NCBI GenBank assembly: GCA_050247355.1
Contig: JBFWUK010000008.1
Location: 114,358 to 178,357 of the forward strand
DNA: 64,000 bases
Reading direction: 5' to 3'
Origin: Vicinamibacterales bacterium
GTDB taxonomy: Bacteria > Acidobacteriota > Vicinamibacteria > Vicinamibacterales > UBA2999
In this document: piece by piece, positions 1 through 64,000 of the stretch
How the letters are laid out: every line of letters begins with the position of its first letter
Numbering within the stretch: position 1 is the first letter of the stretch
Translations under genes and position numbers: made by a program
The notes under the pieces: generated by a model
Told to the model about the DNA's origin: nothing
Databases searched by the model: none
Seen by the model: the letters and a program-made list of their open reading frames with translations, nothing else

Positions 1-926
1 TCGCCGAATCACTCGACAGCCTGGATCAGCTGGCCGCTGCCGACAAGCGCGCTCGGCAATACGTCGATCGCGGCGAGCTGCTGCTGGCGGGCGACGTGGT
101 GTTCACCGAGGTCCGCGACCTGCTGACCGCCATCACCGAACAAGTGACGACCGTGCGCCCCGCCCTGCGCGGCGAGGCCGACCGCCAGCAGGCCGGCATT
201 CGCCGCGAGCAGGCCGCGCTGGCCGCTGGTGCCGCCGGAATCTGGCTGCTGGTTGCCCTCTTGCTGGTGCCCGGCCAAGCGAAGCCGGCCGCCAAAGTGC
301 CGGGCGAATGGCGGCAGGAGCTGGCTGACACGCTCAAGGTGTCGGCACCGGCCCCCGGCGACCCGGGCGTCGAGATCAAGGAGATCGCGTCTCCAGCGCC
401 GCCGGCCGCGGTGATCCCCACCGCTCCGGCGGGTCCCGACCTGAAGATGGTGGCTGAGATCTGCGCCGACCTTTCGACCCTGACCGATATCGGAGCGCTT
501 TCAGGCGCGCTGGCTCGGGCCAGCGGCGTGTTGGGCGCCAAGGGCCTGATCGTCTGGGTGACCACGAGCGACGGCGGTGCCCTGTCACCGGTCTCTACGC
601 ACGGTTTCGACCCCCGCGTCGTCGAGCGCATCGGTACCATCGATCGCGCCAGCGCGAATCTCACGGCCGAGGCGTTGCGCGACAATTCGGCGAAGGTAAG
701 CGCGGCCACGGCCACCACCGGCGCCGCCCTTGCCGTGCCGATGTGCGGCCCCGCCGGGCCGGTTGGTGTCCTCTCGGCTGAGCTGCAGTTGGGTCACGAT
801 GCCGACGAGGGCTGCGTGGCGGTCGCCGCAATCCTGGCGGCGCAACTGGCCACACTCACGGCACCCCTGCCCGCGCCTGCAACCGCTCCCGCAGCCGAAC
901 ACCGCGCGGAAAGCGCCGCGTCATGA
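1..926 (+). CDS. GAF-like domain membrane protein, probably 5'-partial
   Basis: The reading frame is open from nt 3 to the window edge; the ORF track starts it at GTG 96. One hydrophobic span (AAGIWLLVALLLV) is followed by a ~150-aa C-terminal region with a GAF-like pattern. The stop overlaps the next start (ATGA at 923-926). Confidence 0.45.
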   Translation, partial: AESLDSLDQLAAADKRARQYVDRGELLLAGDVVFTEVRDLLTAITEQVTTVRPALRGEADRQQAGIRREQAALAAGAAGIWLLVALLLVPGQAKPAAKVPGEWRQELADTLKVSAPAPGDPGVEIKEIASPAPPAAVIPTAPAGPDLKMVAEICADLSTLTDIGALSGALARASGVLGAKGLIVWVTTSDGGALSPVSTHGFDPRVVERIGTIDRASANLTAEALRDNSAKVSAATATTGAALAVPMCGPAGPVGVLSAELQLGHDADEGCVAVAAILAAQLATLTAPLPAPATAPAAEHRAESAAS

Positions 927-1300
927 GCCTGACGGTGGTGCTGGCGGAAGACGACCCTGACATCCAGTTGGTCGCCCGTCTCGCACTCAAGCGCGCCGGC
1001 TTCACGGTGACCGTAGTTGGCAACGGCCAGGAAGCCCTCGACAGCATTCGCCGGCAGCCGCCGGACGTCGTACTGCTCGACTGGATGATGCCCGAGCTCG
1101 ACGGGCCGGAAACCTGCCGGCGGCTCAAGGCGGATCCGGCGACGGCCGACATTCCCGTGATCTTCCTGACCGCCAAGTCCCAGGAGGCAGAGATCCAGCG
1201 GGGCATGAGCCTGGGTGCCTCGGGCTACGTGACCAAACCGTTTGACGCCCTGTCACTCGGACAGCAGGTCAAGGACATCGTCGCCACCAAGAACCCGTGA
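923..1300 (+). CDS. Single-domain response regulator (CheY-like receiver)
   Basis: 125 aa. Acidic pocket AEDDPD, phospho-acceptor context VVLLDWMMPELDG, FLTAKS and YVTKPF motifs. ATGA overlap upstream and GTGA overlap with the downstream kinase. Confidence 0.85.
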   Translation: MSLTVVLAEDDPDIQLVARLALKRAGFTVTVVGNGQEALDSIRRQPPDVVLLDWMMPELDGPETCRRLKADPATADIPVIFLTAKSQEAEIQRGMSLGASGYVTKPFDALSLGQQVKDIVATKNP

Positions 1301-3990
1301 CTATCCGCACGCGGGCGTTCATCGGCCTGTGGCTGATCTACCTTCTCGCAGCCAGTGCAATCAGCCTCATCCTCTACACCTACTCGGTGACGACGCGGCT
1401 GGATGAAGAGCAAGCCCGCATCTCCGAAGTCCTGAACATCCACGGCACCATGTGGCGCGCGCTGGCCGAAACCCGCGCCAACCACCTGGCCTACGCCATG
1501 ACCGGGGTGCCGGCGCTGCGGGAGCGGCGCGACGAGAACCGGCGCGTCTTTTCTGGATCGCTGGCACTGCTGGCGGCCACGGAACGCGACGCGGGGCAAC
1601 TGGCGCGCCTGTCGCGCATTCGCATGGCCGTCGGCGCCTGGTTCGCGCGCTGGCCGCCGGCCGAGGCGCCGCCCAGCGTCGTCACGCCGGCGGAGGCCGA
1701 TCGGCTCGTGCAGGGCGCGGCCGACGAGTACGCGCCGATCAACCGCGAACTGGTCGAGTTCGACCTGCACGAACGAGAGTTGCTGCGCGATTCCCTGGCG
1801 ACCATCGCCGAGCTGCGGGGAACCATGGCGGCCGGCCGGATTGCCTTCGCCAGCCTGTTCATTCTCAGCATCAGCGGCATCATCTGGTTTGCCAAGCGCG
1901 GCGTACTCGACCCGCTGCGTGAGCTCACCATTTCCGCCGAGCGCATCGAGCAGGGCGACTTCACGGCCGCGCACCAGACGCTGCGCGACGACGAGATCGG
2001 CCTGTTGATCAACTCGTTCGCCAAGATGACCCAGTCGATCCAGATGCGCGAGCGCGAGCTGGCCACGGCGTTGAGCGAGACCCGCGACCTCGCCAGCGTG
2101 ACGGCCGAGGCGCGGCGGCGGGTCGAGGCCGCGCATGCCGACCTGCTGGCGACCCTGGAAACCGTGCCGGCGGCGTTGATGATTTTCAACACCGACAGCA
2201 GCGTGCGGCTGCGTAACAAAGCGGCCACCGACGTGTTCGGCATCGAGCCGCAGAACCCCGAACTGCGCAAGAACTACTGGGCCCGATTCAAGCGGATCGC
2301 CAAGGATGGCACGCCAATCCCGCCGGCGGAGTGGATCTCCAACCGCGCGTTGCGCGGCGAGCACGTGATCAACCAGGAACTCGAGATCCACCATCCCGAT
2401 GGCCGGGTCTTTCCGATCCTGGCCAGCGGCGCGCCGCTGCGCAACGAGCTCGGCCACGTCGCCGGCGCCGTCGTCGCCTTCCAGGACATCTCGCGCCTGC
2501 GCGAAGTCGATCGCATGAAGGACGAGTTCGTGTCGATCGTCAGCCACGAACTGCGCACGCCGCTGACCTCGATCCGCGGCTCGGTGCAGCTGGTGCTGGA
2601 CGAGCCCGATTCCGTGCCGGATGCCGAGCATCGGCAGTTGCTGCAGATCGCGCTGAACAACTGCGAACGGCTGGTCCGCATCATCAACGACATTCTCGAC
2701 GTCGCGAAGATCGAGTCGGGCAACATCACGCTGCACAGGAAGCCGGTCAACGTCGCCGACATCGTGCGGCAGTCGATTCAGGTGGTGGAAGGACCGGCGC
2801 GGGCCGCCCAGGTGGCGATCGAAGCCAGGCTGCCGGCCAAGCTGCGGCCCGTCATGGTCGACCCCGATCGCATCGTTCAGGCGCTGGTCAACCTGCTCTC
2901 GAACGCGGTGAAGTTCGCGCCCCAGGGATCCACGGTGTCGGTGACGGCGGCCGGCTCCGAGAACATGGTCACGCTGGCGGTTTCGGACCAGGGCGACGGC
3001 ATTGCCCCCGAGAACCTGAACCGGCTGTTCAAGAAGTTCCAGCAGGTCGACAGCTCGTCGTCCCGGCGCAAGGGCGGCACCGGCCTGGGCCTGGCTATTA
3101 CCAAGGCGCTGGTCGAGCAGCACGGCGGCCGCATCTTCGTTGACAGCGCGGTGACCAAGGGCACCCGGTTCTCGTTCACGCTGCCGGCGGCGACGGCCGA
3201 AGAAGCTGACGCTGTGTCACTGGCTCCGGTGGCGGCCAACAGGGACGGCTCGGCGCGGCTGGCCGTGCGCCGCGTGCTGGTGGTCGATGACGACGACGAC
3301 TTCAGGAGCTTGATTCGCGCGCAACTGACCAACGCCGGCTACGAAGTGCTGGATGCGCGCGACGCGGCATCGGCCATTCATATTGCCCGGACGATGCGGC
3401 CGGATATCATCACCGTCGACCTGATGATGCCGGGCCTCGACGGGTGGGATTTCATCGAGCGCCTGCGCAGCGAGGAAGGCCTGGCCCGCATCCCGGTGGT
3501 CGTGGTCTCGGGAGTGCCGGAGGCGACCGAGTCGGAGCGCCGGCCCGAAGGCGTGGCGGTCGTCACCAAGGGCGAGGGCCTCGAGCGCCTGCTGCGGGAG
3601 ATCAGCAACTCGCTGGGCAATCGCCGCGGGGCCACCGTGCTGGTGGCGGAAGACGATGCCGACTTGCGCGGTGTGCTGACGGCGGCACTGACTCGCAACG
3701 GCCATCGCGTACTGCAGGCGCGTGATGGCGCCGAAGCCCTGGCGGCGATCGAACGCGAACCGGTCGACCTGCTCGTGCTCGACCTGGTGATGCCGAACAT
3801 CGACGGCTACGAAGTACTAGCCCGCCTGAAATCGAACGAACAGGACGCGCGCATTCCGGTGGTGGTGGTGTCGGGCGCCGACCGGTCGTCGAGTGAGCTG
3901 CGATCGCTGCGGCTCGGGGCCAACGTCTATCTGACGAAGCCCATCGAAGCCGCAGCGCTCACCGAAGAAGTCACCCGCCTGCTAACGTAG
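1297..3990 (+). CDS. Hybrid sensor histidine kinase (sensor-HAMP-PAS-HisKA-HATPase-REC-REC)
   Basis: 897 aa. N-terminal TM plus periplasmic sensor (CHASE3-like by layout), second TM, HAMP, PAS. H-box SIVSHELRTPLTSI; N/G boxes LLSNAVKF, DQGDGI, GGTGLGLAI. Two receiver domains follow (VLVVDDDDD...DLMMPGLDG and VLVAEDDAD...DLVMPNIDG). Confidence 0.85.
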   Translation: MTIRTRAFIGLWLIYLLAASAISLILYTYSVTTRLDEEQARISEVLNIHGTMWRALAETRANHLAYAMTGVPALRERRDENRRVFSGSLALLAATERDAGQLARLSRIRMAVGAWFARWPPAEAPPSVVTPAEADRLVQGAADEYAPINRELVEFDLHERELLRDSLATIAELRGTMAAGRIAFASLFILSISGIIWFAKRGVLDPLRELTISAERIEQGDFTAAHQTLRDDEIGLLINSFAKMTQSIQMRERELATALSETRDLASVTAEARRRVEAAHADLLATLETVPAALMIFNTDSSVRLRNKAATDVFGIEPQNPELRKNYWARFKRIAKDGTPIPPAEWISNRALRGEHVINQELEIHHPDGRVFPILASGAPLRNELGHVAGAVVAFQDISRLREVDRMKDEFVSIVSHELRTPLTSIRGSVQLVLDEPDSVPDAEHRQLLQIALNNCERLVRIINDILDVAKIESGNITLHRKPVNVADIVRQSIQVVEGPARAAQVAIEARLPAKLRPVMVDPDRIVQALVNLLSNAVKFAPQGSTVSVTAAGSENMVTLAVSDQGDGIAPENLNRLFKKFQQVDSSSSRRKGGTGLGLAITKALVEQHGGRIFVDSAVTKGTRFSFTLPAATAEEADAVSLAPVAANRDGSARLAVRRVLVVDDDDDFRSLIRAQLTNAGYEVLDARDAASAIHIARTMRPDIITVDLMMPGLDGWDFIERLRSEEGLARIPVVVVSGVPEATESERRPEGVAVVTKGEGLERLLREISNSLGNRRGATVLVAEDDADLRGVLTAALTRNGHRVLQARDGAEALAAIEREPVDLLVLDLVMPNIDGYEVLARLKSNEQDARIPVVVVSGADRSSSELRSLRLGANVYLTKPIEAAALTEEVTRLLT

Positions 3991-3992
3991 AG

Positions 3993-4043
3993 TCCGGCCT
4001 CAGCCGGATATCAGCGAAGGACAGGTCCCGGCTCTAGCCGGGA
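3993..4043. terminator. Two short GC hairpins between convergent genes
   Basis: tccggc-ctca-gccgga (3993-4008) and tcccggc-tcta-gccggga (4026-4043). The second overlaps the stop of the minus-strand PDZ gene. No clear U-tracts. Confidence 0.35.
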
Positions 4044-4939
4044 ATGGTGGCGGTAACCATCATCTCCCGGCGGTCCCGGATTACGCCGAGGGTCACCTCG
4101 CCGGTCAGGTCTGCCAGCTCGCGGATCACGTCATCCCCGTCGTTGACGCGAACGCCGTTCACTGACGTGATTACGTCACCGGCCTTCAGCCCCGCCTGTT
4201 CGGCCGCCGAGCCCTTGGCGACGCTCGACACCAGCGCACCGCCGTTCTTCGCACCGAAATAGTCGGCCAACTCAGTGGACAGTTCCTGCAGCGTCACGCC
4301 CAGGCGCCCACGCGACGAGCGCCGGGTAAACACGTCGGCGCGCGCGCCGTCGGGTGTGCGGAACTCGAAGCGGCGGGATTCGCGGCCGTCACGATTGTCG
4401 AACCGGTAGTTGAACTGTGGGTCCATCCGGAACTCGCGCAGGCCGCGCTCGACCTCGCGGCGCATGCGGTCGTCATCGATGTCGCGTTCCCAGCTGAACG
4501 ACCGCGCCTCGGGGGTCGCTTCAATCGTCTGCCGGTTACCGTCTCGGAGCACGGCCATGCGCACGGTGCGGCCGTCAGGCGTCTCTTGCACCAGCCGGGT
4601 GAACTGGCGGGCGCTGCGGACACGTTCGCCGTCGAACTCCACCACGATGTCGCCGGCTTTCAGGCCCGCCTTTTCGGCGGGGCTGTCCTCAGTGACTTCG
4701 TCAATCTTCACGCCGGCGCCTTGTTTGGCGTCCACGTCGCTGACGACGATGCCAAGCTGGCTCCCACGGCCGCTTGCCATGAGCGCAGTTGAAGGGTCGA
4801 GCGTGAACACGCGCGGACGGCTGGCCCTGGGCGAGCCCGAGGGGCCGGTCGGAGGGTCCTGGGCTGCCAGGCCGGCCACCGCGCCGCCGACCGAGATCAC
4901 CAGGCCCAGGCAAAACACGCCGAATTTGACGTTCTTCAT
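4034..4939 (-). CDS. Secreted protein with two PDZ domains (no protease domain seen)
   Basis: 301 aa. N-terminal signal-like segment MKNVKFGVFCLGLVISVGGAVAG. Two PDZ-like blocks (GAGVKIDEVTEDSPAEKAGLKAGDIVVEFDG and GALVSSVAKGSAAEQAGLKAGDVITSVNG). Confidence 0.7.
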   Translation of the reverse strand: MKNVKFGVFCLGLVISVGGAVAGLAAQDPPTGPSGSPRASRPRVFTLDPSTALMASGRGSQLGIVVSDVDAKQGAGVKIDEVTEDSPAEKAGLKAGDIVVEFDGERVRSARQFTRLVQETPDGRTVRMAVLRDGNRQTIEATPEARSFSWERDIDDDRMRREVERGLREFRMDPQFNYRFDNRDGRESRRFEFRTPDGARADVFTRRSSRGRLGVTLQELSTELADYFGAKNGGALVSSVAKGSAAEQAGLKAGDVITSVNGVRVNDGDDVIRELADLTGEVTLGVIRDRREMMVTATIPG

Positions 4940-5039
4940 ATGAGAGTTCTCCCTATCCGCCTAGCACTGACGTCGGAGCACGCCAGAAGGCCGGGACTTC
5001 AGTCCCGGTGTTTTGGGATGAAGACATTACAATCCGGTA

Positions 5040-6377
5040 ATGGCAAAGGGCGGGGACGAGAAGGGCAGGATCCTGGAACGGGCCGAAAAGGAACGCGTCA
5101 AGTTCCTGCGCCTGCAGTTTACGGACATCCTGGGCGTCATCAAGAACGTCGAGGTCCCCGATCGGCAGTTTGCCGATGCGCTCGACGGCAAGATCATGTT
5201 CGACGGTTCGTCGATCGAGGGCTTCGTCCGCATCGAAGAGTCCGACATGTACCTGCGCCCGGATCTGTCGACCTTCCAGGTCTTCCCATGGACCGACGCC
5301 AACGGCGCGCGGGTCGGACGCTTGATCTGCGACATTGCCAATCCCGATGGCAGTCCGTTTGCCGGCTGCCCGCGCACCACGCTGAAGAACGTGATCGCGC
5401 TGGCCGCCGCCCGCGGCTTCACCATGATGGCCGGTCCCGAAACCGAGTTCTTCCTGTTCCTGCGCCGTGACGGCCGCGCCACGACCGAGACCCACGATCG
5501 CGCCAGCTACTTCGACCTGGCGCCGATCGACCTGGGCGAGGACGTGCGGCGCGAGATTGTGATCGCCCTCGAGCAGATGGGCATTGCCGTCGAGGCCGCG
5601 CACCACGAGGTGGCACCGGGCCAGCACGAGATCGATTTTCACTACGACGACGTGCTGACGACGGCGGATAACGTGAGCACCTGCCGGTTCATCGTGAAGA
5701 ACGTGGCGCTGCGGAACAACCTGCACGCGACCTTCATGCCGAAGCCCATTTTCGGCGTGAACGGCTCGGGCATGCACACCCACCAGTCGCTGTTCGCCGG
5801 CGGCAAGAACGCGTTCTTCGATGCCGGCAACGACATCCAGCTCAGCCAGACGTGCATGAACTACGTTGGCGGACTGCTGCAGCACGCGAAGGGGTTCTGC
5901 GCCATCACCAACCCGCTGGTGAATTCGTACAAGCGCCTGGTGCCGGGCTACGAGGCGCCGACCGCGATCGCGTGGTCCGAAAAGAACCGCAGCCCGCTGG
6001 TGCGCGTGCCGGCGTCGCGCGGCGACTCGACGCGGGTCGAGTTGCGCATGCCGGATCCGTCGTGCAATCCATACCTCGCTCTGGCGGTGATGTTGCGCGC
6101 CGGCCTCGACGGCATCGACCAGAACATTGATCCGGGTCCGCCGGTCAACAAGAACATCTACAAGATGAGCCACCGCGAGCGCCGCCACTTGCGCATCGAC
6201 GACCTGCCGGCCAACCTCAGCGAGGCGCTCGATGAGTTCGAGAAGGACGCGCTCGTGAAGGAAACGCTGGGCGAGCACATCTTCACGCACTTCCTCGACG
6301 CCAAGCGCGAGGAGTGGGACGACTACATCCGCCACGTCTCGCCGTGGGAGATGGACCGCTACCTTGGCGTGTATTAG
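5040..6377 (+). CDS. glnA: Glutamine synthetase, type I
   Basis: 445 aa. GS-I signatures FDGSSIEGF, MPKPIFGVNGSGMHTHQS, NRSPLVRVP; typical length. Confidence 0.95.
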   Translation: MAKGGDEKGRILERAEKERVKFLRLQFTDILGVIKNVEVPDRQFADALDGKIMFDGSSIEGFVRIEESDMYLRPDLSTFQVFPWTDANGARVGRLICDIANPDGSPFAGCPRTTLKNVIALAAARGFTMMAGPETEFFLFLRRDGRATTETHDRASYFDLAPIDLGEDVRREIVIALEQMGIAVEAAHHEVAPGQHEIDFHYDDVLTTADNVSTCRFIVKNVALRNNLHATFMPKPIFGVNGSGMHTHQSLFAGGKNAFFDAGNDIQLSQTCMNYVGGLLQHAKGFCAITNPLVNSYKRLVPGYEAPTAIAWSEKNRSPLVRVPASRGDSTRVELRMPDPSCNPYLALAVMLRAGLDGIDQNIDPGPPVNKNIYKMSHRERRHLRIDDLPANLSEALDEFEKDALVKETLGEHIFTHFLDAKREEWDDYIRHVSPWEMDRYLGVY

Positions 6378-6380
6378 CCA

Positions 6381-6427
6381 GGGGACAGCCGTCCGGGGCT
6401 GGGGACAGGTGGGGCTGGGGATCCGGG
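6381..6427 (+). repeat. G-tract-rich element immediately 3' of the glnA stop
   Basis: ggggacagccgtccggggctggggacaggtggggctggggatccggg: five GGGG runs within 47 nt, starting 4 nt after the TAG at 6375-6377. Confidence 0.6.
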
Positions 6428-6471
6428 AATTGGGTCTCGAGCTTGGAGCCTGTAACTGCCTGTTAAATAAA

Positions 6472-6503
6472 GAGAATCTGTGTAATCTGCGTCATCTGTG
6501 GCC
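6472..6503. repeat. Tandem 9-mer array (minus strand GCCACAGAT GACGCAGAT TACACAGAT)
   Basis: A 28-nt block atctgNgtaatctgcgtcatctgNggcc recurs at 21259-21286 with 2 mismatches. Confidence 0.7.
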
Positions 6504-6655
6504 CGTCTGCGTTGATGGCATAGACCTTGATAGGTAGGGGGTTGGCTGCGGCGGATCACCGGAGGGCGAATATTCAGGCAGGCGCTGGCATCGCCGCTCT
6601 TCGGCCGCAATCTTCACGATTCCGCTGCAGCCTCTTTTGCTATTTGAGGTCAGCC

Positions 6656-7006
6656 ATGAAAAAGCTTTTCGTTACTCTCACTCTTGCCGCGGCAGTAGTC
6701 ACCGGCGCTTGCGCTTCGATGGGCTCGCGCTCCATCTCCGAGGTGCAGACAAACCCGGGGAAGTTCGCTGACAAGACGGTGACGGTCGAAGGCGTGGTGA
6801 CCACCTCGTTCGGCATCCCGCTGGTCCCGTTCAAGGTCTACCGCATCAGCGACGGCTCGGCCGAAATGCTGGTGATCTCGGACAACAGCCGGATCCCCGG
6901 CAAGAACGCCCGGGTCCGGGTCCGTGGCGAGGTCGAGGAAGTGGCGCTGATTGGCGGCCGGTCGTTCGGCCTGCACATCAGGGAGAAGAGCATTAAGTTT
7001 CTGTGA
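6656..7006 (+). CDS. Small secreted/lipoprotein-like protein, function unknown
   Basis: Internal ATG at 6656 in the 6527..7006 frame gives MKKLFVTLTLAAAVVTGAC..., a signal peptide with Cys. 116 aa. Beta-rich C-terminal part, possibly an OB-like fold (weak). Confidence 0.5.
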   Translation: MKKLFVTLTLAAAVVTGACASMGSRSISEVQTNPGKFADKTVTVEGVVTTSFGIPLVPFKVYRISDGSAEMLVISDNSRIPGKNARVRVRGEVEEVALIGGRSFGLHIREKSIKFL

Positions 7007-7010
7007 CAGA

Positions 7011-7083
7011 AGGACTTGGGGTCTTGGGGTCTTGGACGGAGCGTATGTCTCTTCAGGACCTCAGACCCCAGGACCTGAAGACC
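7011..7083. repeat. Imperfect hairpin built from 8-mers (GGGGTCTT / GAGGTCCT family)
   Basis: Left arm aggacttggggtcttggggtcttgga. Right arm cttcaggacctcagaccccaggacctgaagacc. Starts 5 nt after the stop at 7004-7006. Confidence 0.6.
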
Positions 7084-7111
7084 TTTGTGAAACATAGTAC
7101 AATGTCCGGCT

Positions 7112-7873
7112 GTGGAAGCAATTGAACATCCCTCCCCACTAGTCGCGATCATCAACGCGATCATCGCCAGCCTTGGCATTCACGCCGAGATCCCCGACCA
7201 CATGGTCTTTGTCGGGTTGATCACGCTGTTCATCCTGTTCATCGGCCTGGCCATCCGCTCGCAGCTGAGCGTCGAGAAGCCCGGCAAGCTCCAGATCATC
7301 CTCGAGGATGTCGTTTCCTTTCTGGTCGGCGTGCTCGAAGACAACATGGGCAAGAAGGGCCGGAAGTACCTGCCGCTGCTCGGCACACTGTTCGTGTTCA
7401 TCCTGCTCGGCAACCTGATGGGCCAGGTGCCCGGCCTTGGCTCGCCCACCAGCAACATCAACGTGCCGTTTGCGTGCGCGCTCACGCTGTGGCTCTACTA
7501 TCACGCCCAGGGCGTGATCGCGAACGGGCCGGTCAACTACATCAAGCACTTCGCGGTCATGCCGGGCGTGCCGATTGCGCTGGCGCCGATGATCTTCGTA
7601 ATTGAAATCATCAGCCACCTGTCGCGCGTGCTGTCGCTGACGCTGCGCCTGTTCGGCAACATCTTCGGCGAGCACCTCGTGGTGCTGATTCTGGCCAGCA
7701 TCGTGCCGTTCATCGCGCCGCTGCCGATTCAGTTCCTGGGGTTGATCGTCGGGCCCCTGCAGGCGTTCATCTTCCTGACGCTGGGGGCCATCTACCTCAC
7801 GGCCGCCACGCACGTGGATGACCACGGCGACGAGTACGGCGGCGAACACCACGGCCCCGCCGCCGCCCACTGA
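7112..7873 (+). CDS. atpB: F0F1 ATP synthase subunit a
   Basis: 253 aa, multi-TM. Signature LSLTLRLFGNIFGEHLVV with the essential Arg; PTSNINV motif. GTG start. No atpE follows it. Confidence 0.9.
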   Translation: MEAIEHPSPLVAIINAIIASLGIHAEIPDHMVFVGLITLFILFIGLAIRSQLSVEKPGKLQIILEDVVSFLVGVLEDNMGKKGRKYLPLLGTLFVFILLGNLMGQVPGLGSPTSNINVPFACALTLWLYYHAQGVIANGPVNYIKHFAVMPGVPIALAPMIFVIEIISHLSRVLSLTLRLFGNIFGEHLVVLILASIVPFIAPLPIQFLGLIVGPLQAFIFLTLGAIYLTAATHVDDHGDEYGGEHHGPAAAH

Positions 7874-7874
7874 T

Positions 7875-7940
7875 GGGGCTTAGGGGCCTAGGGGCCTAGG
7901 GGCTTAGGGGCTTAGGGGCTTAGGGGCTTAGGGGCTTAGG
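7875..7940 (+). repeat. Tandem octamer array (GGGGCTTA/GGGGCCTA) x8
   Basis: Eight head-to-tail 8-nt units counted directly (7875-7938) plus a trailing gg. Starts 2 nt after the atpB TGA. Followed by a C-rich partner, accccaggtccctaggaccccaggacc (7951-7977). Confidence 0.95.
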
Positions 7941-7976
7941 ATTCTTCAAGACCCCAGGTCCCTAGGACCCCAGGAC

Positions 7977-9761
7977 CTACTGATTAATCTTTACGACGAC
8001 GACCGTCCGGTCGTCTGACTGCTCGGCGTCGCCGCAGAAGTGCTGCACGGCGCCGAAGATCTCCGCGACTATCTCTTTCGCCGGCCGCGCGTGCGTGCGC
8101 TCGATTACCTCGAGCAGGCGCGGCGAGCCGAATTCACGGCCGGCCTCGTCGAACGCCTCGGAGATGCCGTCGGAAAAGAACACGAACACGTCGCCCGGCG
8201 CCAGCGGTGCCTGGACCTCGTCGTAACTGGAGCTGCCGAATGAGCCGAGCGGCACGCCCGGCATGTCGATCTGGGTCGCCCGGCCGCCGCTGCAGCGCAC
8301 CGGGTACGGCAGCCCGGAATTGGCGAACGTCACGATCTGCTTCTTGAACTCGAACATCGCGTAACACAAGGTGCAGTAGTACTCCTCGAGGTTGCGCTCG
8401 TGGAGAATGCGGTTCATGCCCGCCAGCACGCTGGCCGGGGTGCTGCGTTCCTTCTCGAGCCGGCGGCGGAAGGTGCGGCCGCGCACCATCTCGCCGATCG
8501 CGGCGCCGTACAGGGCCGCGGGCACGCCCTTGCCCGACACGTCGCCGACCGCCACCACCAGCGTATTGGGTTCTGGCGCCAGGAAGTCGCACAGGTCGCC
8601 GCCCAGCTCGCGCGCCGGGTCGAAGTGCCATGCCACGTCGACGCCGCGCAGGCGCTTGGGCAGCTCCTGGGGCAGCAGCGCCATTTGCACGCGCTTGGCG
8701 AAGCGCAGTTCCTTCTCGAACCGTGCCTCGTTGGCGCGCACCGAGTCGTAGAGGCGCGCGTTCTCGAGCGCGACCGCCGCTTCCGACGCCAGCAGCGTGA
8801 GCAGCTTGACGTGCTTCTTGTTGAAGGCGTCGCGCTCGGGGCTTTCCAGGTCGAACACGCCGATGCAGCGGTCCTTGAGCATCAGCGGGATGACCAGTTC
8901 CGAGCGCACGCCCGGCACCGCCTGGATGTAACGCGGATCCTTGAGCACGTCGGGAACCAGCACCACTTCCTTGTGCAGCGCGGCGTAGCCGACCAGGCCT
9001 TCGCCGAGCTTGACCGGCTCCATGGCCGCCGGGTCGTCGCCGTACTTGATGGCCACCTTCATCTCGAGCATGCCGCTGTCGTCGTCCAGCAGCAGGATGC
9101 CGAAGATGCGGTAATCGATGACCCGCTTGATGAGATGCGCCAGCCGGGTCAGCAGCTCGTCGGGGTCGAGAATGGCGGTCATCTCGCGGCCGATCTCGGC
9201 CAGCGTCTCGAGGGTCTCGGCGTACTCGCGCTCCGACTCGAACAGCCTCGCCGTAGCGATGCCCTGCGCCACGTGAGCGCCGAACTGCCGCAGGATCCAC
9301 TCGTCGCGCTCGGTGAACGCGCCGGTCTGATCGCTCAGCAGGTTGAGCGCGCCAATCACCTTGCCCTTGTTGCGCAGCGGCACCGCCAGTTGCGATTTGG
9401 CCCCGGGCACGACGGCCAGGTAGCGGGAATCGGAATCGACGTCGTTCAGCAGGATCGGCCGCTGCTCGGCGACGGCGGTGCCGACAATGCCCTGGCCGAC
9501 CTGGAGCGTGAAATGGCGGACGATCTCGTCGGGATAGCCCATCGCGTAGGCAATGCTGAGCTCCTCGCGCTGCTCGTCGAGGAGATAGACCGAGAAGACC
9601 GTGAACTTGGTGAGCCGGGAGATGAGTTGGGGAATGCGCTCGAGAAGCTCGTCGAGGTCGAGCACCGAGCTGACCTCGCGTCCCAGCTCCGCGAGAATCG
9701 CCAGCATCTCGGCGTCGGAAGTGGAACTGCTGGCGGCGCCCAGCGGCGCGGATTCAGTCAT
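7977..9761 (-). CDS. GAF-GAF-PP2C (SpoIIE/RsbU-type) serine phosphatase
   Basis: 594 aa. Two GAF-like blocks, then a PP2C/SpoIIE region (GGDLCDF...VAVGDVSGKGVPAAL...FFSDGISEA...DDRTVVVVK). Confidence 0.85.
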   Translation of the reverse strand: MTESAPLGAASSSTSDAEMLAILAELGREVSSVLDLDELLERIPQLISRLTKFTVFSVYLLDEQREELSIAYAMGYPDEIVRHFTLQVGQGIVGTAVAEQRPILLNDVDSDSRYLAVVPGAKSQLAVPLRNKGKVIGALNLLSDQTGAFTERDEWILRQFGAHVAQGIATARLFESEREYAETLETLAEIGREMTAILDPDELLTRLAHLIKRVIDYRIFGILLLDDDSGMLEMKVAIKYGDDPAAMEPVKLGEGLVGYAALHKEVVLVPDVLKDPRYIQAVPGVRSELVIPLMLKDRCIGVFDLESPERDAFNKKHVKLLTLLASEAAVALENARLYDSVRANEARFEKELRFAKRVQMALLPQELPKRLRGVDVAWHFDPARELGGDLCDFLAPEPNTLVVAVGDVSGKGVPAALYGAAIGEMVRGRTFRRRLEKERSTPASVLAGMNRILHERNLEEYYCTLCYAMFEFKKQIVTFANSGLPYPVRCSGGRATQIDMPGVPLGSFGSSSYDEVQAPLAPGDVFVFFSDGISEAFDEAGREFGSPRLLEVIERTHARPAKEIVAEIFGAVQHFCGDAEQSDDRTVVVVKINQ

Positions 9762-9776
9762 TGTGTGGTTACTATT

Positions 9777-9828
9777 TCAACACGAAGGCCACGAAGGACA
9801 CGAAGGCTTTCGTGGTCTTCGTGTTGAA
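9777..9828. repeat. Hairpin made of CACGAAGG 9-mers
   Basis: ttcaacacgaaggccacgaagg-acacgaagg-ctttcgtggtcttcgtgttgaa. About 22-bp stem with 2 mismatches. Lies between the peptidase stop (9834) and the phosphatase start (9761). Confidence 0.8.
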
Positions 9829-9833
9829 CAACG

Positions 9834-11966
9834 TCATTGGGCCGAGGTTTTCGTGGCTGCGTCGCCGAGGGTGTACTTCGTCACCCAGTCGTAGATCCGC
9901 TGCATGCGGTCCTTCTGATGATAGTACTCGCTAATGCCGTGGCCTTCGCGCGGGTAAAACACCAGTTCGGTGGGCTTGCCGCGGTCCTTCAGTCCGCGAA
10001 ACAGTTCCTGCGCCTGCCCGACCGGCACCCGCTCGTCGTTGGCGCCGTGCAGGATCAGGGTGGGCGTGGTGACCTTGTCGATGTGTGACATCGCCGATCG
10101 CTCGAGGTACAGCGGCAGCGTCTTCGCGTTTGGAATGCCGCCGAAGTAGCTGATCAGCACGCTGGGAATGTCGTTGGTCCCGTACATGCTCCACATGTTG
10201 GTCAGGCCGGCGCCGACCATGGCCGCCTTGAAGCGGCTGGTCTGCGTGATCACCCACGCCGTCATGTAGCCGCCGTAGCTCCAGCCGATGTGCGCCAGCT
10301 TGTCGGGGTCGGCAATGCCGCGGGCAACCAGCGCGTCCACCCCGGTGATGATGTCCCGGTAGTCGCCGCCACCCCAGTCGTTGAGGTTGTGCTGCAGGAA
10401 CTTCTCGCCGTAGTTCGTGCTGCCGCGGGGGTTGGGGTAAAACACCGCCCAGCCCTTGTTGGCCCACACCTGGCCGCCTTCGAGGCCGCCCAGGCGGAAG
10501 CCGTTGACGTACGCCCCCGCCGGACCGCCGTGCGCCACGACCAGCGTCGGGTACTTGGTGCCGGCCGCGAAGCCCACCGGCTTGAGCAGGACCCCCTCCA
10601 CTTCCACCCCGTCGGCCCCCTTCCAGGTGACGACCTCGGTGTCGCCCTGCGACAACCCGGCAAGCTGGGGGTTGGTGGTGGTCAACTGGCGGAAGGTCTG
10701 GTACGCCGGATCGGTGACGTAAACCTCCGAGGCGGAGTTCGGCGTGTCCATGGTCAGCGCGATGGTCCGGCCATCCCTGCTGATCGATGTGCCCTGCAGC
10801 GTCTTGCGGGTGCTCAACTGCGTGTAGCGGCCGGTGGTGAGGTCGTAGGCAAACGCCTCGTTATAGGCGCGCTTGCCGGCGACGAACACCACGCGGTTGC
10901 CTTCCGCCGTCCACACCGGGTTGCCGGCGTCGGTGTCGAAGTCCGGCGACGACACATCCTTGGCAGACTTGGCGGCGACGTCGTACAGCATCAGCTTCGA
11001 GTGCATGGTGACGCCGGGCGCGGTGCCGTCTGGCAGCGGCGGCCCGGAATAGGGTTCGGCGGTCCACACGATCGACTTGCCGTCGGGCGACCAGCGCGGC
11101 GAGGTGTCGCTGCCGAAGTTGGTGCTGATCTTCTCGACCCGCTTCGACGCCACGTCGGCCAGGTAAATGTCGCGGCGGTTGTCGCGCAGCATCGGCGTGG
11201 CGCCGGCGCCGAACACGAACCGCTGGCTGTCGGGTGCCCACGACGGCGCGCCGGCCACGGTGTAGTCCTTGCCCTCGGTAATCCTCGTCGCCGCATCGGC
11301 AACGAAATGCGGCCCTACTGGCACGATCCAGATGTGCGCGTGGCGGAAGTCGCCTTCGAACACCCGCTCGTCATCGCGCTTCCTGATGGCGGCTTCTTCG
11401 TCGGCGCTGCGGGCGTCGGTGGCGACAAATGCGATGCGCGAAGCGTCGGGCGCCCACGAGTAGCTGGAGACGTTCTCCTTGCTGTCGGTCAGCCGCCAGG
11501 CTTCGCCGCCGTCCGCGCGCATGACGTAAATCTGCGCCTTGACCTCGTCGCCGGCACCACGGGCCGAGACGAAGCTGATGTGGCGGCCGTCGGGCGACCA
11601 CTGGGGCTGGCTGTCGCCTTTCGCGCCGAAGGTAATCTGGCGAGCCGGGCTGGAGCCATTGGTGGCCACCTGCCAGATGTGGGTGCGCGCCTCCATGCGG
11701 CCCGCCCCGAGCGACGCTTGCGCGCCCGCAAGCGGAGTCGAAGGGTCGCGCTCGGGCACCCACTGCCGCACGGTGTAGAGCACCTGGCTGCCGTCGGGCG
11801 AAATGGTGGCGCCGGCCACGGCTTTCACGGCGAGCACGTCATCGAAGGTGACCGGCCGCTTGTTCTGGGCTGACGCCGATGAGGTGAGCGCCAGGGCGAG
11901 GACGACAAACCTGAAGGTGTGTCGCCACGCGGCGGTGTGTCGCCCGCGGGTGGGGGTGGTGTGCAT
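9834..11966 (-). CDS. S9 family serine peptidase with N-terminal beta-propeller
   Basis: Catalytic Ser motif GWSYGGY. TolB/WD-like repeats (SPDG...FV) in the N-terminal half. Start moved to ATG 11966 (MHTTPTRG... then signal-like FRFVVLALALTSSASA), because the longer ORF would overlap fabZ. Confidence 0.85.
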   Translation of the reverse strand: MHTTPTRGRHTAAWRHTFRFVVLALALTSSASAQNKRPVTFDDVLAVKAVAGATISPDGSQVLYTVRQWVPERDPSTPLAGAQASLGAGRMEARTHIWQVATNGSSPARQITFGAKGDSQPQWSPDGRHISFVSARGAGDEVKAQIYVMRADGGEAWRLTDSKENVSSYSWAPDASRIAFVATDARSADEEAAIRKRDDERVFEGDFRHAHIWIVPVGPHFVADAATRITEGKDYTVAGAPSWAPDSQRFVFGAGATPMLRDNRRDIYLADVASKRVEKISTNFGSDTSPRWSPDGKSIVWTAEPYSGPPLPDGTAPGVTMHSKLMLYDVAAKSAKDVSSPDFDTDAGNPVWTAEGNRVVFVAGKRAYNEAFAYDLTTGRYTQLSTRKTLQGTSISRDGRTIALTMDTPNSASEVYVTDPAYQTFRQLTTTNPQLAGLSQGDTEVVTWKGADGVEVEGVLLKPVGFAAGTKYPTLVVAHGGPAGAYVNGFRLGGLEGGQVWANKGWAVFYPNPRGSTNYGEKFLQHNLNDWGGGDYRDIITGVDALVARGIADPDKLAHIGWSYGGYMTAWVITQTSRFKAAMVGAGLTNMWSMYGTNDIPSVLISYFGGIPNAKTLPLYLERSAMSHIDKVTTPTLILHGANDERVPVGQAQELFRGLKDRGKPTELVFYPREGHGISEYYHQKDRMQRIYDWVTKYTLGDAATKTSAQ

Positions 11967-12003
11967 CAAGTCCTCCAAGGGGCGAAGTATAATTCCGATC
12001 TTC

Positions 12004-12450
12004 ATGGACATTGCACTGCCGCTGGACATCACGGCGATCGAGCGGATTCTGCCCCATCGCTCGCCGTTCCTGCTCGTCGACCGCATCACCGAACTCGAGC
12101 CGGATCAGCGGATCGTGGGCATCAAGAACGTCTCGACGAACGAGCCCTACCTCAGCCGGCCCGGCCCCGGCGGACGGCCAACGCTGCCGCCGACCATCCT
12201 GACCGAGTGCGTGGCCCAGGTCGGCGCCATCCTGATCCTGGCGAAGCCCGAGAACAAGGGCATGCTGATCTTCTTTCGCGGCATGGAGCGGGTCCGCTTC
12301 CGCGCCCCGGTGCACGTCGGCGACCAGGTGATCATCGAGGCGCGCGTCAAGCGCCTCAAGAGCCGTATGGGCGTACTCGAAGGCCGGGCACGCGTCGGCA
12401 AGAAAGTGGTCATCCACGGCACCATGACCTTCGCGCTCGGTTCGGAATGA
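12004..12450 (+). CDS. fabZ: 3-hydroxyacyl-ACP dehydratase
   Basis: MDIALPLDITAIERILPHRSPFLLVDRI...: the canonical FabZ N-terminus with catalytic His. 148 aa from the internal ATG of ORF 11803..12450. Confidence 0.9.
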   Translation: MDIALPLDITAIERILPHRSPFLLVDRITELEPDQRIVGIKNVSTNEPYLSRPGPGGRPTLPPTILTECVAQVGAILILAKPENKGMLIFFRGMERVRFRAPVHVGDQVIIEARVKRLKSRMGVLEGRARVGKKVVIHGTMTFALGSE

Positions 12451-13415
12451 CGCGGCTCCCCCGCATCGCGGCGCTGACCACCGACGACGCTGGCTGGGGG
12501 TTCTTCCTCTGCACCTACAAGGAGGTGCGGGCCGGGCGCAGCGGCAGCGAGTTCGTGATCCTCAACCTGCAGGATGCCTCGGGGCAGACCACCGGCAAGA
12601 TTCTGCAGGACGTCGAGCGCTTCAAGGACGAGTTCGAAGCCGGCGAGTTCGTGCGCGTCGAAGGACGCGGCAGCCTCTACAACGGGCAGGTGCAACTCGT
12701 GCTCAGCACCATCCGCCGGGTCAATCCCGACCAGGATCGCCTGCAGGGCTTCCGCGAGGACGAGTGCATCCTGAGCGCGCCGCGACCGATCGACGAGATG
12801 TGGTCGGAGCTGCAGGAACGCCTGCGCGACGTGAAGAACGACCACCTGCGCGTGCTGCTCAACCGGGTGGTCTCCGATCACTCCGAGCAGCTCAAGACCT
12901 GGCCGGCGGCGCAGACCATTCACCACGCCTATCGCGGCGGCTTTCTCGAGCACATCACCAAGATGGCCGAGGTCGGCGCCCTGCTGTCGCGCGCGTACGG
13001 CGCGAACGACGACCTGGTGCTGACCGGCGTCGTGTTGCACGACATCGGCAAGCTGCAGGAACTGTCGTACGACGGCGGCACCGGCAGCTATACCCGCGAC
13101 GGCAACCTGGTGGGGCACATCGCGCTGGGCCTGATGCTGGTACGCGAGGCCATCAACGGCATTTCCGGATTTCCGCTCGAGCTGCGCGCGCAGGTCGAGC
13201 ACCTCATTGCCTCGCACCACGGCACGCGCGAGTGGGGCTCGCCGGTGGAACCCAAGACGGTCGAAGCGTTCATCCTGGCGTCGGTGGACGAGCTCGACGC
13301 CAAGCTCAATCAGGTCCGCCGCGCGATTGCCGACGACCCGTCGGGCGACGAATTCACCGCCTGGCAGAAGAGGCTGGGTCGGGTGTTGTACAAGGGGTCT
13401 GACCCCGAGCGGTGA
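12447..13415 (+). CDS. OB-fold + HD-domain nuclease (YhaM-like 3'-5' exoribonuclease family)
   Basis: 322 aa from ATG 12447 (ATGA overlap with the fabZ stop). N-terminal OB-like block (FVILNLQDASGQ...VRVEGRG). HD motifs HHAYRGGFLEH, VLHDIGK, ASHHG. Confidence 0.7.
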   Translation: MTRLPRIAALTTDDAGWGFFLCTYKEVRAGRSGSEFVILNLQDASGQTTGKILQDVERFKDEFEAGEFVRVEGRGSLYNGQVQLVLSTIRRVNPDQDRLQGFREDECILSAPRPIDEMWSELQERLRDVKNDHLRVLLNRVVSDHSEQLKTWPAAQTIHHAYRGGFLEHITKMAEVGALLSRAYGANDDLVLTGVVLHDIGKLQELSYDGGTGSYTRDGNLVGHIALGLMLVREAINGISGFPLELRAQVEHLIASHHGTREWGSPVEPKTVEAFILASVDELDAKLNQVRRAIADDPSGDEFTAWQKRLGRVLYKGSDPER

Positions 13416-13490
13416 GTTCCGAGGGGTCTGACCCCCCGTAGCCGCGATGGGGTCAGACCCCTCGACGATGCTTGCTCGGCGTCAGACCCC
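13394..13490. repeat. Cluster of four GGGGTC(A/T)GACCCC palindromes
   Basis: Copies at 13394-13406 (inside the CDS end), 13422-13434, 13449-13461, and a partial copy at 13481-13490. The same motif with the identical tail GGGTCAGACCCCTCGAC occurs at 28424-28440. Confidence 0.85.
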
Positions 13491-14360
13491 TTACTTCCGC
13501 CCCACGATCCACGTCCCCGTCAGCACCAGTCCCGCCGCGAGCAGGGTTCGTGGTGAGAGCGGCTCCCCCAACAACACCGTCCCTAGCGCGACTGCGATCA
13601 TCGGATTGATGTAGGCGTAGAGCGACACCAGCGACAGCCGCAGGTGCTGGATCGCGTAGATGTATGCCGAGTACGCCACCAGCGATCCCGCGATTGCCAG
13701 GTATGCCATCGCCGCCATCGTGCGCGGCGTGAACGACAGCGCGGCCCAGTCGCCGTGCACGGTGGCCGCCGAGAGCAGCATGATGCCGCTGAAGACCATT
13801 TGCAGCGCCGTCGAGGGGAACGGATCGTTGCCGAGCTCATGCCGCTTGGCGTACGAGGTGCCGATCACCCAGCCGACACACGCCAGCTGGATGGCCACCA
13901 CGCCGCCGACGAAGGCGCGACCGCTGGCTCCTCCCTGCGACATCTCCGGCCACACCAGGATGACGATACCCGAGAAGCCGATGGTGAGGCCAATCAAGGC
14001 GCGCGCCGTGAAACGATCGCCGTTCGGCAGCAACCGCTCCAACAGCGCCTGCCAGAAGGGGGTGGTCGCAATCAGCACGGCCGTGAGCCCGCTCGCTACA
14101 TACTGCTGCGCGAACACCACGAAGCCATTGCCGACGATGTTCATCAGGAAGCCCAGCAGCACGAGCGGCCCCCACAGCCGGATCGGCGGCAGGCGGCGAC
14201 CCATCGCGAGCAGGATGCCGCAGAGCAGGACCCCGGCCGACATCCACCGCAGGCCGGCCACGAGCAGCACCGGCACGGATTCGAGCGCCACGCGAATGGC
14301 GAGGTAGGTCGTGCCCCAGATGATGCAGACCGCGACGAAGGCGAGATGCGCCAGGCTCAC
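13491..14360 (-). CDS. EamA/DMT family transporter
   Basis: 289 aa, about 10 TM segments, two-fold EamA-like internal repeat. 4-nt overlap with the upstream Lrp gene. Confidence 0.8.
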   Translation of the reverse strand: MSLAHLAFVAVCIIWGTTYLAIRVALESVPVLLVAGLRWMSAGVLLCGILLAMGRRLPPIRLWGPLVLLGFLMNIVGNGFVVFAQQYVASGLTAVLIATTPFWQALLERLLPNGDRFTARALIGLTIGFSGIVILVWPEMSQGGASGRAFVGGVVAIQLACVGWVIGTSYAKRHELGNDPFPSTALQMVFSGIMLLSAATVHGDWAALSFTPRTMAAMAYLAIAGSLVAYSAYIYAIQHLRLSLVSLYAYINPMIAVALGTVLLGEPLSPRTLLAAGLVLTGTWIVGRK

Positions 14361-14884
14361 GCCCCACCCTCGCCACGGCGGCGGCTGGCGGAACGGGCCA
14401 GTGTTTTTTCCGGCGGAATGGCAATGCGCGGGTCTTCCTTCACCGTCTCCAGAACGATCGTCGTCCTGGTCGAGGTGACACTCTGGGCCGAGGCAATCTG
14501 CTGCCGCAGAATCTGCCCCAGGTGCTCGGCATCGCGCGCGCGCACTTTCAGGAGATAGCAGTCGTCACCGGCCACGTGGTGCACCTCGAGCACTTCGGGA
14601 ATCTTGCTGAGCTCGACCGCCGACGGCATGTCGGGGCCGTGCTCCGAGGTCCGAACACTCACGAAGGCCAGCAGCCCGCGATCGACCACATGGGGGTCGA
14701 TTAGCGCGACGTAATCCTTGATAATGCCCTTCGCCTCGAGCTTCTTGAGCCGCTCGGTCACCGCCGAGGGCGCCAGGCCGACGGCCTTGGCCAGTTCGGA
14801 TTGAGATGTTCTGGCGTTGTACTGAAGAATATCCAGTATTGAGCCGTCAATTCCGTCGATCATTCTGAAATAGTAGCCATTCAA
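14357..14884 (-). CDS. Lrp/AsnC family transcriptional regulator
   Basis: HTH ILDILQYNARTSQSELAKAVGLAPSAVTERLKKLE plus an AsnC-type ligand domain. Alternative start at ATG 14863 (MIDGIDG...). Confidence 0.85.
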   Translation of the reverse strand: MNGYYFRMIDGIDGSILDILQYNARTSQSELAKAVGLAPSAVTERLKKLEAKGIIKDYVALIDPHVVDRGLLAFVSVRTSEHGPDMPSAVELSKIPEVLEVHHVAGDDCYLLKVRARDAEHLGQILRQQIASAQSVTSTRTTIVLETVKEDPRIAIPPEKTLARSASRRRGEGGA

Positions 14885-14901
14885 TTGGATTTGTTCAATG
14901 T

Positions 14902-16134
14902 ATGACCTTCTGGACTGAGGCGTCTCCGGCGGCCAGAAAGGCCTTGGTGGCCGCTTCTCTGGGCTGGCTGCTCGATGCGTTCGACGTGATGCTGTACGCC
15001 CTGATCCTCACCGCCGTGGTGAAGGATCTTGGGCTGACGCTCGCGACCGGCGGTCAACTGGCGTCGCTGACCCTCGCGGCCTCGGCCCTTGGCGGGCTGT
15101 TGTTCGGCGTGATTGCCGATAAGCTGGGCCGCACGCGCGCCCTGTCGCTCAGCATCCTGTTGTATTCCGTGTTCACGTTTGCCTGCGGCCTGGCGCAAAA
15201 CGTGTGGCAGCTGGCGATCTTCCGCTTCCTGCTGGGACTCGGCATGGGCGGCGAGTGGGCGAGCGGTGCCACGCTGGTGAGCGAGACGTGGCCCGAGAAG
15301 CACCGCGGCAAAGCGCTGGGCATCATGCAAAGCTGCTGGGCGATTGGCTACGGCGCCGCCGCCCTGGTCGTCGGCCTGGTGCTGCCCACCTACGGCTGGC
15401 GCGCGGTCTTCTTCGTCGGCATCGTGCCCGCTCTCTTCACGTTGTGGATCCGCCGCAACCTCGAAGAGCCCGAAATGTGGCGTCGGTCCCGTCAAGAAGC
15501 GTCGCCGCGTCAGGATGTGCCGCCCCGTCAGGCGCCGCCGTCCCGGCTGGGAGCACCCCTGCACTTGATCGTGCTCCTCACCCTGATGAACGCCGCGACC
15601 ATGTTCGCCTGGTGGGGACTCAACCTCTGGGTGCCGTCGTACCTGTCGTTGCCCGTCGAGCAAGGCGGCATTGGTCTCTCCACCACGACCATGTCGATGT
15701 TCATCATCGCCATGCAGGTGGGCATGTGGCTCGGCTACGTCACGTTCGGGTTCATCAGCGACACCTTCGGCCGCAAGCCGACCTATGTGACGTATCTGGT
15801 CGTGGCGGCCGCGCTGGTATGGGCGTACGGCTCCACCAGCGAGCCGACCTACTTGCTGGCGCTCGGGCCGTTCGTGGCGTTCTTCGGTACGGGGTACTTC
15901 AGCGGTTTCGGCGCCGTTGCATCAGAGATCTTTCCCACGGCCATCCGCGCAACGGCGCTCGGCGTGACGTACAACAGCGGGCGCCTGTTGAGCGCGGTGG
16001 CGCCCTACGTGATTGGCAGCCTCGCGCAATCGCAGGGCTTTGGCCTGGCGTTCACGATCACGGCGTTCGCGTTCCTGATTGCCGCGATGATGTGGATTGG
16101 GATTCCGGAGACACGTGGACGACAGATGGTGTGA
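14902..16134 (+). CDS. MFS transporter
   Basis: 410 aa, about 12 TM segments. MFS loop motif GVIADKLGRTR. Confidence 0.8.
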   Translation: MTFWTEASPAARKALVAASLGWLLDAFDVMLYALILTAVVKDLGLTLATGGQLASLTLAASALGGLLFGVIADKLGRTRALSLSILLYSVFTFACGLAQNVWQLAIFRFLLGLGMGGEWASGATLVSETWPEKHRGKALGIMQSCWAIGYGAAALVVGLVLPTYGWRAVFFVGIVPALFTLWIRRNLEEPEMWRRSRQEASPRQDVPPRQAPPSRLGAPLHLIVLLTLMNAATMFAWWGLNLWVPSYLSLPVEQGGIGLSTTTMSMFIIAMQVGMWLGYVTFGFISDTFGRKPTYVTYLVVAAALVWAYGSTSEPTYLLALGPFVAFFGTGYFSGFGAVASEIFPTAIRATALGVTYNSGRLLSAVAPYVIGSLAQSQGFGLAFTITAFAFLIAAMMWIGIPETRGRQMV

Positions 16135-16149
16135 ACAAGCCTGGCGCGA

Positions 16150-16191
16150 CGCAGGAAGGCTCCTGCAAAAGAAGAGTGGAGCCTTCCTGCG
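16150..16191. terminator. Perfect 14-bp hairpin between convergent genes
   Basis: cgcaggaaggctcc-(14-nt loop)-ggagccttcctgcg. No U-tract. Confidence 0.45.
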
Positions 16192-16248
16192 CGGCGGCGG
16201 CGACGGGGTCATCCCCCACCGGGCATTCCCGCTCACGATCAGACGCCG

Positions 16249-17478
16249 TTATCCGACGCGATTCTGTCGATTGCTGTCGTCGGCGATCAGCGTCGCGGTC
16301 TCCGCGGCGATGCGGACGCAGTTGCGGCCATCGTCTTTGGCGCGATACAGCGCCTGGTCGGCGCGTGCGATCACCGCTTGCACGTTGACCTCGCCCGGCA
16401 GCGTCTGTGCCAGGCCGAAGCTCGCGGTGATGGCGAGTGCCTCGCCCGCCCACGGCACCGGCCGGTCGGCAATTTCCTTGCGCAGCGTTTCGGCCACGCG
16501 GCGGGCGCCGTGGAGCGGGGTCTCGGGCAACAGCACCAGGAACTCCTCGCCGCCGTAGCGGCACTTCAGGTCCGAGCCGCGCAGTACGTCCTTCATGCGC
16601 TTGCCCACCGCGCTCAGCACGGCATCGCCGCACAAGTGGCCGTGGCGATCGTTCACGTCCTTGAAGTGATCCAGGTCGAACATGATCAGCGACACCGGCG
16701 TCTGGCTGCGCCGCGCGCGGCGCAGTTCGGCGTCGACGACGTCGAGGGCGTGGCCGCGTGTGAAGCAGCCGGTCAGCGCATCGCGCACGCTGTTTTCCTT
16801 GACCTCGCGAAACAGTTGCGCGTTCTTGATCGACACCGCGAGCAGGGCGCCCGCGGCTTCGATGATCCGCCGCTTGTCGGCCGGCAGGCCGCCGGACTCG
16901 GGCCGGACGCCGAGCACGCCCATGGCGGTGCCGCCGACCACCAGCGGGAAGCCGACGGCGCGCGGCTGGTTCAGGTGATTGGGCGTCTTGTCGGCGTGCG
17001 AGGCCAGCAGTTGCTCGGCGATGTCGCCCCACTGCAGCACTTCTTCCGCGCCGCGCGTATCGCCCGACAAGGCCTGCCATTCCGTACCCTCGCGCACCAG
17101 CACCCACACGTCGTCGGTACCGGCGAGGGCCGGCAGGTGCTGGCCGATGGCGACGCGAATGGACTCGAAGTCGAGCGCGCGGCCCAGCGCCTGGCCGAAG
17201 CCGACGAGCCGCTCGAGTTCCTCGGCGCGATGCTGCGCCGCCCGGGTGGCGGTCTGGGCGGCGGCGGTCTTGGCGTGCTCCTGCGAGTTGCGCCGGTACT
17301 GGTGGAAGACGAATGCGACGGTCAGCAGCACGAGGGCGGGCATCAGCGTCAGCCCGCTCTGGCGCTCGATCTCGCGCGCGTAGTCGAGCATGCGCGAAAT
17401 GGGCGTCGAGAAGATGACGATCAGCGCCGTTGTCAGGGCGCCGATCAGCAGCAAGTCCTGTTGGCCAAACAGCTTCAT
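16249..17478 (-). CDS. Membrane GAF-GGDEF diguanylate cyclase
   Basis: 409 aa. Two N-terminal TM segments, a GAF-like middle region, and a GGDEF domain with RYGGEEF active site and RxxD-like I-site context. Confidence 0.85.
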   Translation of the reverse strand: MKLFGQQDLLLIGALTTALIVIFSTPISRMLDYAREIERQSGLTLMPALVLLTVAFVFHQYRRNSQEHAKTAAAQTATRAAQHRAEELERLVGFGQALGRALDFESIRVAIGQHLPALAGTDDVWVLVREGTEWQALSGDTRGAEEVLQWGDIAEQLLASHADKTPNHLNQPRAVGFPLVVGGTAMGVLGVRPESGGLPADKRRIIEAAGALLAVSIKNAQLFREVKENSVRDALTGCFTRGHALDVVDAELRRARRSQTPVSLIMFDLDHFKDVNDRHGHLCGDAVLSAVGKRMKDVLRGSDLKCRYGGEEFLVLLPETPLHGARRVAETLRKEIADRPVPWAGEALAITASFGLAQTLPGEVNVQAVIARADQALYRAKDDGRNCVRIAAETATLIADDSNRQNRVG

Positions 17479-17495
17479 CGGAACCGGGTCAGTAT

Positions 17496-17578
17496 GCCAG
17501 ATCCGGGACCCGGTATCCCGAATCGGGACCAGCCCGCCGTGGCGTGCGGATCCCGGATCCCGGGTCGCGGGACCCGGT
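17496..17578. repeat. CCCGG-rich 7-mer repeats (GATCCCG / GACCCGG)
   Basis: gatccgggacccggtatcccgaatcgggacc ... ggatcccggatcccgggtcgcgggacccgg, in the divergent spacer. Confidence 0.6.
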
Positions 17579-17591
17579 GTAGATTATCTGC

Positions 17592-18122
17592 ATGTCTTTG
17601 AACTCCAGGACCTTCACTTTCCTGCTCGGAATTGCCGGGCTGGCGTTGCTGACCACGGTGGCCATTGCCGCGGCCACCTCCGCTGCGGCCGAGGGGCAGG
17701 CCGCCCGGTCACAGACCGCCAAACCGGCGGCCAGGCCTGCCGTGGTGCGCAAGACCGCGCCGCCGCTGCCCGCCATGGGGTTCGCGCCCGTGCGGCCCAT
17801 GGACGTCGTCCGCGCCACTTACGACTTCGCGGCGCAGCATCCCGAGATTCTGTCGTACGTGCCGTGCTACTGCGGCTGCGGCGCCGATGGCCACAAGCAC
17901 AACGAGTCGTGCTTCGTCGCCCGCCGTGACGCGCGGGGCAACGTGATCGAGTGGGACACGCACGGCTTCGGCTGCACCATCTGCATCGATGTCGCGCGCG
18001 AGGCCATGCAGATGTACTCGTCGGGCGCCGACGTCGTGTCGATTCGCGCCGCGATCGAGAAGAAGTGGACGCCCGGCAACGCCGCCGGCAAGACGCCCAC
18101 GCCGTTCCCACCAAAGAAGTAA
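17592..18122 (+). CDS. Secreted PCYCGC-motif protein (DUF family)
   Basis: 176 aa. Signal peptide, then the motif VPCYCGCGADGHKHNESCF. A second Cys cluster, HGFGCTICID. Confidence 0.6.
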   Translation: MSLNSRTFTFLLGIAGLALLTTVAIAAATSAAAEGQAARSQTAKPAARPAVVRKTAPPLPAMGFAPVRPMDVVRATYDFAAQHPEILSYVPCYCGCGADGHKHNESCFVARRDARGNVIEWDTHGFGCTICIDVAREAMQMYSSGADVVSIRAAIEKKWTPGNAAGKTPTPFPPKK

Positions 18123-18125
18123 CGG

Positions 18126-19712
18126 GTGGATGTGTTCCAGGCCGTTCGCGAGGGTGTCTATATCGGCACTCTCGAAGCGGCCAGCACTTCAACGATCTCC
18201 GCCAATCCCCACCTGAAGACGATCTTCGGCTACCCGCCGGAGACGGCCGAAACGCACGTCCAGCCGTTCGACAGTTCCCGTTTCGTCGATCCCGAGGCGC
18301 GCACATTGTTCGTCGAGCGTTTGGATCGTGAAGGCCGTGTGACCGACCTGCTGCTCCGGTTGCGCCGGGTCGATGGTGCGCCAATCTGGGTGGAGGTCAC
18401 GGCCAGCGCGTCCTACAGGCAGGGCCACCCGTCGCTGCCGTCCGGCGCGCAAGGCGCGAGCGGGCCGTCCGATCGCGCCGCCCTTCGCGTCGAGGCCCTG
18501 ATCCGGGACGTCAGCGAGCGCAGGAAGCTCGATGACCAGTCGCGCGACGGCCGCTACCAGTTGCTGCAAGCCGAGAAAATGGCCGCGCTCGGGCAGACCA
18601 TTTCCGGCGTCGCGCACGAGCTCAACAATCCTCTCGCCACCATCCTGTCGTGGGCGGAGCGGCTCGCCGAACGTAACGTGGACGACAAGACGCGGCAGGG
18701 ACTCGAGGTCATCCTCGCCGAATCCGAGCGTGCCGCCCGCATCGTCCGCAACCTGTTGACCTTCGCGCGCAAGCGCCAGACGACACGGGCGATGGTCGAC
18801 CTGAACCAGGTGGTGCGCGAGACCCTCGCCCTGCGGGCCTACGAGCAGAAGGTCAGCAACATCCAGGTGGTCGAGGCCCTGGCGCACGGTCTGCCGGAAG
18901 TGTTCGCCGATGGGCACCAGATCAAGCAGGTGCTGCTCAACCTGCTGATCAACGCCGAACAGGCGTGCATTGGCGCCAACGGCCGGGGCACCATCGTCGT
19001 GCGCACGGCGCATGATGCCGATCGCGGCTCCGCCGTGCTCGAGGTCAATGACGATGGTCCGGGGATTGCGGTCGAGAAGCAGGGCCGCGTCTTCGACCCG
19101 TTCTTCACGACGAAGGAAGTGGGCCACGGCACCGGCCTGGGCCTCACAGTCGCCTATGCCATCGTCCAGGAACACAGCGGGCGCATCTGGCTCGAGTCGA
19201 GTCCTGTCGCCAGCCCGAAGGGAGCCGCCGAAGGGCACGGCGCGAAAGCAGGCACGTCGTTCTTCGTCGAGCTGCCGGTCAGCGGGCAGCACTTGAACGC
19301 GCCGGCGGCGCGGGCGGCGCAACAGCCGATCTCGCTCGAGGCGTTCAAGGGGTTGCGGGTGCTGGTGGTCGAGGACGAACCGGCACTGGCGGTGGCGGTC
19401 GCCGAGGCGCTCGAGGATGCGGGGTTCACGGTCGATCGCGCCGGCGACGGCGAAGAGGGCCTGACCCGCCTCACCGAAGCCAGCTACGACCTGATCGTCT
19501 GCGACCTGAAGATGCCCCGGATTGACGGCATGCAGTTCTACCGCGCGATGGCCGCGGCCACGCCGGCGCTGGCGCGGCGCGTGATCTTCGTCACCGGTGA
19601 TGTCGCCGGCACCGATGCCGAGCGTTTTCTCGAAGAGACCGCCTGCCGCTGGCTGTCCAAGCCCTTCAGGTTGGGCGACTTGCTGCGCGCCGCCCGCGAC
19701 ACGTTGTCCTGA
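18126..19712 (+). CDS. Hybrid histidine kinase (PAS-HisKA-HATPase-REC)
   Basis: 528 aa. H-box VAHELNNPLATILSWAERL; N/G boxes LLINAEQA, DDGPGI, GTGLGLTVAY. C-terminal receiver VLVVEDEP...DLKMPRIDG...VTGD. GTG start 4 nt after the upstream stop. Confidence 0.85.
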   Translation: MDVFQAVREGVYIGTLEAASTSTISANPHLKTIFGYPPETAETHVQPFDSSRFVDPEARTLFVERLDREGRVTDLLLRLRRVDGAPIWVEVTASASYRQGHPSLPSGAQGASGPSDRAALRVEALIRDVSERRKLDDQSRDGRYQLLQAEKMAALGQTISGVAHELNNPLATILSWAERLAERNVDDKTRQGLEVILAESERAARIVRNLLTFARKRQTTRAMVDLNQVVRETLALRAYEQKVSNIQVVEALAHGLPEVFADGHQIKQVLLNLLINAEQACIGANGRGTIVVRTAHDADRGSAVLEVNDDGPGIAVEKQGRVFDPFFTTKEVGHGTGLGLTVAYAIVQEHSGRIWLESSPVASPKGAAEGHGAKAGTSFFVELPVSGQHLNAPAARAAQQPISLEAFKGLRVLVVEDEPALAVAVAEALEDAGFTVDRAGDGEEGLTRLTEASYDLIVCDLKMPRIDGMQFYRAMAAATPALARRVIFVTGDVAGTDAERFLEETACRWLSKPFRLGDLLRAARDTLS

Positions 19713-20719
19713 TCGACCACCAGCACCAGTCCCGCCCGCTTCTGAGCGGCGTGTGGTACCCGCGTATCCGATTCGGGCCCGCCGACGCTCGCCCGGATCT
19801 TCTCGGCGAGCTTCGGAGCGGTCGTGTCGTAGCGGCCGTCGGCCGCAGGGGCGGACAGCGACGCCTTGGCCATTTTGGGTTTCACGGCAGCAACCGGGTT
19901 TCCGGCTTCGAACGCGGCGAATGCCGCCTTCAGCGCCGCCGACGCCGCCATCGGCGTGATCTCGGCGCCGAGCGCGTCGCGCAGCCGCTTGATGGCGCGC
20001 GCGTGCAGCTGCGAGACCCGCGATTCGTTCACGCCCAGCTCCGCGCCAATGTCCTTCATGGTCACTTCGTTGTAGTAGTAGAGCGCGATGACGCGCTGTT
20101 CTCGGGGCGGCAACGTGGCAATGGCGTTGCGGACGCGCGACTTCACCTCGTCACGCTCGTATTGCAGATCGGGGCGCTCGGGCTCGGCCGGCACCATGAC
20201 GGCTGGCAGCTGCGATTCGTCGACGTTCTCGGCGCTCGAGAAGGGCGAGGTGGACTCAATGGTGTTGATGCGAACGATGGTCTTGCCCAGGCGCTTTTCG
20301 TCCGAGCCGATCTCTTCGGCCAGGTCGGCCAGCGACGGCTCGTGACCGAGAGAGGCGCGCAGCTTTTCCCTCGCGGCCTCCAGCTCGCGGCGCACCCGGC
20401 GCACGCCGCGCGGCCACGCGTCCTTGCGCAGGGCGTCGATCATGGCGCCGCGAATGCGCCGCTCGGCAAAGGTCTCGAACTTGATGCCGCGCGAGTCGTC
20501 GAAGCGGTGGGCCGCGTCGATCAGGCCGATGACCCCGTCCTGGACGAGGTCGCTCAAGTCGATGGAGTGCGGCATGGTCGCGGCCATGCGGCGGGCCAGC
20601 GCCTCGACAAAGGGAATGCCGGCTTCGACGCGCGGGTTGGCGCAGGGCGCCATCTTGTCGGCTGGCGCCACGACGAAGGTCGCCTCTGTCATTGCCGGTT
20701 CTTCGGTCATCGGGGTCAT
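19538..20719 (-). CDS. FliA/WhiG-type (group 3) sigma factor with ~140-aa C-terminal tail
   Basis: Region 2 DLVQDGVIGLIDAAHRFDDSRGIKFETFAERRIRGAMIDALRK. Region 4.2 MKDIGAELGVNESRVSQLHARAIKRLR. The ORF then continues with no stop until 19538, 175 nt into the convergent kinase gene. Confidence 0.8.
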   Translation of the reverse strand: MTPMTEEPAMTEATFVVAPADKMAPCANPRVEAGIPFVEALARRMAATMPHSIDLSDLVQDGVIGLIDAAHRFDDSRGIKFETFAERRIRGAMIDALRKDAWPRGVRRVRRELEAAREKLRASLGHEPSLADLAEEIGSDEKRLGKTIVRINTIESTSPFSSAENVDESQLPAVMVPAEPERPDLQYERDEVKSRVRNAIATLPPREQRVIALYYYNEVTMKDIGAELGVNESRVSQLHARAIKRLRDALGAEITPMAASAALKAAFAAFEAGNPVAAVKPKMAKASLSAPAADGRYDTTAPKLAEKIRASVGGPESDTRVPHAAQKRAGLVLVVDQDNVSRAARSKSPNLKGLDSQRQAVSSRKRSASVPATSPVTKITRRASAGVAAAIAR

Positions 20720-21010
20720 CTCAAGAATCTCCGTTGCCTGCCCTAAGGCAAAGGCGATGCCTGAGCTGTGTAACTATGGTCAAGAGCGTGCACGGCGGAC
20801 CTGAGATCAGAATAAGTGTCTTTGAAGTCAGCCACTTACACGGCTGTGCTCAGCCCTGCGCCGGGCCTGGAGCCGTCTTGTATTGCTGCGATCAACGCCA
20901 ATTATATGGCGGCTAAGCGAGTTTGTGAGTCAATAGTTTGGCGGCAGATATTTATTTTGCAGGTGGGATCACGGATCCGTAGCTGCGTCGGAGCCGGTTG
21001 AAATCGGGGG

Positions 21011-21041
21011 AAATAACTCCGGCAGGACGCCGGAGTTATTT
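21011..21041. terminator. Intrinsic terminator-like hairpin (symmetric)
   Basis: aaataactccggc-aggac-gccggagttattt: 13-bp stem whose A/T ends give T-runs on both strands. The stop codon of the 21036..21317 ORF lies within it. Confidence 0.6.
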
Positions 21042-21317
21042 GGGTTCTGCGACGGACTGGCGCAGTTCGCGCGAGACGGCCATCGCCTGGAGCGCGGCGC
21101 TCACCACCTGCGACGCGCGCGCCTTTTGCGCGGCGTCTTGTGCCTTGGTCTCCAACAACTCGGCGTGCGCGAGAATCACGCCGAGTTGATTATTCAGCCG
21201 ATGGAGGAGTTCGCGAGAATCTTCTCCTGCCATGTCCTGCCTTTGCCGTTGCATTTCTATCTGAGTAATCTGCGTCATCTGCGGCCCTGGTGGGGGGCCG
21301 GCGTTATCTGTGTTCAC
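21036..21317 (-). CDS. Stand-alone DHp (histidine-kinase dimerisation/phospho-acceptor) mini-protein
   Basis: LLHRLNNQLGVILAHAELLETKAQDAAQKARASQVVSAALQAMAVSRELRQ matches a HisKA H-box plus second helix. No ATPase domain. Start is ambiguous: GTG 21317 (GTGA-coupled), ATG 21278 or ATG 21254. Confidence 0.5.
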   Translation of the reverse strand: MNTDNAGPPPGPQMTQITQIEMQRQRQDMAGEDSRELLHRLNNQLGVILAHAELLETKAQDAAQKARASQVVSAALQAMAVSRELRQSVAEPK

Positions 21318-21577
21318 GCTACTGCGTTCGGGCTGTTCGGGTGCTTGGTGCCGTCCGGCTCACGCCACAGCGTGTCGACGAAGATCCGGATACTGCCGCC
21401 GGCGGTCCGCAGGTACTCGACCTTGTTGGCCGCGATCCAGTTGTAGATCGTGCGCCGGCTGACGCCGACCATCTCGCACGCCTTCATGATGCTTACTGTT
21501 TGCCGTTCCACGGGGTTAGCCTCCAAGGGTTGTATCGGAGGCTGCCACCGTGGGATTAGTCGTGCAGCCCTTGACAC
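21314..21577 (-). CDS. Excisionase/MerR-superfamily HTH DNA-binding protein
   Basis: MKACEMVGVSRRTIYNWIAANKVEYLRTAGGSIRIF is a typical helix-turn-helix_17 / Xis-like motif. N-terminal boundary uncertain. Confidence 0.6.
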   Translation of the reverse strand: MSRAARLIPRWQPPIQPLEANPVERQTVSIMKACEMVGVSRRTIYNWIAANKVEYLRTAGGSIRIFVDTLWREPDGTKHPNSPNAVA

Positions 21578-21610
21578 CCCCGTGCAACCCCGTCAAAATC
21601 CTGACAACCC

Positions 21611-23020
21611 ATGGCCCATCTGCTACTGGTAGACGACGAGGAATCGCTCAGAAGTGTTGTAGCAGAAAGACTTACCGACCAGGGCTTCGAGGTGGTCCAA
21701 GCCGCGGATGGCGAGTCCGCTGTGAAAGCGCTCGATGGGTTTGCCTTCGACGTCATCGTCTCCGATCTCCGCCTTCCGGGGGTCGACGGACGCCATGTCA
21801 TTGACGCCGCCCTCACCCGATACCCCGGCATCGTCGCCATCGTGGTCACCGGCTATGGCACGGTCAAGGACGCCGTCGACATCATCAAGCGCGGTGCTGC
21901 CGACTTCATCGCCAAGCCCTTCCAATTCGACGAGTTGATGCACGTGCTTACCAACGCGCTCGAGCAGAAGCGGTTGAAGAGCGAGAACGCGTACCTGCAT
22001 CAGCAACTGGACGAGCGCTTCGGTCTGGGATCGATGGTCGGCAGGAGCGCGCCAATGCGCGCGCTGTTCCAGTTGATCGAAACCGTGGCGCCGACGTCGG
22101 CGACCATCCTGATCAGCGGCGAGACCGGCACCGGCAAGGAGATGGTCGCGCGGGCGATTCACCAGACCAGCCCGCGGCAGCGCGAGCGGTTTGTCGCCAT
22201 CAACGTCAGCGCCATTCCCGAGACGTTGCTCGACGCAGAGCTGTTCGGCCACGCGCGCGGCGCCTTCACCGGGGCGGTGGCGATGCGCCAGGGGCGGCTC
22301 GAGCAGGCCGACAAGGGCACCTTGTTTCTCGACGAGGTGGGCACCATGCCCATGGCGCTGCAGATGAAAATGCTGCGGGTGCTGCAGGAGCGGGAGTTCG
22401 AGCGCATCGGCGACAACCGCACCATCAAGGTCGACGTGCGGATTGTCGCGGCGACCAACGCCGAGTTGTTGAAGATGGTGAAGGAGGGCACGTTCCGCGA
22501 AGACCTTTACTATCGCCTGAACGTGATTGCGGTACACCTCACGCCGCTGCGCGAGCGTCCCGAAGACATTCCACCCCTGGTGCAAAACTTCCTGCGGAAG
22601 TTTTCGGATCGGGAACCGGGAACCGGGAACCGGGAACCAGGCGGTTCACGACTCCCGATTCCCGACTCCCGACTCCCGACCGTCTCACAAGAAGCCATGC
22701 GCCGCTTGATGGCCCACCCGTGGCCGGGGAACGTCAGGCAGCTGGAGAACGCCATCGAGCGCGCCCTGGCGTTGCTGGGCGGCCGCAACCAGATCGAGCT
22801 TGCCGACCTGCCGCCCGACCTGCAGCCGGTGGAGCAGGACACGGCGGCGCCGTCGTTGGACCTGCCCGAGAAGGGTATCGACCTGCCGGCGCTGATCGCG
22901 CGGATTGAGAAGGACCTGATCGAGCGCGCCCTCACCCGCACGGCGCAAAATCGCGGCGCGGCGGCACGGTTGCTAGGCTTGAAGCGGACGACGCTCGTGG
23001 AGAAGCTGAAGCGAATGTAG
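21611..23020 (+). CDS. Sigma54-dependent response regulator (NtrC family: REC-AAA+-Fis HTH)
   Basis: 469 aa. Receiver LLVDDEES...VSDLRLPGVDG...VTGY. Walker A GETGTGKE, GAFTGA loop (ARGAFTGAV), WPGNVRQLEN. C-terminal HTH AARLLGLKRTTLVEKLKR. Confidence 0.92.
   Translation: MAHLLLVDDEESLRSVVAERLTDQGFEVVQAADGESAVKALDGFAFDVIVSDLRLPGVDGRHVIDAALTRYPGIVAIVVTGYGTVKDAVDIIKRGAADFIAKPFQFDELMHVLTNALEQKRLKSENAYLHQQLDERFGLGSMVGRSAPMRALFQLIETVAPTSATILISGETGTGKEMVARAIHQTSPRQRERFVAINVSAIPETLLDAELFGHARGAFTGAVAMRQGRLEQADKGTLFLDEVGTMPMALQMKMLRVLQEREFERIGDNRTIKVDVRIVAATNAELLKMVKEGTFREDLYYRLNVIAVHLTPLRERPEDIPPLVQNFLRKFSDREPGTGNREPGGSRLPIPDSRLPTVSQEAMRRLMAHPWPGNVRQLENAIERALALLGGRNQIELADLPPDLQPVEQDTAAPSLDLPEKGIDLPALIARIEKDLIERALTRTAQNRGAAARLLGLKRTTLVEKLKRM
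22610..22680 (+). repeat. Heptamer arrays inside the sigma54-activator CDS
   Basis: (CGGGAAC)x4, a 12-nt spacer, then GACTCCC GATTCCC GACTCCC GACTCCC. Translated as REPGTGNREPGGSRLPIPDSRLP. Confidence 0.9.
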
Positions 23021-23051
23021 CGGCGGCCTGAAGATGGAGAGCCGGTGCGCA

Positions 23052-23148
23052 CACGCAGCGAAGCAGTCGCCGCGAAAAAATTCGACGTGTAGAGCTCATG
23101 AAGCGCAAAGTGGGTACTCTTTTGTCGCGGCGGCTGCTTCGCTGCGTG
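23052..23148. repeat. Long inverted repeat (~29-bp arms, ~38-nt loop) between convergent genes
   Basis: Left arm cacgcagcgaagcagtcgccgcgaaaaaa (23052-23080). Right arm cttttgtcgcggcggctgcttcgctgcgtg (23119-23148). 2 mismatches. Confidence 0.85.
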
Positions 23149-23152
23149 ATGT

Positions 23153-23845
23153 TCATGTGCGCCTGATGGTCTGGTCCGTAAACACGGTCACATCCTTCGC
23201 CTGCTGCATCAGCAGGTCGAGCGGCGTCGTTCGCTGTGTTCTCGAGAGTGCCGCCTGCAGCACCGGCAGCTTGCGCGGGCCAACGGCAATCACCCAGACC
23301 TTCTTCGTTCGCGTCACGAACGGCAGCGATAGGGTCAGCCGCCGCGGCGGCGGCTTGGGGGCGTCTTCGACCGCGACCACGCGCAGGTCGTCGGCCATCA
23401 GCGCGCGGTGGCCGGGAAACAGCGAGCAGATGTGGCCGTCTTCGCCGACGCCAAGCAGGGCCAGGTCGAGTGCCGCGCTCTTGAGCTCGGTCGACAACGT
23501 GGTGTCGTATCTCATGGCCGCGGTTGTCAACTGCGGGAGGTCCGCAGGCATGCGGAAGGCGCGGGGAGCATTGGCGCCGAGCGGGGCCAGTAGCATCCGC
23601 TCAGCGATGCCGTAGTTGCTTTCGGGGTCGTCTGCGGGGACCGCGCGTTCATCGACCCAGAACAGCGAGATGCGGGACCAGTCGACGTTGGCGTTCTTGA
23701 GCGCACCCAGGAAGATCAGGGCGGTGCCGCCACCAGATAGGGCGCACGACCGCTGGGCGTCCCCCACATCTTCGGATGCCCAACGCTCGAACGACTCGGT
23801 GAGCCGTGCGCGCAGCTCGTCGATCCGGGCAACCACCAGCTCCAT
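23153..23845 (-). CDS. pgl: 6-phosphogluconolactonase
   Basis: 230 aa. ALSGGGT, FWVDERAVPADDPESNY and LGVGEDGHICSLFPGH motifs of the Pgl/NagB superfamily. Confidence 0.8.
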   Translation of the reverse strand: MELVVARIDELRARLTESFERWASEDVGDAQRSCALSGGGTALIFLGALKNANVDWSRISLFWVDERAVPADDPESNYGIAERMLLAPLGANAPRAFRMPADLPQLTTAAMRYDTTLSTELKSAALDLALLGVGEDGHICSLFPGHRALMADDLRVVAVEDAPKPPPRRLTLSLPFVTRTKKVWVIAVGPRKLPVLQAALSRTQRTTPLDLLMQQAKDVTVFTDQTIRRT

Positions 23846-23863
23846 TCCACGTTAGGATACTTT

Positions 23864-25039
23864 GTGCCGCCTAGATACGTGTATTGGACGATCATCGTCG
23901 ACGGCCAGCCGACCGCGTTCCGGTCCGGCTCACTCGAAGACATCATGCCCACCTTCAACCGCCTGAAGGAGAAGCAGCCCACGGCCGAGTTGAAGTGGTT
24001 TCAGAACGGCCAACTGTGGCCGTCGCGTCACGATGCGCAAGACTTCATGCGCGCGCGCGGTGAGCGCGGCCGCGCGAACGATCCACGCCAGTCCGAGCGC
24101 GAGGCCGACGCACCGGCTGGCAGGCCCGAGCGGGCCTGGAACGCCAAGCCCGAGTGGAAGACGCGGTCCACGTTCGCGGCGAGATCCGACAGGCCTCGGG
24201 TGAATCGCGACACTCCCGCCGGCGAGCGCCCGGCGTGGGTCCCGAAGGGCGACAAACCCTCCTTGGCTAAGGAGGGCAAACCCGAATGGAAGCCCAGGGG
24301 AGACAGCAAGCCCGCCTTCGCGCCCCGCTCAGCCGACGCGTCCACCTTCGCTAAAGCTCCGGCGGACAGGCCGGCGAGGCCGGCCGCCAGCAGGAGCGAC
24401 GAGCGGCCGGAGTGGAAGCCCAAGGGCACGTTCAAGCCGAAAGAGCCGGGTCACTCCTCTGGCTGGGGTGAGAAGCCCGCCTTCGCGCGACGACCCACCG
24501 GCTCGTCGGCGGGGCAAGCCCGTGACCGTGGCGACAAGGCCGCGTGGAAACCGAAGGGTGACACCGGCGGCAAGAGCGGTGAGCGGCCGGAGTGGAAGCC
24601 GAAGGGCACGTTCAAGCCACGGGAAGAGGGCCATCGCCCGACCGCGCGCGATCAGGCGCGCTCGTCGTTCAAACCCAAGGCCTACACCCCCAAGGTTGAT
24701 GATGGCCGCACCCGCAGCTCGCGCGTGCAAAGCCGCAACGACAAGCTCGAATGGCAACCCAAGGGTGCACCGTCGCGCGAGGATGGGCCAAACAGTGGGT
24801 TTCGCAGGGGCGGTTCGGACGCGCCTGCATCTGACGGCCCGAAACGCAAGTGGGTGCCAAAGGCCGAGTACAAGAAATCACTCGGCATCGAGGCCAAGCG
24901 CGACGACAAGTGGCGCCCTGGCGGTGAGCACAAGGACCCGAAGCAGAAATACAAGGATGCCAAGAAGGCGAAGTGGACCAAGTTCAAGGCGAACATCCGC
25001 GCCCGATCAGCCGGGCCGCGTAAGCCGAAGGACGAGTAG
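23864..25039 (+). CDS. Highly basic repeat protein (W-x-P-K-G repeats), unknown function
   Basis: 391 aa. Compact ~65-aa N-terminal domain (MPPRYVYWTIIVDGQPTAFRSG...), then a Lys/Arg/Pro/Gly-rich region with at least 7 W-x-P-[KR]-G motifs. A 38-nt DNA repeat recurs at 24401-24438 and 24581-24618 (180-nt period). GTG start. Confidence 0.6.
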   Translation: MPPRYVYWTIIVDGQPTAFRSGSLEDIMPTFNRLKEKQPTAELKWFQNGQLWPSRHDAQDFMRARGERGRANDPRQSEREADAPAGRPERAWNAKPEWKTRSTFAARSDRPRVNRDTPAGERPAWVPKGDKPSLAKEGKPEWKPRGDSKPAFAPRSADASTFAKAPADRPARPAASRSDERPEWKPKGTFKPKEPGHSSGWGEKPAFARRPTGSSAGQARDRGDKAAWKPKGDTGGKSGERPEWKPKGTFKPREEGHRPTARDQARSSFKPKAYTPKVDDGRTRSSRVQSRNDKLEWQPKGAPSREDGPNSGFRRGGSDAPASDGPKRKWVPKAEYKKSLGIEAKRDDKWRPGGEHKDPKQKYKDAKKAKWTKFKANIRARSAGPRKPKDE

Positions 25040-25380
25040 TGGTCGCACACGTCGTGCTGTTGCGCGTGAAGGCCTCGCTGTCAGAAGCGGAGCGCGAAGC
25101 GCTGCTCGAAGCCATGCGCCTGGCCTTCACCGGCATTTCCGAAATCCGGCGCGTGCGCATTGGCCGCCGTATCCGGATCGGGCGGGGCTACGAAGCACAA
25201 ATGGCCGAGCACTTCGAGTACTCGGCCATCATCGAGTTCGACAGCGAAGCGGACCTACGCGCCTACCTGGATCACCCGCAGCACCAGGAGCTAGGCCGGC
25301 GCTTCTTCGAGTCGGCCGACGCCGCGCTGGTGTACGACTACAGGTTCGTTGACGCCGAGCACGTGCGACAGTTGATCTGA
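25039..25380 (+). CDS. Dabb (stress-responsive alpha/beta barrel) domain protein
   Basis: 113 aa. VAHVVLLRVKASLSEAEREALLEAM...YLDHPQHQEL pattern. GTG start overlaps the upstream TAG by 1 nt. Confidence 0.75.
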   Translation: MVAHVVLLRVKASLSEAEREALLEAMRLAFTGISEIRRVRIGRRIRIGRGYEAQMAEHFEYSAIIEFDSEADLRAYLDHPQHQELGRRFFESADAALVYDYRFVDAEHVRQLI

Positions 25381-25419
25381 TCCCCCGCGGCGAACCCCGA
25401 CCGGGTCCGGAGCCGTCCG

Positions 25420-26151
25420 TCAGACATCAGGCGTGGTCCGGCCGAGGGCCTTCTTGATCGTTCGCAGCAGGCCAGGTTCGTTGCGAACGTCGTCAAGGTG
25501 TTCGAGCAGCGCCAGCGCCTCAGTGATGGTCGAGACCGGCCGTACACCGAGTCGCCTGGCCCCGGCGGGCACGTCCTTCAAGTGGCCGTGCCAGACCAGG
25601 ATCACCTTGGCCTTGGACTCCACGGCGATGTCGAGGCAGTTCTCGGGGCGGTCGTCGACGAACGCGTCGAGGTGGAGCGCATCGGCGATCTTGCCTCGCG
25701 AGCGCTGCACCACCATCACGCTGGGGTAGAGGAAGCCATGGGCGTCGAGCCATCGCTGCGACTGCAGTTGCGTGATCTCCCCGGCGGTCGACGGCCTGGT
25801 GGTCAGAAAGATGACCTCCCAGCGGCGTTCGTGGGCGGCCTTGGCAATCCTCGCGATGATGCCGGGTTCCAGTTCCGGAAGCCGCGTCCAGAAATTCTCG
25901 ATCTGCTTGACATGATCCCACAACTGCATCTGCTGTCGCGCCGACAGGTGCAGTTCCTCCATCGCCGCGGCGCTCGAGTCGTCTTCAGGAGTCTGTGGTG
26001 CCTCTTCGGCGCCATCCGGACTGGGAGGCGCCTTCTTGTAGGCCGACTTCGCCAGCACTTCCTCGCCGAACAGCTTGACGGCCTCCTCGTGCAGCGCAGA
26101 ATACATGTCGGCGACGGTGCCGTCGAGATCGAAGCCTATTCGTAGCGGCAT
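25420..26151 (-). CDS. HAD-superfamily hydrolase (5'-nucleotidase-like)
   Basis: Start moved to ATG 26151 (MPLRIGFDLDGTVADM, the DxDGT motif). TAATG overlap with the fcl stop. The longer ORF 25420..26664 would overlap fcl out of frame. Confidence 0.65.
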   Translation of the reverse strand: MPLRIGFDLDGTVADMYSALHEEAVKLFGEEVLAKSAYKKAPPSPDGAEEAPQTPEDDSSAAAMEELHLSARQQMQLWDHVKQIENFWTRLPELEPGIIARIAKAAHERRWEVIFLTTRPSTAGEITQLQSQRWLDAHGFLYPSVMVVQRSRGKIADALHLDAFVDDRPENCLDIAVESKAKVILVWHGHLKDVPAGARRLGVRPVSTITEALALLEHLDDVRNEPGLLRTIKKALGRTTPDV

Positions 26152-27116
26152 TATGAAACGGCGACTCCCCTGGCGCGGTCGTGGTGCTGGAGAAACCAGT
26201 CGTAGGTGCCCTCTATTCCCTCGCCAAGCGACGTTCGGTGGCGCCAGCCCAGCGCGTGCAACCGGGTGACGTCTAGTAGCTTGCGCGGGGTCCCGTCCGG
26301 CTTCGTCGTGTCGTAGACTAGGGTCGCGCCGGGGTGGACGATGCGGCGGACCATGTCGGCGAGTGCGGAGATGGCAACTTCCTCGCCGGTGCCGATGTTG
26401 ATGTGCATGGCCGCCTCGTAGCGTTGCATCAGGAACACGCACGCATCGGCCAGGTCGTCGACGTGCAGGAACTCGCGGCGCGGCGAGCCGGTGCCCCAAA
26501 TCGTCACTTCCGTTCGACCCTCCATCTTCGCGTCGTGGAACTTGCGAATCATCGCCGGCAGTACGTGCGAGCTGGTGAGGTCGAAGTTGTCGTGCGGACC
26601 ATAGAGATTGGTCGGCATCGCGGAAATGAAATCGCTGCCGTACTGGGTGCGGTAGGCCTGGCACAGCTTGATGCCGGCGATCTTGGCAATGGCGTACGCC
26701 TCGTTCGTCGGCTCCAGTTGTCCGGTCAGCAACGCCTCTTCAGGCATGGGCTGCGGGCAATTGCGCGGGTAGATGCAGGAGCTGCCGAGATACAGGAGCT
26801 TCTTCGTCCCGAACAGGTGTGCGGAGTGCACGACCGTGGCGTGAATCATCATGTTGTCGTAGATGAACTCCGCCGGCCGGGTCGAGTTGGCCACGATGCC
26901 GCCAACCGTGCCTGCTGCCAGGTAGACGAACTCCGGTCGATTGGCGCGGAACCAGTAGTTCACCGCCGCCTGGTCACGCAGGTCGAGCTGGTCCCGCGTG
27001 GCAGTGAGAATGCTGGTGTAACCGAGATGTTCAAGGCGCCGTACGATGGCTGACCCCACCAGGCCACGGTGGCCGGCCACGAAGATCCGCGAGTTGAGGG
27101 TCATTTCAGCCATCAC
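26151..27116 (-). CDS. fcl: GDP-L-fucose synthase
   Basis: 321 aa. FVAGHRGLVGSAI Rossmann fold, SSCIYP, YAIAKIAG (YxxxK), MPTNLYGPHDNF. Confidence 0.9.
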   Translation of the reverse strand: MMAEMTLNSRIFVAGHRGLVGSAIVRRLEHLGYTSILTATRDQLDLRDQAAVNYWFRANRPEFVYLAAGTVGGIVANSTRPAEFIYDNMMIHATVVHSAHLFGTKKLLYLGSSCIYPRNCPQPMPEEALLTGQLEPTNEAYAIAKIAGIKLCQAYRTQYGSDFISAMPTNLYGPHDNFDLTSSHVLPAMIRKFHDAKMEGRTEVTIWGTGSPRREFLHVDDLADACVFLMQRYEAAMHINIGTGEEVAISALADMVRRIVHPGATLVYDTTKPDGTPRKLLDVTRLHALGWRHRTSLGEGIEGTYDWFLQHHDRARGVAVS

Positions 27117-27337
27117 TGAATTCTAGGTTACGCGTTTACGGCCGCCAGGCCGCCAGCATGCTGGCATAGTTGCCAAGTGTCTTTCAAGTCATATATTGGC
27201 GTGTCGTATATGACTCTATGTGCCTTTCGGGATCCGTGCTTGCCAACCCGTGCATACCTTATCGGCAGACGAGGGTGCGAATCGGCATGTCGTGAGCCGG
27301 TCAGGCTGCATTTCGCACCTTACCGGTTGAGGACGAC

Positions 27338-28006
27338 ATGTTCAGAATCTCAACCACCTGCATCACGGTCTTGCTGCTGTTCTCCTCCCTGGCGCAGGCG
27401 CAAGCCTCGGATCCGCCCAAGTGGGACTTTGCGGCTACCAGCGGCCTGTACGAGCATCAGCCGGGCCCCCGGGACGCCCAGGGTTACGGCGACTACTGGT
27501 TTGCAACCTGGAAGAGCGGCGCAACCCTGGGGCGGTATTGGACACCGCACTTCAAGACGGAGATCGAGCTGGCCACGACGGGCGAGGGCCGGCGTTGGAG
27601 CCAGCGGTTCGCCGTCGTTCCCGGCACCACTGGGCCGGTCCCTTACGGGGTGGACGAGTACTTCCGTTTCACCCAGGGCTCGGTGCGAGCCGTCTGGCAG
27701 TTCTTCGACAACCAATGGATTCATCCCTATCTGCTGGCAGGTGTCGCGGTGGACGCGGAGCGCCGGCGGGAGGTCACCCACGATCCATACCTTTACACCG
27801 GCGACGGCCGGCTGCCGGGAGTCCTTGTGCCGGTGCCCCAACAGTATGCGTCTCCGGCCACCACCTTCAACTCCGGCATCGAGGTTGGCGGTGGGGCGAA
27901 GCTGTATTTCACGTCGAACGTGTTCGCCAACACCACACTCGTGATCAAACGGGCGAAACCGGCAACGAGTGTCAGTTGGGTCGGCGGATTGGGAATCGAT
28001 TTTTGA
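27338..28006 (+). CDS. Putative small outer-membrane beta-barrel protein
   Basis: 222 aa. Signal peptide ...FSSLAQAQA. Alternating aromatic/hydrophobic strands. C-terminal ...GGLGIDF with terminal Phe. Confidence 0.5.
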   Translation: MFRISTTCITVLLLFSSLAQAQASDPPKWDFAATSGLYEHQPGPRDAQGYGDYWFATWKSGATLGRYWTPHFKTEIELATTGEGRRWSQRFAVVPGTTGPVPYGVDEYFRFTQGSVRAVWQFFDNQWIHPYLLAGVAVDAERRREVTHDPYLYTGDGRLPGVLVPVPQQYASPATTFNSGIEVGGGAKLYFTSNVFANTTLVIKRAKPATSVSWVGGLGIDF

Positions 28007-28020
28007 GAACGAGGACGGTT

Positions 28021-28389
28021 ATGCGTGCCATTGCTATCGCGGTGATCTGTTCAGTGTTGTCGGCCGGTGCCACCGATGTCTTCGCGCAGGAGGCCGCCGC
28101 GTGGCGGCAAGTGGCGGCCGGCATTCCGCTGGGCTCGAAGGTGAAGGTCCAGACTCTCGACGGGGATCGCATAACGGCGACGCTGATGGGCGTGGACGGC
28201 GAGGGTGTGGTGGTGAAGCGAAACACGCGGCGGCCGGTGGCTGCCGTCACCATCCCCTTCGCCGACATCGCCCGGCTGGAGCGCGACCACGGCAACGGCG
28301 TCAACGTCGGCAAGGCCATCGCCATTGGCCTTGCCGCGGGCGCCGGGGTCATCCTTGGGTTGTTTGCGATTGCGCTGCAGTTTGACTGA
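28021..28389 (+). CDS. Small exported protein with C-terminal TM anchor, unknown function
   Basis: Internal ATG of ORF 27421..28389: MRAIAIAVICSVLSAGATDVFAQ signal, then a Gly/Ala-rich TM segment at the C-terminus. Confidence 0.4.
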   Translation: MRAIAIAVICSVLSAGATDVFAQEAAAWRQVAAGIPLGSKVKVQTLDGDRITATLMGVDGEGVVVKRNTRRPVAAVTIPFADIARLERDHGNGVNVGKAIAIGLAAGAGVILGLFAIALQFD

Positions 28390-28422
28390 TCGGCGCCTGC
28401 ACGCAGCGCGAGCCACTGTGGC

Positions 28423-28463
28423 AGGGTCAGACCCCTCGACACACCGAACTCGGGGTCAGCCCC
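28423..28463. repeat. GGGTCAGACCCC-type palindromes between convergent genes
   Basis: agggtcagacccctcgac (28423-28440) and ggggtcagcccc (28452-28463). Confidence 0.75.
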
Positions 28464-29499
28464 TGATGTCTGCATCCGAAAGATGCGTGTCGGTGGGGAG
28501 GTCACGCGTGGCCGTCTTGCCGAGCAGATCCTCGTATCGTTCCGCCGGAATGGCGCCGGTGCCGGGGCGCTTGACCCACAGGTTCTGCTTCGTAAACGCT
28601 TCACCGGCCCTGATCGCCTGGATGGTCACGACCGTCGCAAACGCGAAGTCCATCGTCACCTGCTCTTCCCGCACCGGGCCCTTGGAGCCGCCCAGCTCGG
28701 CGTGCAGGGTCTTCGCCGCTTCGATCAGCTCGCGACAGCGAATTTCGTCCATGGAGCACACGATGTCGGGGCCGCTACGTTGCATGTGGTCGGTGAAGTG
28801 CCGCTCGACAATCGACCCGCCCAGCGCCATGGCGCCGATGCAGGCGATGTTGTCGGTCGTGTGGTCGGACAGGCCGATGACCGCCTTCGGAAAGGCCTGG
28901 CCGAGCTCGACCATCGCGCCCAGGCGGACCAGGTGCGGTGGTGTCGGGTAGAGGTTGGTGGTGTGCAGCAGCGCGCACGGCGTGCCGGCCTGCTCGAAGA
29001 TCGCCACCGCCTTGGCGACGCTGGCAATCGTGTTCATGCCGGTGCTGAGAATGGTCGGCTTGCCGAACGAGGCGATGTGTTTCAGCAGCGGGTAGTTGTT
29101 GCACTCGCCGGAGCCAATCTTGTAGGCGGGCACCTTCATGCGCTCGAGCCGGTCCGCTGCCGCTCGCGAGAAGGGCGTGCTCATGAAGACCATGCCCTTC
29201 GACTCGACATAATCCTTCAGCGCCCGCTCATCGTCTTCGGAAAGCGCGCACCGCCGCATGATCTCGTAGATCGACACCGTGGCGTTGCCCGGCACCACGT
29301 TCTTGGCCGCACCGCTCATCTCGTCTTCGACGACGTGGGTCTGGTGCTTGACGACCTCGACGCCCGCGCGGGCCGCCGCATCGACCATTTCGCGAGCGAC
29401 CTCGAGGCGGCCCTCGTGGTTGATGCCGATTTCGGCAACGACCAGTGGCACGTGCGCGGGCCCGACCTTGCGGCCGGCGATGATGATTTCTGGCGTCAT
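28456..29499 (-). CDS. neuB: N-acetylneuraminate (sialic/nonulosonic acid) synthase family
   Basis: 347 aa. VVAEIGINHEG N-terminal NeuB motif and a C-terminal SAF domain. The exact sugar cannot be told. Confidence 0.8.
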   Translation of the reverse strand: MTPEIIIAGRKVGPAHVPLVVAEIGINHEGRLEVAREMVDAAARAGVEVVKHQTHVVEDEMSGAAKNVVPGNATVSIYEIMRRCALSEDDERALKDYVESKGMVFMSTPFSRAAADRLERMKVPAYKIGSGECNNYPLLKHIASFGKPTILSTGMNTIASVAKAVAIFEQAGTPCALLHTTNLYPTPPHLVRLGAMVELGQAFPKAVIGLSDHTTDNIACIGAMALGGSIVERHFTDHMQRSGPDIVCSMDEIRCRELIEAAKTLHAELGGSKGPVREEQVTMDFAFATVVTIQAIRAGEAFTKQNLWVKRPGTGAIPAERYEDLLGKTATRDLPTDTHLSDADIRG

Positions 29500-30554
29500 T
29501 CGATAGGCAACCCTAAGGGGTTGCCTCCACCTTTCCGAAAGAAGAAGGCGTCAATCAGCCGCTCGACTTCCCGAATCGTCTTCGCCGCGTTGATGCCGAT
29601 GCGGAACTGCGCTCCGCCCTCGAAGCCTTTCGTGTACCACGCGCACAAGGCGCGGAGTTTGTTGATGACCCAGCGCTCCTTCGAAGCCTCGGCGCGCGGC
29701 GGCGTGGATTGCGCCACCAGATGCCTGAACCCGTCCTGCTCACCCTTCTCGTCGGCCAGCAGCAGCGCCATGTAATCGAGCAGGAACTGGCCGCGCTCTT
29801 CGGCGGCAATCTGGCGGGCGGGCCGGCCGGCCATCAGGTCGCGCGCCTGCGCCAGTATCCAGGGGTTGCGCAACACACCGCGGCCCACGAACACACCGCT
29901 GACACCAGAACGCATGCGCGCGACGATGTCTTCCGGCTCGATGCAGTCGCCCGATCCGAACACCGGAATGCTCACCGCGCGGGCGATGCCGGCGACGACA
30001 TCCCAATCCGCCAACCCGCTGTAGCTTTGCTTGGCGGTGCGACCGTGCACGGCAATCGCCGAAGCGCCGGCCGCCTCGACGTGCTTCGCCAGCTCCGGGG
30101 CGTTGACCTCGCCATCGTCCCATCCCTTGCGCATCTTGACGGTGACCGGGATCTTCACGGCGCGCGTCATCGCGGCGATGATCTCCGCGGCCTGATGCGG
30201 TTCGCGCATCAGGCTGCAGCCGGCGTTGTGCTTGGCGATTTTCGGGACCGGGCAGCCCATGTTGACGTCGACGATGTTCGCGCCCATGGCCTCGACGACG
30301 CGCGCGGCTTCAGCCATCTTGGCCGGCTCGCCGCCGAAGATCTGGATCGAGACGGGGCGTTCTTCCTCGGTGTATTCGGCGTACTCGAGCGTGCGATCGA
30401 TGCCGCGGACCAGGCCCTCGCTGCTGACCATTTCAGAGACCACGAGGCCGCAGCCGCCCTGGCGCTTGACCAGGCGGCGAAAGGCGGTGTCGGTCATGCC
30501 CGCCATGGGCGAGACGACGAACGGCGAGTCGAGTTCGATGCTGCCGATCTTCAT
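29496..30554 (-). CDS. tRNA-dihydrouridine synthase
   Basis: 352 aa. SPMAGMTDTAFRRL, DVNMGCP and VKMRKGWD motifs of the Dus family. ATGA overlap with neuB. C-terminal tail contains a palindromic repeat. Confidence 0.85.
   Translation of the reverse strand: MKIGSIELDSPFVVSPMAGMTDTAFRRLVKRQGGCGLVVSEMVSSEGLVRGIDRTLEYAEYTEEERPVSIQIFGGEPAKMAEAARVVEAMGANIVDVNMGCPVPKIAKHNAGCSLMREPHQAAEIIAAMTRAVKIPVTVKMRKGWDDGEVNAPELAKHVEAAGASAIAVHGRTAKQSYSGLADWDVVAGIARAVSIPVFGSGDCIEPEDIVARMRSGVSGVFVGRGVLRNPWILAQARDLMAGRPARQIAAEERGQFLLDYMALLLADEKGEQDGFRHLVAQSTPPRAEASKERWVINKLRALCAWYTKGFEGGAQFRIGINAAKTIREVERLIDAFFFRKGGGNPLGLPIE
29505..29526. repeat. 22-nt palindrome AGGCAACCCTAAGGGGTTGCCT (family copy 1, in the dus 3' end)
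   Basis: Read on the minus strand as GGC AAC CCC TTA GGG TTG CCT = G N P L G L P, 3 codons before the dus stop. Confidence 0.9.
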
Positions 30555-30698
30555 GCTGCTGCCAGTCGGAATCCGCGCGCGCCGCCAACAACTACCACGC
30601 CGCTCGACAACAGCGTCTGCGTTGCCCGGAGAAAACCGTGGTTGTACACGATCGCCGGTTTTCGGAGGGCAATGCTGACGATGTTTGAGAGCGGCATC

Positions 30699-31190
30699 TC
30701 AATAGGGCTTCACGTCTGAGGCGTCTACTTCCACCGCCACGGCCTGGCCGATCAAGTCAACCGAAAGCACCAGCCGCGCGTGCGCGCCCTTGCGGACCAG
30801 GCGGCCGACCACGCCGCGCAGCGGGCCATGGGTCACCTTGACCATGTCGCCTTCCTTGATCAGCGGCACCGGATCGTACGCCAGTTCGCTTTCCACCAGC
30901 GTCCGGATGCTCTCGATCTCCTGATCGGGAATCGACGACAGCACGCCGTTGTTGCTGATGATCTGGACGACGCCGTCGACCTTCAGGACGCCGATGCGCT
31001 CATCGGGAACGAAACGGGCGAACACGTAACCCGGGAACAAAGGCCAGTCGATCTTCTTCTTGCGATCTTTCCAGTGGCTCCACTTGCCGATGGTCGGCAG
31101 GAAGACCTCGACGTGCTTCTTGGTGAGTTGGTCGCGCACCTGTTTCTCGTGCCGCGACCGCGTCCAGAGGGCAAACCACTGGGGATCCAT
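30699..31190 (-). CDS. NusG paralog (UpxY/RfaH-like transcription antiterminator)
   Basis: NGN WFALWTRSRHEKQVRDQL...FPGYVFA and KOW GDMVKVTHGPLRGVVGRLV. Only ~163 aa, and not in a ribosomal or secE context. ATG 31190 preferred over TTG 31199. Confidence 0.75.
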   Translation of the reverse strand: MDPQWFALWTRSRHEKQVRDQLTKKHVEVFLPTIGKWSHWKDRKKKIDWPLFPGYVFARFVPDERIGVLKVDGVVQIISNNGVLSSIPDQEIESIRTLVESELAYDPVPLIKEGDMVKVTHGPLRGVVGRLVRKGAHARLVLSVDLIGQAVAVEVDASDVKPY

Positions 31191-31193
31191 GTC

Positions 31194-31215
31194 AGGCAAC
31201 CCTAACGGGTTGCCT
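31194..31215. repeat. 22-nt palindrome AGGCAACCCTAACGGGTTGCCT (family copy 2, intergenic)
   Basis: Lies 3 nt upstream of the nusG-like ATG and downstream of the SurA-like stop. Confidence 0.9.
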
Positions 31216-31238
31216 CCGCCGCAAGGTTGGCCTCCATG

Positions 31239-32300
31239 TTACTGGGTCACCGTGCCGCGGAACGTCTTCACGCCCAGATCGTATGCCTTCTTCAAGTCGT
31301 CGTTCTTCCAGTCGATGATCGCTTCGCCGCGCAGGCGCTCGAGGAACTTGTCGAATTCGACCTTGCGCTTGTCGTTGGCAATCTTGTCGGCGATCTCGGA
31401 CTTGGCTTCTTCGAACGACTTGGTCGTCGTGTCCTGCAGGCTTTCGATCCTGATGATCTGGTAGCCGCGGGTCGTGCGCAGCACCGGCGTGACACCGCCC
31501 GCCTTGAGGCCGGCAATCGCCTGTTGCAGTTCGTCGGACAGGTCGGTCTTGGCGAGCGGGCCGACCAGGCCGCCGTTGGCCTTCGAGCCAGAGTCGGAAT
31601 ACTCGGCGGCGAGGCGCGGGAACGGCTCGCCGGCGATGATCTTGGCGCGGACTTCCTCGGCCTTGGCCTTCGCCGCGTCATCGGTGGCGACGTTGATGCC
31701 CTGGGCGCTGACCGGCACATTGACGGTGATCTCGCGCAGCGTCACCTGCGGCACGGTGGCAAACTCGCCCTGGTGCGCATCGTAGTACGCCTTCAGCTCG
31801 GTGTCGGTGACCTGCAGCTTGGCCATCACTTCCTGCTGCTGCACCCGCTGCACGAGCGAGGTCCGCTCCAGCTGCCGGCGCAGGTCGGCCATCGTCATGC
31901 CCTCCTGCTTGAGCGCGGCCTGCAGCGCTTCGTCGGTCTCGATCTTGTTCTCTTTCTTGATGTTCTCGACGATGCTGTTGAACTGCTCGGTCGACATCGA
32001 GAAGCCGAGCTCCTTGCCGCGCTGCACGATCAACAGCTCATCGACCGCGTCGACAATGACCTGCGGGGTGACTTCGATCAACGCCTTCTGCAGCGCTTCG
32101 TCGCTGTCGGGGCGCAGGTTGGGATCGCGCTGGCGCAGGGCCGCGATCTGGCGCTGCTCGAGCTCGGTCTTGGTGACGATCTCGCCGTTCACCTTGACGA
32201 GCACCTGCTCGAGAATCTGCCCGGTCTGGCCCGCCAGCGGCGAGACAAGGGCCGCGACCACCAAACCTACGGCCAACAGGCCGGTCCTTCGTAACTTCAT
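31239..32300 (-). CDS. SurA-like periplasmic chaperone / parvulin PPIase
   Basis: Start moved to ATG 32300 (MKLRRTGLLAVGLVVAALVSPLAG signal). SurA_N-like helical region plus one parvulin domain (...GGLVGPLAKTDL...GYQIIRIES). Confidence 0.75.
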   Translation of the reverse strand: MKLRRTGLLAVGLVVAALVSPLAGQTGQILEQVLVKVNGEIVTKTELEQRQIAALRQRDPNLRPDSDEALQKALIEVTPQVIVDAVDELLIVQRGKELGFSMSTEQFNSIVENIKKENKIETDEALQAALKQEGMTMADLRRQLERTSLVQRVQQQEVMAKLQVTDTELKAYYDAHQGEFATVPQVTLREITVNVPVSAQGINVATDDAAKAKAEEVRAKIIAGEPFPRLAAEYSDSGSKANGGLVGPLAKTDLSDELQQAIAGLKAGGVTPVLRTTRGYQIIRIESLQDTTTKSFEEAKSEIADKIANDKRKVEFDKFLERLRGEAIIDWKNDDLKKAYDLGVKTFRGTVTQ

Positions 32301-32318
32301 GGATCTCCCATTATAGAG

Positions 32319-32346
32319 GCGGGTGGGGCTTGTCGGCCCCACCCGC
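32319..32346 (-). terminator. GC hairpin just 3' of mfd
   Basis: gcgggtggggc-ttgtcg-gccccacccgc: perfect 11-bp stem. No U-tract. On the minus strand it is followed by a TATAAT (32315-32310). Confidence 0.45.
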
Positions 32347-32357
32347 CCCAACCCGCC

Positions 32358-35300
32358 CTACCCGCCCAAGTCCTCGAGGAACTCGGTCACCTTAGCTAAG
32401 ACTCCATCGGGCGCCCTGGGGTCTTCCGGGGCGGCCTTCAGGATCTCGGCCTTGGTGAAGCCAGGAGTGACCTCCCCGGCCGTAGCCCGCGCTGTCCACC
32501 ACGCCGGCGCTCGTTTCTGACGGGCCGGCTTGTCCGCCCTGGCCTTGGCGAAGGCGGGCTTCTTCGCCTCGGCGGCAAGCTGAAGGGGGGTCTTGGGCCC
32601 GACTCCCGACTCCCGGCTCCCGGCTCCCGGCTGAGTTGCCCGAAGGTCAAGTTTCACCGTGCTGGGCGGCAGCAGCGTCAGATCTGCACGCTCCTGCACC
32701 ATCCCAATCAGGCGCAACGGGTCGACCCTGGCCTTGTCGCGGAACTTGAACACCACCAGCGATCCGTCGCGGTCGACGGTTTCTATGCCCAGGCCGTCGG
32801 CCATCACCCGAATGCGGGCGAAGTCGGCGAGGTTGAGCACCGCGGTCGGCGGCGGGCCGTAGCGATCGCGCAGTTCCTCGACGTTCCTGCCGATCTCTTC
32901 CTCGCTGCGCGCCCCGGCCATTCGCCGGTAGATCGTCAGGCGCTGGTTCATGTCGGGCACGTACTGCTCGTCGAGGCGGAAATCCACCTTCAGGTTCACG
33001 GTGGCCCGCACATCGTCTTCGAGGTCTTCGCCCTTCAGTTCGCGGATCGTCTCCTCGAGCAGCTTCATGTACATCTCGAAGCCGACGGCGTCGATGGTGC
33101 CGCTTTGCTCTCCGCCCAGCAGGTTGCCGGCGCCGCGAATCTCGAGGTCGAGCGCCGCCACGCGGAAGCCGCTGCCAAGGTCGCTGAACTCCTTCATGGC
33201 GGCCAGCCGCTTGCGGGCCACCGGCGACAGTGCCTCTTCGGGCGGAATCAGCAGGTACGCAAATGCGGCACGATCGCTGCGGCCGACCCGTCCCCGCAGC
33301 TGGTACAGCTGTGACAGGCCGTAGCGGTCCGCCCGGTTGATCACGATCGTGTTGGCGTTCGGGATGTCGAGGCCGTTTTCGACGATGGTGGTCGACAGCA
33401 GGACGTCACACTTGTGCAGCATGAAGTCGAGCATCGCCTTCTCGAGCGTGTCCTCGGCCATCTGGCCGTGGCCGACCACCACCCGGGCCTCGGGCACCAG
33501 GCGCTGGATCAGGTTGCCCATCGAGTAAATCGACTCGACGCGATTGTGGACGAAGAACACCTGCCCGCCGCGCGCCAGTTCGGCGCGAATGGCCCGGGTG
33601 ATCACCGCCGAATCGAACTTGACCACATTGGTCTGGATCGACAGGCGGTCCTTGGGAGGCGTTTCAATCACCGACATGTCGCGAATGCCGACCAGCGACA
33701 TGTTGAGCGTGCGTGGAATCGGCGTCGCGGTCATCGTCAGCACGTCGACCTTCTTGCGCATCTGCTTGATGCGCTCTTTGTGCGCGACGCCGAAGCGCTG
33801 CTCTTCGTCGACGACCAGCAGGCCGAGGTCCTTGAACTGCACGTCCTTTGACAGCAGGCGGTGGGTGCCGACGATGATGTCGAGTCGCCCGGCGGCAAGC
33901 GCCTCGAGCGTCTCTTTGATCTCGGCCTTGGTCCGGAAGCGGCTGACCATGTCGATCTTCGCCGGAAACGCGGCAAACCGTTCCGTCAGCGTCTTCAGGT
34001 GCTGCGCCGCGAGCACGGTGGTCGGGGCGAGGAAAGCAACCTGCTTGCCGTCCATCACCGCCTTGAACGCGGCTCGCATCGCAACCTCGGTCTTGCCGTA
34101 ACCGACGTCGCCGCACAACAGGCGATCCATCGGCGTGGGCGATTCCATGTCGCGCTTGATGTCGGCCACCGCGGTTGCCTGGTCGGGCGTCAGATCGAAC
34201 GCAAACGCGTCTTCGAACTCCTCCTGCCAATGCGTGTCGGCACTGAAGGCGTGGCCCGGCACCGCCTTGCGCGCGGCATAGAGCTTGAGCAGCTCCTCCG
34301 CCATGTCGCGCATGGCCTTCTTGACCTTGCTCTTGGCCTTCTCCCAGGTCTGGCCGCCCAGCCGATCGAGCGGCTGGCTCGGCGGACCGGTGTACTTCTG
34401 GATCAGGTCCAGGCGCTCGACCGGGACGAACAGCTTCGCATCGCCGTGATACTGGAGCTCGAGGAACTCCTGGACGATGTCGCCGCCGGCCACCGAGATC
34501 TGCTTCAGGCCGACGAACCGGCCGATGCCGTGATCGACATGAACGATGAGATCGTTGAGCTTGAGATCGCGCAGGTCCGAAAGGAAGGTCGCCGCGAGCG
34601 ATCGCTTGCGGCCGCCGCCGGTCTTGCGCCGCTCCTCCTCGAAGATGTCGGTCTCGACGTAGAGCTGGAGCGGCGTGTCTTCGGCACCGGCGGGCTTGAG
34701 GCGAAATCCCTTCGACAGCCAGCCCTCGGCAACCAGCACGGCGCCTGTCACGACGTCGCCGGCGTCGGTCGCCATCACCGCGCGCACGTCGTAGTCGCGC
34801 AGCAGCTCCACCGTCCGCTCGGCCCGCCCGTGCGTGCCGGCCACGAACACCACGCGGTCGGCCCGCTCCAGTGCCGCGCGGACATCGGCGACCCAGTCGG
34901 CAATGCGTCCGTGAAACGACGGCACGGGTTGGACCGCGAGATGGAGCGGCGGATCGTTGGACTCGCCTGATTCGTCATCCAGCCCAAGTTCTTCAACGAC
35001 AGTCGCGCCGTGAAGGCCGGTCTCGATTTCCGCCATCGAGAGCATCAGTTCCGCGGGCTTCGCCTTGAGGACCGCCGCGCCTTTGGTTGAGCGCTCGACG
35101 GCATCGGCATACGAGGTCTGGATCTGCTCCCACGCCGCCTCGATCTGCTTTTGCACATCCGCGGGCTCGGACAAGACGATGCTGTGGTCGCGGACGGCGT
35201 GGAGGTAGTCGAAGAGGGTCGAAGAGATCGACAAATCTGAAGGTTGGTCGCCGCGGGTGGTCGACTCGGCACCGGGCGTCGACTCGCGGACCGGAACCAG

Positions 35301-35996
35301 GCCGAAGCGGTCGAGCGTTTCGACCGAGCGCTGCGTGCCCGGATCGAAGCGCCGGATCGATTCGACGGTGTCGCCGATGAACTCAATCCGGATCGGCAGC
35401 TCCTCGCCGGCGGGAAAGATGTCGAGAATGCCGCCGCGCCGCGCGAACTCTCCGTGCGCGTCGACGGGGTCGGCCGGCTCGTAGCCGCCGGCGACCAGGG
35501 TGTCGGCCAGGGCCCGCGGGTCGATGTCGATGCCGGGGGTGATCTCGTACGAAGCGAGCAACAGGGACGCCGGGTCCGGCAGCCTGGTCAGCAGGCCGGC
35601 CGCCGATGCCACCACCACGCGGACCTTGTTCGTGACGAGTGCATGAAGGGCGCGGGCGCGAGCAGACGCGACCTTCAGGTGGGGTTGAAAACCGCGGTAG
35701 GGATCGACCTGCGGCGACGGAAACGGCAGCACCTGCTGCTCGATCACCGCATCGGCCGTGCCTTCGAGTGCGCCGAGGAAGAAGCGGATGTCGCTGACCG
35801 TCGTGTCGATGTCAGCGTCGACCGGCACGACCAGCAGGACAACGCCTTCGCGCAGCCCCCGGGCCGCAGCCGCCACGGCCAGCGCCCGTACAGGTGGGGT
35901 CGCGCCACTGACGCGCCGGGTGGGGGTGTGTAACCCGCTTTGCCCGAGAACCGAATTCAGCAGCGACCGTAACGCGAGTGACGGAGCGCTAGACAA
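32358..35996 (-). CDS. mfd: Transcription-repair coupling factor
   Basis: 1212 aa. CarD/RID-like region, DEAD/H helicase motifs LLCGDVGYGKTEVA, VVDEEQRFG, TATPIPRT, and a TRG-motif region. TTG start as given by the track. About 100-aa C-terminal extension. Confidence 0.95.
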   Translation of the reverse strand: MSSAPSLALRSLLNSVLGQSGLHTPTRRVSGATPPVRALAVAAAARGLREGVVLLVVPVDADIDTTVSDIRFFLGALEGTADAVIEQQVLPFPSPQVDPYRGFQPHLKVASARARALHALVTNKVRVVVASAAGLLTRLPDPASLLLASYEITPGIDIDPRALADTLVAGGYEPADPVDAHGEFARRGGILDIFPAGEELPIRIEFIGDTVESIRRFDPGTQRSVETLDRFGLVPVRESTPGAESTTRGDQPSDLSISSTLFDYLHAVRDHSIVLSEPADVQKQIEAAWEQIQTSYADAVERSTKGAAVLKAKPAELMLSMAEIETGLHGATVVEELGLDDESGESNDPPLHLAVQPVPSFHGRIADWVADVRAALERADRVVFVAGTHGRAERTVELLRDYDVRAVMATDAGDVVTGAVLVAEGWLSKGFRLKPAGAEDTPLQLYVETDIFEEERRKTGGGRKRSLAATFLSDLRDLKLNDLIVHVDHGIGRFVGLKQISVAGGDIVQEFLELQYHGDAKLFVPVERLDLIQKYTGPPSQPLDRLGGQTWEKAKSKVKKAMRDMAEELLKLYAARKAVPGHAFSADTHWQEEFEDAFAFDLTPDQATAVADIKRDMESPTPMDRLLCGDVGYGKTEVAMRAAFKAVMDGKQVAFLAPTTVLAAQHLKTLTERFAAFPAKIDMVSRFRTKAEIKETLEALAAGRLDIIVGTHRLLSKDVQFKDLGLLVVDEEQRFGVAHKERIKQMRKKVDVLTMTATPIPRTLNMSLVGIRDMSVIETPPKDRLSIQTNVVKFDSAVITRAIRAELARGGQVFFVHNRVESIYSMGNLIQRLVPEARVVVGHGQMAEDTLEKAMLDFMLHKCDVLLSTTIVENGLDIPNANTIVINRADRYGLSQLYQLRGRVGRSDRAAFAYLLIPPEEALSPVARKRLAAMKEFSDLGSGFRVAALDLEIRGAGNLLGGEQSGTIDAVGFEMYMKLLEETIRELKGEDLEDDVRATVNLKVDFRLDEQYVPDMNQRLTIYRRMAGARSEEEIGRNVEELRDRYGPPPTAVLNLADFARIRVMADGLGIETVDRDGSLVVFKFRDKARVDPLRLIGMVQERADLTLLPPSTVKLDLRATQPGAGSRESGVGPKTPLQLAAEAKKPAFAKARADKPARQKRAPAWWTARATAGEVTPGFTKAEILKAAPEDPRAPDGVLAKVTEFLEDLGG
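32601..32632. repeat. Heptamer array GACTCCC x2 + GGCTCCC x2.5 inside the mfd 3' region
   Basis: The same 7-mer as in the sigma54 activator gene. Translated on the minus strand as QPGAGSRESGVG. Confidence 0.85.
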
Positions 35997-36107
35997 ACTA
36001 CTGATTATAGCCGGGGGACTGAGTTGTGACGGGGCGGTACTTCCTGACGCGGTAGCAATACCTGACGGGGCCGTCTCGCGTCACGCGGCGTCGGCGTTCG
36101 CCACACG

Positions 36108-36572
36108 TCAGCTGCGAATGCGCTCGACGATGGCGGTGGTCGAGTAGCCCTTGGCGAGCTCGATACGGACGACCTTGCCGCCGCGGGCCTCGACGACGTC
36201 ACGCCCGACAATGGCGTCGGCGCCCCAATCGGCGCCCTTCACCAGCACGTCAGGTTGCAGGGCCGAGATGATCTCCAACGGTGTGTCTTCGTCGAACAAA
36301 ACCACGGCATCCACCGCGGTCAGCGCCGCCAGCACTTCGGCGCGCTCGTGCTCCGAATTGATCGGCCGATCCGGTGCCTTGTTCAAACCACGGGTTGAGC
36401 GGTCGCTGTTGACGCCGACGATCAGCACATCGCCCAGGGCCCGGGCATCGCGCAGATACCGGGTGTGGCCGGGGTGCAGGACATCGAAGACGCCGTTGGT
36501 GAAGACGATGCTCTGACCGGCGCTTCGCGCGCGGTTCACCAATGCGATGGCTTCGCCTCTGGATAGAACCAT
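36108..36572 (-). CDS. rfaE2: D-glycero-beta-D-manno-heptose 1-phosphate adenylyltransferase (RfaE domain II type)
   Basis: 154 aa. FTNGVFDVLHPGHTRYLRDARALGDVLIVGVNSD: cytidylyltransferase HxGH motif and RfaE-II pattern. Confidence 0.8.
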   Translation of the reverse strand: MVLSRGEAIALVNRARSAGQSIVFTNGVFDVLHPGHTRYLRDARALGDVLIVGVNSDRSTRGLNKAPDRPINSEHERAEVLAALTAVDAVVLFDEDTPLEIISALQPDVLVKGADWGADAIVGRDVVEARGGKVVRIELAKGYSTTAIVERIRS

Positions 36573-36581
36573 GTGGTATCA

Positions 36582-36599
36582 GTCCGCCTGAAGGCGGAC
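36582..36599. repeat. REP-like hairpin GTCCGCC-TGAA-GGCGGAC + tail GCTACAT
   Basis: Fills the 33-nt wzt/rfaE2 spacer. Confidence 0.85.
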
Positions 36600-36605
36600 G
36601 CTACA

Positions 36606-37964
36606 TTACGGTGCCGAGCCCTTGAAAGTAATCCCGCCGCCGAAGGTCCAGCGATGGGACGGCCGGTAGATACCGACGTCCCTGATCTTCGACTTCACTC
36701 GGAAGGTGTAGAGCAGCCGGTGGTAGTCATAGGGATAACCATCGGCCTTGTGGGCCGCCAGGTCGAGGCGGTAGGTGCCTTCCACCAGGTCGAGGCTGTC
36801 GATTTCGAACGTCACCGCGCCCTCGCCGGTGATTTCGCTCGGCTGGAACTCCTCGAGGTTGGTGTTGGTGCCGTAAACACAGACGCCGTCGGCGTTGAAC
36901 AGCCCAAGCCCGAACACGAAGTCGGTGGTTGGCTCCTTGGCCGTCACCGTCATGTTGACGGTGATCGCGTCGCCGCTCTGGAACACGTGTCCCGACTCGC
37001 CGTCGGGACCGCTGATCGAGACGTTGGTAATCTCGATCTCGCGCGTGCCCCAGCGCCCCTCCGTCGCCTTGAACCCGTCGCGCACCGTCTCGGCATCGTC
37101 GACGGGATTCGCGGGTGCGCTCTCGCCGTCGACGTCGGGCGGCGGCGCCTGGGGAGCTTCCGACGCTGAGGCCGCCAGGCGGGCGGCCTCAGCCTTGGCC
37201 AGCGAGTGTTCCTCGCTGTCCTCCACGTTCATCACGTAGGCGGCGACCACCTTCTTGGGATCGCCTTCGCCCTTCGACACTCCCTTGTCCAGCCAGTGCG
37301 CCTCGTCGCAGAACTTCTCGACCAGGTCGAGCGAGTGCGTGACCAGCAGGATCGACTTGTTGCGGCGGCGGAACTCCGAGAATTTGTCGAGGCACTTGTG
37401 GGTGAACCCCTGGTCGCCGACCGCCAGCACCTCGTCGACCAGCAGCACCTCCGGGTCGACGTGAATGGCGACGGCAAAACCCAGCCGCATGTACATGCCC
37501 GACGAGTAGGTCTTCACCGGGGCGTCGATGAAATCCTGCATCTCGGCAAACTCGACGATTTCGTCGAAGCGGCGCATCACCTCTTTCTTGCTGAGGCCAA
37601 GCATGATGCCGTTGATGAAGATATTCTCGCGGCCGGAAATTTCGGGATGGAAGCCGGCGCCCAGCTCGATCAGCGCCGAAATGCGGCCATCCACCTTCAC
37701 TTCACCCTCGGTCGGCCGCGAGATGCCGGCGACGCATTTGAGCAGCGTGCTCTTGCCCGATCCGTTGCTGCCGATCACCCCGTAGGTGCAGCCCTTCGGC
37801 ACCGAGAACGACACGTTCTTCAGCGCCTGGAACGTCTCGTCCGGCTTCAGGTCGCCAAGCAGGCTGCCGTCGAGCAACGCCGACTTGAGCGTGGCAAACT
37901 GCCGCCGCCGCGCGTAGCGCCGGTAAACCTTCGACACGTTGATAACGTCGATGGCGGGCTTCAT
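36606..37964 (-). CDS. wzt: Polysaccharide ABC exporter ATP-binding protein (Wzt/TagH type) with C-terminal glycan-binding-like domain
   Basis: Walker A GSNGSGKST, signature YSSGMYMRLGFA, Walker B LLVDEVLAVGD. An extra ~200-aa beta-rich C-terminal domain. ATG 37964 (MKPAIDVINVSKVY) preferred. Confidence 0.85.
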   Translation of the reverse strand: MKPAIDVINVSKVYRRYARRRQFATLKSALLDGSLLGDLKPDETFQALKNVSFSVPKGCTYGVIGSNGSGKSTLLKCVAGISRPTEGEVKVDGRISALIELGAGFHPEISGRENIFINGIMLGLSKKEVMRRFDEIVEFAEMQDFIDAPVKTYSSGMYMRLGFAVAIHVDPEVLLVDEVLAVGDQGFTHKCLDKFSEFRRRNKSILLVTHSLDLVEKFCDEAHWLDKGVSKGEGDPKKVVAAYVMNVEDSEEHSLAKAEAARLAASASEAPQAPPPDVDGESAPANPVDDAETVRDGFKATEGRWGTREIEITNVSISGPDGESGHVFQSGDAITVNMTVTAKEPTTDFVFGLGLFNADGVCVYGTNTNLEEFQPSEITGEGAVTFEIDSLDLVEGTYRLDLAAHKADGYPYDYHRLLYTFRVKSKIRDVGIYRPSHRWTFGGGITFKGSAP

Positions 37965-37973
37965 AAAGACATC

Positions 37974-38083
37974 AGCCACCGAGGACTCAGAGAACACAGA
38001 GCAATCTTTGGAAATGCAAAGACAAGCAACACCGCGGCAGACCCAAAAGGTCTTCCTCCGTGTCCTCGGTGTCCTCTGTGGCT
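37974..38083. repeat. MITE-like element with ~28-nt terminal inverted repeats made of CACAGAGGA 9-mers (copy B)
   Basis: Left arm agccaccgaggactcagagaacacagag. Right arm ctccgtgtcctcggtgtcctctgtggct. Lies in the wzm/wzt spacer. Confidence 0.8.
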
Positions 38084-38088
38084 AACTC

Positions 38089-38886
38089 TCATACCTCTTC
38101 CGCAAAGCTGTCTCTCAACCGATCGAACACGAAGTAGCCGGCGAAGAACACCACCACCGAGATGCCGCCCAGCGCCAGCAGCCACTTGTAGTGGCCGTGC
38201 GGCCCCGGGAAGAACAGGACCTCCTGGTACGAGATCATCAGGTGCGTCATCGGGTTCAGGTTGAGCCACCAGCGCAGGTCTTCCGGCGCCGTCAGCATCG
38301 GGTAGATGATCGGAGTCGAGAAGAACCACAGCGTCAGCAGGTTGCCCAGCAGGTCCTTGACGTCGCGGAAGTGCACGGTCAGGGCCGACAGGAACAGCGC
38401 CAGCCCGGTGGTCAGCACCAGCTGCACCAGGACGATGACCGGGAACCACAGCAGCTCGAGCGGGTCGACCGGCCGCTGGTAGTAAACGATGAAGGCGGCG
38501 AGAATCGGCAGCCCGAGGAAGAAGTGCACCATGTTCGCCAGCACGGTGACGATCGGCAGCACTTCCGCCGGGAACAGGACCTTCTTGATCAGGTTGCCGC
38601 CGGCAATCAGCGTGTTGGACGACTCGAGCAGCGACGACGAGAACCAGGTCCACGGCAGGATGCCGCAGAACATGAACAGCGCGTACGGCTCCATTTCGGC
38701 CGGGTGGATGCCGACCATCACCTTCGTGAACACGAAGGTGTAGATCAGCAGCAACATCAGTGGATTGAAGAACGACCAGAAGAACCCGAGGACCGAGCCG
38801 CGGTAGCGGGCCTTGAGATCGCGGACGACCAGAGTCTGGATCAGCCCGCGGTAGCGGAACAGCTTGGCAAGGTTCTGCAGCATCAC
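38089..38886 (-). CDS. wzm: ABC-2 type polysaccharide exporter permease (Wzm/TagG type)
   Basis: 265 aa, 6 TM segments, ABC-2 pattern. GTG 38886 or ATG 38883 start. Confidence 0.85.
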   Translation of the reverse strand: MMLQNLAKLFRYRGLIQTLVVRDLKARYRGSVLGFFWSFFNPLMLLLIYTFVFTKVMVGIHPAEMEPYALFMFCGILPWTWFSSSLLESSNTLIAGGNLIKKVLFPAEVLPIVTVLANMVHFFLGLPILAAFIVYYQRPVDPLELLWFPVIVLVQLVLTTGLALFLSALTVHFRDVKDLLGNLLTLWFFSTPIIYPMLTAPEDLRWWLNLNPMTHLMISYQEVLFFPGPHGHYKWLLALGGISVVVFFAGYFVFDRLRDSFAEEV

Positions 38887-38889
38887 AAG

Positions 38890-38943
38890 GTCCGGCTAAA
38901 GCCGGACGCCACATTGGCATGTAGCATCCGCCTTTAGGCGGAT
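38890..38943. repeat. Two REP-like hairpins in the atpC/wzm spacer
   Basis: gtccggc-taaa-gccggac + gccacattgg (38890-38917), and atccgcc-ttta-ggcggat (38926-38943). Confidence 0.85.
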
Positions 38944-38947
38944 AGTG

Positions 38948-39361
38948 TCACACACCCCGCCGGCTCTCCGCCTGCAGTTGCTGCAACGTGCGGAGCATGG
39001 CCAGCCGCGCCCGCTCGAAGTCGATTTCGTGGGGCACGGCGCCCATCACTTCCTCGGCGCGGGCCATGCCGGCCTCGGCACGCGACTGGTCGAGATCCTC
39101 GGCGCGTTCGGCCACCTGCGCCAGCACCGAGACCTTGTCGGGCAGCACTTCGACGAAACCGACCGACACCAGCAGGCTGTGCTTCTCGGCGCCTTGCCGG
39201 TACCACATCGCGCCGGTGCGCAGCGCGGTGAAGAACGGCGTGTGCCCTGGCAGCACGCCGAAATCTCCCTCGACGCCCGGCAACGAGACCTCGTCCACTT
39301 CCTGCGAAATGGAGTGGTCGGGCGAGACGATGTGCAGCGTCAACTTCGTCGGCAGCGCCAT
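38948..39361 (-). CDS. atpC: F1 ATP synthase subunit epsilon
   Basis: 137 aa from ATG 39361: LTLHIVSPDHSISQEVDEVSLPGVEGDFGVLPGHTPFFTAL. 4-nt gap after the atpD stop. Confidence 0.88.
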   Translation of the reverse strand: MALPTKLTLHIVSPDHSISQEVDEVSLPGVEGDFGVLPGHTPFFTALRTGAMWYRQGAEKHSLLVSVGFVEVLPDKVSVLAQVAERAEDLDQSRAEAGMARAEEVMGAVPHEIDFERARLAMLRTLQQLQAESRRGV

Positions 39362-39365
39362 GGTG

Positions 39366-40917
<1,552 letters not shown>

Positions 40918-40918
<1 letters not shown>

Positions 40919-41790
40919 TATGTCGCTTGCGCTCCCGAAACCACTTCGATAATTTCACGCGTAATCGCGGCCTGACGGACCTTGTTCATGTAGAGCGTCA
41001 GCCGATCGACCATTTCCTTCGCGTTGCGCGTGGCGCTGTCCATCGACTGCATGCGCGCGGCGTGCTCGGCGGCCGACGATTCGAGCAGCGCGCGATTGAC
41101 CTGCACCGCCACGTGCATTGGCAGCAGCGTGTTCAGCAACTGCTGCGGATCGGGCTCGAACAGGTAATCGGCCCCTTGAACCGCCGGTGCCTCAGCCTCA
41201 AGGCGAGGAATGGGCAACAGCTTCTCGATCACCACGCGCTGGGAAATGACCGACTTGAACTCGTTGTAAACCAGGTAGACCGAACTGATGTCTGGACCGA
41301 GGAATTCCTTGATCGCGGTGGAGGCAATCGCCTGCGCGTGCGACCACTTGACGTTCTGGAACAGCCCGATCTCTTCGTACATCACGTCGAAGCCGCGGCG
41401 CTGGAAGAAGTCGCGCGCCTTGCGGCCGACCAGCGCCATGGCGACGTCGCGGCCGTCGGGCGACTTCGGCTGGTCGATCGTGAACTGCAGCGCGGCCTTG
41501 GCGACGTTGGTGTTGAAGCTGCCGCACAGGCCGCGGTCGGCGGTGATCACGATCAGCAGCGTGCGCGCCGCCAGCGGATCGTCGTTGAGCAGCGGGTGGG
41601 CGGCGTGGTCGGTCCGCGTCGCCAGGTTGTTGAACACCCGCAGCATCTCCTGAGCGTACGGACGGCTCTTGAGAATGCGCTCCTGCGCCCGGCGCAGCTT
41701 GGACGACGAGACCATTTTCATGGCCTTCGTGATCTGCTGCGTCGACTTGACCGCGCGAACGCGCCGGCGAATGTCTATCAGTGAAGGCAT
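40918..41790 (-). CDS. atpG: F1 ATP synthase subunit gamma
   Basis: 290 aa. IDIRRRVRAVKSTQQITKAMKMVSSSKLRRAQ N-terminus and ITREIIEVVSGA C-terminus. Confidence 0.95.
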
Positions 41791-41793
41791 CGG

Positions 41794-43329
<1,536 letters not shown>

Positions 43330-43340
43330 AAGCTTCTTGG

Positions 43341-43463
43341 GTCCGCCTAAAGGCGGACGCTACATCCCCACCAATGTGGTGTCCGGCTTCAGCCGGACCT
43401 TGCTGGTCCCACTAATGTGGCGTCCGGCTTAACCGGACTGTGCCAGTCCGCCTGAAGGCGGAC
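43341..43463. repeat. BIME-like cluster of four REP-like hairpins (atpH/atpA spacer)
   Basis: Hairpins at 43341-43358 (+gctacatcc), 43381-43398 (preceded by ccaatgtggt), 43422-43438 (preceded by ctaatgtggc) and 43446-43463. Orientations alternate. Confidence 0.88.
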
Positions 43464-43464
43464 T

Positions 43465-44007
43465 CTACTTGACTAACTCCTGCCTCAGCCGCTGCAACTG
43501 CGTGCGCACGCTGCCGTCGTACACCGTGCTGCCAATCGTCGCCACCACCCCGCCAAGCAGCTCGGGATCGACGCGGACCGATAGATCCACCTGCTTGCCG
43601 GTCACCTTGCCGAGGCTGTCGGCCAGCGCCTTCGTCTTCTCGGGCGACAGGGCCACCGCGCTGGTCACTTCGGCGCGGACAATGTTCTGGTGCTTGAGCA
43701 GCCGATCGCGAAAGGCGGCCGCGAGCTCGGGAATGAAGGCGAGCTTGCGGCTTTGCGCCAGCAACACCAGCAGCTTCTTCACCGGCGCGCTCAGGCTCAT
43801 CTTGTCGGCGACCGCTTCCATCAGCGACTGGCGGGCGGCGTCGGTCACGCCGCTGCGGCCCGAGGCGTCGGCCAGCTCGGGGCTGGCGCTCATCATGGCG
43901 ACCACGGCCTGCAGGTCGCGATCGATTTGCGCGAGGTCGTTCTTCTCCTCGAGGGCGACGTCGAACAGCGCTTTGGCGTAGCGATTGGCCGAAGTTCTCA
44001 GCGACAT
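43465..44007 (-). CDS. atpH: F1 ATP synthase subunit delta (OSCP)
   Basis: 180 aa. RYAKALFDVALEE N-terminus and OSCP-like C-terminus. TAATG overlap with atpF. Confidence 0.85.
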   Translation of the reverse strand: MSLRTSANRYAKALFDVALEEKNDLAQIDRDLQAVVAMMSASPELADASGRSGVTDAARQSLMEAVADKMSLSAPVKKLLVLLAQSRKLAFIPELAAAFRDRLLKHQNIVRAEVTSAVALSPEKTKALADSLGKVTGKQVDLSVRVDPELLGGVVATIGSTVYDGSVRTQLQRLRQELVK

Positions 44008-44633
44008 TAGTTGTTCTTGACCTGGTTCAGGTACTGGTCGACGAGCCGGTCCTGATCGGCGGCGGTCGTTTCCTTCTTGATGCGCTCGGTGGCCAGCGCC
44101 ACTGACAGGTCGGCGGCGTGCTCGAGAATGTCCTTCTTCGCCAGTCGCACCTGCAGGTCGATCTCGCGGCGTGTCTGCTCGAGCAGGCGTTCGCGATCGG
44201 CGGCGGCGGCGGCGGCGATGCGCTGCTCCTCGGCGACGATGTCTTCGGCGCCGCGGCTGCGCAGCGTGTTCAATTCACCGGGCAGGGCTTGCAGCTTCTG
44301 TTCGATGGCGGCGAGCTGGGCGGTGGCCGCAGCCTTGAGTTCCGCCGCCTCGACGAGGTCCTTGCGAATGGTGGCGCTGCGCGTGGCAAGGTATTCCTTC
44401 AGGGGACCGTTGCCGAAGTAGTAGATCACGCCGACGAAGATGATGAAGTTGGCGATCGGCCAGCCGAGCCCGAGCAGCATTTCGCCGATGCTCTGGTCGT
44501 GGTGTGCACCGTCCGCTGCCGGCGCGTGCTCCTGGGCGAAGGTCACGGCCGAAAACAGCAGCACCAAGGCCGCCGTCACGGCGGCGCCTAGTTTGTTCTT
44601 TAATTCACAAGCGGCGAGGAATGTGGTCTGCAC
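44007..44633 (-). CDS. atpF: F0 ATP synthase subunit b
   Basis: 208 aa. One TM segment (WPIANFIIFVGVIYYF), then a long charged Ala/Glu/Arg helix. Unusually long N-terminal signal-like extension. Confidence 0.78.
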   Translation of the reverse strand: MQTTFLAACELKNKLGAAVTAALVLLFSAVTFAQEHAPAADGAHHDQSIGEMLLGLGWPIANFIIFVGVIYYFGNGPLKEYLATRSATIRKDLVEAAELKAAATAQLAAIEQKLQALPGELNTLRSRGAEDIVAEEQRIAAAAAADRERLLEQTRREIDLQVRLAKKDILEHAADLSVALATERIKKETTAADQDRLVDQYLNQVKNN

Positions 44634-44653
44634 TACTGGTTCCTGCCTTGTTA

Positions 44654-45079
44654 CTAGGAAGCCCGGCCGAGCACGCGGTTGACAATGGCGCCGGCCAAGT
44701 TGTTTGCGTCACGGTCGAGCGTCTCGCGGGCGGCCTGGGATTCCTGCTGCACCCGGGCGGTGGCGGACTTCAATTCCCGTTCGACGGTGGCGCGGGTGTC
44801 GGCAAGCAGCGCGGCGCGCTTGTCGAGCGCGGCCTTTCGCATGTCATCCATCTGCCCGTACACCTCGGCGCGCGCCGCATTGAGTTTCTGATCGTATTCA
44901 GCGGATGCCGCCGCCGCTTTGTGCGCCGCGGATTCGGCGAGCTCGCGCGCGCCCCGCACGGCGTTGGTGCGTTGATCGATGACCTGCAGGATCGGCTTGA
45001 ACACCAGGCTGTTCAACAGATAGGTGCACAAGAGCAGGAAAGCGACGACCCAAAGGGTGGTTATGTCTGGTGTTAACAA
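44654..45079 (-). CDS. F0 ATP synthase subunit b' (second b-type subunit)
   Basis: 141 aa. TM segment LWVVAFLLLCTYLLNSLVFKPI, then a charged helix. TTG start as given by the track. Confidence 0.72.
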   Translation of the reverse strand: MLTPDITTLWVVAFLLLCTYLLNSLVFKPILQVIDQRTNAVRGARELAESAAHKAAAASAEYDQKLNAARAEVYGQMDDMRKAALDKRAALLADTRATVERELKSATARVQQESQAARETLDRDANNLAGAIVNRVLGRAS

Positions 45080-45185
45080 ACGTCTAAATGTATCACGGTC
45101 AGACGGACGGGGGCCACAGGGGACACCGAGAACTGAGAGCCAATACCCGTGCCCAGAACGCTATAAATTTGGGCAAACGACAAAA

Positions 45186-46232
45186 TTACCTGACTCTTAT
45201 GCGATTCGACTCGCCTGCTTCCGCAGATCCCACAAAACAGGCCTGAACTCCGGCTCCAATCAGAGCTGTCAGCGCCTGGTCGGCTTGATCGGCCGCGACC
45301 GCCAGAAACAGGCCGCCCGATGTCTGGGGGTCGAAGAGCAGGTCCCTAAGCTCGTCCTTAACAGAGTCGGCAAACGCGACGCCCACCGCGAAGTGGTCAC
45401 GGTTGGTGCCCATGCCGCCTGACTTGTTGCGGCCGACCATGTCGACCACGCCCGGAATCAGCGGCAGCGACGCCGCGTCGAGGACGAGGGTCACATGGCT
45501 GGCCGCCGCCATTTCCGAACCGTGGCCGGCCAAGCCGAAGCCCGTGATGTCGGTGCAGGCATGCACGCCGTCGAAGCCGGCGATTGCCTCTGCCGCCGCC
45601 TTGTTGAGGGTCCGCATGGAAGCCACGGCGTGTTCCACGACGCTCTCCGGCGCGCGGCCGAACTTGATCGCCGTGCCAACAATCCCCGTTCCGAGCGGCT
45701 TGGTCAGGATCAGGCGATCGCCAACCCGGGCGCCGGCGTTGGTGAGGATGCGCCTGGGATCGACCGCGCCGGTGACCGAGTAGCCGAACTTGATCTCGCG
45801 ATCCTGCACGGTGTGGCCGCCGAGCAACGCGACGCCCGCTTCGCGCAGCTTGTCGAATCCGCCGCGGAAGATCTGCGCGATGTCGTCGGTCTGCAGGCCG
45901 TCTTGAGGGAACGCGGCAATCGCCAGGGCGGTGAGAGGACGGCCGCCCATCGCATAGACGTCGCTCAACGAGTTCGCGGCGGCGATTTGTCCGTAGAGAT
46001 ACGGGTCGTCCACGATCGGCGTGAAGAAGTCGACCGTCTGGACCAGCGCCGGTCCGCTCTCCCACGCGTACACACCGGCATCGTCCGCAGTCCTGTAGTC
46101 AACCAGGATACGTGGGTCGGTTTGAACTGGTATGCCGCTCAGGACCTGAGCGAGCTCGCCTGCGGCGAGTTTGCTCGCTCAACCAGCGCAGCTGACCATC
46201 TCGGTCAGCCGGCGCCTTTGTTGTTCTGTCAT
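45186..46232 (-). CDS. selD: Selenide, water dikinase (selenophosphate synthetase), selenocysteine-containing
   Basis: The track ORF (45186..46073) starts mid-protein. Manual translation upstream is in frame: MTEQQRRRLTEMVSCAG-TGA-ASKLAAGELAQVLSGIPVQTDPRILVDYRTADDAGV-YAWESGP.... The TGA (46181-46179) sits in the G-[C/U]-x-x-K catalytic loop. ATG at 46232. Confidence 0.85.
46136..46181 (-). promoter_or_regulatory. Candidate bacterial SECIS: hairpins 3' of the selD UGA
   Basis: mRNA UGAGCGAGCAAACUCGCCGCAGGCGAGCUCGCUCAGGUCCUGAGCG. Option 1: CGCUCA-GGUCC-UGAGCG, with an apical GGUC-type loop about 33 nt after the UGA. Option 2: a 9-bp stem UGAGCGAGC/GCUCGCUCA that includes the UGA. Confidence 0.5.
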
Positions 46233-46251
46233 AAGAGATTCGCTACCTATT

Positions 46252-46335
46252 TGCCACCGGGGACACAGAGGACACTGAGCAACCTTTGGGCGGTCTTCAA
46301 AAAGTTGCTCTGTGTCCTCGGTGTCCTCTGTGGCC
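46252..46335. repeat. MITE-like element with CACAGAGGA-type inverted repeats (copy A)
   Basis: Left arm tgccaccggggacacagaggacactgagcaac. Right arm gttgctctgtgtcctcggtgtcctctgtggcc. 20-nt loop. Abuts the parB TAG. Confidence 0.85.
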
Positions 46336-47231
46336 TACTTCTTCTCCGTCAGGTATTCGTAGATTCTCTGCAGTTCGGTTTCGTTCGTGAAGGTAATGGC
46401 GATTGTCCCACCCTTACCGCGACGTTTGATCTCCACCGGCGTTCCGAGAGACAGGCGCAGCTGCTCTTCGGCGGCGCGGACGTGGACGTCCTTCTTCGCT
46501 GCCGGCTTGTGATCGGGAGCTGGTTCCTTGCGGCCAAGGGCGCCTTTCACCAGGGCCTCGGTTTCGCGCACCGACAGGCCGCGCGCGACAACGTCGCGGG
46601 CGAGGCGCCGTTGTTCGGCTTCGGCCGGCAGGGCGACGATCGCGCGGGCGTGGCCCATGGACAGCGCGCCCGAGGCGACGTTGGCGCGCACTTCGTCGGG
46701 CAGCTTCAGCAGGCGGAGATAGTTGGCCACCGTCGCGCGGTCCTTGCCGACCTGGGTGGCAATGTCGTCCTGCTTCAGGTGGAACTCGTCCACCAGCCGC
46801 TGATAGCCGGCGGCGGCCTCCATGGGATTGAGATCTTCGCGCTGGATGTTCTCGATCAGGGCCATCTCGAGCAGGCGCTTCTTGTCGCCGCTGGCGACTT
46901 CCTTGATGACGATCGGGACCTTGGTGAGCTGGGCGCGCTGGGCCGCGCGCCAGCGTCGTTCGCCGGCGATGATCTGGTAGCGGTCGCGCGCGGTGCCGGC
47001 GTTGGCGAGCTTGCGCACGATGATCGGCTGGATGACGCCGTTGGCGCGGATCGATCGCGCCAGGTCTTCGAGCTTCTCGTCGTCCATCTGGCCGCGCGGC
47101 TGGTAGTGATTGGGTTCGAGGAGGTCGAGGTCGACCTCGATCGACGCCCGCGGTGTCGACAGGGCCTCGCTGGCATCGGGAATCAGGGCGCTCAGGCCCT
47201 TGCCGAGGGCTGGTCGTTTCTCCATGGTCAC
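46335..47231 (-). CDS. parB: Chromosome partitioning protein ParB/Spo0J
   Basis: 298 aa. QPRGQMDDEKLEDLARSIRANGVIQPIIVR, IIAGERRWRAAQ, HTH region. Confidence 0.92.
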   Translation of the reverse strand: MTMEKRPALGKGLSALIPDASEALSTPRASIEVDLDLLEPNHYQPRGQMDDEKLEDLARSIRANGVIQPIIVRKLANAGTARDRYQIIAGERRWRAAQRAQLTKVPIVIKEVASGDKKRLLEMALIENIQREDLNPMEAAAGYQRLVDEFHLKQDDIATQVGKDRATVANYLRLLKLPDEVRANVASGALSMGHARAIVALPAEAEQRRLARDVVARGLSVRETEALVKGALGRKEPAPDHKPAAKKDVHVRAAEEQLRLSLGTPVEIKRRGKGGTIAITFTNETELQRIYEYLTEKK

Positions 47232-48043
47232 TCTGACACTTCGACTTCGGTCTGGTTGTTGGTGGTCGGGGCGGCGTTCTTCTCGATCAGTTCGTTGGCG
47301 AACGAGAAGTAGGCTTCAGCGCCGCGCGATCGCGCATCGTAGGTCACCGCCGGCAGGCCGTGGCTCGGAGCTTCGGCCAGGCGCACGTTGCGCGGAATCA
47401 CCGTGCGGTAGACCTTCTCCTTGAAGAACTCGCGCACGTCGCGGCCGACTTGCTGGCCGAGGTTGGTGCGCTCGTCGTTCATGGTCAGCAGCACGCCCTC
47501 GATGTCGAGTCCCGGGTTGAGCGAGGCGCGAACGCGGCGCATGGTGCCGACGAGGTCGGCAAGGCCTTCGAGCGCGAAGTACTCGCAGTGGAGCGGGATC
47601 AGGACGCGGTCGGCGGCGACCAAAGCATTGAGGGTCAGCAGGCCAAGAGACGGTGGCGAGTCGATGATGATGAAGTCGAACTGGTCGCGCAGCGGCGCGA
47701 GCAGGCGTTGGAGACGGCGTTCGCGATCCGCGACTCCGATCAGCTCGATCTCGGCGCCGGCCAGTTCGCGGTTGGCGGGAATCACCGACAGCCCGTCGAC
47801 GGTCGTCGAAAGGATGAAGGAGGCGGGCGCCACGTCGCCATCGGCGGTCAGGGCCTCGTAGATGGTGCCGCCGTCGGCGCGCTCGCCTTTCCGACCGAGG
47901 CCGCTGGTGGCATTGCCCTGGGGATCGCAATCGACGAGCAGCACGGTGCGGCCGGCGATGGCCAGCGCCGCGGCGAGGTTGATTGCAGTCGTGGTCTTGC
48001 CGACGCCGCCCTTTTGATTCGTGACTGCAATGATTTTAGCCAT
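47228..48043 (-). CDS. parA: Chromosome partitioning ATPase ParA/Soj
   Basis: 271 aa. Deviant Walker A NQKGGVGKTTT. 4-nt overlap with parB. Confidence 0.93.
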   Translation of the reverse strand: MAKIIAVTNQKGGVGKTTTAINLAAALAIAGRTVLLVDCDPQGNATSGLGRKGERADGGTIYEALTADGDVAPASFILSTTVDGLSVIPANRELAGAEIELIGVADRERRLQRLLAPLRDQFDFIIIDSPPSLGLLTLNALVAADRVLIPLHCEYFALEGLADLVGTMRRVRASLNPGLDIEGVLLTMNDERTNLGQQVGRDVREFFKEKVYRTVIPRNVRLAEAPSHGLPAVTYDARSRGAEAYFSFANELIEKNAAPTTNNQTEVEVSE

Positions 48044-48099
48044 TATTGGGTGATCGACCTATACAACTAGCTGCTGTGGCCGGATGTAGAGATTACCAC

Positions 48100-48759
48100 T
48101 CATACCCGTGTCTTGCTGAGTACAACCAGCTTGCTGTGCAGAGCATCGACCAGGGGGTAGCTGGCCATCCAGGCGAGGGGCGGCGGCGGCTCGGTTTCGA
48201 CGGCGCTGGAGCCGGTTCCTCGAAACAGAAAGATTTTACCGCCGGGCCTGAGGAAGGCCTGCAGCGTCAGTAACGTTCGTGTTTCGATCCTGACCGCTCG
48301 CACCGAAACCAGGTCGAGGGCCTCGTGCAGCTCCGCGCGCGGTAGCAACTCTTCGAAGCGCGCGGTTTCAACGTCGGCATGGCGAAGGCCCAGGGTTCTG
48401 ACGGCTTCTCGAAGGAAGACCGCCTTCCGCATTTTGACTTCCACCATTCGGACGTGAAGATTTGGACAAGCGAGCTTGAGAGGAATTGCCGGAGAGCCTC
48501 CCCCCGACCCGGCGTCGAGCAGTGTCCGCGCGTTCTCGGGGACGTATCTGGCCGCCACGACCGGCTCTATGAGCAATCGGTCGACGGCTTCATCCTCACC
48601 CGCCGGCGTCAACCGGAACGCCGTCAGGTTGATTTTCGCATTCCACTTGGTCAGCAGCTGGTAGTAGGTTTCGAGACCCTCGGCGAGGGTTGCTTCCAGG
48701 GTGATGTCGGCCGCCCTGGCCCGCCGTTTCAGCCGCTCTCGGAACTCCCGGTTTGACAC
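48100..48759 (-). CDS. rsmG: 16S rRNA (guanine527-N7)-methyltransferase
   Basis: 219 aa. LLTKWNAKINLTA and LLDAGSGGGSPAIPL SAM motif. Position between mnmG and parA. GTG start. Confidence 0.85.
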   Translation of the reverse strand: MSNREFRERLKRRARAADITLEATLAEGLETYYQLLTKWNAKINLTAFRLTPAGEDEAVDRLLIEPVVAARYVPENARTLLDAGSGGGSPAIPLKLACPNLHVRMVEVKMRKAVFLREAVRTLGLRHADVETARFEELLPRAELHEALDLVSVRAVRIETRTLLTLQAFLRPGGKIFLFRGTGSSAVETEPPPPLAWMASYPLVDALHSKLVVLSKTRV

Positions 48760-48771
48760 ACCCGAGAGTAT

Positions 48772-48890
48772 TAGCCACAGAGGACGCAGAGGACACAGAG
48801 AAATTGTTCGGAAATGCGACTCCGGGGCTTTTCGAACCTTTGTATTTCAATGAAGGGTTGGCTCTGTGTTCTCTGCGTCCTCTGTGGCTA
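48772..48890. repeat. MITE-like element with 29-nt terminal inverted repeats (copy C, best preserved)
   Basis: tagccacagaggacgcagaggacacagag ... ctctgtgttctctgcgtcctctgtggcta: 28/29 complementary. 61-nt loop sharing ggaaatgc with copy B. The right end supplies the mnmG TAG stop. Confidence 0.9.
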
Positions 48891-50738
48891 GAACCTGTTC
48901 AGGTAAGCACCAACGACGGCGACGGCCGCTGGTGTGACCCCGGGAATGCGCTGGGCCTGGCCGAGGGTCTCGGGGCGGGCTTCTGAGAAGCGCTGGACCA
49001 TTTCCCGCGAGAGTCCTGGGACGCGTTCGAATGGGAAGGCGTCTGGAATTCGACGACGTTCACCATGCTGGGCCCTGGCTACGGCTTGTCCCTGCCTTTG
49101 CAGATATCCGGCGTACTTGAGGGTGGTCTCGACTGACGATACGTCGAGCAGCTCGTCCAGCGGGGATGTCTGGATGGCGACTTCGCCAGCGGCCATCAGG
49201 CCTTTCAGGGTCAACTCTGGGCGCCTGAGCGCCTGTGATGCCGGAAGCCTGGCACCACCTTCCACTCGCACCCAGTCGCGGTGCAGGCGATCCACGTTGA
49301 AATCGAATCGCGCCTTTCGTGCAGAGAACCGTTCCCACCGACCCTCGTCTACCAGGCCGAGTTCCCGGCCCTTCGGAGTGAGCCTGAGGTCGGCGTTATC
49401 CGTCCGGAGCAGCAGCCTGTACTCCGCCCGTGACGTGAACATTCGATACGGCTCCAGGCAACCTTTCGTGACCAGATCGTCCACCATGATCCCCAGGTAG
49501 GCCTCGTCTCGGCCAAGCACAAGGGGTGGCCTGCCTAGGACCGATTGAGCGGCATTTACGCCGGCAATCAGACCCTGTCCTGCGGCCTCCTCGTACCCAG
49601 AGGTGCCGTTGATCTGGCCCGCGAAGAACAGGCCAGGGATCCGGTGTGTTTCCAAGGAGGAACGCAATTCCGTCGGCTGGACAAAGTCGTATTCCACGGC
49701 GTAGCCTGGCCTCAACATCTCGGCAGACTCAAGGCCTGGCAGGGCCCGAACCAGTTCGAGCTGGGTCGCTGCCGGCAAGCTCATCGAGAAGCCGTTGACG
49801 TAGATTTCCTCCACATCATGGCCCTCGGGCTCCAGATAGATCTGGTGGCGCTCCCGATCCGGGAAGCGCATGACCTTGTCTTCCAGTGATGGGCAATAGC
49901 GGGGCCCAATCCCGGCGATCTGGCCGTTATAGAGGGGCGACGCGGTGATGTTGCCACGCACCAGCCTGTGGACGCGTTCGGTAGTGTGGAGCAGGTGGCA
50001 GACCGCCGTGTTGGCGGGCGCTGTCGTGGCGGTGAAAGAGAACGAAACCGGTTCGGAATCGCCATGTTCCACGTGGAACACACCCCTTTCGACGCCGCCG
50101 GCGAAGTCAATCGACGCTCTTGCCAACCGAGGCGGCGTGCCGGTCTTGAGCCGTCCCCAGCGAACGCCAAGACCCTTGATTGACTCCGCGAGGTCACGCG
50201 ATGGCGGTTCGTCCGCTCGTCCTGACGGTCGCTGCTCACGGCCGATGTGGACCAAGCCGTTCAAGAAAGTCCCGGTCGTGACCACCAGGGCCCGGCACCG
50301 GTAGACGGCGCCGTCTTCCATCGCCAGACCGGTGACACGGCCAGAATCCATCAAGATTCGGCCTGCACGGCCAATGATCCAATGAATATTGGGTTCGGCT
50401 TCCAGTGCCGCGCGCACCCAGGCGGCGTAGCGCGGTTTGTCGGCCTGTGCGCGCGGCGACCATACCGCAGGGCCGCGACTACGGTTCAGCAGCTTGAATT
50501 GTATTCCCGTAGCGTCGATTGCTCGGCCCATCAATCCGCCCAGCGCATCGATTTCACGGACCAGATGACCCTTCGCCGTTCCGCCGATCGCTGGATTGCA
50601 GGGCATGTGCGCGACCGTTTCTCGACTGAGCGTGCACAATCCGACGCTCCGGCCCAAGCGGGCCGCCGCCCACGCCGCTTCGACGCCGGCGTGTCCAGAA
50701 CCGATAACTATCACATCCAATTCTCTTATCATTTGCAT
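48888..50738 (-). CDS. mnmG: tRNA uridine 5-carboxymethylaminomethyl modification enzyme
   Basis: 616 aa. VIVIGSGHAGVEAA FAD motif; GidA family pattern throughout. Confidence 0.95.
   Translation of the reverse strand: MQMIRELDVIVIGSGHAGVEAAWAAARLGRSVGLCTLSRETVAHMPCNPAIGGTAKGHLVREIDALGGLMGRAIDATGIQFKLLNRSRGPAVWSPRAQADKPRYAAWVRAALEAEPNIHWIIGRAGRILMDSGRVTGLAMEDGAVYRCRALVVTTGTFLNGLVHIGREQRPSGRADEPPSRDLAESIKGLGVRWGRLKTGTPPRLARASIDFAGGVERGVFHVEHGDSEPVSFSFTATTAPANTAVCHLLHTTERVHRLVRGNITASPLYNGQIAGIGPRYCPSLEDKVMRFPDRERHQIYLEPEGHDVEEIYVNGFSMSLPAATQLELVRALPGLESAEMLRPGYAVEYDFVQPTELRSSLETHRIPGLFFAGQINGTSGYEEAAGQGLIAGVNAAQSVLGRPPLVLGRDEAYLGIMVDDLVTKGCLEPYRMFTSRAEYRLLLRTDNADLRLTPKGRELGLVDEGRWERFSARKARFDFNVDRLHRDWVRVEGGARLPASQALRRPELTLKGLMAAGEVAIQTSPLDELLDVSSVETTLKYAGYLQRQGQAVARAQHGERRRIPDAFPFERVPGLSREMVQRFSEARPETLGQAQRIPGVTPAAVAVVGAYLNRF
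50065..50080. promoter_or_regulatory. parS centromere-like site
   Basis: TGTTCCACGTGGAACA is a perfect 16-bp palindrome matching the TGTTNCACGTGNAACA parS consensus. Located inside mnmG, about 2-3 kb from parAB. Confidence 0.7.
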
Positions 50739-50857
50739 ACTATCGATTACAAATATGCCTAGGCCGCTTACGCCATTTTCTCATGGGCGACGTGCTGCCG
50801 CGGCTGGCTGGGCGGACTGCTAGCCGCCTAAAGGCGGACTCCACTCTCAGCCGGCCG

Positions 50858-52285
50858 CTACTTCCCGATGCAGAACTTCGCGAAGATGTGATGCAGCAGG
50901 TCGTCGCTCGTGCGGCGGCCGGTGATCTCTTGTAGGGCGTGCGCGGCCTCCTGAAGGTCGAGCAGCGGAAACTCTTCCGAGACTTCCCCCTCGAGCGCCG
51001 TTGTCGCGCGCAGAACGGCGGCGCGGGCCTGCTCGAGGAGCACTGTGTGTCGAACGTTGGTAACGGCCGGCTGATCGCGCTGCTCCGGACGATCGACACC
51101 AAGAACGTTCGCCATTGCCGCGATGAGGTTCTCGAGACCCGTAGCGTCCCTGGCCGATATCTCCACGGCCGCGTCGGCCAGGGTGTCACTGAAGCGCTGG
51201 CCGTGCGGTTCACCATCGGGCAAATCCGACTTGTTCAAGACGACGACCCGGGTGAGAGACGATGTTTCGGCAAGGATGACCCGATCGTCCTCCGTCATCC
51301 GGCGCGAGCGATCGAGAACCACCAACACGAGATCGGCCACTCGCAGCGCGTCTCGAGTGCGCGCGACGCCTTCCTGCTCCACCACGTCGCTGGTCTCGCG
51401 CACGCCGGCGGTATCGATCAGCGCCAGTGACAGGCCGCCGATGTCCGCCCGCTCCGTCAGCATGTCCCGCGTTGTCCCGGGAATGGCCGTCACAATGGCG
51501 CGGTTGGTGTTGAGCAGCGCATTGAACAGGCTCGACTTTCCCACGTTCGGGGCACCGACAATCGCCACCTGCGCACCCTCCCGGACCAGGCGGCCGCGAG
51601 CGGACTGCCCGAGCAAGCGCTCGATGCGCGCGGTGACCGCCACCAGGGACGCGCGGGCCTCTGCGGCGCCGACAAAGTGGTATCCCTCGTCCGGAAAATC
51701 CAGCGATGCCTCGAGCTTGGCGATCACGTCGAACAGGTCGGCCTCGATCGCGCCGATGGCGGCCGTCAACGTGCCCTCGAGCTGATCGAAGGCTGCCCGC
51801 GCCTGCAGCGGTGTAACCGCATCAATCAGGTCGGCGACCGCCTCGGCCTGGATCAAGTCGAGCCTGCCGTTCAGAAACGCCCGTAGCGTGAACTCCCCCG
51901 GCTCGGCCAGGCGAGCCCCGGCGTCGATGACGTGACGGAGAATCGCCGACAAGACCACCGGGCTGCCGTGCGCCGAAATTTCAATCACGTCCTCGCCCGT
52001 GTAGGACGAGGGTGACGGGAAGAAGGTGACGACGACTTGGTCTGATACTTGTCGGACCGACTCAGCCTGGCGGGGCGACTCGGCATGACGGGATCGCGCG
52101 AAGGTCGCGTGGCGCGGTTTGAAGGGAGCTTTGCGGCCGACAAGTTCGCCGGCAACCTGCGCGGCGGCGGGGCCGCTGATCCGGATGACGCCAAGCCCCC
52201 CGCGTCCCGCGGGGGTGGCAATCGCGACGATGGTGTCCGAGGTTGAGAATCCCGACAAGAAGCGCCCCCCGTCAAGGAGTGCCAC
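50858..52285 (-). CDS. mnmE: tRNA modification GTPase
   Basis: 475 aa. DTIVAIATPAGRGGLGVIRISG, G1 GAPNVGKSS, C-terminal FCIGK. Confidence 0.92.
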   Translation of the reverse strand: MALLDGGRFLSGFSTSDTIVAIATPAGRGGLGVIRISGPAAAQVAGELVGRKAPFKPRHATFARSRHAESPRQAESVRQVSDQVVVTFFPSPSSYTGEDVIEISAHGSPVVLSAILRHVIDAGARLAEPGEFTLRAFLNGRLDLIQAEAVADLIDAVTPLQARAAFDQLEGTLTAAIGAIEADLFDVIAKLEASLDFPDEGYHFVGAAEARASLVAVTARIERLLGQSARGRLVREGAQVAIVGAPNVGKSSLFNALLNTNRAIVTAIPGTTRDMLTERADIGGLSLALIDTAGVRETSDVVEQEGVARTRDALRVADLVLVVLDRSRRMTEDDRVILAETSSLTRVVVLNKSDLPDGEPHGQRFSDTLADAAVEISARDATGLENLIAAMANVLGVDRPEQRDQPAVTNVRHTVLLEQARAAVLRATTALEGEVSEEFPLLDLQEAAHALQEITGRRTSDDLLHHIFAKFCIGK

Positions 52286-52311
52286 CCCGTCAGAGGTGCC
52301 GCCCCGGCTGT

Positions 52312-52755
52312 TTACTTGACGGAAATAATCACCGTCTTCTCGAACGCGTCGCCAATGCTCTCCGACGTCACCTTGTCGACTTCGGCCACCGCCAGGTGCA
52401 CGATGCGGCGTTCGTAGGGGTTGAGCGGGCCGATCTCCTGCGCCAGGCCGCTGTCTTTGGCCTTGCCGGCCAGGAACAACGCCATCTGCTTCAGCTCATC
52501 GTCCTTGCCCTTGCGGTAGCCCATGCAGTCGACCACCAGGCGGCGGCCTTCCGAAGCCTCGTGCCGGTAAATGGCGGCGACGATGTGCTGCAGGGCGGCC
52601 AGCGCCTCGCCCTGCCGGCGGATCAGCACGTTGCCGTCTTCGCCGTTCAGGTTGATGCGCACGCCGTCGGGCATCTCTTCGGCCGAGGCCTCGAGATCAA
52701 GGTCCATCGCATCGACGACCTTCTGGACGAATTCGGTGATCTCAGCTGTCGCCAT
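52312..52755 (-). CDS. jag: Jag/KhpB-type RNA-binding protein (KH + R3H)
   Basis: Start moved to ATG 52755 (MATAEITEFVQKVV...). R3H motif PYERRIVHLAV. The longer track ORF overlaps yidC out of frame. Confidence 0.8.
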   Translation of the reverse strand: MATAEITEFVQKVVDAMDLDLEASAEEMPDGVRINLNGEDGNVLIRRQGEALAALQHIVAAIYRHEASEGRRLVVDCMGYRKGKDDELKQMALFLAGKAKDSGLAQEIGPLNPYERRIVHLAVAEVDKVTSESIGDAFEKTVIISVK

Positions 52756-52811
52756 ATTTTTCGCTGCTCCTGGAGCCGGCCGTCCACCAAGGGCGGCCCT
52801 GCGCAAGCCCG

Positions 52812-54605
52812 TTATTTTGCAACGCGCCTCGCCGGCGCGCCAATCAAATAGTTGGTGGCGTATTGCTGGCCGATGGTCCACACCGTGCTGACCAGCCAGT
52901 AGATCACCAGGCCGCTCGGGAACGACAGCGACATGAAGGTGAACATGATCGGCATGAACATCATGATCTTCTGCTGCGCCGGGTCCGCCGTGGTCGGCGT
53001 CATCTTGGTCTGCCAGAACTGCGCGACGCCCATCAGGACCGGGGTGATGAACAGCGGATCGGGCGCCGACAGGTTGGTGATCCACGCAAAGAACGTGGCG
53101 CCGCGGATTTCGATCGCCACCGACAGCATGGCGTAAAACGCGAACAGGAACGGCATGGTCAACAGCATCGGCACGCAGCCGCTGGCCGGGTTCACGCCCT
53201 TGGTCTTGTAGAGCTCCATCACCTCGGTGTTCATCTTCTGCCGCTCGGGGTCGGTGATCTTGTACTTCGCGTAGCGATCCTGGATCGCCTTCATCTGCGG
53301 CTGCAGCTCCTGCATCTTCTTCATCGACACCACGCTCTTGTGGCGGAGCGGGAACATCGCGAGGTTGATCAGGATGGTGAGGACGACGATCGACCAGCCC
53401 CAGTTGCCGATGTAGCCGTGGACCCACTGCAGCGCGTTCAGCAGCGGCACCGCCAGCCACGAGAACATGCCGAAGTGAATCGACCGCACCAGTTCGGTGT
53501 CGACGGCCTTGAGTACGTCAAACGCCTTCGGGCCGAAGTAGAACCGCGCCTGCTCCTGCGGCACCTGGTAGCGCACCGAGTAAGTCTCGTAGGTCGCAAA
53601 GCGGGCCGGCTCGTTGGCAATCGGCAGGTTCACCGGGGCGTAGTCGATGCGGAACGGGACCGGCGTGGCCTCGTTCAGCAGCAGCGAGGCAAAGTAGTGG
53701 TCCGAAACACCGGCGTACCGGAAGGAGCCTTCCTGTGAACCCGGCGCCGTGTGCGGCACGCGTTCGACATCGCCGTCCTTGTAAATCATCGGCTGCGCCG
53801 GGACGACGCTGTTGGGCGAGAAGAATGATGACGGCGGGCGGTGCGCGATCTCGTCGCCCAGAGCCGGCCCCCAGTGAATCGCCGGGTTGAGGCGGACCTG
53901 GCCCAATTGCACGACGGTGCCGAAGGTCACCAGATAGCCACGCGGCTCGAGCGTGAACTTCTTGGTCACGCTCAACCCGTCGGAGGTTGCCATTTCAAAA
54001 GTCAGCGTCTGGGCGCCGGCGGTCGCATCGACCCGGTCAGGCTCACCGGGAGGGTTGCCTCCACCCGTGACAACCCGATAGAGGGCGCCGTTGATGCGCT
54101 CCGAGAGCGCCGGGTCGTCAACCACCAGCGAGAATGGCTTCACGGCGTCGGCGCTAAAACTCTGCGGCACGAGGTCGAGCAGGGATCCGTCTTCGTTGCG
54201 ATACTCCTTCAATACCCAATGCAACAGCCGGCCGCCGCGATTGGTAAAGGTGGCTCGCACGGTTGTCGTCTCGACGACGATCTCGCGGTCGGTGGTCTCG
54301 CCGACGGTGATCGTCGGACCGGCAGGGGCGGCTGGCGTCGCATTGCCCATCTGCGCCGCGGGCAGCCCCAAGGGGGTCACGCCACCAGCGGCTGCCGGCG
54401 CCGGCACCGGCGCCGACTGGTTCGCCGGCCGGGTCAGCGCCGCCATGCTGCCAGGAGCAGGCGCGGCAGGACCCGGCGCCTGCCCCGCTGTGGTTCCACT
54501 CTGGGGTGCAGCTGGAGCAGAGGCCGGGGGAGGCATCACAAAGCGCTGGAACAGGAACAGCACCAGGAATGACAGGGTGATCGCTATGAGGACTCGACGT
54601 TCCAT
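52812..54605 (-). CDS. yidC: Membrane protein insertase YidC
   Basis: 597 aa. N-terminal TM, large periplasmic domain, conserved C-terminal 5-TM core (GCVPMLLTMPFLFAFY...). Confidence 0.92.
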   Translation of the reverse strand: MERRVLIAITLSFLVLFLFQRFVMPPPASAPAAPQSGTTAGQAPGPAAPAPGSMAALTRPANQSAPVPAPAAAGGVTPLGLPAAQMGNATPAAPAGPTITVGETTDREIVVETTTVRATFTNRGGRLLHWVLKEYRNEDGSLLDLVPQSFSADAVKPFSLVVDDPALSERINGALYRVVTGGGNPPGEPDRVDATAGAQTLTFEMATSDGLSVTKKFTLEPRGYLVTFGTVVQLGQVRLNPAIHWGPALGDEIAHRPPSSFFSPNSVVPAQPMIYKDGDVERVPHTAPGSQEGSFRYAGVSDHYFASLLLNEATPVPFRIDYAPVNLPIANEPARFATYETYSVRYQVPQEQARFYFGPKAFDVLKAVDTELVRSIHFGMFSWLAVPLLNALQWVHGYIGNWGWSIVVLTILINLAMFPLRHKSVVSMKKMQELQPQMKAIQDRYAKYKITDPERQKMNTEVMELYKTKGVNPASGCVPMLLTMPFLFAFYAMLSVAIEIRGATFFAWITNLSAPDPLFITPVLMGVAQFWQTKMTPTTADPAQQKIMMFMPIMFTFMSLSFPSGLVIYWLVSTVWTIGQQYATNYLIGAPARRVAK

Positions 54606-54607
54606 CT

Positions 54608-54690
54608 TGTGATTTCTTGATCTCGTGATCTGGTGATCGGGGCTAATGCACCGGTGATCTGGTGATCTTGCGATCGATTGGGTGACCTAG
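54608..54690. repeat. GGTGATCT-type tandem repeats (7-8 units, 6 GATC sites)
   Basis: gtgatttcttgatctcgtgatctggtgatcgg...ggtgatctggtgatcttgcgatcgattgggtgacc. Spans the yidD 3' end and the yidD/yidC spacer. Confidence 0.8.
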
Positions 54691-54912
54691 TGAGTGGGGA
54701 ACGGGATCGTAGCCGTGGCCGCCGAACGGGTGGCAGCGGCACAGTCGCTTCGTGCCCAGCCAGCCGCCGCGAATGAAGCCGTGGCGGGTGATCGATTCGG
54801 TCATGTAATCGGCGCAGCCTGGCAGGTAGCGGCAACTGCCGGCAAACAGCGGCGAGAGCACGATCTTGTATACGCGGATCAGAACGAGCGCGATGCGCGC
54901 GGGCCTAGTCAT
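54643..54912 (-). CDS. yidD: Membrane protein insertion efficiency factor YidD
   Basis: 89 aa. LIRVYKIVLSPLF..CRYLPGCADY...CHPFGGHGYDPVP. A 17-aa tail is encoded by the repeat array. ATGA overlap with rnpA. Confidence 0.9.
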   Translation of the reverse strand: MTRPARIALVLIRVYKIVLSPLFAGSCRYLPGCADYMTESITRHGFIRGGWLGTKRLCRCHPFGGHGYDPVPHSLGHPIDRKITRSPVH

Positions 54913-55334
54913 TTCCCGCCTGTCTCGCCGGCCCTGAGGGAGGCGGCGTCCGGCGCGGCCGGGCGTGGGCGAGGCGAGCGGGCCAGTAGCGAGCAGAACT
55001 CGGTCTCGACACGAGCATAGGAGGCATCAAGCATTTCACGCCGCGGCACGACAACGACATCGATCGGGCCGGCCGGCTTGTGATGGCGGAACAGCTCGCG
55101 GGTCAGCCGTTTCGCCCGGTTGCGCTCGACCGCGGCCCCCATTTTACGGGTCGCGGCAATGCCCAGACGCGACGGACCGGCCTCGCGCTCCCTCGTGAAC
55201 ATGGTCATGAGGCGGCCAGACCGCTTGAAACCTGTTTTATAGATGAGTTCGAAGTCGGCCCGCTTGCGAACGTGCTCGGTCGCATAGAACCTTGCGGGCT
55301 TGGGGACTTGGAGGCTTAGGGGCTTGGAATTCAT
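54909..55334 (-). CDS. rnpA: Ribonuclease P protein component
   Basis: 141 aa. RKRADFELIYKTG...RLGIAATRKMGAAVERNRAKRLTRE (RNR motif). The first ~13 codons are encoded by a repeat element. Confidence 0.85.
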   Translation of the reverse strand: MNSKPLSLQVPKPARFYATEHVRKRADFELIYKTGFKRSGRLMTMFTREREAGPSRLGIAATRKMGAAVERNRAKRLTRELFRHHKPAGPIDVVVVPRREMLDASYARVETEFCSLLARSPRPRPAAPDAASLRAGETGGK

Positions 55335-55374
55335 TGTGCACCCATAGAGCCCTAGGTTCCTAGGTCCCTAAGCC
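55296..55374. repeat. Imperfect hairpin of GGGGCTTA/GGGACCTA-type 8-mers (rpmH/rnpA junction)
   Basis: Left arm gggcttggggacttggaggcttaggggcttgg. Right arm gccctaggttcctaggtccctaagcc. Confidence 0.65.
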
Positions 55375-55380
55375 GCAGAG

Positions 55381-55545
55381 TTACTTCTCGTCTGACACCG
55401 TGAGCCGTTTGCGGCCCTTGGCGCGACGGCGCTTCAGCACCTGCCGGCCATCCTTGGTTGCCATCCGAACCAGGAAGCCGTGGGTCTTCGCCCGGCGCCT
55501 GGTATTTGGTTGAAACGTACGCTTGCCCTTCTTGGATCTCGCCAT
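55381..55545 (-). CDS. rpmH: 50S ribosomal protein L34
   Basis: Not in the ORF track (under 60 aa). Manual translation: [61 protein letters not shown] Shine-Dalgarno 4 nt upstream. Confidence 0.95.
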
Positions 55546-55713
55546 ATTCTCCTCCGCCTTCGCGCCTTGCGCTCCGGCGAGACCTCGCCCAAGCTGTCAC
55601 TAGAAGCAGCGGGGCGGGTCGGTCGAACCTACGATTATGTTCCGCTAAGTCATTCCCTGTAAAGGGCGTTCCCCATGCTAGAGTGGGCGTCCCCCGGTGG
55701 TCTTCCCTGGAAG

Positions 55714-55745
55714 ATTTCCACAATTGTGGAAAAGCCTGTGGAAAG
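55714..55745. promoter_or_regulatory. Three DnaA-box-like 9-mers upstream of dnaA
   Basis: aTTTCCACA (55714-55722), TGTGGAAAa (55725-55733), TGTGGAAAg (55737-55745). Followed by AT-rich gtaagaataagtccttaataatcaatattttgta. Confidence 0.6.
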
Positions 55746-55790
55746 CCCCGGCCTCCGTAAGAATAAGTCCTTAATAATCAATATTTTGTA

Positions 55791-57215
55791 GTGATGCCGA
55801 GCGTGACCATTTGGGACCAGGTCCTGAGCCGAATCGAAGATCAGGTCGGCCGGCATAGCTTCTCGACCTGGTTCAAGCCGACCACCCTTCTGGCGGACGC
55901 CGGCCAGACCCTCTCGATTCGCGTTCCCAACCTCCTGTTCGTGGAATGGCTGCCCAAGCACTACTCGGTCGTGCTGGCCGAGGCCATGCGCGAGGTCGGC
56001 CGGCCGGGCGCTAAGCTGGTGTTCGTGCCAGACGGTGCGGCCTCCGGTGGCGCGGCCTCCGGTGGAGACACCCCTTCAGGGTGGCATGCGGCGGCCAACA
56101 CCCCAGGCAACGCTAAAGGGTTGCCTCAACCAGATCACGGCACGGAGGGTCAGGGCGCCAGCGTCCAGGTCACCAGTTCAGAAGCGGAACCGCTGCGCGC
56201 CGGCAGCCTGATCCCCCGCTACACCTTCGACACCTTCATCGTCGGGCCCTCGAACCAGTTCGCTCACGCCGCCTGCCGCGCCGTGGCCGAGACACCGTCG
56301 CGTTCGTATAACCCGCTGTTCATACACGGCGGCGTCGGCCTGGGCAAGACGCATTTGATGCATGCGATCGGGCATTACGTGGTTCAGCACCATCCCGGCC
56401 TCGTGCTCACGTATATCTCGTCCGAACGTTTCATGAACGAGATGATCAATGCGGTGCGGTTCGATCGCATTCTGGATTTCCGGTCGCGCTATCGCAGCGT
56501 CGACGTGCTGCTCGTCGACGACATCCAGTTCGTCTCCGGCAAGGAAGGCACGCAGAACGAGTTCTTCCACACCTTCAACGCGCTGCACGATGCCCAGAAG
56601 CAAATCGTCATCAGCAGCGACCGTCCGCCACATGAAATTCCCGCGCTCGAAGAGCGCCTGCGCTCGCGGTTCGAGTGGGGATTGATTGCCGACATCCAGT
56701 CGCCGGACCTCGAGACGAAGGTCGCCATTCTGAAGAAGAAGGCCGAAGGCGAGGCGCTGCAGTTACCCGATCACGTGGCGATGTACATGGCGACGCGGAT
56801 CAAATCGAACATCCGCGAACTGGAAGGGTCGCTGATTCGCCTGATCGCCTACGCCTCGCTCACCAGCAAGCCGCTGACCATCGAACTGGCGCAGGACGTG
56901 CTCAGGAACGTCATCGATCACGACGAGAAGGCCGTCACGATCGAACAGATCCAGAAGTTTGTTGCCGACTACTACCAGATGAAGCCGACTGAGATCCGGT
57001 CGCGCAACAACTCGAAGTCGGTGGCGATGCCGCGCCAGATTGCGATGTACTTGTGCAAGGCATTGACCCATGCGTCGCTGCCGGAGATTGGCCGGAGCTT
57101 TGGCGGCAAGCACCACTCGACGGTGATCCACTCGATCAAGAAAGTCGAGGAAATGCGCAAGAAAAGTGCTGAATTTGATCAGCAGGTGAAGAACCTGCTC
57201 GATCAGTTCAAATAG
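55791..57215 (+). CDS. dnaA: Chromosomal replication initiator protein DnaA
   Basis: 474 aa. Walker A GGVGLGKTHL, box VII, C-terminal DNA-binding signature IAMYLCKALTHASLPEIGRSFGGKHHSTVIHS. Confidence 0.97.
   Translation: MMPSVTIWDQVLSRIEDQVGRHSFSTWFKPTTLLADAGQTLSIRVPNLLFVEWLPKHYSVVLAEAMREVGRPGAKLVFVPDGAASGGAASGGDTPSGWHAAANTPGNAKGLPQPDHGTEGQGASVQVTSSEAEPLRAGSLIPRYTFDTFIVGPSNQFAHAACRAVAETPSRSYNPLFIHGGVGLGKTHLMHAIGHYVVQHHPGLVLTYISSERFMNEMINAVRFDRILDFRSRYRSVDVLLVDDIQFVSGKEGTQNEFFHTFNALHDAQKQIVISSDRPPHEIPALEERLRSRFEWGLIADIQSPDLETKVAILKKKAEGEALQLPDHVAMYMATRIKSNIRELEGSLIRLIAYASLTSKPLTIELAQDVLRNVIDHDEKAVTIEQIQKFVADYYQMKPTEIRSRNNSKSVAMPRQIAMYLCKALTHASLPEIGRSFGGKHHSTVIHSIKKVEEMRKKSAEFDQQVKNLLDQFK
56105..56126. 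repeat. 22-nt palindrome AGGCAACGCTAAAGGGTTGCCT (family copy 3, inside the dnaA linker)
   Basis: Translated GGC AAC GCT AAA GGG TTG CCT = G N A K G L P, within the low-complexity domain II region. Confidence 0.9.
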
Positions 57216-57247
57216 TGCCAGACGGGCGGAACTTCAGTTCGCCAGAC

Positions 57248-57400
57248 CTTTCCACAGCCTCATCTGTGCATGGTTTGTGGATGCCTGCGGATTGGGCGAA
57301 AGCCCCCTGTTGTCGCGTCCAGCAACCCGCACCTTACCCACAGAAATATTCACAGTTTAAATATTTGATTTATAAGGGTTTACGTCGACTGGAAATTTCG
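57248..57400. promoter_or_regulatory. oriC-like region: DnaA boxes plus AT-rich stretch (dnaA/dnaN spacer)
   Basis: cTTTCCACA (57248-57256), TGTGGATg (57276-57283), TTACCCACA (57334-57342), TATTCACA (57347-57354). Then gtttaaatatttgatttataagggttta. Confidence 0.6.
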
Positions 57401-57471
57401 TAAACAGAACCTACTTCCTGTATACTTTATTGTCTTCGCCTTTTCCTTAATTCTCAGAGGTAAGCCGCGCT

Positions 57472-58581
57472 ATGGAACTGGTCGCCAGGAAAGCCGATCT
57501 TGTGCGGGAACTGCAATTTTTCCAGCAGATCGTCGAGCGCAAGAACACGATTCCAATTCTGGCGAACGTGCTGCTCGAGGCATCGGGCAACGAAGTCACG
57601 TTGCTTGCCACCGATCTCGAAGTCGCGCTGCGTAGCCGCTGCGAGGCGGCCGTCGGTAAACCCGGCGCAGTCACGCTGCCGGCCAAGAAGTTCTACGAGG
57701 TCGTTCGCTCGCTGCCCGATGGCGACGTGAACATCGAAACCGACAAGGGCGGCACCACCGTCAAGGTTTCGGGCGGGCAGTTCAGCTCGAAGATGCCGAC
57801 CCTGCCGCGTGAAGACTTTCCCAGCCTGCCCGAGGCCGGCGGCGGCGCCAAAGCCACCATCAAGGGCAAGTCGCTGCTGCAGATGGTGCAGAAGACGCAG
57901 TTCGCGATCACCGGCGAAGACACGCGTTACTACCTGAATGGCGCGCAATTCGTCCTGCGGGCCGACAGCATGACGTTTGTCGCCACCGACGGTCACCGGC
58001 TGGCCCTGGTCAACGTCCAGCACGAGGGCGCCAAGGGCGACGACATCAAGGCCATCCTGCCGCGCAAGACGCTGGCGGAACTCGGACGCCTGCTCGCCGA
58101 CAGCGACGTTGACGTCAACTACGAGCGCGGTGAGAACCACCTGTTCTTCGAAATCGGCCAACGCCTGTTGATCTCGCGGATGATCGACGGACAGTTTCCC
58201 GCCTACGAGAAGGTCATTCCCAAGGGCAACGACAAGCACGTCGAGTTCGAGCGCGATCGACTGACCCAGGCCGTGAAGCGCGTCGCCATCCTGTCGAACG
58301 AACGTTCGCGGGCGGTGAAGATGATTCTCGACAAAGGCAAGGTCGAGGTCACGTCGAGCAGTCCCGAGTTTGGTGAGGCGCGCGAGCCGATTACCATCGA
58401 GTACAACGGCCCCTCGCTCACCATCTGCTTCAACGCGCAGTACGTCCTCGACTTCCTGGCGGTCGTTGAAACGGAGATCGTCGCCCTCGAGCTGAAGGAC
58501 GAAGTCAGCCAGGCCGTGATGAAGCCGGTCGGCGCCGAGGGCTACGACTACACCTACGTCATCATGCCGATGCGGGTCTGA
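57472..58581 (+). CDS. dnaN: DNA polymerase III beta sliding clamp
   Basis: 369 aa. Typical three-domain clamp pattern, C-terminal YVIMPMRV. Confidence 0.95.
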   Translation: MELVARKADLVRELQFFQQIVERKNTIPILANVLLEASGNEVTLLATDLEVALRSRCEAAVGKPGAVTLPAKKFYEVVRSLPDGDVNIETDKGGTTVKVSGGQFSSKMPTLPREDFPSLPEAGGGAKATIKGKSLLQMVQKTQFAITGEDTRYYLNGAQFVLRADSMTFVATDGHRLALVNVQHEGAKGDDIKAILPRKTLAELGRLLADSDVDVNYERGENHLFFEIGQRLLISRMIDGQFPAYEKVIPKGNDKHVEFERDRLTQAVKRVAILSNERSRAVKMILDKGKVEVTSSSPEFGEAREPITIEYNGPSLTICFNAQYVLDFLAVVETEIVALELKDEVSQAVMKPVGAEGYDYTYVIMPMRV

Positions 58582-58673
58582 CCCCGACGCAGGTCCTGCC
58601 GGCCTCCCCAATCGATCCGAATCGACAGGGTCCGGCGGCTTGCCTCGGAGGTTCAAGTAGATAACACCGATAA

Positions 58674-61271
<2,598 letters not shown>

Positions 61272-61276
61272 GACAG

Positions 61277-61308
61277 AGGTCTTGAGGTCCTGAGGTCTTG
61301 AGGTCCTG
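61277..61308 (+). repeat. Tandem octamers GAGGTCTT GAGGTCCT x2 (gyrB/gyrA spacer)
   Basis: Four 8-nt units counted directly. The same words occur at 7051-7083. Confidence 0.9.
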
Positions 61309-61324
61309 AAGAACATTTCAGCGC

Positions 61325-63922
61325 ATGCAAACTGAGCAGACCCGCACGCCCGTAAATATCGAAGACGAGATGAAGCGCTCGTACCTGGATTACGCCATGA
61401 GCGTAATCATCGGGCGGGCGCTGCCTGACGTCCGCGACGGCCTCAAGCCCGCTCACCGCCGCGTGCTCTATGCGATGAGCCAGATGGGGCTGGCGTCGAA
61501 CCGCGCCTACCGCAAGTGCGCCAAGGTCATCGGCGAAGTCATCGGCAATTACCACCCGCACGGCGACCAGCCGGCCTACGACACCCTGGTGCGGCTGGCG
61601 CAGGACTTCAACATGCGCAAGACCCTGGTCGACGGCCAGGGTAACTTCGGTTCGGTCGATGGCGACCCGCCGGCGGCGTATCGCTACACCGAAGCGCGGC
61701 TCGAGGCCCTGGCCGAGAGCCTGATGGAAGACCTCGACAAGGACACCGTCGACTACGTTCCGAACTTCGACGAGACGACCACCGAGCCGACGGTGTTCCC
61801 GGCGACGTATCCGAACCTGCTGGTCAACGGGTCGACCGGCATCGCCGTCGGCATGGCCACCAACATCCCGCCGCACAATCTCGGCGAGGTGATCGACGGC
61901 GTCATCTGGATCATCGAGAACACGCTGATGGGTCAAGGCAACCCTAAAGGGTTGCCTCCACAAGAGAGCGGCGATACCGATGCTGGGGGCGCCCCTGCCG
62001 CTGGTGCCGAAGGCGGTGGTGCCCATGCCGTCCAGTACACCCGCGAGCAGAAGCTCAAGGAACTGATCCGGCTCATTCCGGGCCCCGACTTCCCGACCGG
62101 CGGGCTGATCGTCGGCAAGCGCGGCATCCACGAGGCGTATCTCACCGGCCGCGGCTCCATCCAGGTCCGTGCCAAGACCGAGATCGAAACCACCAAGAAG
62201 GGCGATCGCCAGCAGATCATCGTCCACGAGATTCCATATCAGCTGAACAAGACCAGGCTGCTGGAACGCATCGCCGAACTGGTCCGCGACAAGGCGCTCG
62301 AAGGCATCTCCGACCTGCGCGACGAGTCGGATCGCGACGGCATGCGCATCGTGATCGAGCTGAAGCGCGGCGAAGTCGGCGAGGTGGTGCTGAACAACCT
62401 CTACAAGCAGACGCAGCTGCAGCAGTCGTTCGGTATCATCACGCTGGCGATCGTGGCGGGCCGGCCGAAGGTGCTCAACCTGCTCGAGGTGATCGAGCAG
62501 TTCATCGATTTCCGCCGCGAAGTCGTCCGCCGCCGCATCGAGTTCGAACTGCGCAAGGCCGAGGCCCGCGCGCATATTCTCGACGGCCTCAAGATCGCCC
62601 TCGACCACCTCGACGCGGTGATCAAGCTGATTCGCGGCTCGAAGAACCCGCCGGAAGCCAAGGCCGGCCTGGTCACGCAATTCGGCCTGTCTGAGATCCA
62701 GGCGCAGGCGATTCTCGACATGCAGCTGCAGCGCCTGACCGGCCTGGAGCGCGACAAGATTCTCGGCGAGCTGGCGGAGTTGACCGCCCTGATCGCGAAG
62801 CTCAAGAACATCCTCGCCAACCAGCCGTTGCTGCTGCAGATCATCCTCGACGAGCTGCGGGCGGTGAAAGCGAAGTTCGCCGATCCGCGCCGCACGCAGT
62901 TGATCGAGGACGAGGGCGAACTCAGCATCATGGACCTGATCGCCGACGAAGACGTCGCGATCTCGGTCACCGATACCGGTTACATCAAGCGCACGCCGAT
63001 CACGACCTATCGCACGCAGAACCGCGGCGGCAAGGGCCGCATCGGCATGCGCAAGCGCGACGAGGATGTCGTCAATCACCTGTTCGTGGCCTCGACGCAC
63101 TCGTTCCTGGTGGTGTTCTCGGATCGCGGCCGCGCCTACTGGCTGAAGGTTCACGAGATTCCCGACGTCGGCGCCGACGGCCGCGGCAAGTCGGTGGCCA
63201 ACCTGGTGCAGATGGAGGCCGGCGAGAAGATTGCCGCCATGCTGGCGATCAAGGAATTCGACGACCGGCACTTCATTGTCATGGGCACCCGCAAGGGCAC
63301 CATCAAGAAGACCGAACTGTCGGCGTTCTCGAACCCGCGGGCCGGCGGCATCATCGCCATGGGCATCGACGAGGGCGACGCCGTCATCGACGTGCAGATG
63401 TCCGACGGCCAGAGCGAGATCTTCATCGGCACCAGGGACGGCAAGGCCATCCGCTTCGTCGAGGCTGACGTGCGCGGCATGGGCCGGACCGCCTTCGGCG
63501 TGCGCGGCATCCAGCTGCGCGAAGGCGACGAAGTGGTAGCGATGCAGGTCGCTAAACCGGGCGGCACGCTGCTGACCGTCACCGAGAAGGGCTACGCCAA
63601 GAACACCGCCCTCGACGAGTATCGCGTCACCGGCCGCGGCGGCCTGGGCGTGAAGAACGTCGAGGTGACCGAGAAGAATGGACCGGTGGTGGCCATCACC
63701 CAGGTCCACGACAACGAAGAGTTGCTGGTGATTACCGAGCAGGGCAAGATCCTGCGGACGGCCGCCAACGAGATCCGGACCATTGGCCGCGCCACCCAGG
63801 GCGTGCGGCTGATGGACCTGGAAGGCGAAGACAAGATCGTGTCGGTGGCCTTGGTCGAGAAGGCCGAAGAAGAACCCGCGATGCCACCCCCTGGCAGCGC
63901 ACCAGGAGACACGCAACCATGA
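61325..63922 (+). CDS. gyrA: DNA gyrase subunit A
   Basis: 865 aa. [27 protein letters not shown], active-site [11 protein letters not shown]-terminal beta-pinwheel repeats. Contains a ~40-aa insertion with a palindromic repeat. Confidence 0.97.
61936..61957. repeat. 22-nt palindrome AGGCAACCCTAAAGGGTTGCCT (family copy 4, inside gyrA)
   Basis: Translated GGC AAC CCT AAA GGG TTG CCT = G N P K G L P. Confidence 0.9.
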
Positions 63923-64000
63923 GGCTATCTGCTGCCCTCTTGCTCGTGCCGGCTACCCTGCTCGTCGTCGGCTGCTCGCGGCCGCCGGAACAGCAGTTCC
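63919..64000 (+). CDS. Lipoprotein, 3'-partial at the window edge
   Basis: ATGA overlap with the gyrA stop. [27 protein letters not shown]: signal peptide with LVVGC lipobox. Confidence 0.45.
   Translation, partial: MRLSAALLLVPATLLVVGCSRPPEQQF

Follow-up and report, generated by a model that had tools for sequence, protein, structure and literature searches.

Gene content and conservation of the locus

The locus described here lies in a 64-kb window, the whole stretch of DNA that was analysed (64,000 nucleotides), from a member of the Vicinamibacterales. It holds a conserved four-gene cassette of soil Acidobacteria, comprising the genes for a sigma-54 activator, a small DNA-binding protein, a short helical hairpin protein and a FliA/WhiG-type sigma factor, together with a neighbouring hybrid kinase gene and several candidate regulatory sites (Table 1).

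Table 1. Positions of genes and candidate regulatory features at the locus, numbered from the first nucleotide of the window.
Feature	Position	Strand	Basis or remarks
Hybrid histidine kinase (HK-REC; PAS, HisKA, HATPase_c, REC)	18126..19712	+	Pfam; convergent with the sigma gene
FliA/WhiG-family sigma factor	19538..20719	-	TIGR02479, 207 bits (cut-off 189.6); Pfam Sigma70 r2, r3, r4
Sigma-54 (-24/-12) promoter of the sigma gene, AGGCATCGCCTTTGCC	20747..20762	-	Window scan
Two palindromic boxes, CGCCAAACTATTGACT (20928-20943) and CGCCATATAATTGGCG (20896-20911)	20896..20943	-	Candidate enhancer (UAS) sites
Terminator-like hairpin, starting at the stop codon of the hairpin gene	21012..21040	-	12-bp stem; dG -24.4 kcal/mol; z -4.1 against shuffles
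Stand-alone DHp-like hairpin protein	21036..21233	-	65-aa core (MAGEDS...AEPK); longest ORF extends to GTG 21317
Excisionase/MerR-like HTH_17 protein, 65 aa, co-operonic with the hairpin	21314..21511	-	Longest ORF 21314..21577, 87 aa at most
Sigma-28/WhiG-type promoter of the HTH-hairpin operon, TAAT-N15-TCCGATA	21533..21558	-	Motif conservation
Sigma-70-like promoter of the activator gene, TTGACA-17-CAAAAT	21571-21599	+	Promoter scan
Third palindromic box copy, CGTCAAAATCCTGACA	21591-21606	+	Box search; overlaps the activator promoter (feature 21571..21606)
NtrC-type sigma-54 activator (REC, AAA+, Fis-type HTH)	21611..23020	+	Pfam Response_reg, Sigma54_activat, HTH_8

The initial annotation had placed an NtrC-family regulator next to the hairpin operon, an assignment that the Pfam domains uphold, and this activator is the divergent neighbour of the operon in 82 of 84 loci. 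In a rearranged locus (L085), it lies on the same strand as the hairpin gene and after it, with all four cassette genes still together. The pairing of the hairpin with an excisionase-type HTH gene, also proposed at the outset, is found in 84/84 loci, with the HTH gene always upstream, and extends to the distant loci L085-L087. Gaps between the two genes range from -1 to about 80 nt with the operon arrangement kept, and they are never apart in 88 loci, even after rearrangement. The sigma gene is located downstream of the hairpin gene, and its FliA/WhiG identity is new relative to the earlier description. It adjoins the HTH-hairpin pair in 83/84 loci and in L085. The neighbourhood conservation across relatives that had been suggested as a check is therefore present for each of these genes. 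The trio of HTH, hairpin and sigma genes also occurs in locus L083, where neither HK-REC nor the activator is found inside the 12-kb locus.

In the large majority of the 84 loci compared, an HK-REC gene is found no more than about 3 kb from the hairpin gene. The earlier statement that the regulator has no cognate kinase beside it was thus overstated, and the HK-REC is a candidate kinase for the activator. Within its receiver domain, the FVTGD segment is ambiguous for the features used in Rec(inter)/FATGUY classification (PMC9981736). For a second hybrid kinase in the window (1297..3990), to which the hairpin had also been linked, profile comparison with the hairpin family detected no relationship. 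Pfam detected no HPt domain in those window ORFs that were scanned.

The HTH protein exceeds the curated cut-offs of both Pfam HTH_17 (31.8 bits, cut-off 27) and TIGR01764 (32.9 bits, cut-off 28.8). Its most likely start is GTG 21511, which has a GGAGG 8 nt upstream; the long ORF starts ahead of the conserved promoter at 21558-21533, which disfavours that start. The longest hairpin ORF (21036..21317, minus strand) encodes 93 aa at most. However, most homologues have a length of 64-65 aa and variable N-termini, so we place the start of the core at ATG 21233, with ATG 21278 as a possible alternative. The longest-ORF start is likely used for neither gene. Consequently, although the two overlapping ORFs (21036..21317 and 21314..21577, both minus strand) are present as originally described, their GTGA coupling is an artefact of taking the longest frames. 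The same applies to the 33-nt divergent spacing from the NtrC-type gene; the spacer to ATG 21611 is about 99 nt.

The hairpin ORF is a real gene with a coding-type substitution pattern. Per-site differences among 81 distinct DNA versions of a 52-codon core amount to 0.256, 0.151 and 0.505 at the first, second and third codon positions. An antisense ORF (21126..21446, plus strand) with coding-like GC3 was considered and interpreted as a by-product of genes on the minus strand, since the substitution pattern fits the minus-strand frame. One antisense frame over the hairpin core stays open in 67/81 of the DNA versions.

The stop codon of the hairpin gene sits at the foot of a terminator-like hairpin, as had been noted. 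The stem is kept in the nearest relatives, and strong structure past the stop (z < -2) occurs in only 18/82 loci. Searches of PHROGs and PADLOC returned nothing for the hairpin protein and only generic excisionase and mad1 HTH matches for the HTH gene. A phage or defence origin is not supported by these results.

Promoters and the predicted cascade

The strict form of the sigma-28/WhiG-type motif (TAAN-N15-NCCGATA) is present upstream of the HTH gene in 61/83 loci. Both strands of the 1.9 Mb of locus sequence contain no other instance, and the 64-kb window has just one. In most of the other loci, this location is occupied by CTAAAC/CTAATC-N14-16-CCGATA variants. The sigma-28 type is the only conserved promoter upstream of the operon. 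Between the hairpin and sigma genes, a sigma-54 motif (TGGCA[TC]-N5-TTGC[CG]) occurs in 82/83 loci, and also in L085-L087. Palindromic boxes of the type CGCCA-N6-TGGCG form conserved blocks in the alignment of loci (A3), and in 62/79 loci they precede the sigma-54 promoter by fixed distances of ~180 and ~148 nt. They are candidate UAS sites, presumably bound by the NtrC-type activator. Several other loci also have this type of box beside the start of the activator gene, and the activator may regulate its own expression through the third box. A search of Rfam with the 19-24 kb region gave one sub-threshold hairpin match, within the activator gene.

Because the sigma gene has a sigma-54 promoter and the HTH-hairpin operon has a sigma-28/WhiG-type promoter, the hairpin would be an output of a cascade headed by the activator. 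The order suggested by the conserved promoters would be activator, then sigma factor, then HTH and hairpin. The sigma factor, which ends in a low-complexity C-terminal tail of about 140 aa, apparently serves something other than flagellar control; a Pfam scan of 10 ORFs at 923-16134 and 6 around the locus found no flagellar genes. Nothing relevant on sigma-54/FliA cascades in Acidobacteria was found in the literature searched.

This arrangement invites comparison with anti-sigma factors. The hairpin might have no receiver target at all, acting instead as a FlgM-like anti-sigma for the adjacent sigma factor, or as an oligomerisation or regulatory partner of the HTH_17 protein, with its kinase likeness an evolutionary remnant. 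The HTH-hairpin-sigma linkage is the tightest at the locus, and the operon promoter is of the sigma-28 type, just as the FlgM gene is itself transcribed by sigma-28. As in the FlgM/sigma-28 and RsiG/WhiG systems, a small helical protein is encoded beside a FliA/WhiG-family sigma factor and is apparently transcribed by it. Further, the RsiG-type anti-sigmas that hold WhiG-type sigmas are small, helical coiled-coil proteins; their motif for binding c-di-GMP, E(X)3S(X)2R(X)3Q(X)3D, lies on a coiled-coil helix (PMC8325347). However, neither this motif nor even its reduced form S..R...Q...D occurs in any hairpin family sequence (0/383). Pfam FlgM is not matched by the window protein, nor is it among the 25 most-matched Pfam families across members, and the FlgM analogy extends only to the sigma-28-type promoter. 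The conserved residues are exactly those of the HisKA H-box, giving a sequence that is kinase-like rather than anti-sigma-like. Together, these points make a hairpin that has no receiver target unlikely.

Some called proteins fuse the HTH and hairpin domains, which would favour a direct partnership. We found 36 such fusions and rejected them as 'Rosetta stone' evidence: many are frameshift-garbled and come from single long contigs, and they look mostly like assembly indels. An AlphaFold2 model of a natural fusion, built with 17 fused sequences, likewise gave no confident interdomain packing (pLDDT 60, pTM 0.42, disordered linker). Because the two genes are never separated, even after rearrangement, a further arrangement is allowed, in which hairpin and HTH_17 protein are one regulator made of two polypeptides. 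A receiver would phosphorylate the histidine, and the helical bundle would dimerise the HTH protein or position it on DNA or on the activator. We regard this as highly improbable. If true, it would describe a transcription factor controlled by phosphorylation of histidine rather than aspartate, and would close the loop from sigma-54 through the sigma-28-like factor back to the regulator.

The HTH protein has a parallel in TorI, an excisionase-fold protein of roughly 65 residues that binds and inhibits the response regulator TorR and also acts on DNA (PMC3509656). Small HTH proteins can therefore target response regulators. TorI is prophage-encoded and works with an integrase, whereas the HTH gene here is chromosomal and part of a regulatory cassette with no integrase nearby.

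A free-standing hairpin resembling HisKA domains

Two-component signalling is usually described with kinases that hold both the phospho-histidine hairpin (DHp) and the ATPase domain. The hairpin protein departs from this arrangement. Its ORF stops 52 residues past the histidine, no HATPase_c match was found by Pfam in this protein or in the family members searched, and the best 150 representative relatives, from 250 clusters at 50% identity, are all 51-220 aa long. The absence of a catalytic ATPase domain, recognised from the outset, therefore extends to the family. This is a family of small, highly conserved and unannotated proteins, comprising 1294 clusters at 90% identity and 250 at 50%. 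It also occurs in 520 species genomes, where its named best matches are mostly Vicinamibacterales. The initial annotation knew of no characterised family of this kind; indeed, no Pfam or NCBIfam model covers the hairpin, and the literature searched yielded no description of a natural family of free-standing DHp hairpins.

AlphaFold2 predicts, for a single chain, two helices at residues 2-29 and 34-62 (pLDDT 91.7). This agrees with the two-helix structure proposed earlier, and an antiparallel hairpin of ~65 residues is what would be expected of a HisKA DHp. A Foldseek search of the PDB placed DHp domains at the top, namely those of ZraS (9jfj; query-normalised TM-score 0.81), of YF1-type kinases and of RetS/GacS (7n0e). 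No E-value fell below 0.6, making the fold match suggestive only. Helical hairpins carry little information as similarity evidence.

Sequence comparison points the same way. HisKA (PF00512) was the only Pfam family matched repeatedly, by 29/89 family members at E<=10, with a best match of E 8e-4. The window hairpin scored 14.2 bits (E 0.048), below the gathering cut-off of 26.9, with residues 9-42 aligned on HisKA model positions 9-42. A search of PDB sequences with the family profile gave nothing significant, the best match (E 0.17) being a helix of a GAF domain rather than a DHp. The HisKA DHp is the only similarity to recur in both sequence and predicted fold, and it is weak, falling short of curated thresholds.

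Within the window, the H-box helix of the neighbouring HK-REC is the nearest relative that could be detected. BLASTP aligns the two with 11/23 identities (E 9e-4), and the family profile matches the kinase over 35 columns (E 9e-5, probability 59%), in both cases with histidine on histidine. The alignment originally drawn to this kinase thus stands for the H-box and its histidine; for the second helix, it has no statistical support.

This relationship raises the prospect of a kinase-derived 'microprotein' that poisons the hybrid kinase by forming a non-productive heterodimer with its DHp. RetS provides the precedent: its DHp hairpin is reported to replace the dimer partner of GacS, thereby disrupting the GacS DHp dimer and inactivating the kinase (PMC8498467). 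DHp structures from this complex are among the best fold matches of the hairpin, and production at the end of the cascade would fit a brake. However, RetS is a large multidomain hybrid kinase and not a 65-residue protein. Only helix 1 aligns with the kinase, and the residues at His+7, +8, +11 and +12 differ (G, V, A and H, against A, T, S and W in the kinase). The HTH-hairpin-sigma trio also persists in L083, where the kinase is missing from the locus. Moreover, the solvent-exposed residues of the H-box (His, Asn-Asn-Gln) are near-invariant, which interference with dimerisation alone would not require; their conservation suggests more than simple dimer poisoning, which we consider improbable.

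Residue conservation was counted over 144 cluster representatives. The histidine, on helix 1, is near-invariant (139/144, 97%) and fits the HisKA H-box register H-x-L-x-[TN]-x-L, as the initial annotation had claimed. That annotation had staked its proposal on conservation of the ORF and its histidine in related genomes, and the family retains both. Position His+1 is R in 103 representatives, Q in 18, T in 10, K in 7 and another residue in 6; among the sequences read, it was acidic only in P0168 (Glu). Leu at His+2 is universal (144/144), and Asn at His+4 and Leu at His+6 are each present in 141/144. A few members, such as P0235 and P0257, lack the histidine yet keep the LNNQLG motif. Hydrophobic residues are kept at His+2, +6, +9, +13 and +16, a wide face that is compatible with packing into a four-helix bundle. 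A natural, stand-alone HisKA-type DHp hairpin is tentatively the best explanation of the protein.

Possible functions of the hairpin

HisKA kinases, among them CrdS, whose partner is an NtrC-type activator, require the acidic residue that follows the histidine for kinase activity alone and Thr or Asn at His+4 for phosphatase activity alone (PMC3510030). The hairpin family has neither Glu nor Asp directly after the histidine as a rule, and with no ATPase domain either, its sequence indicates that the hairpin cannot be a kinase. The histidine and the His+4 Asn used by HisKA proteins for dephosphorylation are kept, which makes a phosphatase or phosphoryl sink its most likely activity. Indeed, the DHp domain alone suffices for phosphatase activity on the cognate regulator in NtrB and EnvZ (PMC3510030). 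The parallel is close in several respects: a two-helix HisKA hairpin with no ATPase domain, a retained His+4 Asn and an NtrC-type regulator as neighbour. The EnvZ and NtrB hairpins are engineered kinase fragments, whereas the present family is natural, independently encoded, conserved and known from sequence. They also differ at His+1 (Arg/Gln/Thr/Lys here, Glu/Asp in EnvZ and NtrB) and at His+5 (Gln here, Pro there).

Our preferred interpretation, to which we give a probability of only about 0.35, is negative feedback on the activator by a natural phosphatase or phosphoryl sink made of a DHp alone. A kinase would phosphorylate the NtrC-type activator, which with sigma-54 would switch on the FliA/WhiG-type sigma gene. 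This sigma factor would transcribe the HTH-hairpin operon. Two copies of the hairpin would form a four-helix bundle and dock a receiver domain; the receiver of the adjacent activator is the most likely partner, and that of the hybrid kinase nearby a possible one. By stripping phosphate from the activator, the hairpin would then provide delayed negative feedback. Here we infer which sigma factor or activator uses which site, and likewise the dimerisation, the receiver docking and the phosphatase chemistry.

Several observations sit uneasily with a phosphatase. Conservation of the histidine at 97% exceeds the strict need of HisKA phosphatases and would suit a phospho-acceptor. The neighbouring HK-REC is a hybrid, a type that classically depends on a second histidine carrier, yet no such carrier is apparent in the vicinity. 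A phosphatase role also leaves unexplained why the hairpin gene is so strictly paired with the HTH gene, and the HisKA similarity is sub-threshold, with E-values from the PDB profile search and Foldseek that are not significant.

The first two of these observations lead to the option that the hairpin is a minimal His-phosphotransferase, passing phosphate from the HK-REC receiver through its histidine to the NtrC-type activator. It would resemble Spo0B of Bacillus and ChpT of Caulobacter, which are reported to be dimeric DHp-type hairpins with a phosphorylatable histidine that shuttle phosphate between receivers as second carriers and have no kinase activity (PMC3433190). The near-invariant histidine in HisKA register, the conserved presence of both a hybrid kinase and a receiver-containing activator, and the lack of an HPt domain among the window ORFs scanned all accord with such a role. 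The missing acidic residue is no obstacle, because HPt proteins likewise lack one after the histidine. Spo0B and ChpT both keep it. Unlike the hairpin, which stands alone, both also have an additional C-terminal alpha/beta (pseudo-ATPase) domain, and neither appears among the PDB profile-search matches at E<=10. Nor does the hairpin resemble a monomeric HPt, a single chain of ~100-120 residues with four helices: it has only two helices in 65 residues, and Hpt is not among the Pfam families that it matches. The members that lack the histidine but keep the LNNQLG motif also count against a carrier.

A phosphotransferase would further face a bootstrapping problem, since the hairpin would be needed to start the very cascade that produces it from its only conserved, sigma-28-type promoter. 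Expression from this promoter would then mean positive feedback. A brake fits more easily than a relay step, because the hairpin would be made last in the cascade, whereas a relay would be required for the cascade to begin. We consequently find a phosphotransferase rather doubtful. The initial annotation had offered two options, this phosphotransferase and an inhibitor that titrates the kinase by heterodimerisation. We favour a feedback phosphatase over both because of the position of the hairpin as a cascade output, the loss of the acidic residue at His+1 and the retention of Asn at His+4.

Implications

If the hairpin is a dedicated phosphatase or histidine carrier, no smaller two-component element would be known, and it would offer a clear case of a bacterial 'microprotein' carved from a larger signalling enzyme. 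The Vicinamibacterales are an abundant but poorly studied soil group. In this order, the compact cassette represents a fully specified, testable regulatory loop, complete with an activator, enhancer boxes, a sigma-54 promoter, a FliA/WhiG-type sigma factor with its cognate promoter, and two small proteins.

A family of small HisKA-like hairpin proteins

The small minus-strand gene that the initial annotation had read as encoding a DHp-only protein, here called the hairpin gene, is evidently real and founds an unannotated family. A word-indexed search recovered 1294 clusters at 90% identity (63-93 aa among the matches listed), while HMMER, run exhaustively over 1.84 billion representatives, recovered 250 clusters (50% identity, E<=1e-3). 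Of these 250, the best 150 are all 51-220 aa long and include no full-length kinase, in keeping with the claimed absence of an ATPase domain. Among 81 distinct DNA versions of a core of 52 codons, first, second and third codon positions show 0.256, 0.151 and 0.505 differences per site, the signature of purifying selection on the hairpin frame. Among 185,579 species-representative genomes scanned, 520 stretches code for a relative; Vicinamibacterales is the most frequent named taxon in the best 80, beside generic Acidobacteriota labels, and the minority of other labels are taken as mislabelled MAGs. The hairpin matched nothing in PADLOC, nor in Pfam and PHROGs at the thresholds used, and its single NCBIfam match (PRK13559, E 0.021) is insignificant, its 13.7 bits falling short of the 361 cut-off, so the protein indeed belongs to no curated family. 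We found no description of a natural stand-alone DHp family in the literature, and no account of the cassette around it.

The GTGA-overlapping ORF pair described initially is present, but the longest-ORF starts of both members are unlikely to be real. Because homologues are mostly 64-65 aa and the sequence N-terminal to 'EDSRELL' is variable, the functional core appears to be the 65 aa from ATG 21233, with ATG 21278 as a possible alternative. The HTH gene (HTH_17, excisionase/MerR-like) most likely starts at GTG 21511, since GGAGG lies 8 nt before it and the long-ORF start is itself upstream of a conserved promoter. This would widen the gap to the divergent activator gene (ATG 21611) from the 33 nt first given to about 99 nt. 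The hairpin stop codon does lie at the foot of a strong stem, which is kept in the nearest relatives, but a strongly structured post-stop hairpin (z < -2) occurs in only 18 of 82 family loci. With its start codons corrected, the observation as a whole is confirmed. An antisense ORF with coding-like GC3 runs across the HTH/hairpin junction, and 67 of the 81 DNA versions of the core leave one antisense frame open; we take the ORF as a by-product, as substitutions by codon position match the minus-strand frame.

Coordinates of features in the window
Feature	Position	Strand	Remarks
Hairpin ORF	21036..21317	minus	<=93 aa, longest-ORF reading
HTH ORF	21314..21577	minus	<=87 aa, longest-ORF reading
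Stem after hairpin gene	21012-21040	minus	dG -24.4 kcal/mol, z -4.1
Antisense ORF	21126-21446	plus	106 aa
Putative sigma-54 promoter	20762-20747	minus	AGGCATCGCCTTTGCC; 28 nt before sigma ATG
Palindromic boxes, CGCCA-N6-TGGCG type	20896-20911 and 20928-20943		upstream of sigma-54 promoter
Third box copy	21591-21606		overlaps sigma-70-like promoter of activator gene
Putative activator promoter to gene start	21571-21611	plus	TTGACA-17-CAAAAT (21571-21599), ending 11 nt before ATG
Putative sigma-28/WhiG-type promoter of HTH gene	21558-21533	minus	TAAT-N15-TCCGATA
Tandem-heptamer hairpin	22608-22680	plus	(CGGGAAC)x4 - 13 nt - (CTCCCGA-like)x4
Repeats upstream of PCYCGC gene	17495-17590		GGGACCCGG/GGATCCCGG
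Sigma/kinase ORF overlap	19538-19712		175 nt, convergent
GGDEF and PCYCGC-motif genes	16249-18122	minus, plus	
Receiver gene and second hybrid kinase	923-3990	plus	HAMP-PAS-HisKA-HATPase-REC-REC
GAF-GAF-SpoIIE (PP2C) phosphatase	7977-9761	minus	

AlphaFold2, given an 89-sequence alignment, confidently predicts the two-helix hairpin that the initial annotation had expected (pLDDT 91.7; helices 2-29 and 34-62). As might be expected of a short helical hairpin, Foldseek gave no significant E-value against the PDB; even so, the rows it ranks highest are DHp domains, from ZraS, YF1-type kinases and RetS/GacS. When the 89 members were scanned separately, HisKA was the sole Pfam family matched repeatedly, in 29 of them (best E 8e-4, all scores below the Pfam cut-off), and residues 9-42 of the window hairpin align to model positions 9-42 with the His on the phospho-His. 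The proposed alignment to the neighbouring hybrid HK-REC kinase (18126..19712) stands for the H-box helix, His on His, by family profile (35 columns, E 9e-5, probability 59%) and by BLASTP (11/23 identities, E 9e-4), but similarity in the second helix has no statistical support. Profile comparison found no relationship between the family and the other candidate partner, the second hybrid kinase (1297..3990). That kinase directly follows a single-domain receiver gene, and a SpoIIE-type phosphatase gene lies nearby.

Conservation of the His, on which the initial annotation had made its reading depend, was found in 139 of 144 cluster representatives. His+1 is Arg in 103, Gln in 18, Thr in 10 and Lys in 7; the columns that follow are Leu at +2 (144), Asn at +3 (137), Asn at +4 (141), Gln at +5 (132), Leu at +6 (141), Gly at +7 (137), Glu at +14 (142) and +17 (139), and Arg at +28 (137). 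Hydrophobic columns +2, +6, +9, +13 and +16 keep the HisKA heptad register. We conclude that the protein is a HisKA-like DHp by predicted fold, register and motif, lying below the curated sequence threshold and lacking an acidic His+1. It is improbable that it poisons the neighbouring kinase by DHp heterodimerisation, in the style of RetS on GacS, given that the exposed H-box is conserved.

A subfamily of 135-174 aa (members P0195, P0210, P0213, P0223 and P0263; also 1922-2392 in the related locus L085) is extended at the N terminus by a segment bearing the conserved 'DLSRW[IL]GPLSPAF' motif, followed by a low-complexity linker, and has Thr instead of Arg at His+1. The matches also included 36 HTH-hairpin fusions, many with frameshift-type garbled segments and from single long contigs, for which reason we regard them as mostly assembly indels; one modelled with AlphaFold2 gave low confidence (pLDDT 60, pTM 0.42).

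A conserved cassette and its promoters

Comparison of 84 related loci, which the initial annotation had suggested, revealed a conserved cascade that it had missed. The HTH gene lies directly upstream of the hairpin gene in 84/84 loci, a sigma factor gene follows in 83/84, the neighbour on the divergent side is of NtrC type in 82/84, and a hybrid HK-REC gene converges on the sigma gene in most. Loci L086 and L087 share the window's order; in the distant relative L085, whose extended hairpin shares 62% identity across the aligned core, the four genes remain together on a single strand, rearranged as promoter-sigma-HTH-hairpin-activator. With 207 bits, the sigma factor clears the 189.6-bit cut-off of TIGR02479, the curated FliA/WhiG model. 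Pfam scans of 16 ORFs (10 at 923-16134 and 6 around the locus) found neither flagellar genes nor an HPt domain, and an Rfam scan of 19-24 kb of the window gave nothing relevant.

The HTH-hairpin-sigma linkage and the analogy of FlgM would suit a role not aimed at receivers, with the hairpin as an anti-sigma for the adjacent sigma factor or as the HTH protein's partner. We consider this unlikely, as the RsiG motif (PMC8325347) occurs in 0 of 383 family sequences, FlgM gives no match and the hairpin motif is kinase-like.

The sigma ORF overlaps the convergent kinase ORF, as also called in L001-L004, and, past its final sigma domain (which stops near aa 253), has a low-complexity tail of ~140 aa; this tail may be an over-call or a real extension. 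In many loci the cassette is accompanied by a GGDEF diguanylate cyclase gene and a PCYCGC-motif gene, which closely precedes the hybrid kinase gene; one could conceive of the FliA/WhiG-type sigma being linked to c-di-GMP, as is known from Streptomyces.

Three conserved non-coding elements appear to bind the cassette genes into a circuit. The first is a sigma-54 promoter, TGGCA[TC]-N5-TTGC[CG], between the hairpin and sigma genes in 82 of 83 loci. The second is a pair of palindromic boxes at fixed distances of ~148 and ~180 nt upstream of it (62/79 loci), a layout classic for the enhancer sites of an autoregulating NtrC-type activator, which we infer to be the binding protein. Since a further copy overlaps the promoter of the activator gene, itself nearly leaderless in appearance, autorepression is suggested. 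The third is a sigma-28/WhiG-type promoter, whose strict pattern, TAAN-N15-NCCGATA, precedes the HTH gene in 61 of 83 loci, is absent elsewhere from 1.9 Mb of locus sequence on both strands and has a single occurrence in the 64-kb window. Most other loci have CTAAAC/CTAATC-N14-16-CCGATA variants there; in L085 the HTH gene comes directly after the sigma gene and for that reason lacks a promoter of this kind. The order would then run from kinase to phosphorylated activator with sigma-54, to the FliA/WhiG-type sigma, and finally to the HTH-hairpin operon.

The activator gene also contains, in frame, a tandem-heptamer hairpin encoding 'REPGTGNREPGGSRLPIPDSRLP'; the two called homologues are shorter than its 469 aa, with 457 aa in L001 and 462 aa in L087. 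In L007, the spacer between hairpin and sigma genes holds similar GGGAGTC-type heptamer palindromes (about 6200-6290), and repeats also lie upstream of the PCYCGC gene. Together these look like a mobile or expanding repeat-palindrome family able to land in coding DNA.

A candidate feedback phosphatase

Judged by its sequence, the hairpin protein cannot be a kinase, because it has no ATPase domain and no Glu or Asp after the His. Willett and Kirby (PMC3510030) studied HK853, two NtrB homologues and CrdS, a kinase that itself acts on an NtrC-type activator: the acidic residue after the His is needed only for kinase activity and the Thr/Asn at His+4 only for phosphatase activity, which the His merely boosts. 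The hairpin family has lost the kinase residue and kept the phosphatase residue, Asn.

A His-phosphotransferase between the hybrid kinase receiver and the activator, one of the two roles first proposed, would fit both a His conserved at 97% and the hybrid nature of the neighbouring kinase. It would, however, depend in circular fashion on its own product, and the hairpin has no C-terminal domain and no similarity to Spo0B/ChpT; we find this role doubtful. A brake, by contrast, would suit a protein made at the end of the cascade, without any bootstrapping problem. The first interpretation is supported in part: a conserved DHp-only protein with a conserved His stands, and promoter logic and residue pattern point more to a feedback phosphatase than to either role first proposed, phosphotransferase or kinase inhibitor. 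We tentatively propose, with a probability of about 0.35, that the hairpin serves as a natural phosphatase or phosphoryl sink consisting of a DHp alone, and that it targets the receiver domain of the activator, providing delayed negative feedback. A two-pronged brake on the activator, by HTH protein and hairpin, is also conceivable, though purely speculative, because TorI, an excisionase-fold protein of similar size to the HTH protein, binds and inhibits a response regulator (PMC3509656).

That a DHp-only family should occur in nature, bear a phosphatase-type signature and sit within a fully specified loop would surprise a specialist, and can be tested directly. In these little-studied organisms, a two-component DHp module would exist as a free-standing gene, set in a cascade from sigma-54 to a sigma-28-like factor.

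Follow-up and report, generated by a model that had tools for sequence, protein, structure and literature searches.

The gene at positions 45186 to 46232 of the window, by which we mean the whole stretch of 64,000 nucleotides that was analysed, belongs to an uncultured member of the Vicinamibacterales (Acidobacteriota) and raises a simple question: does the TGA near its beginning end translation, or is it read as selenocysteine (Sec)? The mechanical ORF track and a public gene caller both place a gene of 295 amino acids at 45186..46073 on the minus strand, starting with GTG. An identical product has been recorded by the public gene caller on the Logan contig of SRR27751816, and the Pfam families AIRS and AIRS_C match it. 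Yet the GTG corresponds to residue 54 of a full selenophosphate synthetase, as the preliminary description had suspected when it stated that the ORF track misses the N-terminus of SelD; this proved correct, and all features that it named were recovered at their coordinates by translation, folding and the ORF track.

The selD reading frame and its product

Translated from 46232 down to 45186 on the minus strand, the frame reads MTEQQRRRLTEMVSCAG*ASKLAAGELAQVLSGIPVQTDPRILVDYRTADDAGVYAWESGP..., with an ATG at 46232-46230, a TAA at 45188-45186 and 348 residues if the TGA is decoded; the residues that follow the TGA begin ASKLAAGELAQVLSGIP. Translation, HMM matches and an end-to-end alignment all agree on this full coding sequence, in which Sec would be residue 18. 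The 17 codons in front of it (46182..46232, minus strand), which ORF finders miss, include Cys15 and so give the motif C-x-x-U. Judging from these comparisons, the gene very probably encodes an ordinary full-length selenophosphate synthetase (SelD; selenide, water dikinase) with a catalytic Sec specified by UGA, and the first 53 residues would be lost to ORF finders because this catalytic residue is encoded by an in-frame UGA. The gene model is corrected accordingly, from a public call of 295 amino acids without the catalytic loop to a protein of 348 residues with Sec18.

Nothing of this is new in kind. Sec-containing SelD, its SECIS inside the gene and its habitual misannotation are textbook knowledge. 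Among bacterial selenoprotein families FdhA is the most widespread and SelD ranks second (PMC1794560, PMC13188914); about a fifth of prokaryotic SelD genes carry Sec, always at the same position (PMC4561486), and SelD is frequently misannotated in GenBank and RefSeq owing to its UGA (PMC13326102). Acidobacteria stood on the list of selenoprotein-bearing groups already in 2006. Like other Sec-SelD genes of bacteria and archaea, the window gene combines an in-gene SECIS candidate just past the UGA with a truncated N-terminus as an annotation artefact.

Membership of the SelD family is demonstrated by both SelD equivalog models, each matched over its full length when Cys was put in place of the TGA: TIGR00476, the model by which the preliminary description had proposed to check the gene, gave 359.8 bits (cut-off 125; profile positions 1-310 of 311), and NF002098 gave 306.8 bits (cut-off 299). 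Alignment with E. coli SelD (3u0o; 334 residues, E = 8.6e-66) also extends over the whole length. In this alignment the UGA codon (46179..46181, minus strand), which lies in a G-U-A-S-K loop, falls on the catalytic Cys17 of the E. coli enzyme, precisely the position that had been claimed for it: A-G-U18-A-S-K21 stands opposite A-G-C17-G-C-K20 of 3u0o and G-C-A-A-K of 2yye, with the Lys at +3 conserved. The native Aquifex SelD carries Sec where the crystallised construct has the aligned Cys. The motifs DDAGV, VDFFTP, NSLSDVYAMGG and TDITGFGL, which contain the Asp and Asn residues for metal and ATP binding in the AIR-synthase-like fold, are conserved with respect to E. coli SelD. Selenophosphate synthetase activity is predicted.

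The E. coli and window enzymes share the equivalent residues Cys17 and U18, Lys20 and K21, and the Asp motifs. They differ in that E. coli SelD has a Cys codon (TGC) and no recoding signal where the window gene has UGA, and in that its second Cys is found at +2 (Cys19), whereas in the window SelD position +2 is Ser and the additional Cys is at -3. The SelD proteins of Aquifex aeolicus (2yye/2zod) and Acetomicrobium mobile (BSepDB) belong to the same family and have a single Sec site in a Gly-rich loop, G-U-A-[AS]-K. As a side observation, Cys15 (codon 46188-46190) and Sec18 form the sequence V-S-C-A-G-U in the clade of the window gene, a C-x-x-U arrangement that is reminiscent of redox selenoproteins; the Cys at -3 is absent from SelD of the Terriglobia type (V-K-A-A-G-U) and from Aquifex.

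The TGA as a conserved and probable sense codon

Is the TGA then a genuine codon? Taking one genome per species we collected 80 related loci, the closest of them from metagenome-assembled genomes (MAGs) of Vicinamibacterales (Acidobacteriota) with 76% and 74% identity, and parsed the catalytic column in 75 (Acidobacteriota, Chloroflexota, Desulfobacterota and others). It holds TGA in 67 and a Cys codon, TGC or TGT, in 8, so that the alternation of UGA and Cys at this column, expected from the preliminary description, is directly observed among the relatives.

Coding constraint is seen on both sides of the TGA. The ten codons before it specify a peptide, RLTEMVSCAG, that is conserved among relatives, and differences between the upstream codons fall mostly on the third position, with 68 there, 41 at position 1 and 31 at position 2. 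Counted by codon, 56 of the upstream differences are synonymous and 33 non-synonymous; downstream of the TGA the figures are 118 and 68. The synonymous switches upstream include multi-step changes between the Ser codons AGC and TCC and exchanges among the Arg codons CGG, CGC, CGT and CGA. Since the upstream codons evolve as coding sequence, the region before the TGA is translated in the frame that continues after it.

The TGA is not an assembly error either, because independent metagenome contigs from three or four runs reproduce it. Contigs from three landfill-metagenome runs are identical to the window over this region, and the TGA is likewise present in a soil-metagenome run and in a variant of a co-occurring strain. 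A reassigned genetic code was considered as well and is ruled out, because TGA is the normal stop of 14 of the 39 genes in the window.

All of this bears on the reading in which the TGA is a true stop, the locus being a pseudogene, an assembly error or a real gene for a 295-residue product started at GTG 46073. ORF finders and the public gene caller do deliver that product. Against it stand the occurrence of the same TGA in 67 species and in independent assemblies, the coding constraint on the 17 upstream codons, and the fact that the 295-residue product would be devoid of the Cys/Sec-Lys loop and of the DDAGV motif, although these parts have their aligned counterparts in the E. coli enzyme. 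We regard this explanation as effectively refuted.

Two of the relatives with Cys deserve mention. In a MAG labelled Solibacteraceae (locus L014) the catalytic codon is TGC (L014:3045-3047), no hairpin follows it, and the gene order around it, rsmG-parA-parB-selD-atpF'-atpF-atpH, is that of the window; as predicted proteins the two constitute a clean orthologous Sec/Cys replacement. A Cys-form (TGC) selD from Terriglobia, in the region of L017:3030, still folds a hairpin, GAGUCCAAGCAUCCUGGAUUC, at the site of the SECIS in its Sec-form relatives. This hairpin no longer passes the SECIS model described below and may well be left over from a recent conversion of Sec to Cys, of the kind described in PMC1794560.

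Hairpins downstream of the UGA

If the UGA is decoded as Sec, a SECIS, the mRNA hairpin bound by SelB, should lie just behind it. The preliminary description had pointed to two alternative folds, a 9-bp stem that includes the UGA and a hairpin further downstream, CGCUCA-GGUCC-UGAGCG. Both fold here. The second, which we call the distal hairpin (UCGCUCAG-GUC-CUGAGCGG; 46135..46153, minus strand), forms on its own a stem of 7-8 bp with a GUC triloop at -9.2 to -10.1 kcal/mol; the G-U of its loop lies at 46145-46144, with 33 nt between UGA and loop. We compared it with the published bSECIS model (PMC13188914), which allows a loop of 3-9 nt and an upper stem of 4-16 bp, places a G in the first two loop positions (the loop being usually N1-G-[G/U]-N-N2), and sets the distance from UGA to loop at 16-37 nt and the minimum free energy (MFE) at -7.5 kcal/mol or below. 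With 8 bp, the loop GUC, a spacing of 33 nt and -10.1 kcal/mol, the distal hairpin agrees with all four constraints, as had been anticipated for the sequence past the UGA; its spacing comes near the upper limit of the range. It can alternatively be read with 7 bp, a loop G-GUC-C and a spacing of 32 nt.

Such agreement in a single sequence is evidence of only modest weight. The same permissive model is passed by 80 of the 1685 TGA triplets in the window (4.7%), and 28 of them (1.7%) have a hairpin at least as stable. The relatives raise it well above chance. A hairpin that passes the model is present in 58 of the 67 relatives with TGA and in none of the 8 with Cys. We further compared the window with 27 relatives having the same ...ELAQVL... 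context in a joint alignment (A1; 28 sequences, no gaps; window position = 46188 minus column). Across these 28 sequences 90.9% of the cells of the distal hairpin (columns 34-54) are paired, and two of its pairs change in a compensatory manner: at pair 39-49, U-A (19 sequences) alternates with C-G (8), and pair 42-46 is G-C in 19, A-U in 4 and G-U in 4. The first change couples a synonymous change of Ala (GCU to GCC) with a replacement of Ser by Gly (AGC to GGC); in the second both substitutions are synonymous, CAG being replaced by CAA for Gln and CUG by UUG for Leu. Recognition by SelB gains no independent support from the invariance of G and U in the loop, because these two bases also begin a conserved Val codon.

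The stem that includes the UGA fares differently. In the 62 nt from the UGA onwards the MFE fold reaches -28.1 kcal/mol (z = -4.4), and its base is the 9-bp stem of UGAGCGAGC (46181-46173) with GCUCGCUCA (46155-46147); the whole element spans 46147..46181 on the minus strand and encloses a further, middle hairpin. This fold and the distal hairpin are mutually exclusive, because both use 46155-46147. In the relatives, pairs 9-39, 12-36 and 14-34 of the UGA stem are broken in 9, 6 and 13 of the 28 sequences and are not compensated, and column 39 covaries with column 49 rather than with the invariant A of the UGA. As a conserved element the 9-bp stem is therefore rejected. Compensated pairs in the distal hairpin and failing pairs in the UGA stem together indicate that selection maintains the former and not the latter. 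Hence, of the two folds proposed earlier, only the distal one has evolutionary support, and the alignment refines the preliminary description in identifying as the conserved hairpin the one whose loop lies 33 nt from the UGA.

The resemblance to the SECIS of E. coli fdhF that had been noted earlier is a partial one. Both hairpins are found inside the coding sequence, and both have the apical motif CAGGUC(C)UG with its G-U. The upper stem of fdhF contains a bulged U, whereas the stem in the window is perfect, and the distance from UGA to loop is ~18 nt in fdhF and 33 nt here. Searches of Rfam gave no match to this hairpin, to any SECIS family or to another family of relevance, either in the whole window at gathering thresholds or in 46050-46260 at E <= 10. 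Given the missing bulge, the long spacing and the lack of an Rfam match, the distal hairpin is better assigned to the generic bSECIS class than to the fdhF type. A search of the window for further CARGUNYUG hairpins behind a TGA returned the selD site only. The fdhF SECIS also resembles the element in selD in that base pairing of the lower-stem region with the UGA is possible and has to be opened by the ribosome, as in the general mechanism reviewed in PMC13188914.

A similar course of events might be proposed for selD. Translation would initiate at ATG 46232, and the favoured UGA-containing stem would be unwound by the approaching ribosome, which would free its 3' arm for the distal hairpin. 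With the UGA in the ribosomal A site, SelB and Sec-tRNA(Sec) would be recruited by a hairpin in the mRNA of the gene itself, for which the distal hairpin (46153-46135, with its G-U apical loop 33 nt past the UGA) is the best candidate. Sec would then be inserted and translation would run on to the TAA at 45188-45186.

The middle hairpin, CUCGCC-GCA-GGCGAG (46155..46169, minus strand), is located between the UGA and the distal hairpin, has 6 bp and folds alone at -8.7 kcal/mol. It could compete for the role of SelB site in an otherwise genuine Sec-selD, either by itself (46169-46155, loop GCA at +15 nt) or as one half of a two-hairpin composite, in which the middle helix, as a compact spacer, would place the distal loop as far from the ribosome as is usual. 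Its stability (z = -3.8) and the pairing of 77% of its cells across the relatives speak for this, as does its place nearer to the UGA, where other clades have their selD SECIS loop (+19/20 in Terriglobia and others, and in Acetomicrobium in BSepDB). But compensatory change in A1 is nearly nil, limited to single cases at pairs 21-31 and 24-28, and 12 of the 28 sequences lack pair 19-33 while 14 lack pair 24-28. The common G-[G/U] is missing from its loop (GCA here, GCN in general), and at 15 nt its spacing falls below the 16-nt minimum of the model, which puts it just outside the usual bSECIS pattern; moreover, its complementarity is largely due to Leu-Ala...Gly-Glu codons in a GC-rich genome. 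We therefore consider a SelB site in the middle hairpin or in a composite unlikely and retain the distal hairpin as the favoured candidate. The middle hairpin is possibly a spacer or an auxiliary helix, and any role that it or the alternative UGA stem may have would be of modest interest.

The only mildly interesting point of the locus is the distance of the conserved hairpin from the UGA, which is unusually large for a selD gene. The SECIS-like loop of selD lies ~19-20 nt past the UGA in Terriglobia, Desulfobacterota and others, as for example in GAGUCCAA-GUAUU-UUGGACUC; in Vicinamibacterales and Blastocatellia it lies 33 nt past it. Acetomicrobium SelD (BSepDB) and most relatives outside these two groups follow the +19-20 arrangement, in contrast to the window gene with its loop at +33 and a small hairpin in between. 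Both hairpin sites occur within one orthologous protein alignment free of gaps (L015, L020-L030, L034 and L041-L074 against window positions 46135-46153). As a tentative and rather doubtful hypothesis, the selD SECIS of Vicinamibacterales and Blastocatellia might have been relocated 13 nt further from the UGA, with the small hairpin at the old site now serving as a spacer (a composite SECIS) or, together with the UGA stem, as a conformational switch that tunes SelD synthesis. If this were true, SECIS turnover would be documented for a single orthologous gene, and the distance between UGA and loop would be close to the maximum.

Probable selenocysteine decoding and the surroundings of selD

In the 64-kb window, none of the 39 ORFs annotated with NCBIfam is selA or selB, and a tRNA scan detected no tRNA-Sec. 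Decoding of Sec by this organism is therefore deduced from the gene itself; selA, selB and selC would presumably be located elsewhere in the genome. Scans of the 80 related loci detected a tRNA-Sec in one, L064, where it has the anticodon TCA and follows a TGA-form selD by 29 nt (L064:4049-4146). This locus comes from a complete chromosome of Candidatus Latescibacterota. When the metagenome contigs of runs X1-X3 were compared with this tRNA-Sec, only the generic 30 nt at its 3' end were matched, on tiny contigs. The neighbouring tRNA-Sec of L064 and the published co-occurrence of SelD with SelA and YbbB (PMC4561486) lend indirect support to Sec decoding.

It might be argued that the UGA is read through without Sec, by near-cognate Cys or Trp, after loss of the Sec machinery, so that the hairpin would be a stimulator of read-through only. 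Such a process would fit a window without genes for Sec machinery, and in insect SPS1 genes stem-loops beside the UGA do promote read-through without Sec (PMC4561486). Yet the alternation of UGA and Cys at the catalytic site, together with a hairpin fitting the SECIS model in UGA forms only, is the standard signature of a selenoprotein; nearly all prokaryotes with SelD have SelA and/or YbbB (PMC4561486); a tRNA-Sec stands beside selD in the TGA-form relative just described; and the residue in question, Sec or Cys, is catalytic. We consider read-through of this kind very improbable. By Sec insertion at UGA, the reading that we prefer, this uncultured Vicinamibacterales bacterium of soil and landfill is a probable selenocysteine user, and other TGA-interrupted genes of its genome (such as fdhA and thiol oxidoreductases) are worth checking. 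A scan for other TGA-split coding regions across the window revealed no other selenoprotein gene. One candidate, at 25378-25380 on the plus strand, was rejected: the frame downstream of it is Arg-rich nonsense, and an ORF of 113 amino acids simply ends there.

The window covers the chromosomal origin region, with dnaA, dnaN, gyrB and gyrA on the plus strand and yidC, mnmE, mnmG, rsmG, parA, parB, selD and the atp operon on the minus strand. SelD is encoded in a conserved origin-proximal cluster, rsmG-parA-parB-selD-atpF'FH, and the order parB-selD-atpF' is kept in all Vicinamibacterales relatives. A scan for promoter and terminator consensus sequences around selD found nothing. Two features of the wider region may be added. 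YidC (52812-54686, minus strand) and dnaA (55767-57215, plus strand) are divergently oriented, with rnpA/rpmH and oriC probably located in the ~1.1 kb between them, and atpB (7091-7873, plus strand) lies ~31 kb away from the rest of the atp operon (39366-45160, minus strand).

The gaps between genes contain a REP-like repeat, GGCCACAGRGGACACCGAG, with an internal period of 9 nt, GAGGACACN, at 38056-38083, 45112-45130, 46252-46335 and 48773-48889. Allowing up to 3 mismatches there are 10 copies, all between genes, against 0.07 expected. Inverted pairs of the repeat occupy the parB-selD and the rsmG-mnmG gaps. The pair between the parB stop and the selD start forms an intergenic hairpin of 82 nt (46253..46334, minus strand; -51.5 kcal/mol, z = -6.0), which is context only and no part of the recoding signal. 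In a co-occurring strain seen in three landfill-metagenome runs (word depth 5-12.5), contigs join 46211 directly to 46335; the absent 123 nt (46212-46334) comprise the hairpin of the repeat, the leader of selD and its first 7 codons. The parB stop codon is thereby followed directly, and in frame, by selD codon 8, and selD of that strain would need a start further downstream, for example at Met12. The repeat-containing spacer between parB and selD is thus polymorphic in the population.

Follow-up and report, generated by a model that had tools for sequence, protein, structure and literature searches.

A GTAG-tagged REP pair probably inserted in frame in gyrA of a Vicinamibacterales bacterium, from a repeat family of the Acidobacteriota

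The gyrA gene in the 64-kb stretch of DNA analysed here (the window) very likely carries a pair of GTAG-tagged REPs (repetitive extragenic palindromes) inserted in frame, members of a family that populates the Vicinamibacterales and related Acidobacteriota. Four copies of the palindrome AGGCAACCCTAANGGGTTGCCT are present in the window; the 22-mer itself lies at 61936-61957, and the other three (29505, 31194 and 56105) carry one mismatch each. The analysis of both strands gave 8 matches to the 22-mer, against 0.00 expected in 100 dinucleotide-preserving shuffles of the window. The first-pass annotation had reported these four near-identical 22-nt palindromes, and they are real, although the full unit is 26 nt with its tag; that annotation had also missed a degenerate dnaA copy (56062-56087) and, within gyrA, the remnant of a second, inverted copy (62016-62029). 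The features of the window are as follows.

29505-29530, minus strand: REP in dus, within the final 11 codons; the ATG of a NeuB-like gene is 5 nt downstream
31194-31219, minus strand: intergenic REP with tag GCGG, between a stop codon and a NusG-like gene, 3 nt upstream of its ATG
55791-57215, plus strand: dnaA (Pfam DnaA_N at residues 6-67, Bac_DnaA at residues 142-300)
56062-56087, plus strand: degenerate REP in dnaA, GTGG-AGACACCCC-TTCA-GGGTGGCAT
56105-56130, minus strand: REP in dnaA, one stem mismatch, tag degraded to GTTG
61325-63922, plus strand: gyrA, intact 865-aa ORF with full Pfam architecture
61931-62035, plus strand: REP-derived insertion block, gyrA codons 203-237 (35 codons)
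61936-61961, minus strand: REP copy 1 in gyrA; hairpin 61936-61957, tag 61958-61961 (CCAC on the plus strand, GTGG on the minus strand)
61962-62015, no strand assigned: spacer between the gyrA REP copies; simple sequence, rich in Gly, Ala and Asp codons, fast-evolving
62016-62029, plus strand: remnant of REP copy 2 in gyrA; tag GTGG at 62016-62019, then TGCCCATGCC

In the 26-nt unit an unpaired GT[AG]G tag adjoins a hairpin with a 9-bp stem closed by a TTYA loop, and the consensus is GT[AG]G-AGGCAACCC-TT[CT]A-GGGTTGCCT. For single copies, the predicted hairpin (9 bp in the stem, 4 nt in the loop) had a folding energy of -16.7 to -18 kcal/mol and a z of -2.8 to -4.6. The minus-strand flank preceding each of the four window copies is GTGG, GCGG or GTTG (the tags being GTGG, GTGG, GCGG and GTTG). 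A search with the untagged 22-mer pattern showed a one-sided GTGG or GTAG flank on the acidobacterial copies. Outside the Acidobacteriota (Bacteroidota, Clostridia and others), the same 22-mer was flanked by A-runs and T-runs, and these matches were therefore regarded as terminators that match by chance. The acidobacterial copies have no T-run, and an intrinsic terminator was rejected for them. The variant stems AGGCGACCC, GGGCAACCC and GGACAAACC have the tag and loop in common with the main form, and each is dispersed too. No conserved sequence was identified beyond the tag and a further 1-2 nt, and no duplication was seen at the filled sites. A MITE (70-300 bp, with terminal inverted repeats and a target-site duplication) was rejected, as the unit is only 26 nt. 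There were no matches to Rfam families at the gathering score across the whole window. The element combines a short GC-rich stem-loop, a GTRG tag at one end, and a dispersed, mostly intergenic distribution near gene 3' ends, and with these three features of the GTAG-tagged REP superfamily it can be placed there with good confidence. The tag and the start of the stem together read GGAGG, and start codons follow two of the window copies at a distance of 3-5 nt. The repeat was considered as a Shine-Dalgarno-plus-hairpin translation element; this was rejected, as the distances from REP to start showed no sharp peak, unlike those from REP to stop.

The gyrA gene is intact by Pfam analysis, with the DNA_topoisoIV match (525 bits) broken into two stretches by the insert and six GyrA_C blades following. 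An identical GyrA protein is encoded in the NCBI MAG GCA_050186845.1, and the gyrA insert is present in independent NCBI, JGI and ENA assemblies. An insertion of approximately 40 aa had been proposed; the insert is real, and its size depends on the comparison. GyrA residues 200-243 have no counterpart in the solved GyrA structures, which have a turn of 3-4 residues there instead, whereas the close relatives with an empty site have 5 codons (in L231, GGC GGC GAG GTC ACC) against 35 in the window, a net gain of 30 aa. The site is empty in L231 and in many other relatives by protein alignment, with neither insert nor palindrome. The surface placement of the insert was inferred from the sequence alignment to solved structures; a structure model of GyrA residues 1-542, built with 29 close relatives, had a mean pLDDT of 48.7 and was too poor for use.

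The sister strain L107 (GyrA 99% identical, gyrB DNA 98% identical) shows what the second half of the insert looks like when preserved. The corresponding L107 site reads GTGG-GGGCAACCC-TTCA-GGGTTGCCC, followed by GTC CAG TAC as in the window. Both REPs are kept in L107 gyrA, and the two inverted copies pair into a single long hairpin (-68.7 kcal/mol, z = -6.1), which is the defining arrangement of a REPIN. In the window, where the second copy is decayed, folding gives the short hairpin alone (-17.6 kcal/mol, z = -4.6). Judged by its sequence, the gyrA insert is an inverted REP pair, now decayed, of which one half survives in the window. The spacer varies in length and sequence among the window, L107 and L108, with 12-nt tandem units in L108. 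A split of gyrB in L107 was considered as REP-related; its cause is a single extra G in a G-run, and this candidate was discarded.

In L109, L110, L233 and L234, REPs with other stems start at the same gyrA nucleotide, and five different perfect 9-bp stem sequences occupy one nucleotide position in diverged lineages. The filled and empty states are patchy over the GyrA tree. Neither a clean target-site duplication nor an exact junction of filled against empty alleles was recoverable at this site, and the net difference between filled and empty alleles is 18-21 nt, not 26 nt.

The REP peptides of dnaA lie at approximately residues 91-113, in the linker between the N-terminal and ATPase domains (domain I-III linker). 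The degenerate copy at 56062-56087 is orthologous in position to better-preserved copies in L107 (AGGCAACCC-TTCA-GGGTTGCAT) and L108 (GTGG-AGGCAACCC-TTCG-GGCTTGCCT). The window, L107 and L108 each have a pair in dnaA and L232 has one copy; dnaA REPs are absent from L231, L233 and L234. The dnaA linker thus contains a second REP pair, with both copies decaying.

The distribution of the family was assessed in scans of sequence collections, which identified the REP in many Vicinamibacterales and other Acidobacteriota assemblies, with at least hundreds of exact 26-nt copies in independent assemblies. The first-pass annotation had held that its reading would fail if the motif were not enriched, or if orthologs lacking the palindrome carried the same insertion. 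The motif is strongly enriched in the lineage and gyrA orthologs lack insert and palindrome together, so the reading stands on both counts. Among the matches listed, at least 217 distinct tagged copies in 1.2 Mb of loci were taken for a census, with genes called by our own codon-usage caller. These 217 listed copies were drawn with a tag-requiring pattern and so describe the mix of tags without testing for the tag (183 GTGG and 30 GTAG in the tabulated classes). Intergenic copies number 111; a further 49 overlap gene ends and another 49 lie firmly within high-scoring genes, an intragenic share of approximately 23% in loci with a coding density of 90%. The intergenic copies have the same nucleotide sequence as the coding ones. 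Extragenic copies among those listed cluster beside stop codons (177 flanks face stops and 114 face starts), and the REP supplies the stop codon in approximately 30 genes (the TGA of the loop in 23, TAG in 7). Neighbouring listed copies no more than 200 nt apart (n = 27) were inverted with tags inside in 18 cases (the TT arrangement of PMC3733652), inverted with tags outside in 1 and tandem in 8; inverted dimers, which in GTAG REPs have 20-100 bp spacers, are frequent.

Ten host ORFs from metagenome loci were translated and read, and Pfam analysis was performed on seven of them and on one host from a genome locus. The intragenic hosts are genuine conserved proteins, including Mfd, LeuRS, gamma-glutamyltranspeptidase, penicillin amidase, a molybdopterin oxidoreductase, an FtsX permease and a helicase. 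A protein search with a 52-aa synthetic concatenation of REP peptides returned no scored match.

The reading frame is the same throughout. In the window, translation gave G-N-P-K-G-L-P in gyrA, G-N-A-K-G-L-P in dnaA and G-N-P-L-G-L-P in dus, where it stands two codons ahead of the stop; the GN(P/A)xGLP reading and the shared frame relative to the palindrome, both noted on first inspection, were confirmed. The stop predicted in one frame per orientation was likewise found (AGG CAA CCC TAA on one strand, ..CTT TAG on the other). The GNPxGLP frame was used by every one of the 49 listed internal copies (25 and 24 in the two orientations). Each of these sites leaves two or more frames open, so the null probability of a single frame is at most 0.5^49.

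The REPIN/RAYT system reportedly consists of REP doublets mobilised by REP-associated tyrosine transposases, in work attributed to Nunvar et al. (2010) and Bertels and Rainey (2011) and outlined in PMC3733652. The family described here resembles REPINs in the long hairpin of inverted REPs in L107 gyrA and in singletons that look like decayed doublets (window gyrA and dnaA); REPINs are, however, described as extragenic, whereas approximately 23% of the listed copies here are inside genes. The REP/BIME elements of Escherichia coli are reported to bind gyrase and to stabilise mRNA. They have in common with the present repeat GC-rich hairpins, a GTAG-type tag and clusters of alternating orientation, but are essentially extragenic, with longer imperfect stems. 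The clusters of family B in the window resemble the alternating clusters of E. coli BIMEs.

In-frame REPs inside genes, with replication and repair genes notably frequent as hosts, were published in 2013 for Opitutus terrae (Di Nocera, De Gregorio & Rocco 2013, BMC Genomics 14:522; PMC3733652). Such insertions are thus already known in other bacteria, and are found here in a phylum without listed GTAG REPs: these were listed for Proteobacteria, Cyanobacteria, Chloroflexi and the PVC group, and for Acidobacteria only TIR-flanked tyrosine transposases were given (PMC3733652). The unpaired GT[AG]G tag at one end is common to the GTAG superfamily, O. terrae and the REP described here; the degeneracy of the tag (GTRG) was noted in that study, with GTGG in most O. 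terrae GTAG-20 units (PMC3733652). The superfamily also has, as here, stems of 6-9 bp with short loops and several stem subfamilies per genome, inverted dimers with 20-100 bp spacers, and copies mostly adjoining gene 3' ends, some of which supply stops; a minority is inside ORFs, where single copies add approximately 7 aa and dimers 20-30 aa (PMC3733652). There are further differences. Several frames are used for the translated O. terrae REPs (GTGVPPV, WHGRPAR, TGGTPVP, HGRDARAT), against a single one here (49 of the 49 listed internal copies); gyrA and dnaA were not found among the hosts listed in that study (PMC3733652); and no associated transposase gene was found here in 1.68 Mb.

An alternative that we consider improbable is that the hairpin has been domesticated and is retained in gyrA and dnaA for a function, either as a site that gyrase binds or cleaves or through an mRNA structure modulating the expression of genes for supercoiling and replication. 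E. coli REPs are reported DNA gyrase targets, REPs have been proposed as RNA elements, and replication and repair genes are over-represented among the hosts of published intragenic REPs (PMC3733652); the five perfect stems at one gyrA position would also suit a conserved hairpin. Close relatives are, however, entirely without the element (L231 and many proteins), its presence on the GyrA tree is patchy, three copies in the window (the second in gyrA and both in dnaA) are in decay, and the same element occurs in dozens of unrelated genes. As the variant stems are dispersed subfamilies, their differences are explained by replacement or re-insertion without selection at the gyrA site, and compensatory evolution of the stems in situ was rejected as unnecessary.

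It is very improbable that GNPxGLP is selected at the protein level as a linker or recognition peptide, with the DNA palindrome as a by-product. The peptide does recur in many proteins and always in the same frame. Against this, half of the listed copies are intergenic with the same nucleotide sequence, the codons are invariant at synonymous positions, the non-translated GT[AG]G tag is conserved, and the middle residues depend on orientation (K/E versus S/L), which a DNA palindrome would predict.

Local slippage or simple-sequence expansion in gyrA with a coincidental likeness to the repeat, or an assembly or binning artefact, is likewise given very little weight. The spacer is simple sequence with a 12-nt tandem expansion in L108, and many relatives have Gly/Ala-rich inserts at the gyrA site without a palindrome; slippage accounts for the evolution of the spacer, but not for the REPs, which have no expected chance matches in the window, at least hundreds of exact 26-nt copies in independent assemblies, and the same gyrA insert in NCBI, JGI and ENA contigs.

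The first-pass annotation had likened the repeat to the Rickettsia palindromic elements (RPEs), and was right that a dispersed palindrome had invaded an essential gene in frame. RPEs (Ogata et al. 2000, as cited in PMC3733652) have a CGTC tag and no associated transposase. The two resemble each other as in-frame palindromic repeats in the genes of functional, often essential proteins, housekeeping genes included (PMC3733652), with the extra peptide at permissive surface positions. That the element is itself an RPE or another CGTC-tagged family member is the least credible reading and was rejected, as every copy examined has a GT[AG]G tag, RPE-1 is much longer than the 26-nt unit, and its hosts are obligate intracellular alphaproteobacteria, versus free-living high-GC soil bacteria here.

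A RAYT-type HUH tyrosine transposase that works on single-stranded hairpins plausibly mobilises the GTAG-tagged REP family in trans. A tblastn search (E<=0.01) of 1.68 Mb, comprising the window and 230 REP-flanking loci, with nine published RAYT and TIRYT sequences from PMC3733652 as queries, identified no RAYT/Y1 transposase homologue, and none was found by regular expression over the called genes. As a genome has one or few RAYT genes, the 1.68-Mb sample may simply miss the gene. Because none was found in the flanking DNA, the tag and hairpin signature is the one link to a transposase, and we infer the mode of movement. The GC skew, by which REP orientation would be related to replication direction, gave no usable signal in 64 kb.

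The history of the gyrA insert is very probably as follows. An inverted REP pair with facing tags and a spacer of approximately 40-75 nt inserted into gyrA at a short surface turn after the conserved NLGEVIDG…ENTLM helix. The insertion left the frame open, and the REP DNA is therefore translated as a Gly/Pro/Asn/Ala-rich loop, which is probably neutral or nearly so for gyrase function. The first REP is intact in the window and the second later decayed by deletion and substitution, and the dnaA linker evolved likewise. Insertions apparently land in any frame and are sorted by selection: frames with a stop codon in the loop survive only at gene 3' ends, and the GNPxGLP frame, the sole one seen inside genes, is open on either strand with turn-forming residues. 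A more speculative proposal, which we consider rather unlikely, is that the REP sequence is shaped for a harmless turn open on both strands, easing the colonisation of coding DNA, and that the five gyrA stems reflect site-directed re-insertion or REP-to-REP replacement and not one old insertion. If true, this would be a hairpin transposon colonising essential replication genes, with an intragenic rate (approximately 23%) far above that of classical REPs.

The results extend the GTAG-type REPs to the Acidobacteriota (Vicinamibacterales), a soil group that is abundant but poorly represented in culture, and show how deeply REPs penetrate coding DNA, with translated hairpin repeats in GyrA, DnaA, LeuRS and Mfd. 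The single-frame rule, together with stop frames only at gene ends, constitutes a clean natural experiment in which selection filters mobile-element insertions. The inserts produce hypervariable indels in the marker genes gyrA and dnaA, which may mislead alignments, phylogenies and strain typing, and they mark the protein loops that tolerate insertion.

The four near-identical palindromes described in the first-pass annotation were recovered in the window, a stretch of Vicinamibacterales (Acidobacteriota) DNA, as the 22-mer AGGCAACCCTAAAGGGTTGCCT and three copies with one mismatch each, with no copies expected by chance in dinucleotide-preserving shuffles:

29505: one-mismatch copy, translated as GNPLGLP two codons ahead of the dus stop
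31194: one-mismatch copy, intergenic, 3 nt from the ATG of a NusG-like gene
56105: one-mismatch copy in dnaA, translated as GNAKGLP
61936-61957: AGGCAACCCTAAAGGGTTGCCT inside gyrA, translated as GNPKGLP, in agreement with the original reading

Species-representative genomes were scanned for AGGCAACCC-NNNN-GGGTTGCCT, and the following statements hold among the matches listed. In the Vicinamibacterales and other Acidobacteriota MAGs, the palindrome occurred without a T-run, with GTGG or GTAG on one side and a loop of TTCA or TTTA in that orientation. This one-sided flank defines a unit of 26 nt, GT[AG]G-AGGCAACCC-TT[CT]A-GGGTTGCCT. An unpaired GTAG-type tag beside a short GC-rich hairpin is the signature of repetitive extragenic palindromes (REPs) of the GTAG superfamily (PMC3733652). 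Subfamilies with other stems (AGGCGACCC, GGGCAACCC and GGACAAACC) shared the tag and loop, and each was dispersed too. The matches from Bacteroidota, Clostridia and other phyla were rejected as REPs, since an A-run and a T-run bracket the palindrome there, which marks ordinary terminators matched by chance. In the genome scan, REP-bearing contigs were most numerous (at least 19) in the MAG CAZJBN01, the title of which reads 'uncultured Bifidobacteriaceae bacterium'. As its REP family and sequence context resemble the Vicinamibacterales loci, this label is probably wrong.

No Rfam family matched anywhere in the window. A second REP family was identified there, GT[AG]G-N-GTCCGSC-TTYA-GSCGGAC, with the same tag and loop and a different stem. 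Its nine copies were all intergenic, some in clusters of alternating orientation, including a BIME-like cluster of four in a 135-nt gap (43330-43468):

36582-36604, 38890-38912, 38921-38943: copies 1-3
40836-40858, 40896-40918: copies 4-5
43341-43363, 43376-43398, ~43405-43430, 43445-43468: copies 6-9

A further REP-like unit, GTGG-CGACACACC-TTCA-GGTTTGTCG (11903-11928, minus strand; one stem mismatch), is a relative of the GACAAACC subfamily within an S9-type peptidase ORF (9834-12011), where it falls in the part encoding the N-terminal signal peptide. Its reading frame differs, and the resulting peptide, RHTFRFV, contributes the positively charged residues ahead of the hydrophobic core. The minus-strand REP copies at 29497-29530 and 31188-31222 end 5 nt and 3 nt ahead of the ATG of a NeuB-like and the NusG-like gene, respectively. 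Their tag and stem start read GGAGG, a Shine-Dalgarno-like sequence half buried in the hairpin, approximately 30 nt from the start codon. Because REP-to-start distances across all loci showed no sharp peak, this placement may be a coincidence.

The gyrA gene (61325-63922) is intact and encodes 865 aa, identical to the protein of the NCBI MAG GCA_050186845.1. The insert divides the GyrA topoisomerase domain into two Pfam stretches. Residues 200-243 have no counterpart in solved structures and stand in place of a turn of 3-4 residues (for example, residues 202-205 of Bacillus subtilis GyrA, 4DDQ). An alignment of 120 GyrA relatives (85-100% identical) showed the stretch from ENTL(M/L) to Y/F-x-REQKLKEL to be hypervariable, with three states present:

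no insert: ENTLMSDSATYSREQK; ENTLLGGAEVSREQK
REP-type peptide: GNPKGLP, GNPSGLP, DKPKGLS, DEPKGSS, GDPKGSP, GESKDSP, GTPKGVP
Gly/Ala-rich or other low-complexity insert without palindrome: GAGQAGQAGGAGGAGR (relative P0006); GSGATSASGDDSNPKPQAPSPV (relative P0011)

A neighbour-joining GyrA tree, weakly resolved at this divergence, showed a patchy distribution of these states.

At the DNA level, the window was compared with L107, a locus on a JGI contig with a GyrA 99% identical, and gyrB DNA 98.1% identical, to those of the window. Its gyrA carries two inverted REPs with facing tags (…AGGCAACCCTAAAGGGTTGCCT-CCAC…39 nt…GTGG-GGGCAACCCTTCAGGGTTGCCC-GTC CAG TAC), which fold as one long hairpin (-68.7 kcal/mol, z = -6.1). 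In the window, the first REP is kept, the second is reduced to the remnant GTGG-TGCCCATGCC-GTC CAG TAC, and folding is now limited to the 9-bp hairpin (-17.6 kcal/mol). The L107 gyrB (7358-9947) was called as two ORFs because one of its G-runs is a single G longer than in the window, probably through an error of sequencing or assembly that has nothing to do with the REPs. The gyrA site in further loci was as follows:

L108: REP pair, longer spacer of 12-nt tandem units
L109: REP pair, stem CGACAAACC
L110, L233, L234: single REPs, stems AGGCGACCC, AGGCGAGTC and CGGCACCCC, respectively
L232: tagless hybrid copy, as expected after a deletion joining the left arms of the two REPs
L231: empty, CTG ATG GGC GGC GAG GTC ACC TTT AGC

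All first REP copies at the site start at the identical nucleotide. The net difference between filled and empty alleles was 18-21 nt rather than 26 nt, and no clean insertion junction could be reconstructed from them.

A second REP pair, with tags outward, lies in dnaA, in the linker that joins DnaA_N to the ATPase domain:

56062-56087: degenerate REP copy
56105-56130: second REP copy, one stem mismatch, degraded tag

The pair was better preserved in L107 and L108, and one copy was present in L232; the linkers of L231, L233 and L234 were without a REP and unrelated in sequence. Other hosts checked against Pfam were genuine conserved proteins, namely Mfd, leucyl-tRNA synthetase, gamma-glutamyltranspeptidase, penicillin amidase, molybdopterin oxidoreductase, an FtsX-type permease and a helicase; another host ORF resembles a non-ribosomal peptide synthetase on reading its translation. 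A domesticated regulatory hairpin in gyrA and dnaA, acting as a gyrase site or mRNA element, is disfavoured by the empty alleles of close relatives, the decaying copies in the window itself and the presence of the same element in dozens of unrelated genes.

REP-derived sequence also behaves like a coding microsatellite. A half-REP peptide is expanded in tandem in a molybdopterin oxidoreductase (L224, 6504-8807; L121, 1357-3699), and a gene in L211 (11630-11729) contains three tandem full REPs with a 39-nt period, all translated. In L084 (413-3425), two paralogous permease genes in tandem (586-3234 and 3452-6037) have two differences in their first 60 residues. The same REP pair, in nearly identical flanking sequence, stands ahead of each, and the REP-containing intergenic DNA was thus duplicated with the gene. 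Homologous helicases (RNase_H_2 and AAA domains) carry a REP at residue 340 in L178, empty in L197, and at residue 700 in L197, empty in L178; these are independent insertions into one protein family.

Metagenomes were also scanned with the 26-mer, and the matches listed by the genome and metagenome scans together gave a census of 217 distinct tagged copies. To call genes in the fetched loci, codon usage was modelled on long window genes; on the window itself, the model recovered rpmH-rnpA-yidD-yidC, dnaA, dnaN, gyrB and gyrA (named after Pfam annotation already computed for contig L001, which overlaps the window). Intergenic copies numbered 111; 49 overlapped a gene end, 49 (~23%) were firmly internal to high-scoring genes and eight were doubtful (four near a predicted start, four in low-scoring ORFs). 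The REP-bearing loci have a coding density of 90%, so genes are strongly depleted of the element but by no means free of it. Extragenic copies mostly adjoin stop codons. Gene C-termini are often rewritten by the REP, which supplies the stop: 23 genes end on the stem/loop TGA (…AGG CAA CCC TGA) and seven on the TAG of the other orientation. All 49 internal copies were read in the single frame GGC AAC CCN NNN GGG TTG CCT (25 as GGGNP[S/L]GLP and 24, in the other orientation, as GNP[K/E]GLPP), with at least two frames open at every one. Three other-frame copies, each within 52 nt of a predicted start, are thus probably upstream of the true start. The tag was GTGG rather than GTAG in 49 versus 0 internal copies, compared with 86 versus 25 intergenic copies (Fisher p = 7e-5). 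Selection of the motif as a peptide is contradicted by the intergenic copies and by the invariance of synonymous positions.

The likeness to Rickettsia palindromic elements (RPEs) that was first proposed holds for the in-frame translated palindrome in gyrA, but membership of the RPE/CGTC group fails on the tag, which differs. Chance resemblance or artefact is contradicted by the copy number and by recurrence in independent assemblies. In the study of Di Nocera et al. (2013), GTAG-tagged REPs already occur within ORFs, as singles of ~7 aa and dimers of 20-30 aa, including ~70 intragenic cases in Opitutus terrae, many in replication/repair genes (PMC3733652); the kind of phenomenon is therefore already known. 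GTAG REPs were listed for Proteobacteria, Cyanobacteria, Chloroflexi and the PVC group, and only TIR-flanked tyrosine transposases for Acidobacteria (PMC3733652). New relative to that study are the phylum Acidobacteriota; gyrA and dnaA as hosts, neither of which was found among those it tabulates; the intragenic share of ~23%; the strict single-frame and GTGG-only rules for internal copies; and a single gyrA position that different REP subfamilies have occupied repeatedly. Translation of the O. terrae REPs uses several frames (PMC3733652), whereas that of the internal copies here uses one.

The best-supported account is that of a non-autonomous hairpin repeat spreading through the genome. In published families, the tag and hairpin signature accompanies genes for REP-associated tyrosine transposases (RAYTs) (PMC3733652), from which we infer that a RAYT-type enzyme would mobilise the repeat; no such gene was found in 1.68 Mb of sampled DNA. 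Selection would then filter the insertions, leaving copies between genes, at gene ends, where an internal stop does no harm, and in permissive loops or linkers inside genes, in the sole frame giving Gly/Asn/Pro-rich turns. An inserted pair would subsequently evolve fast, through spacer changes by slippage and deletions between arms, and such rapid change is seen between strains that are 98-99% identical elsewhere.
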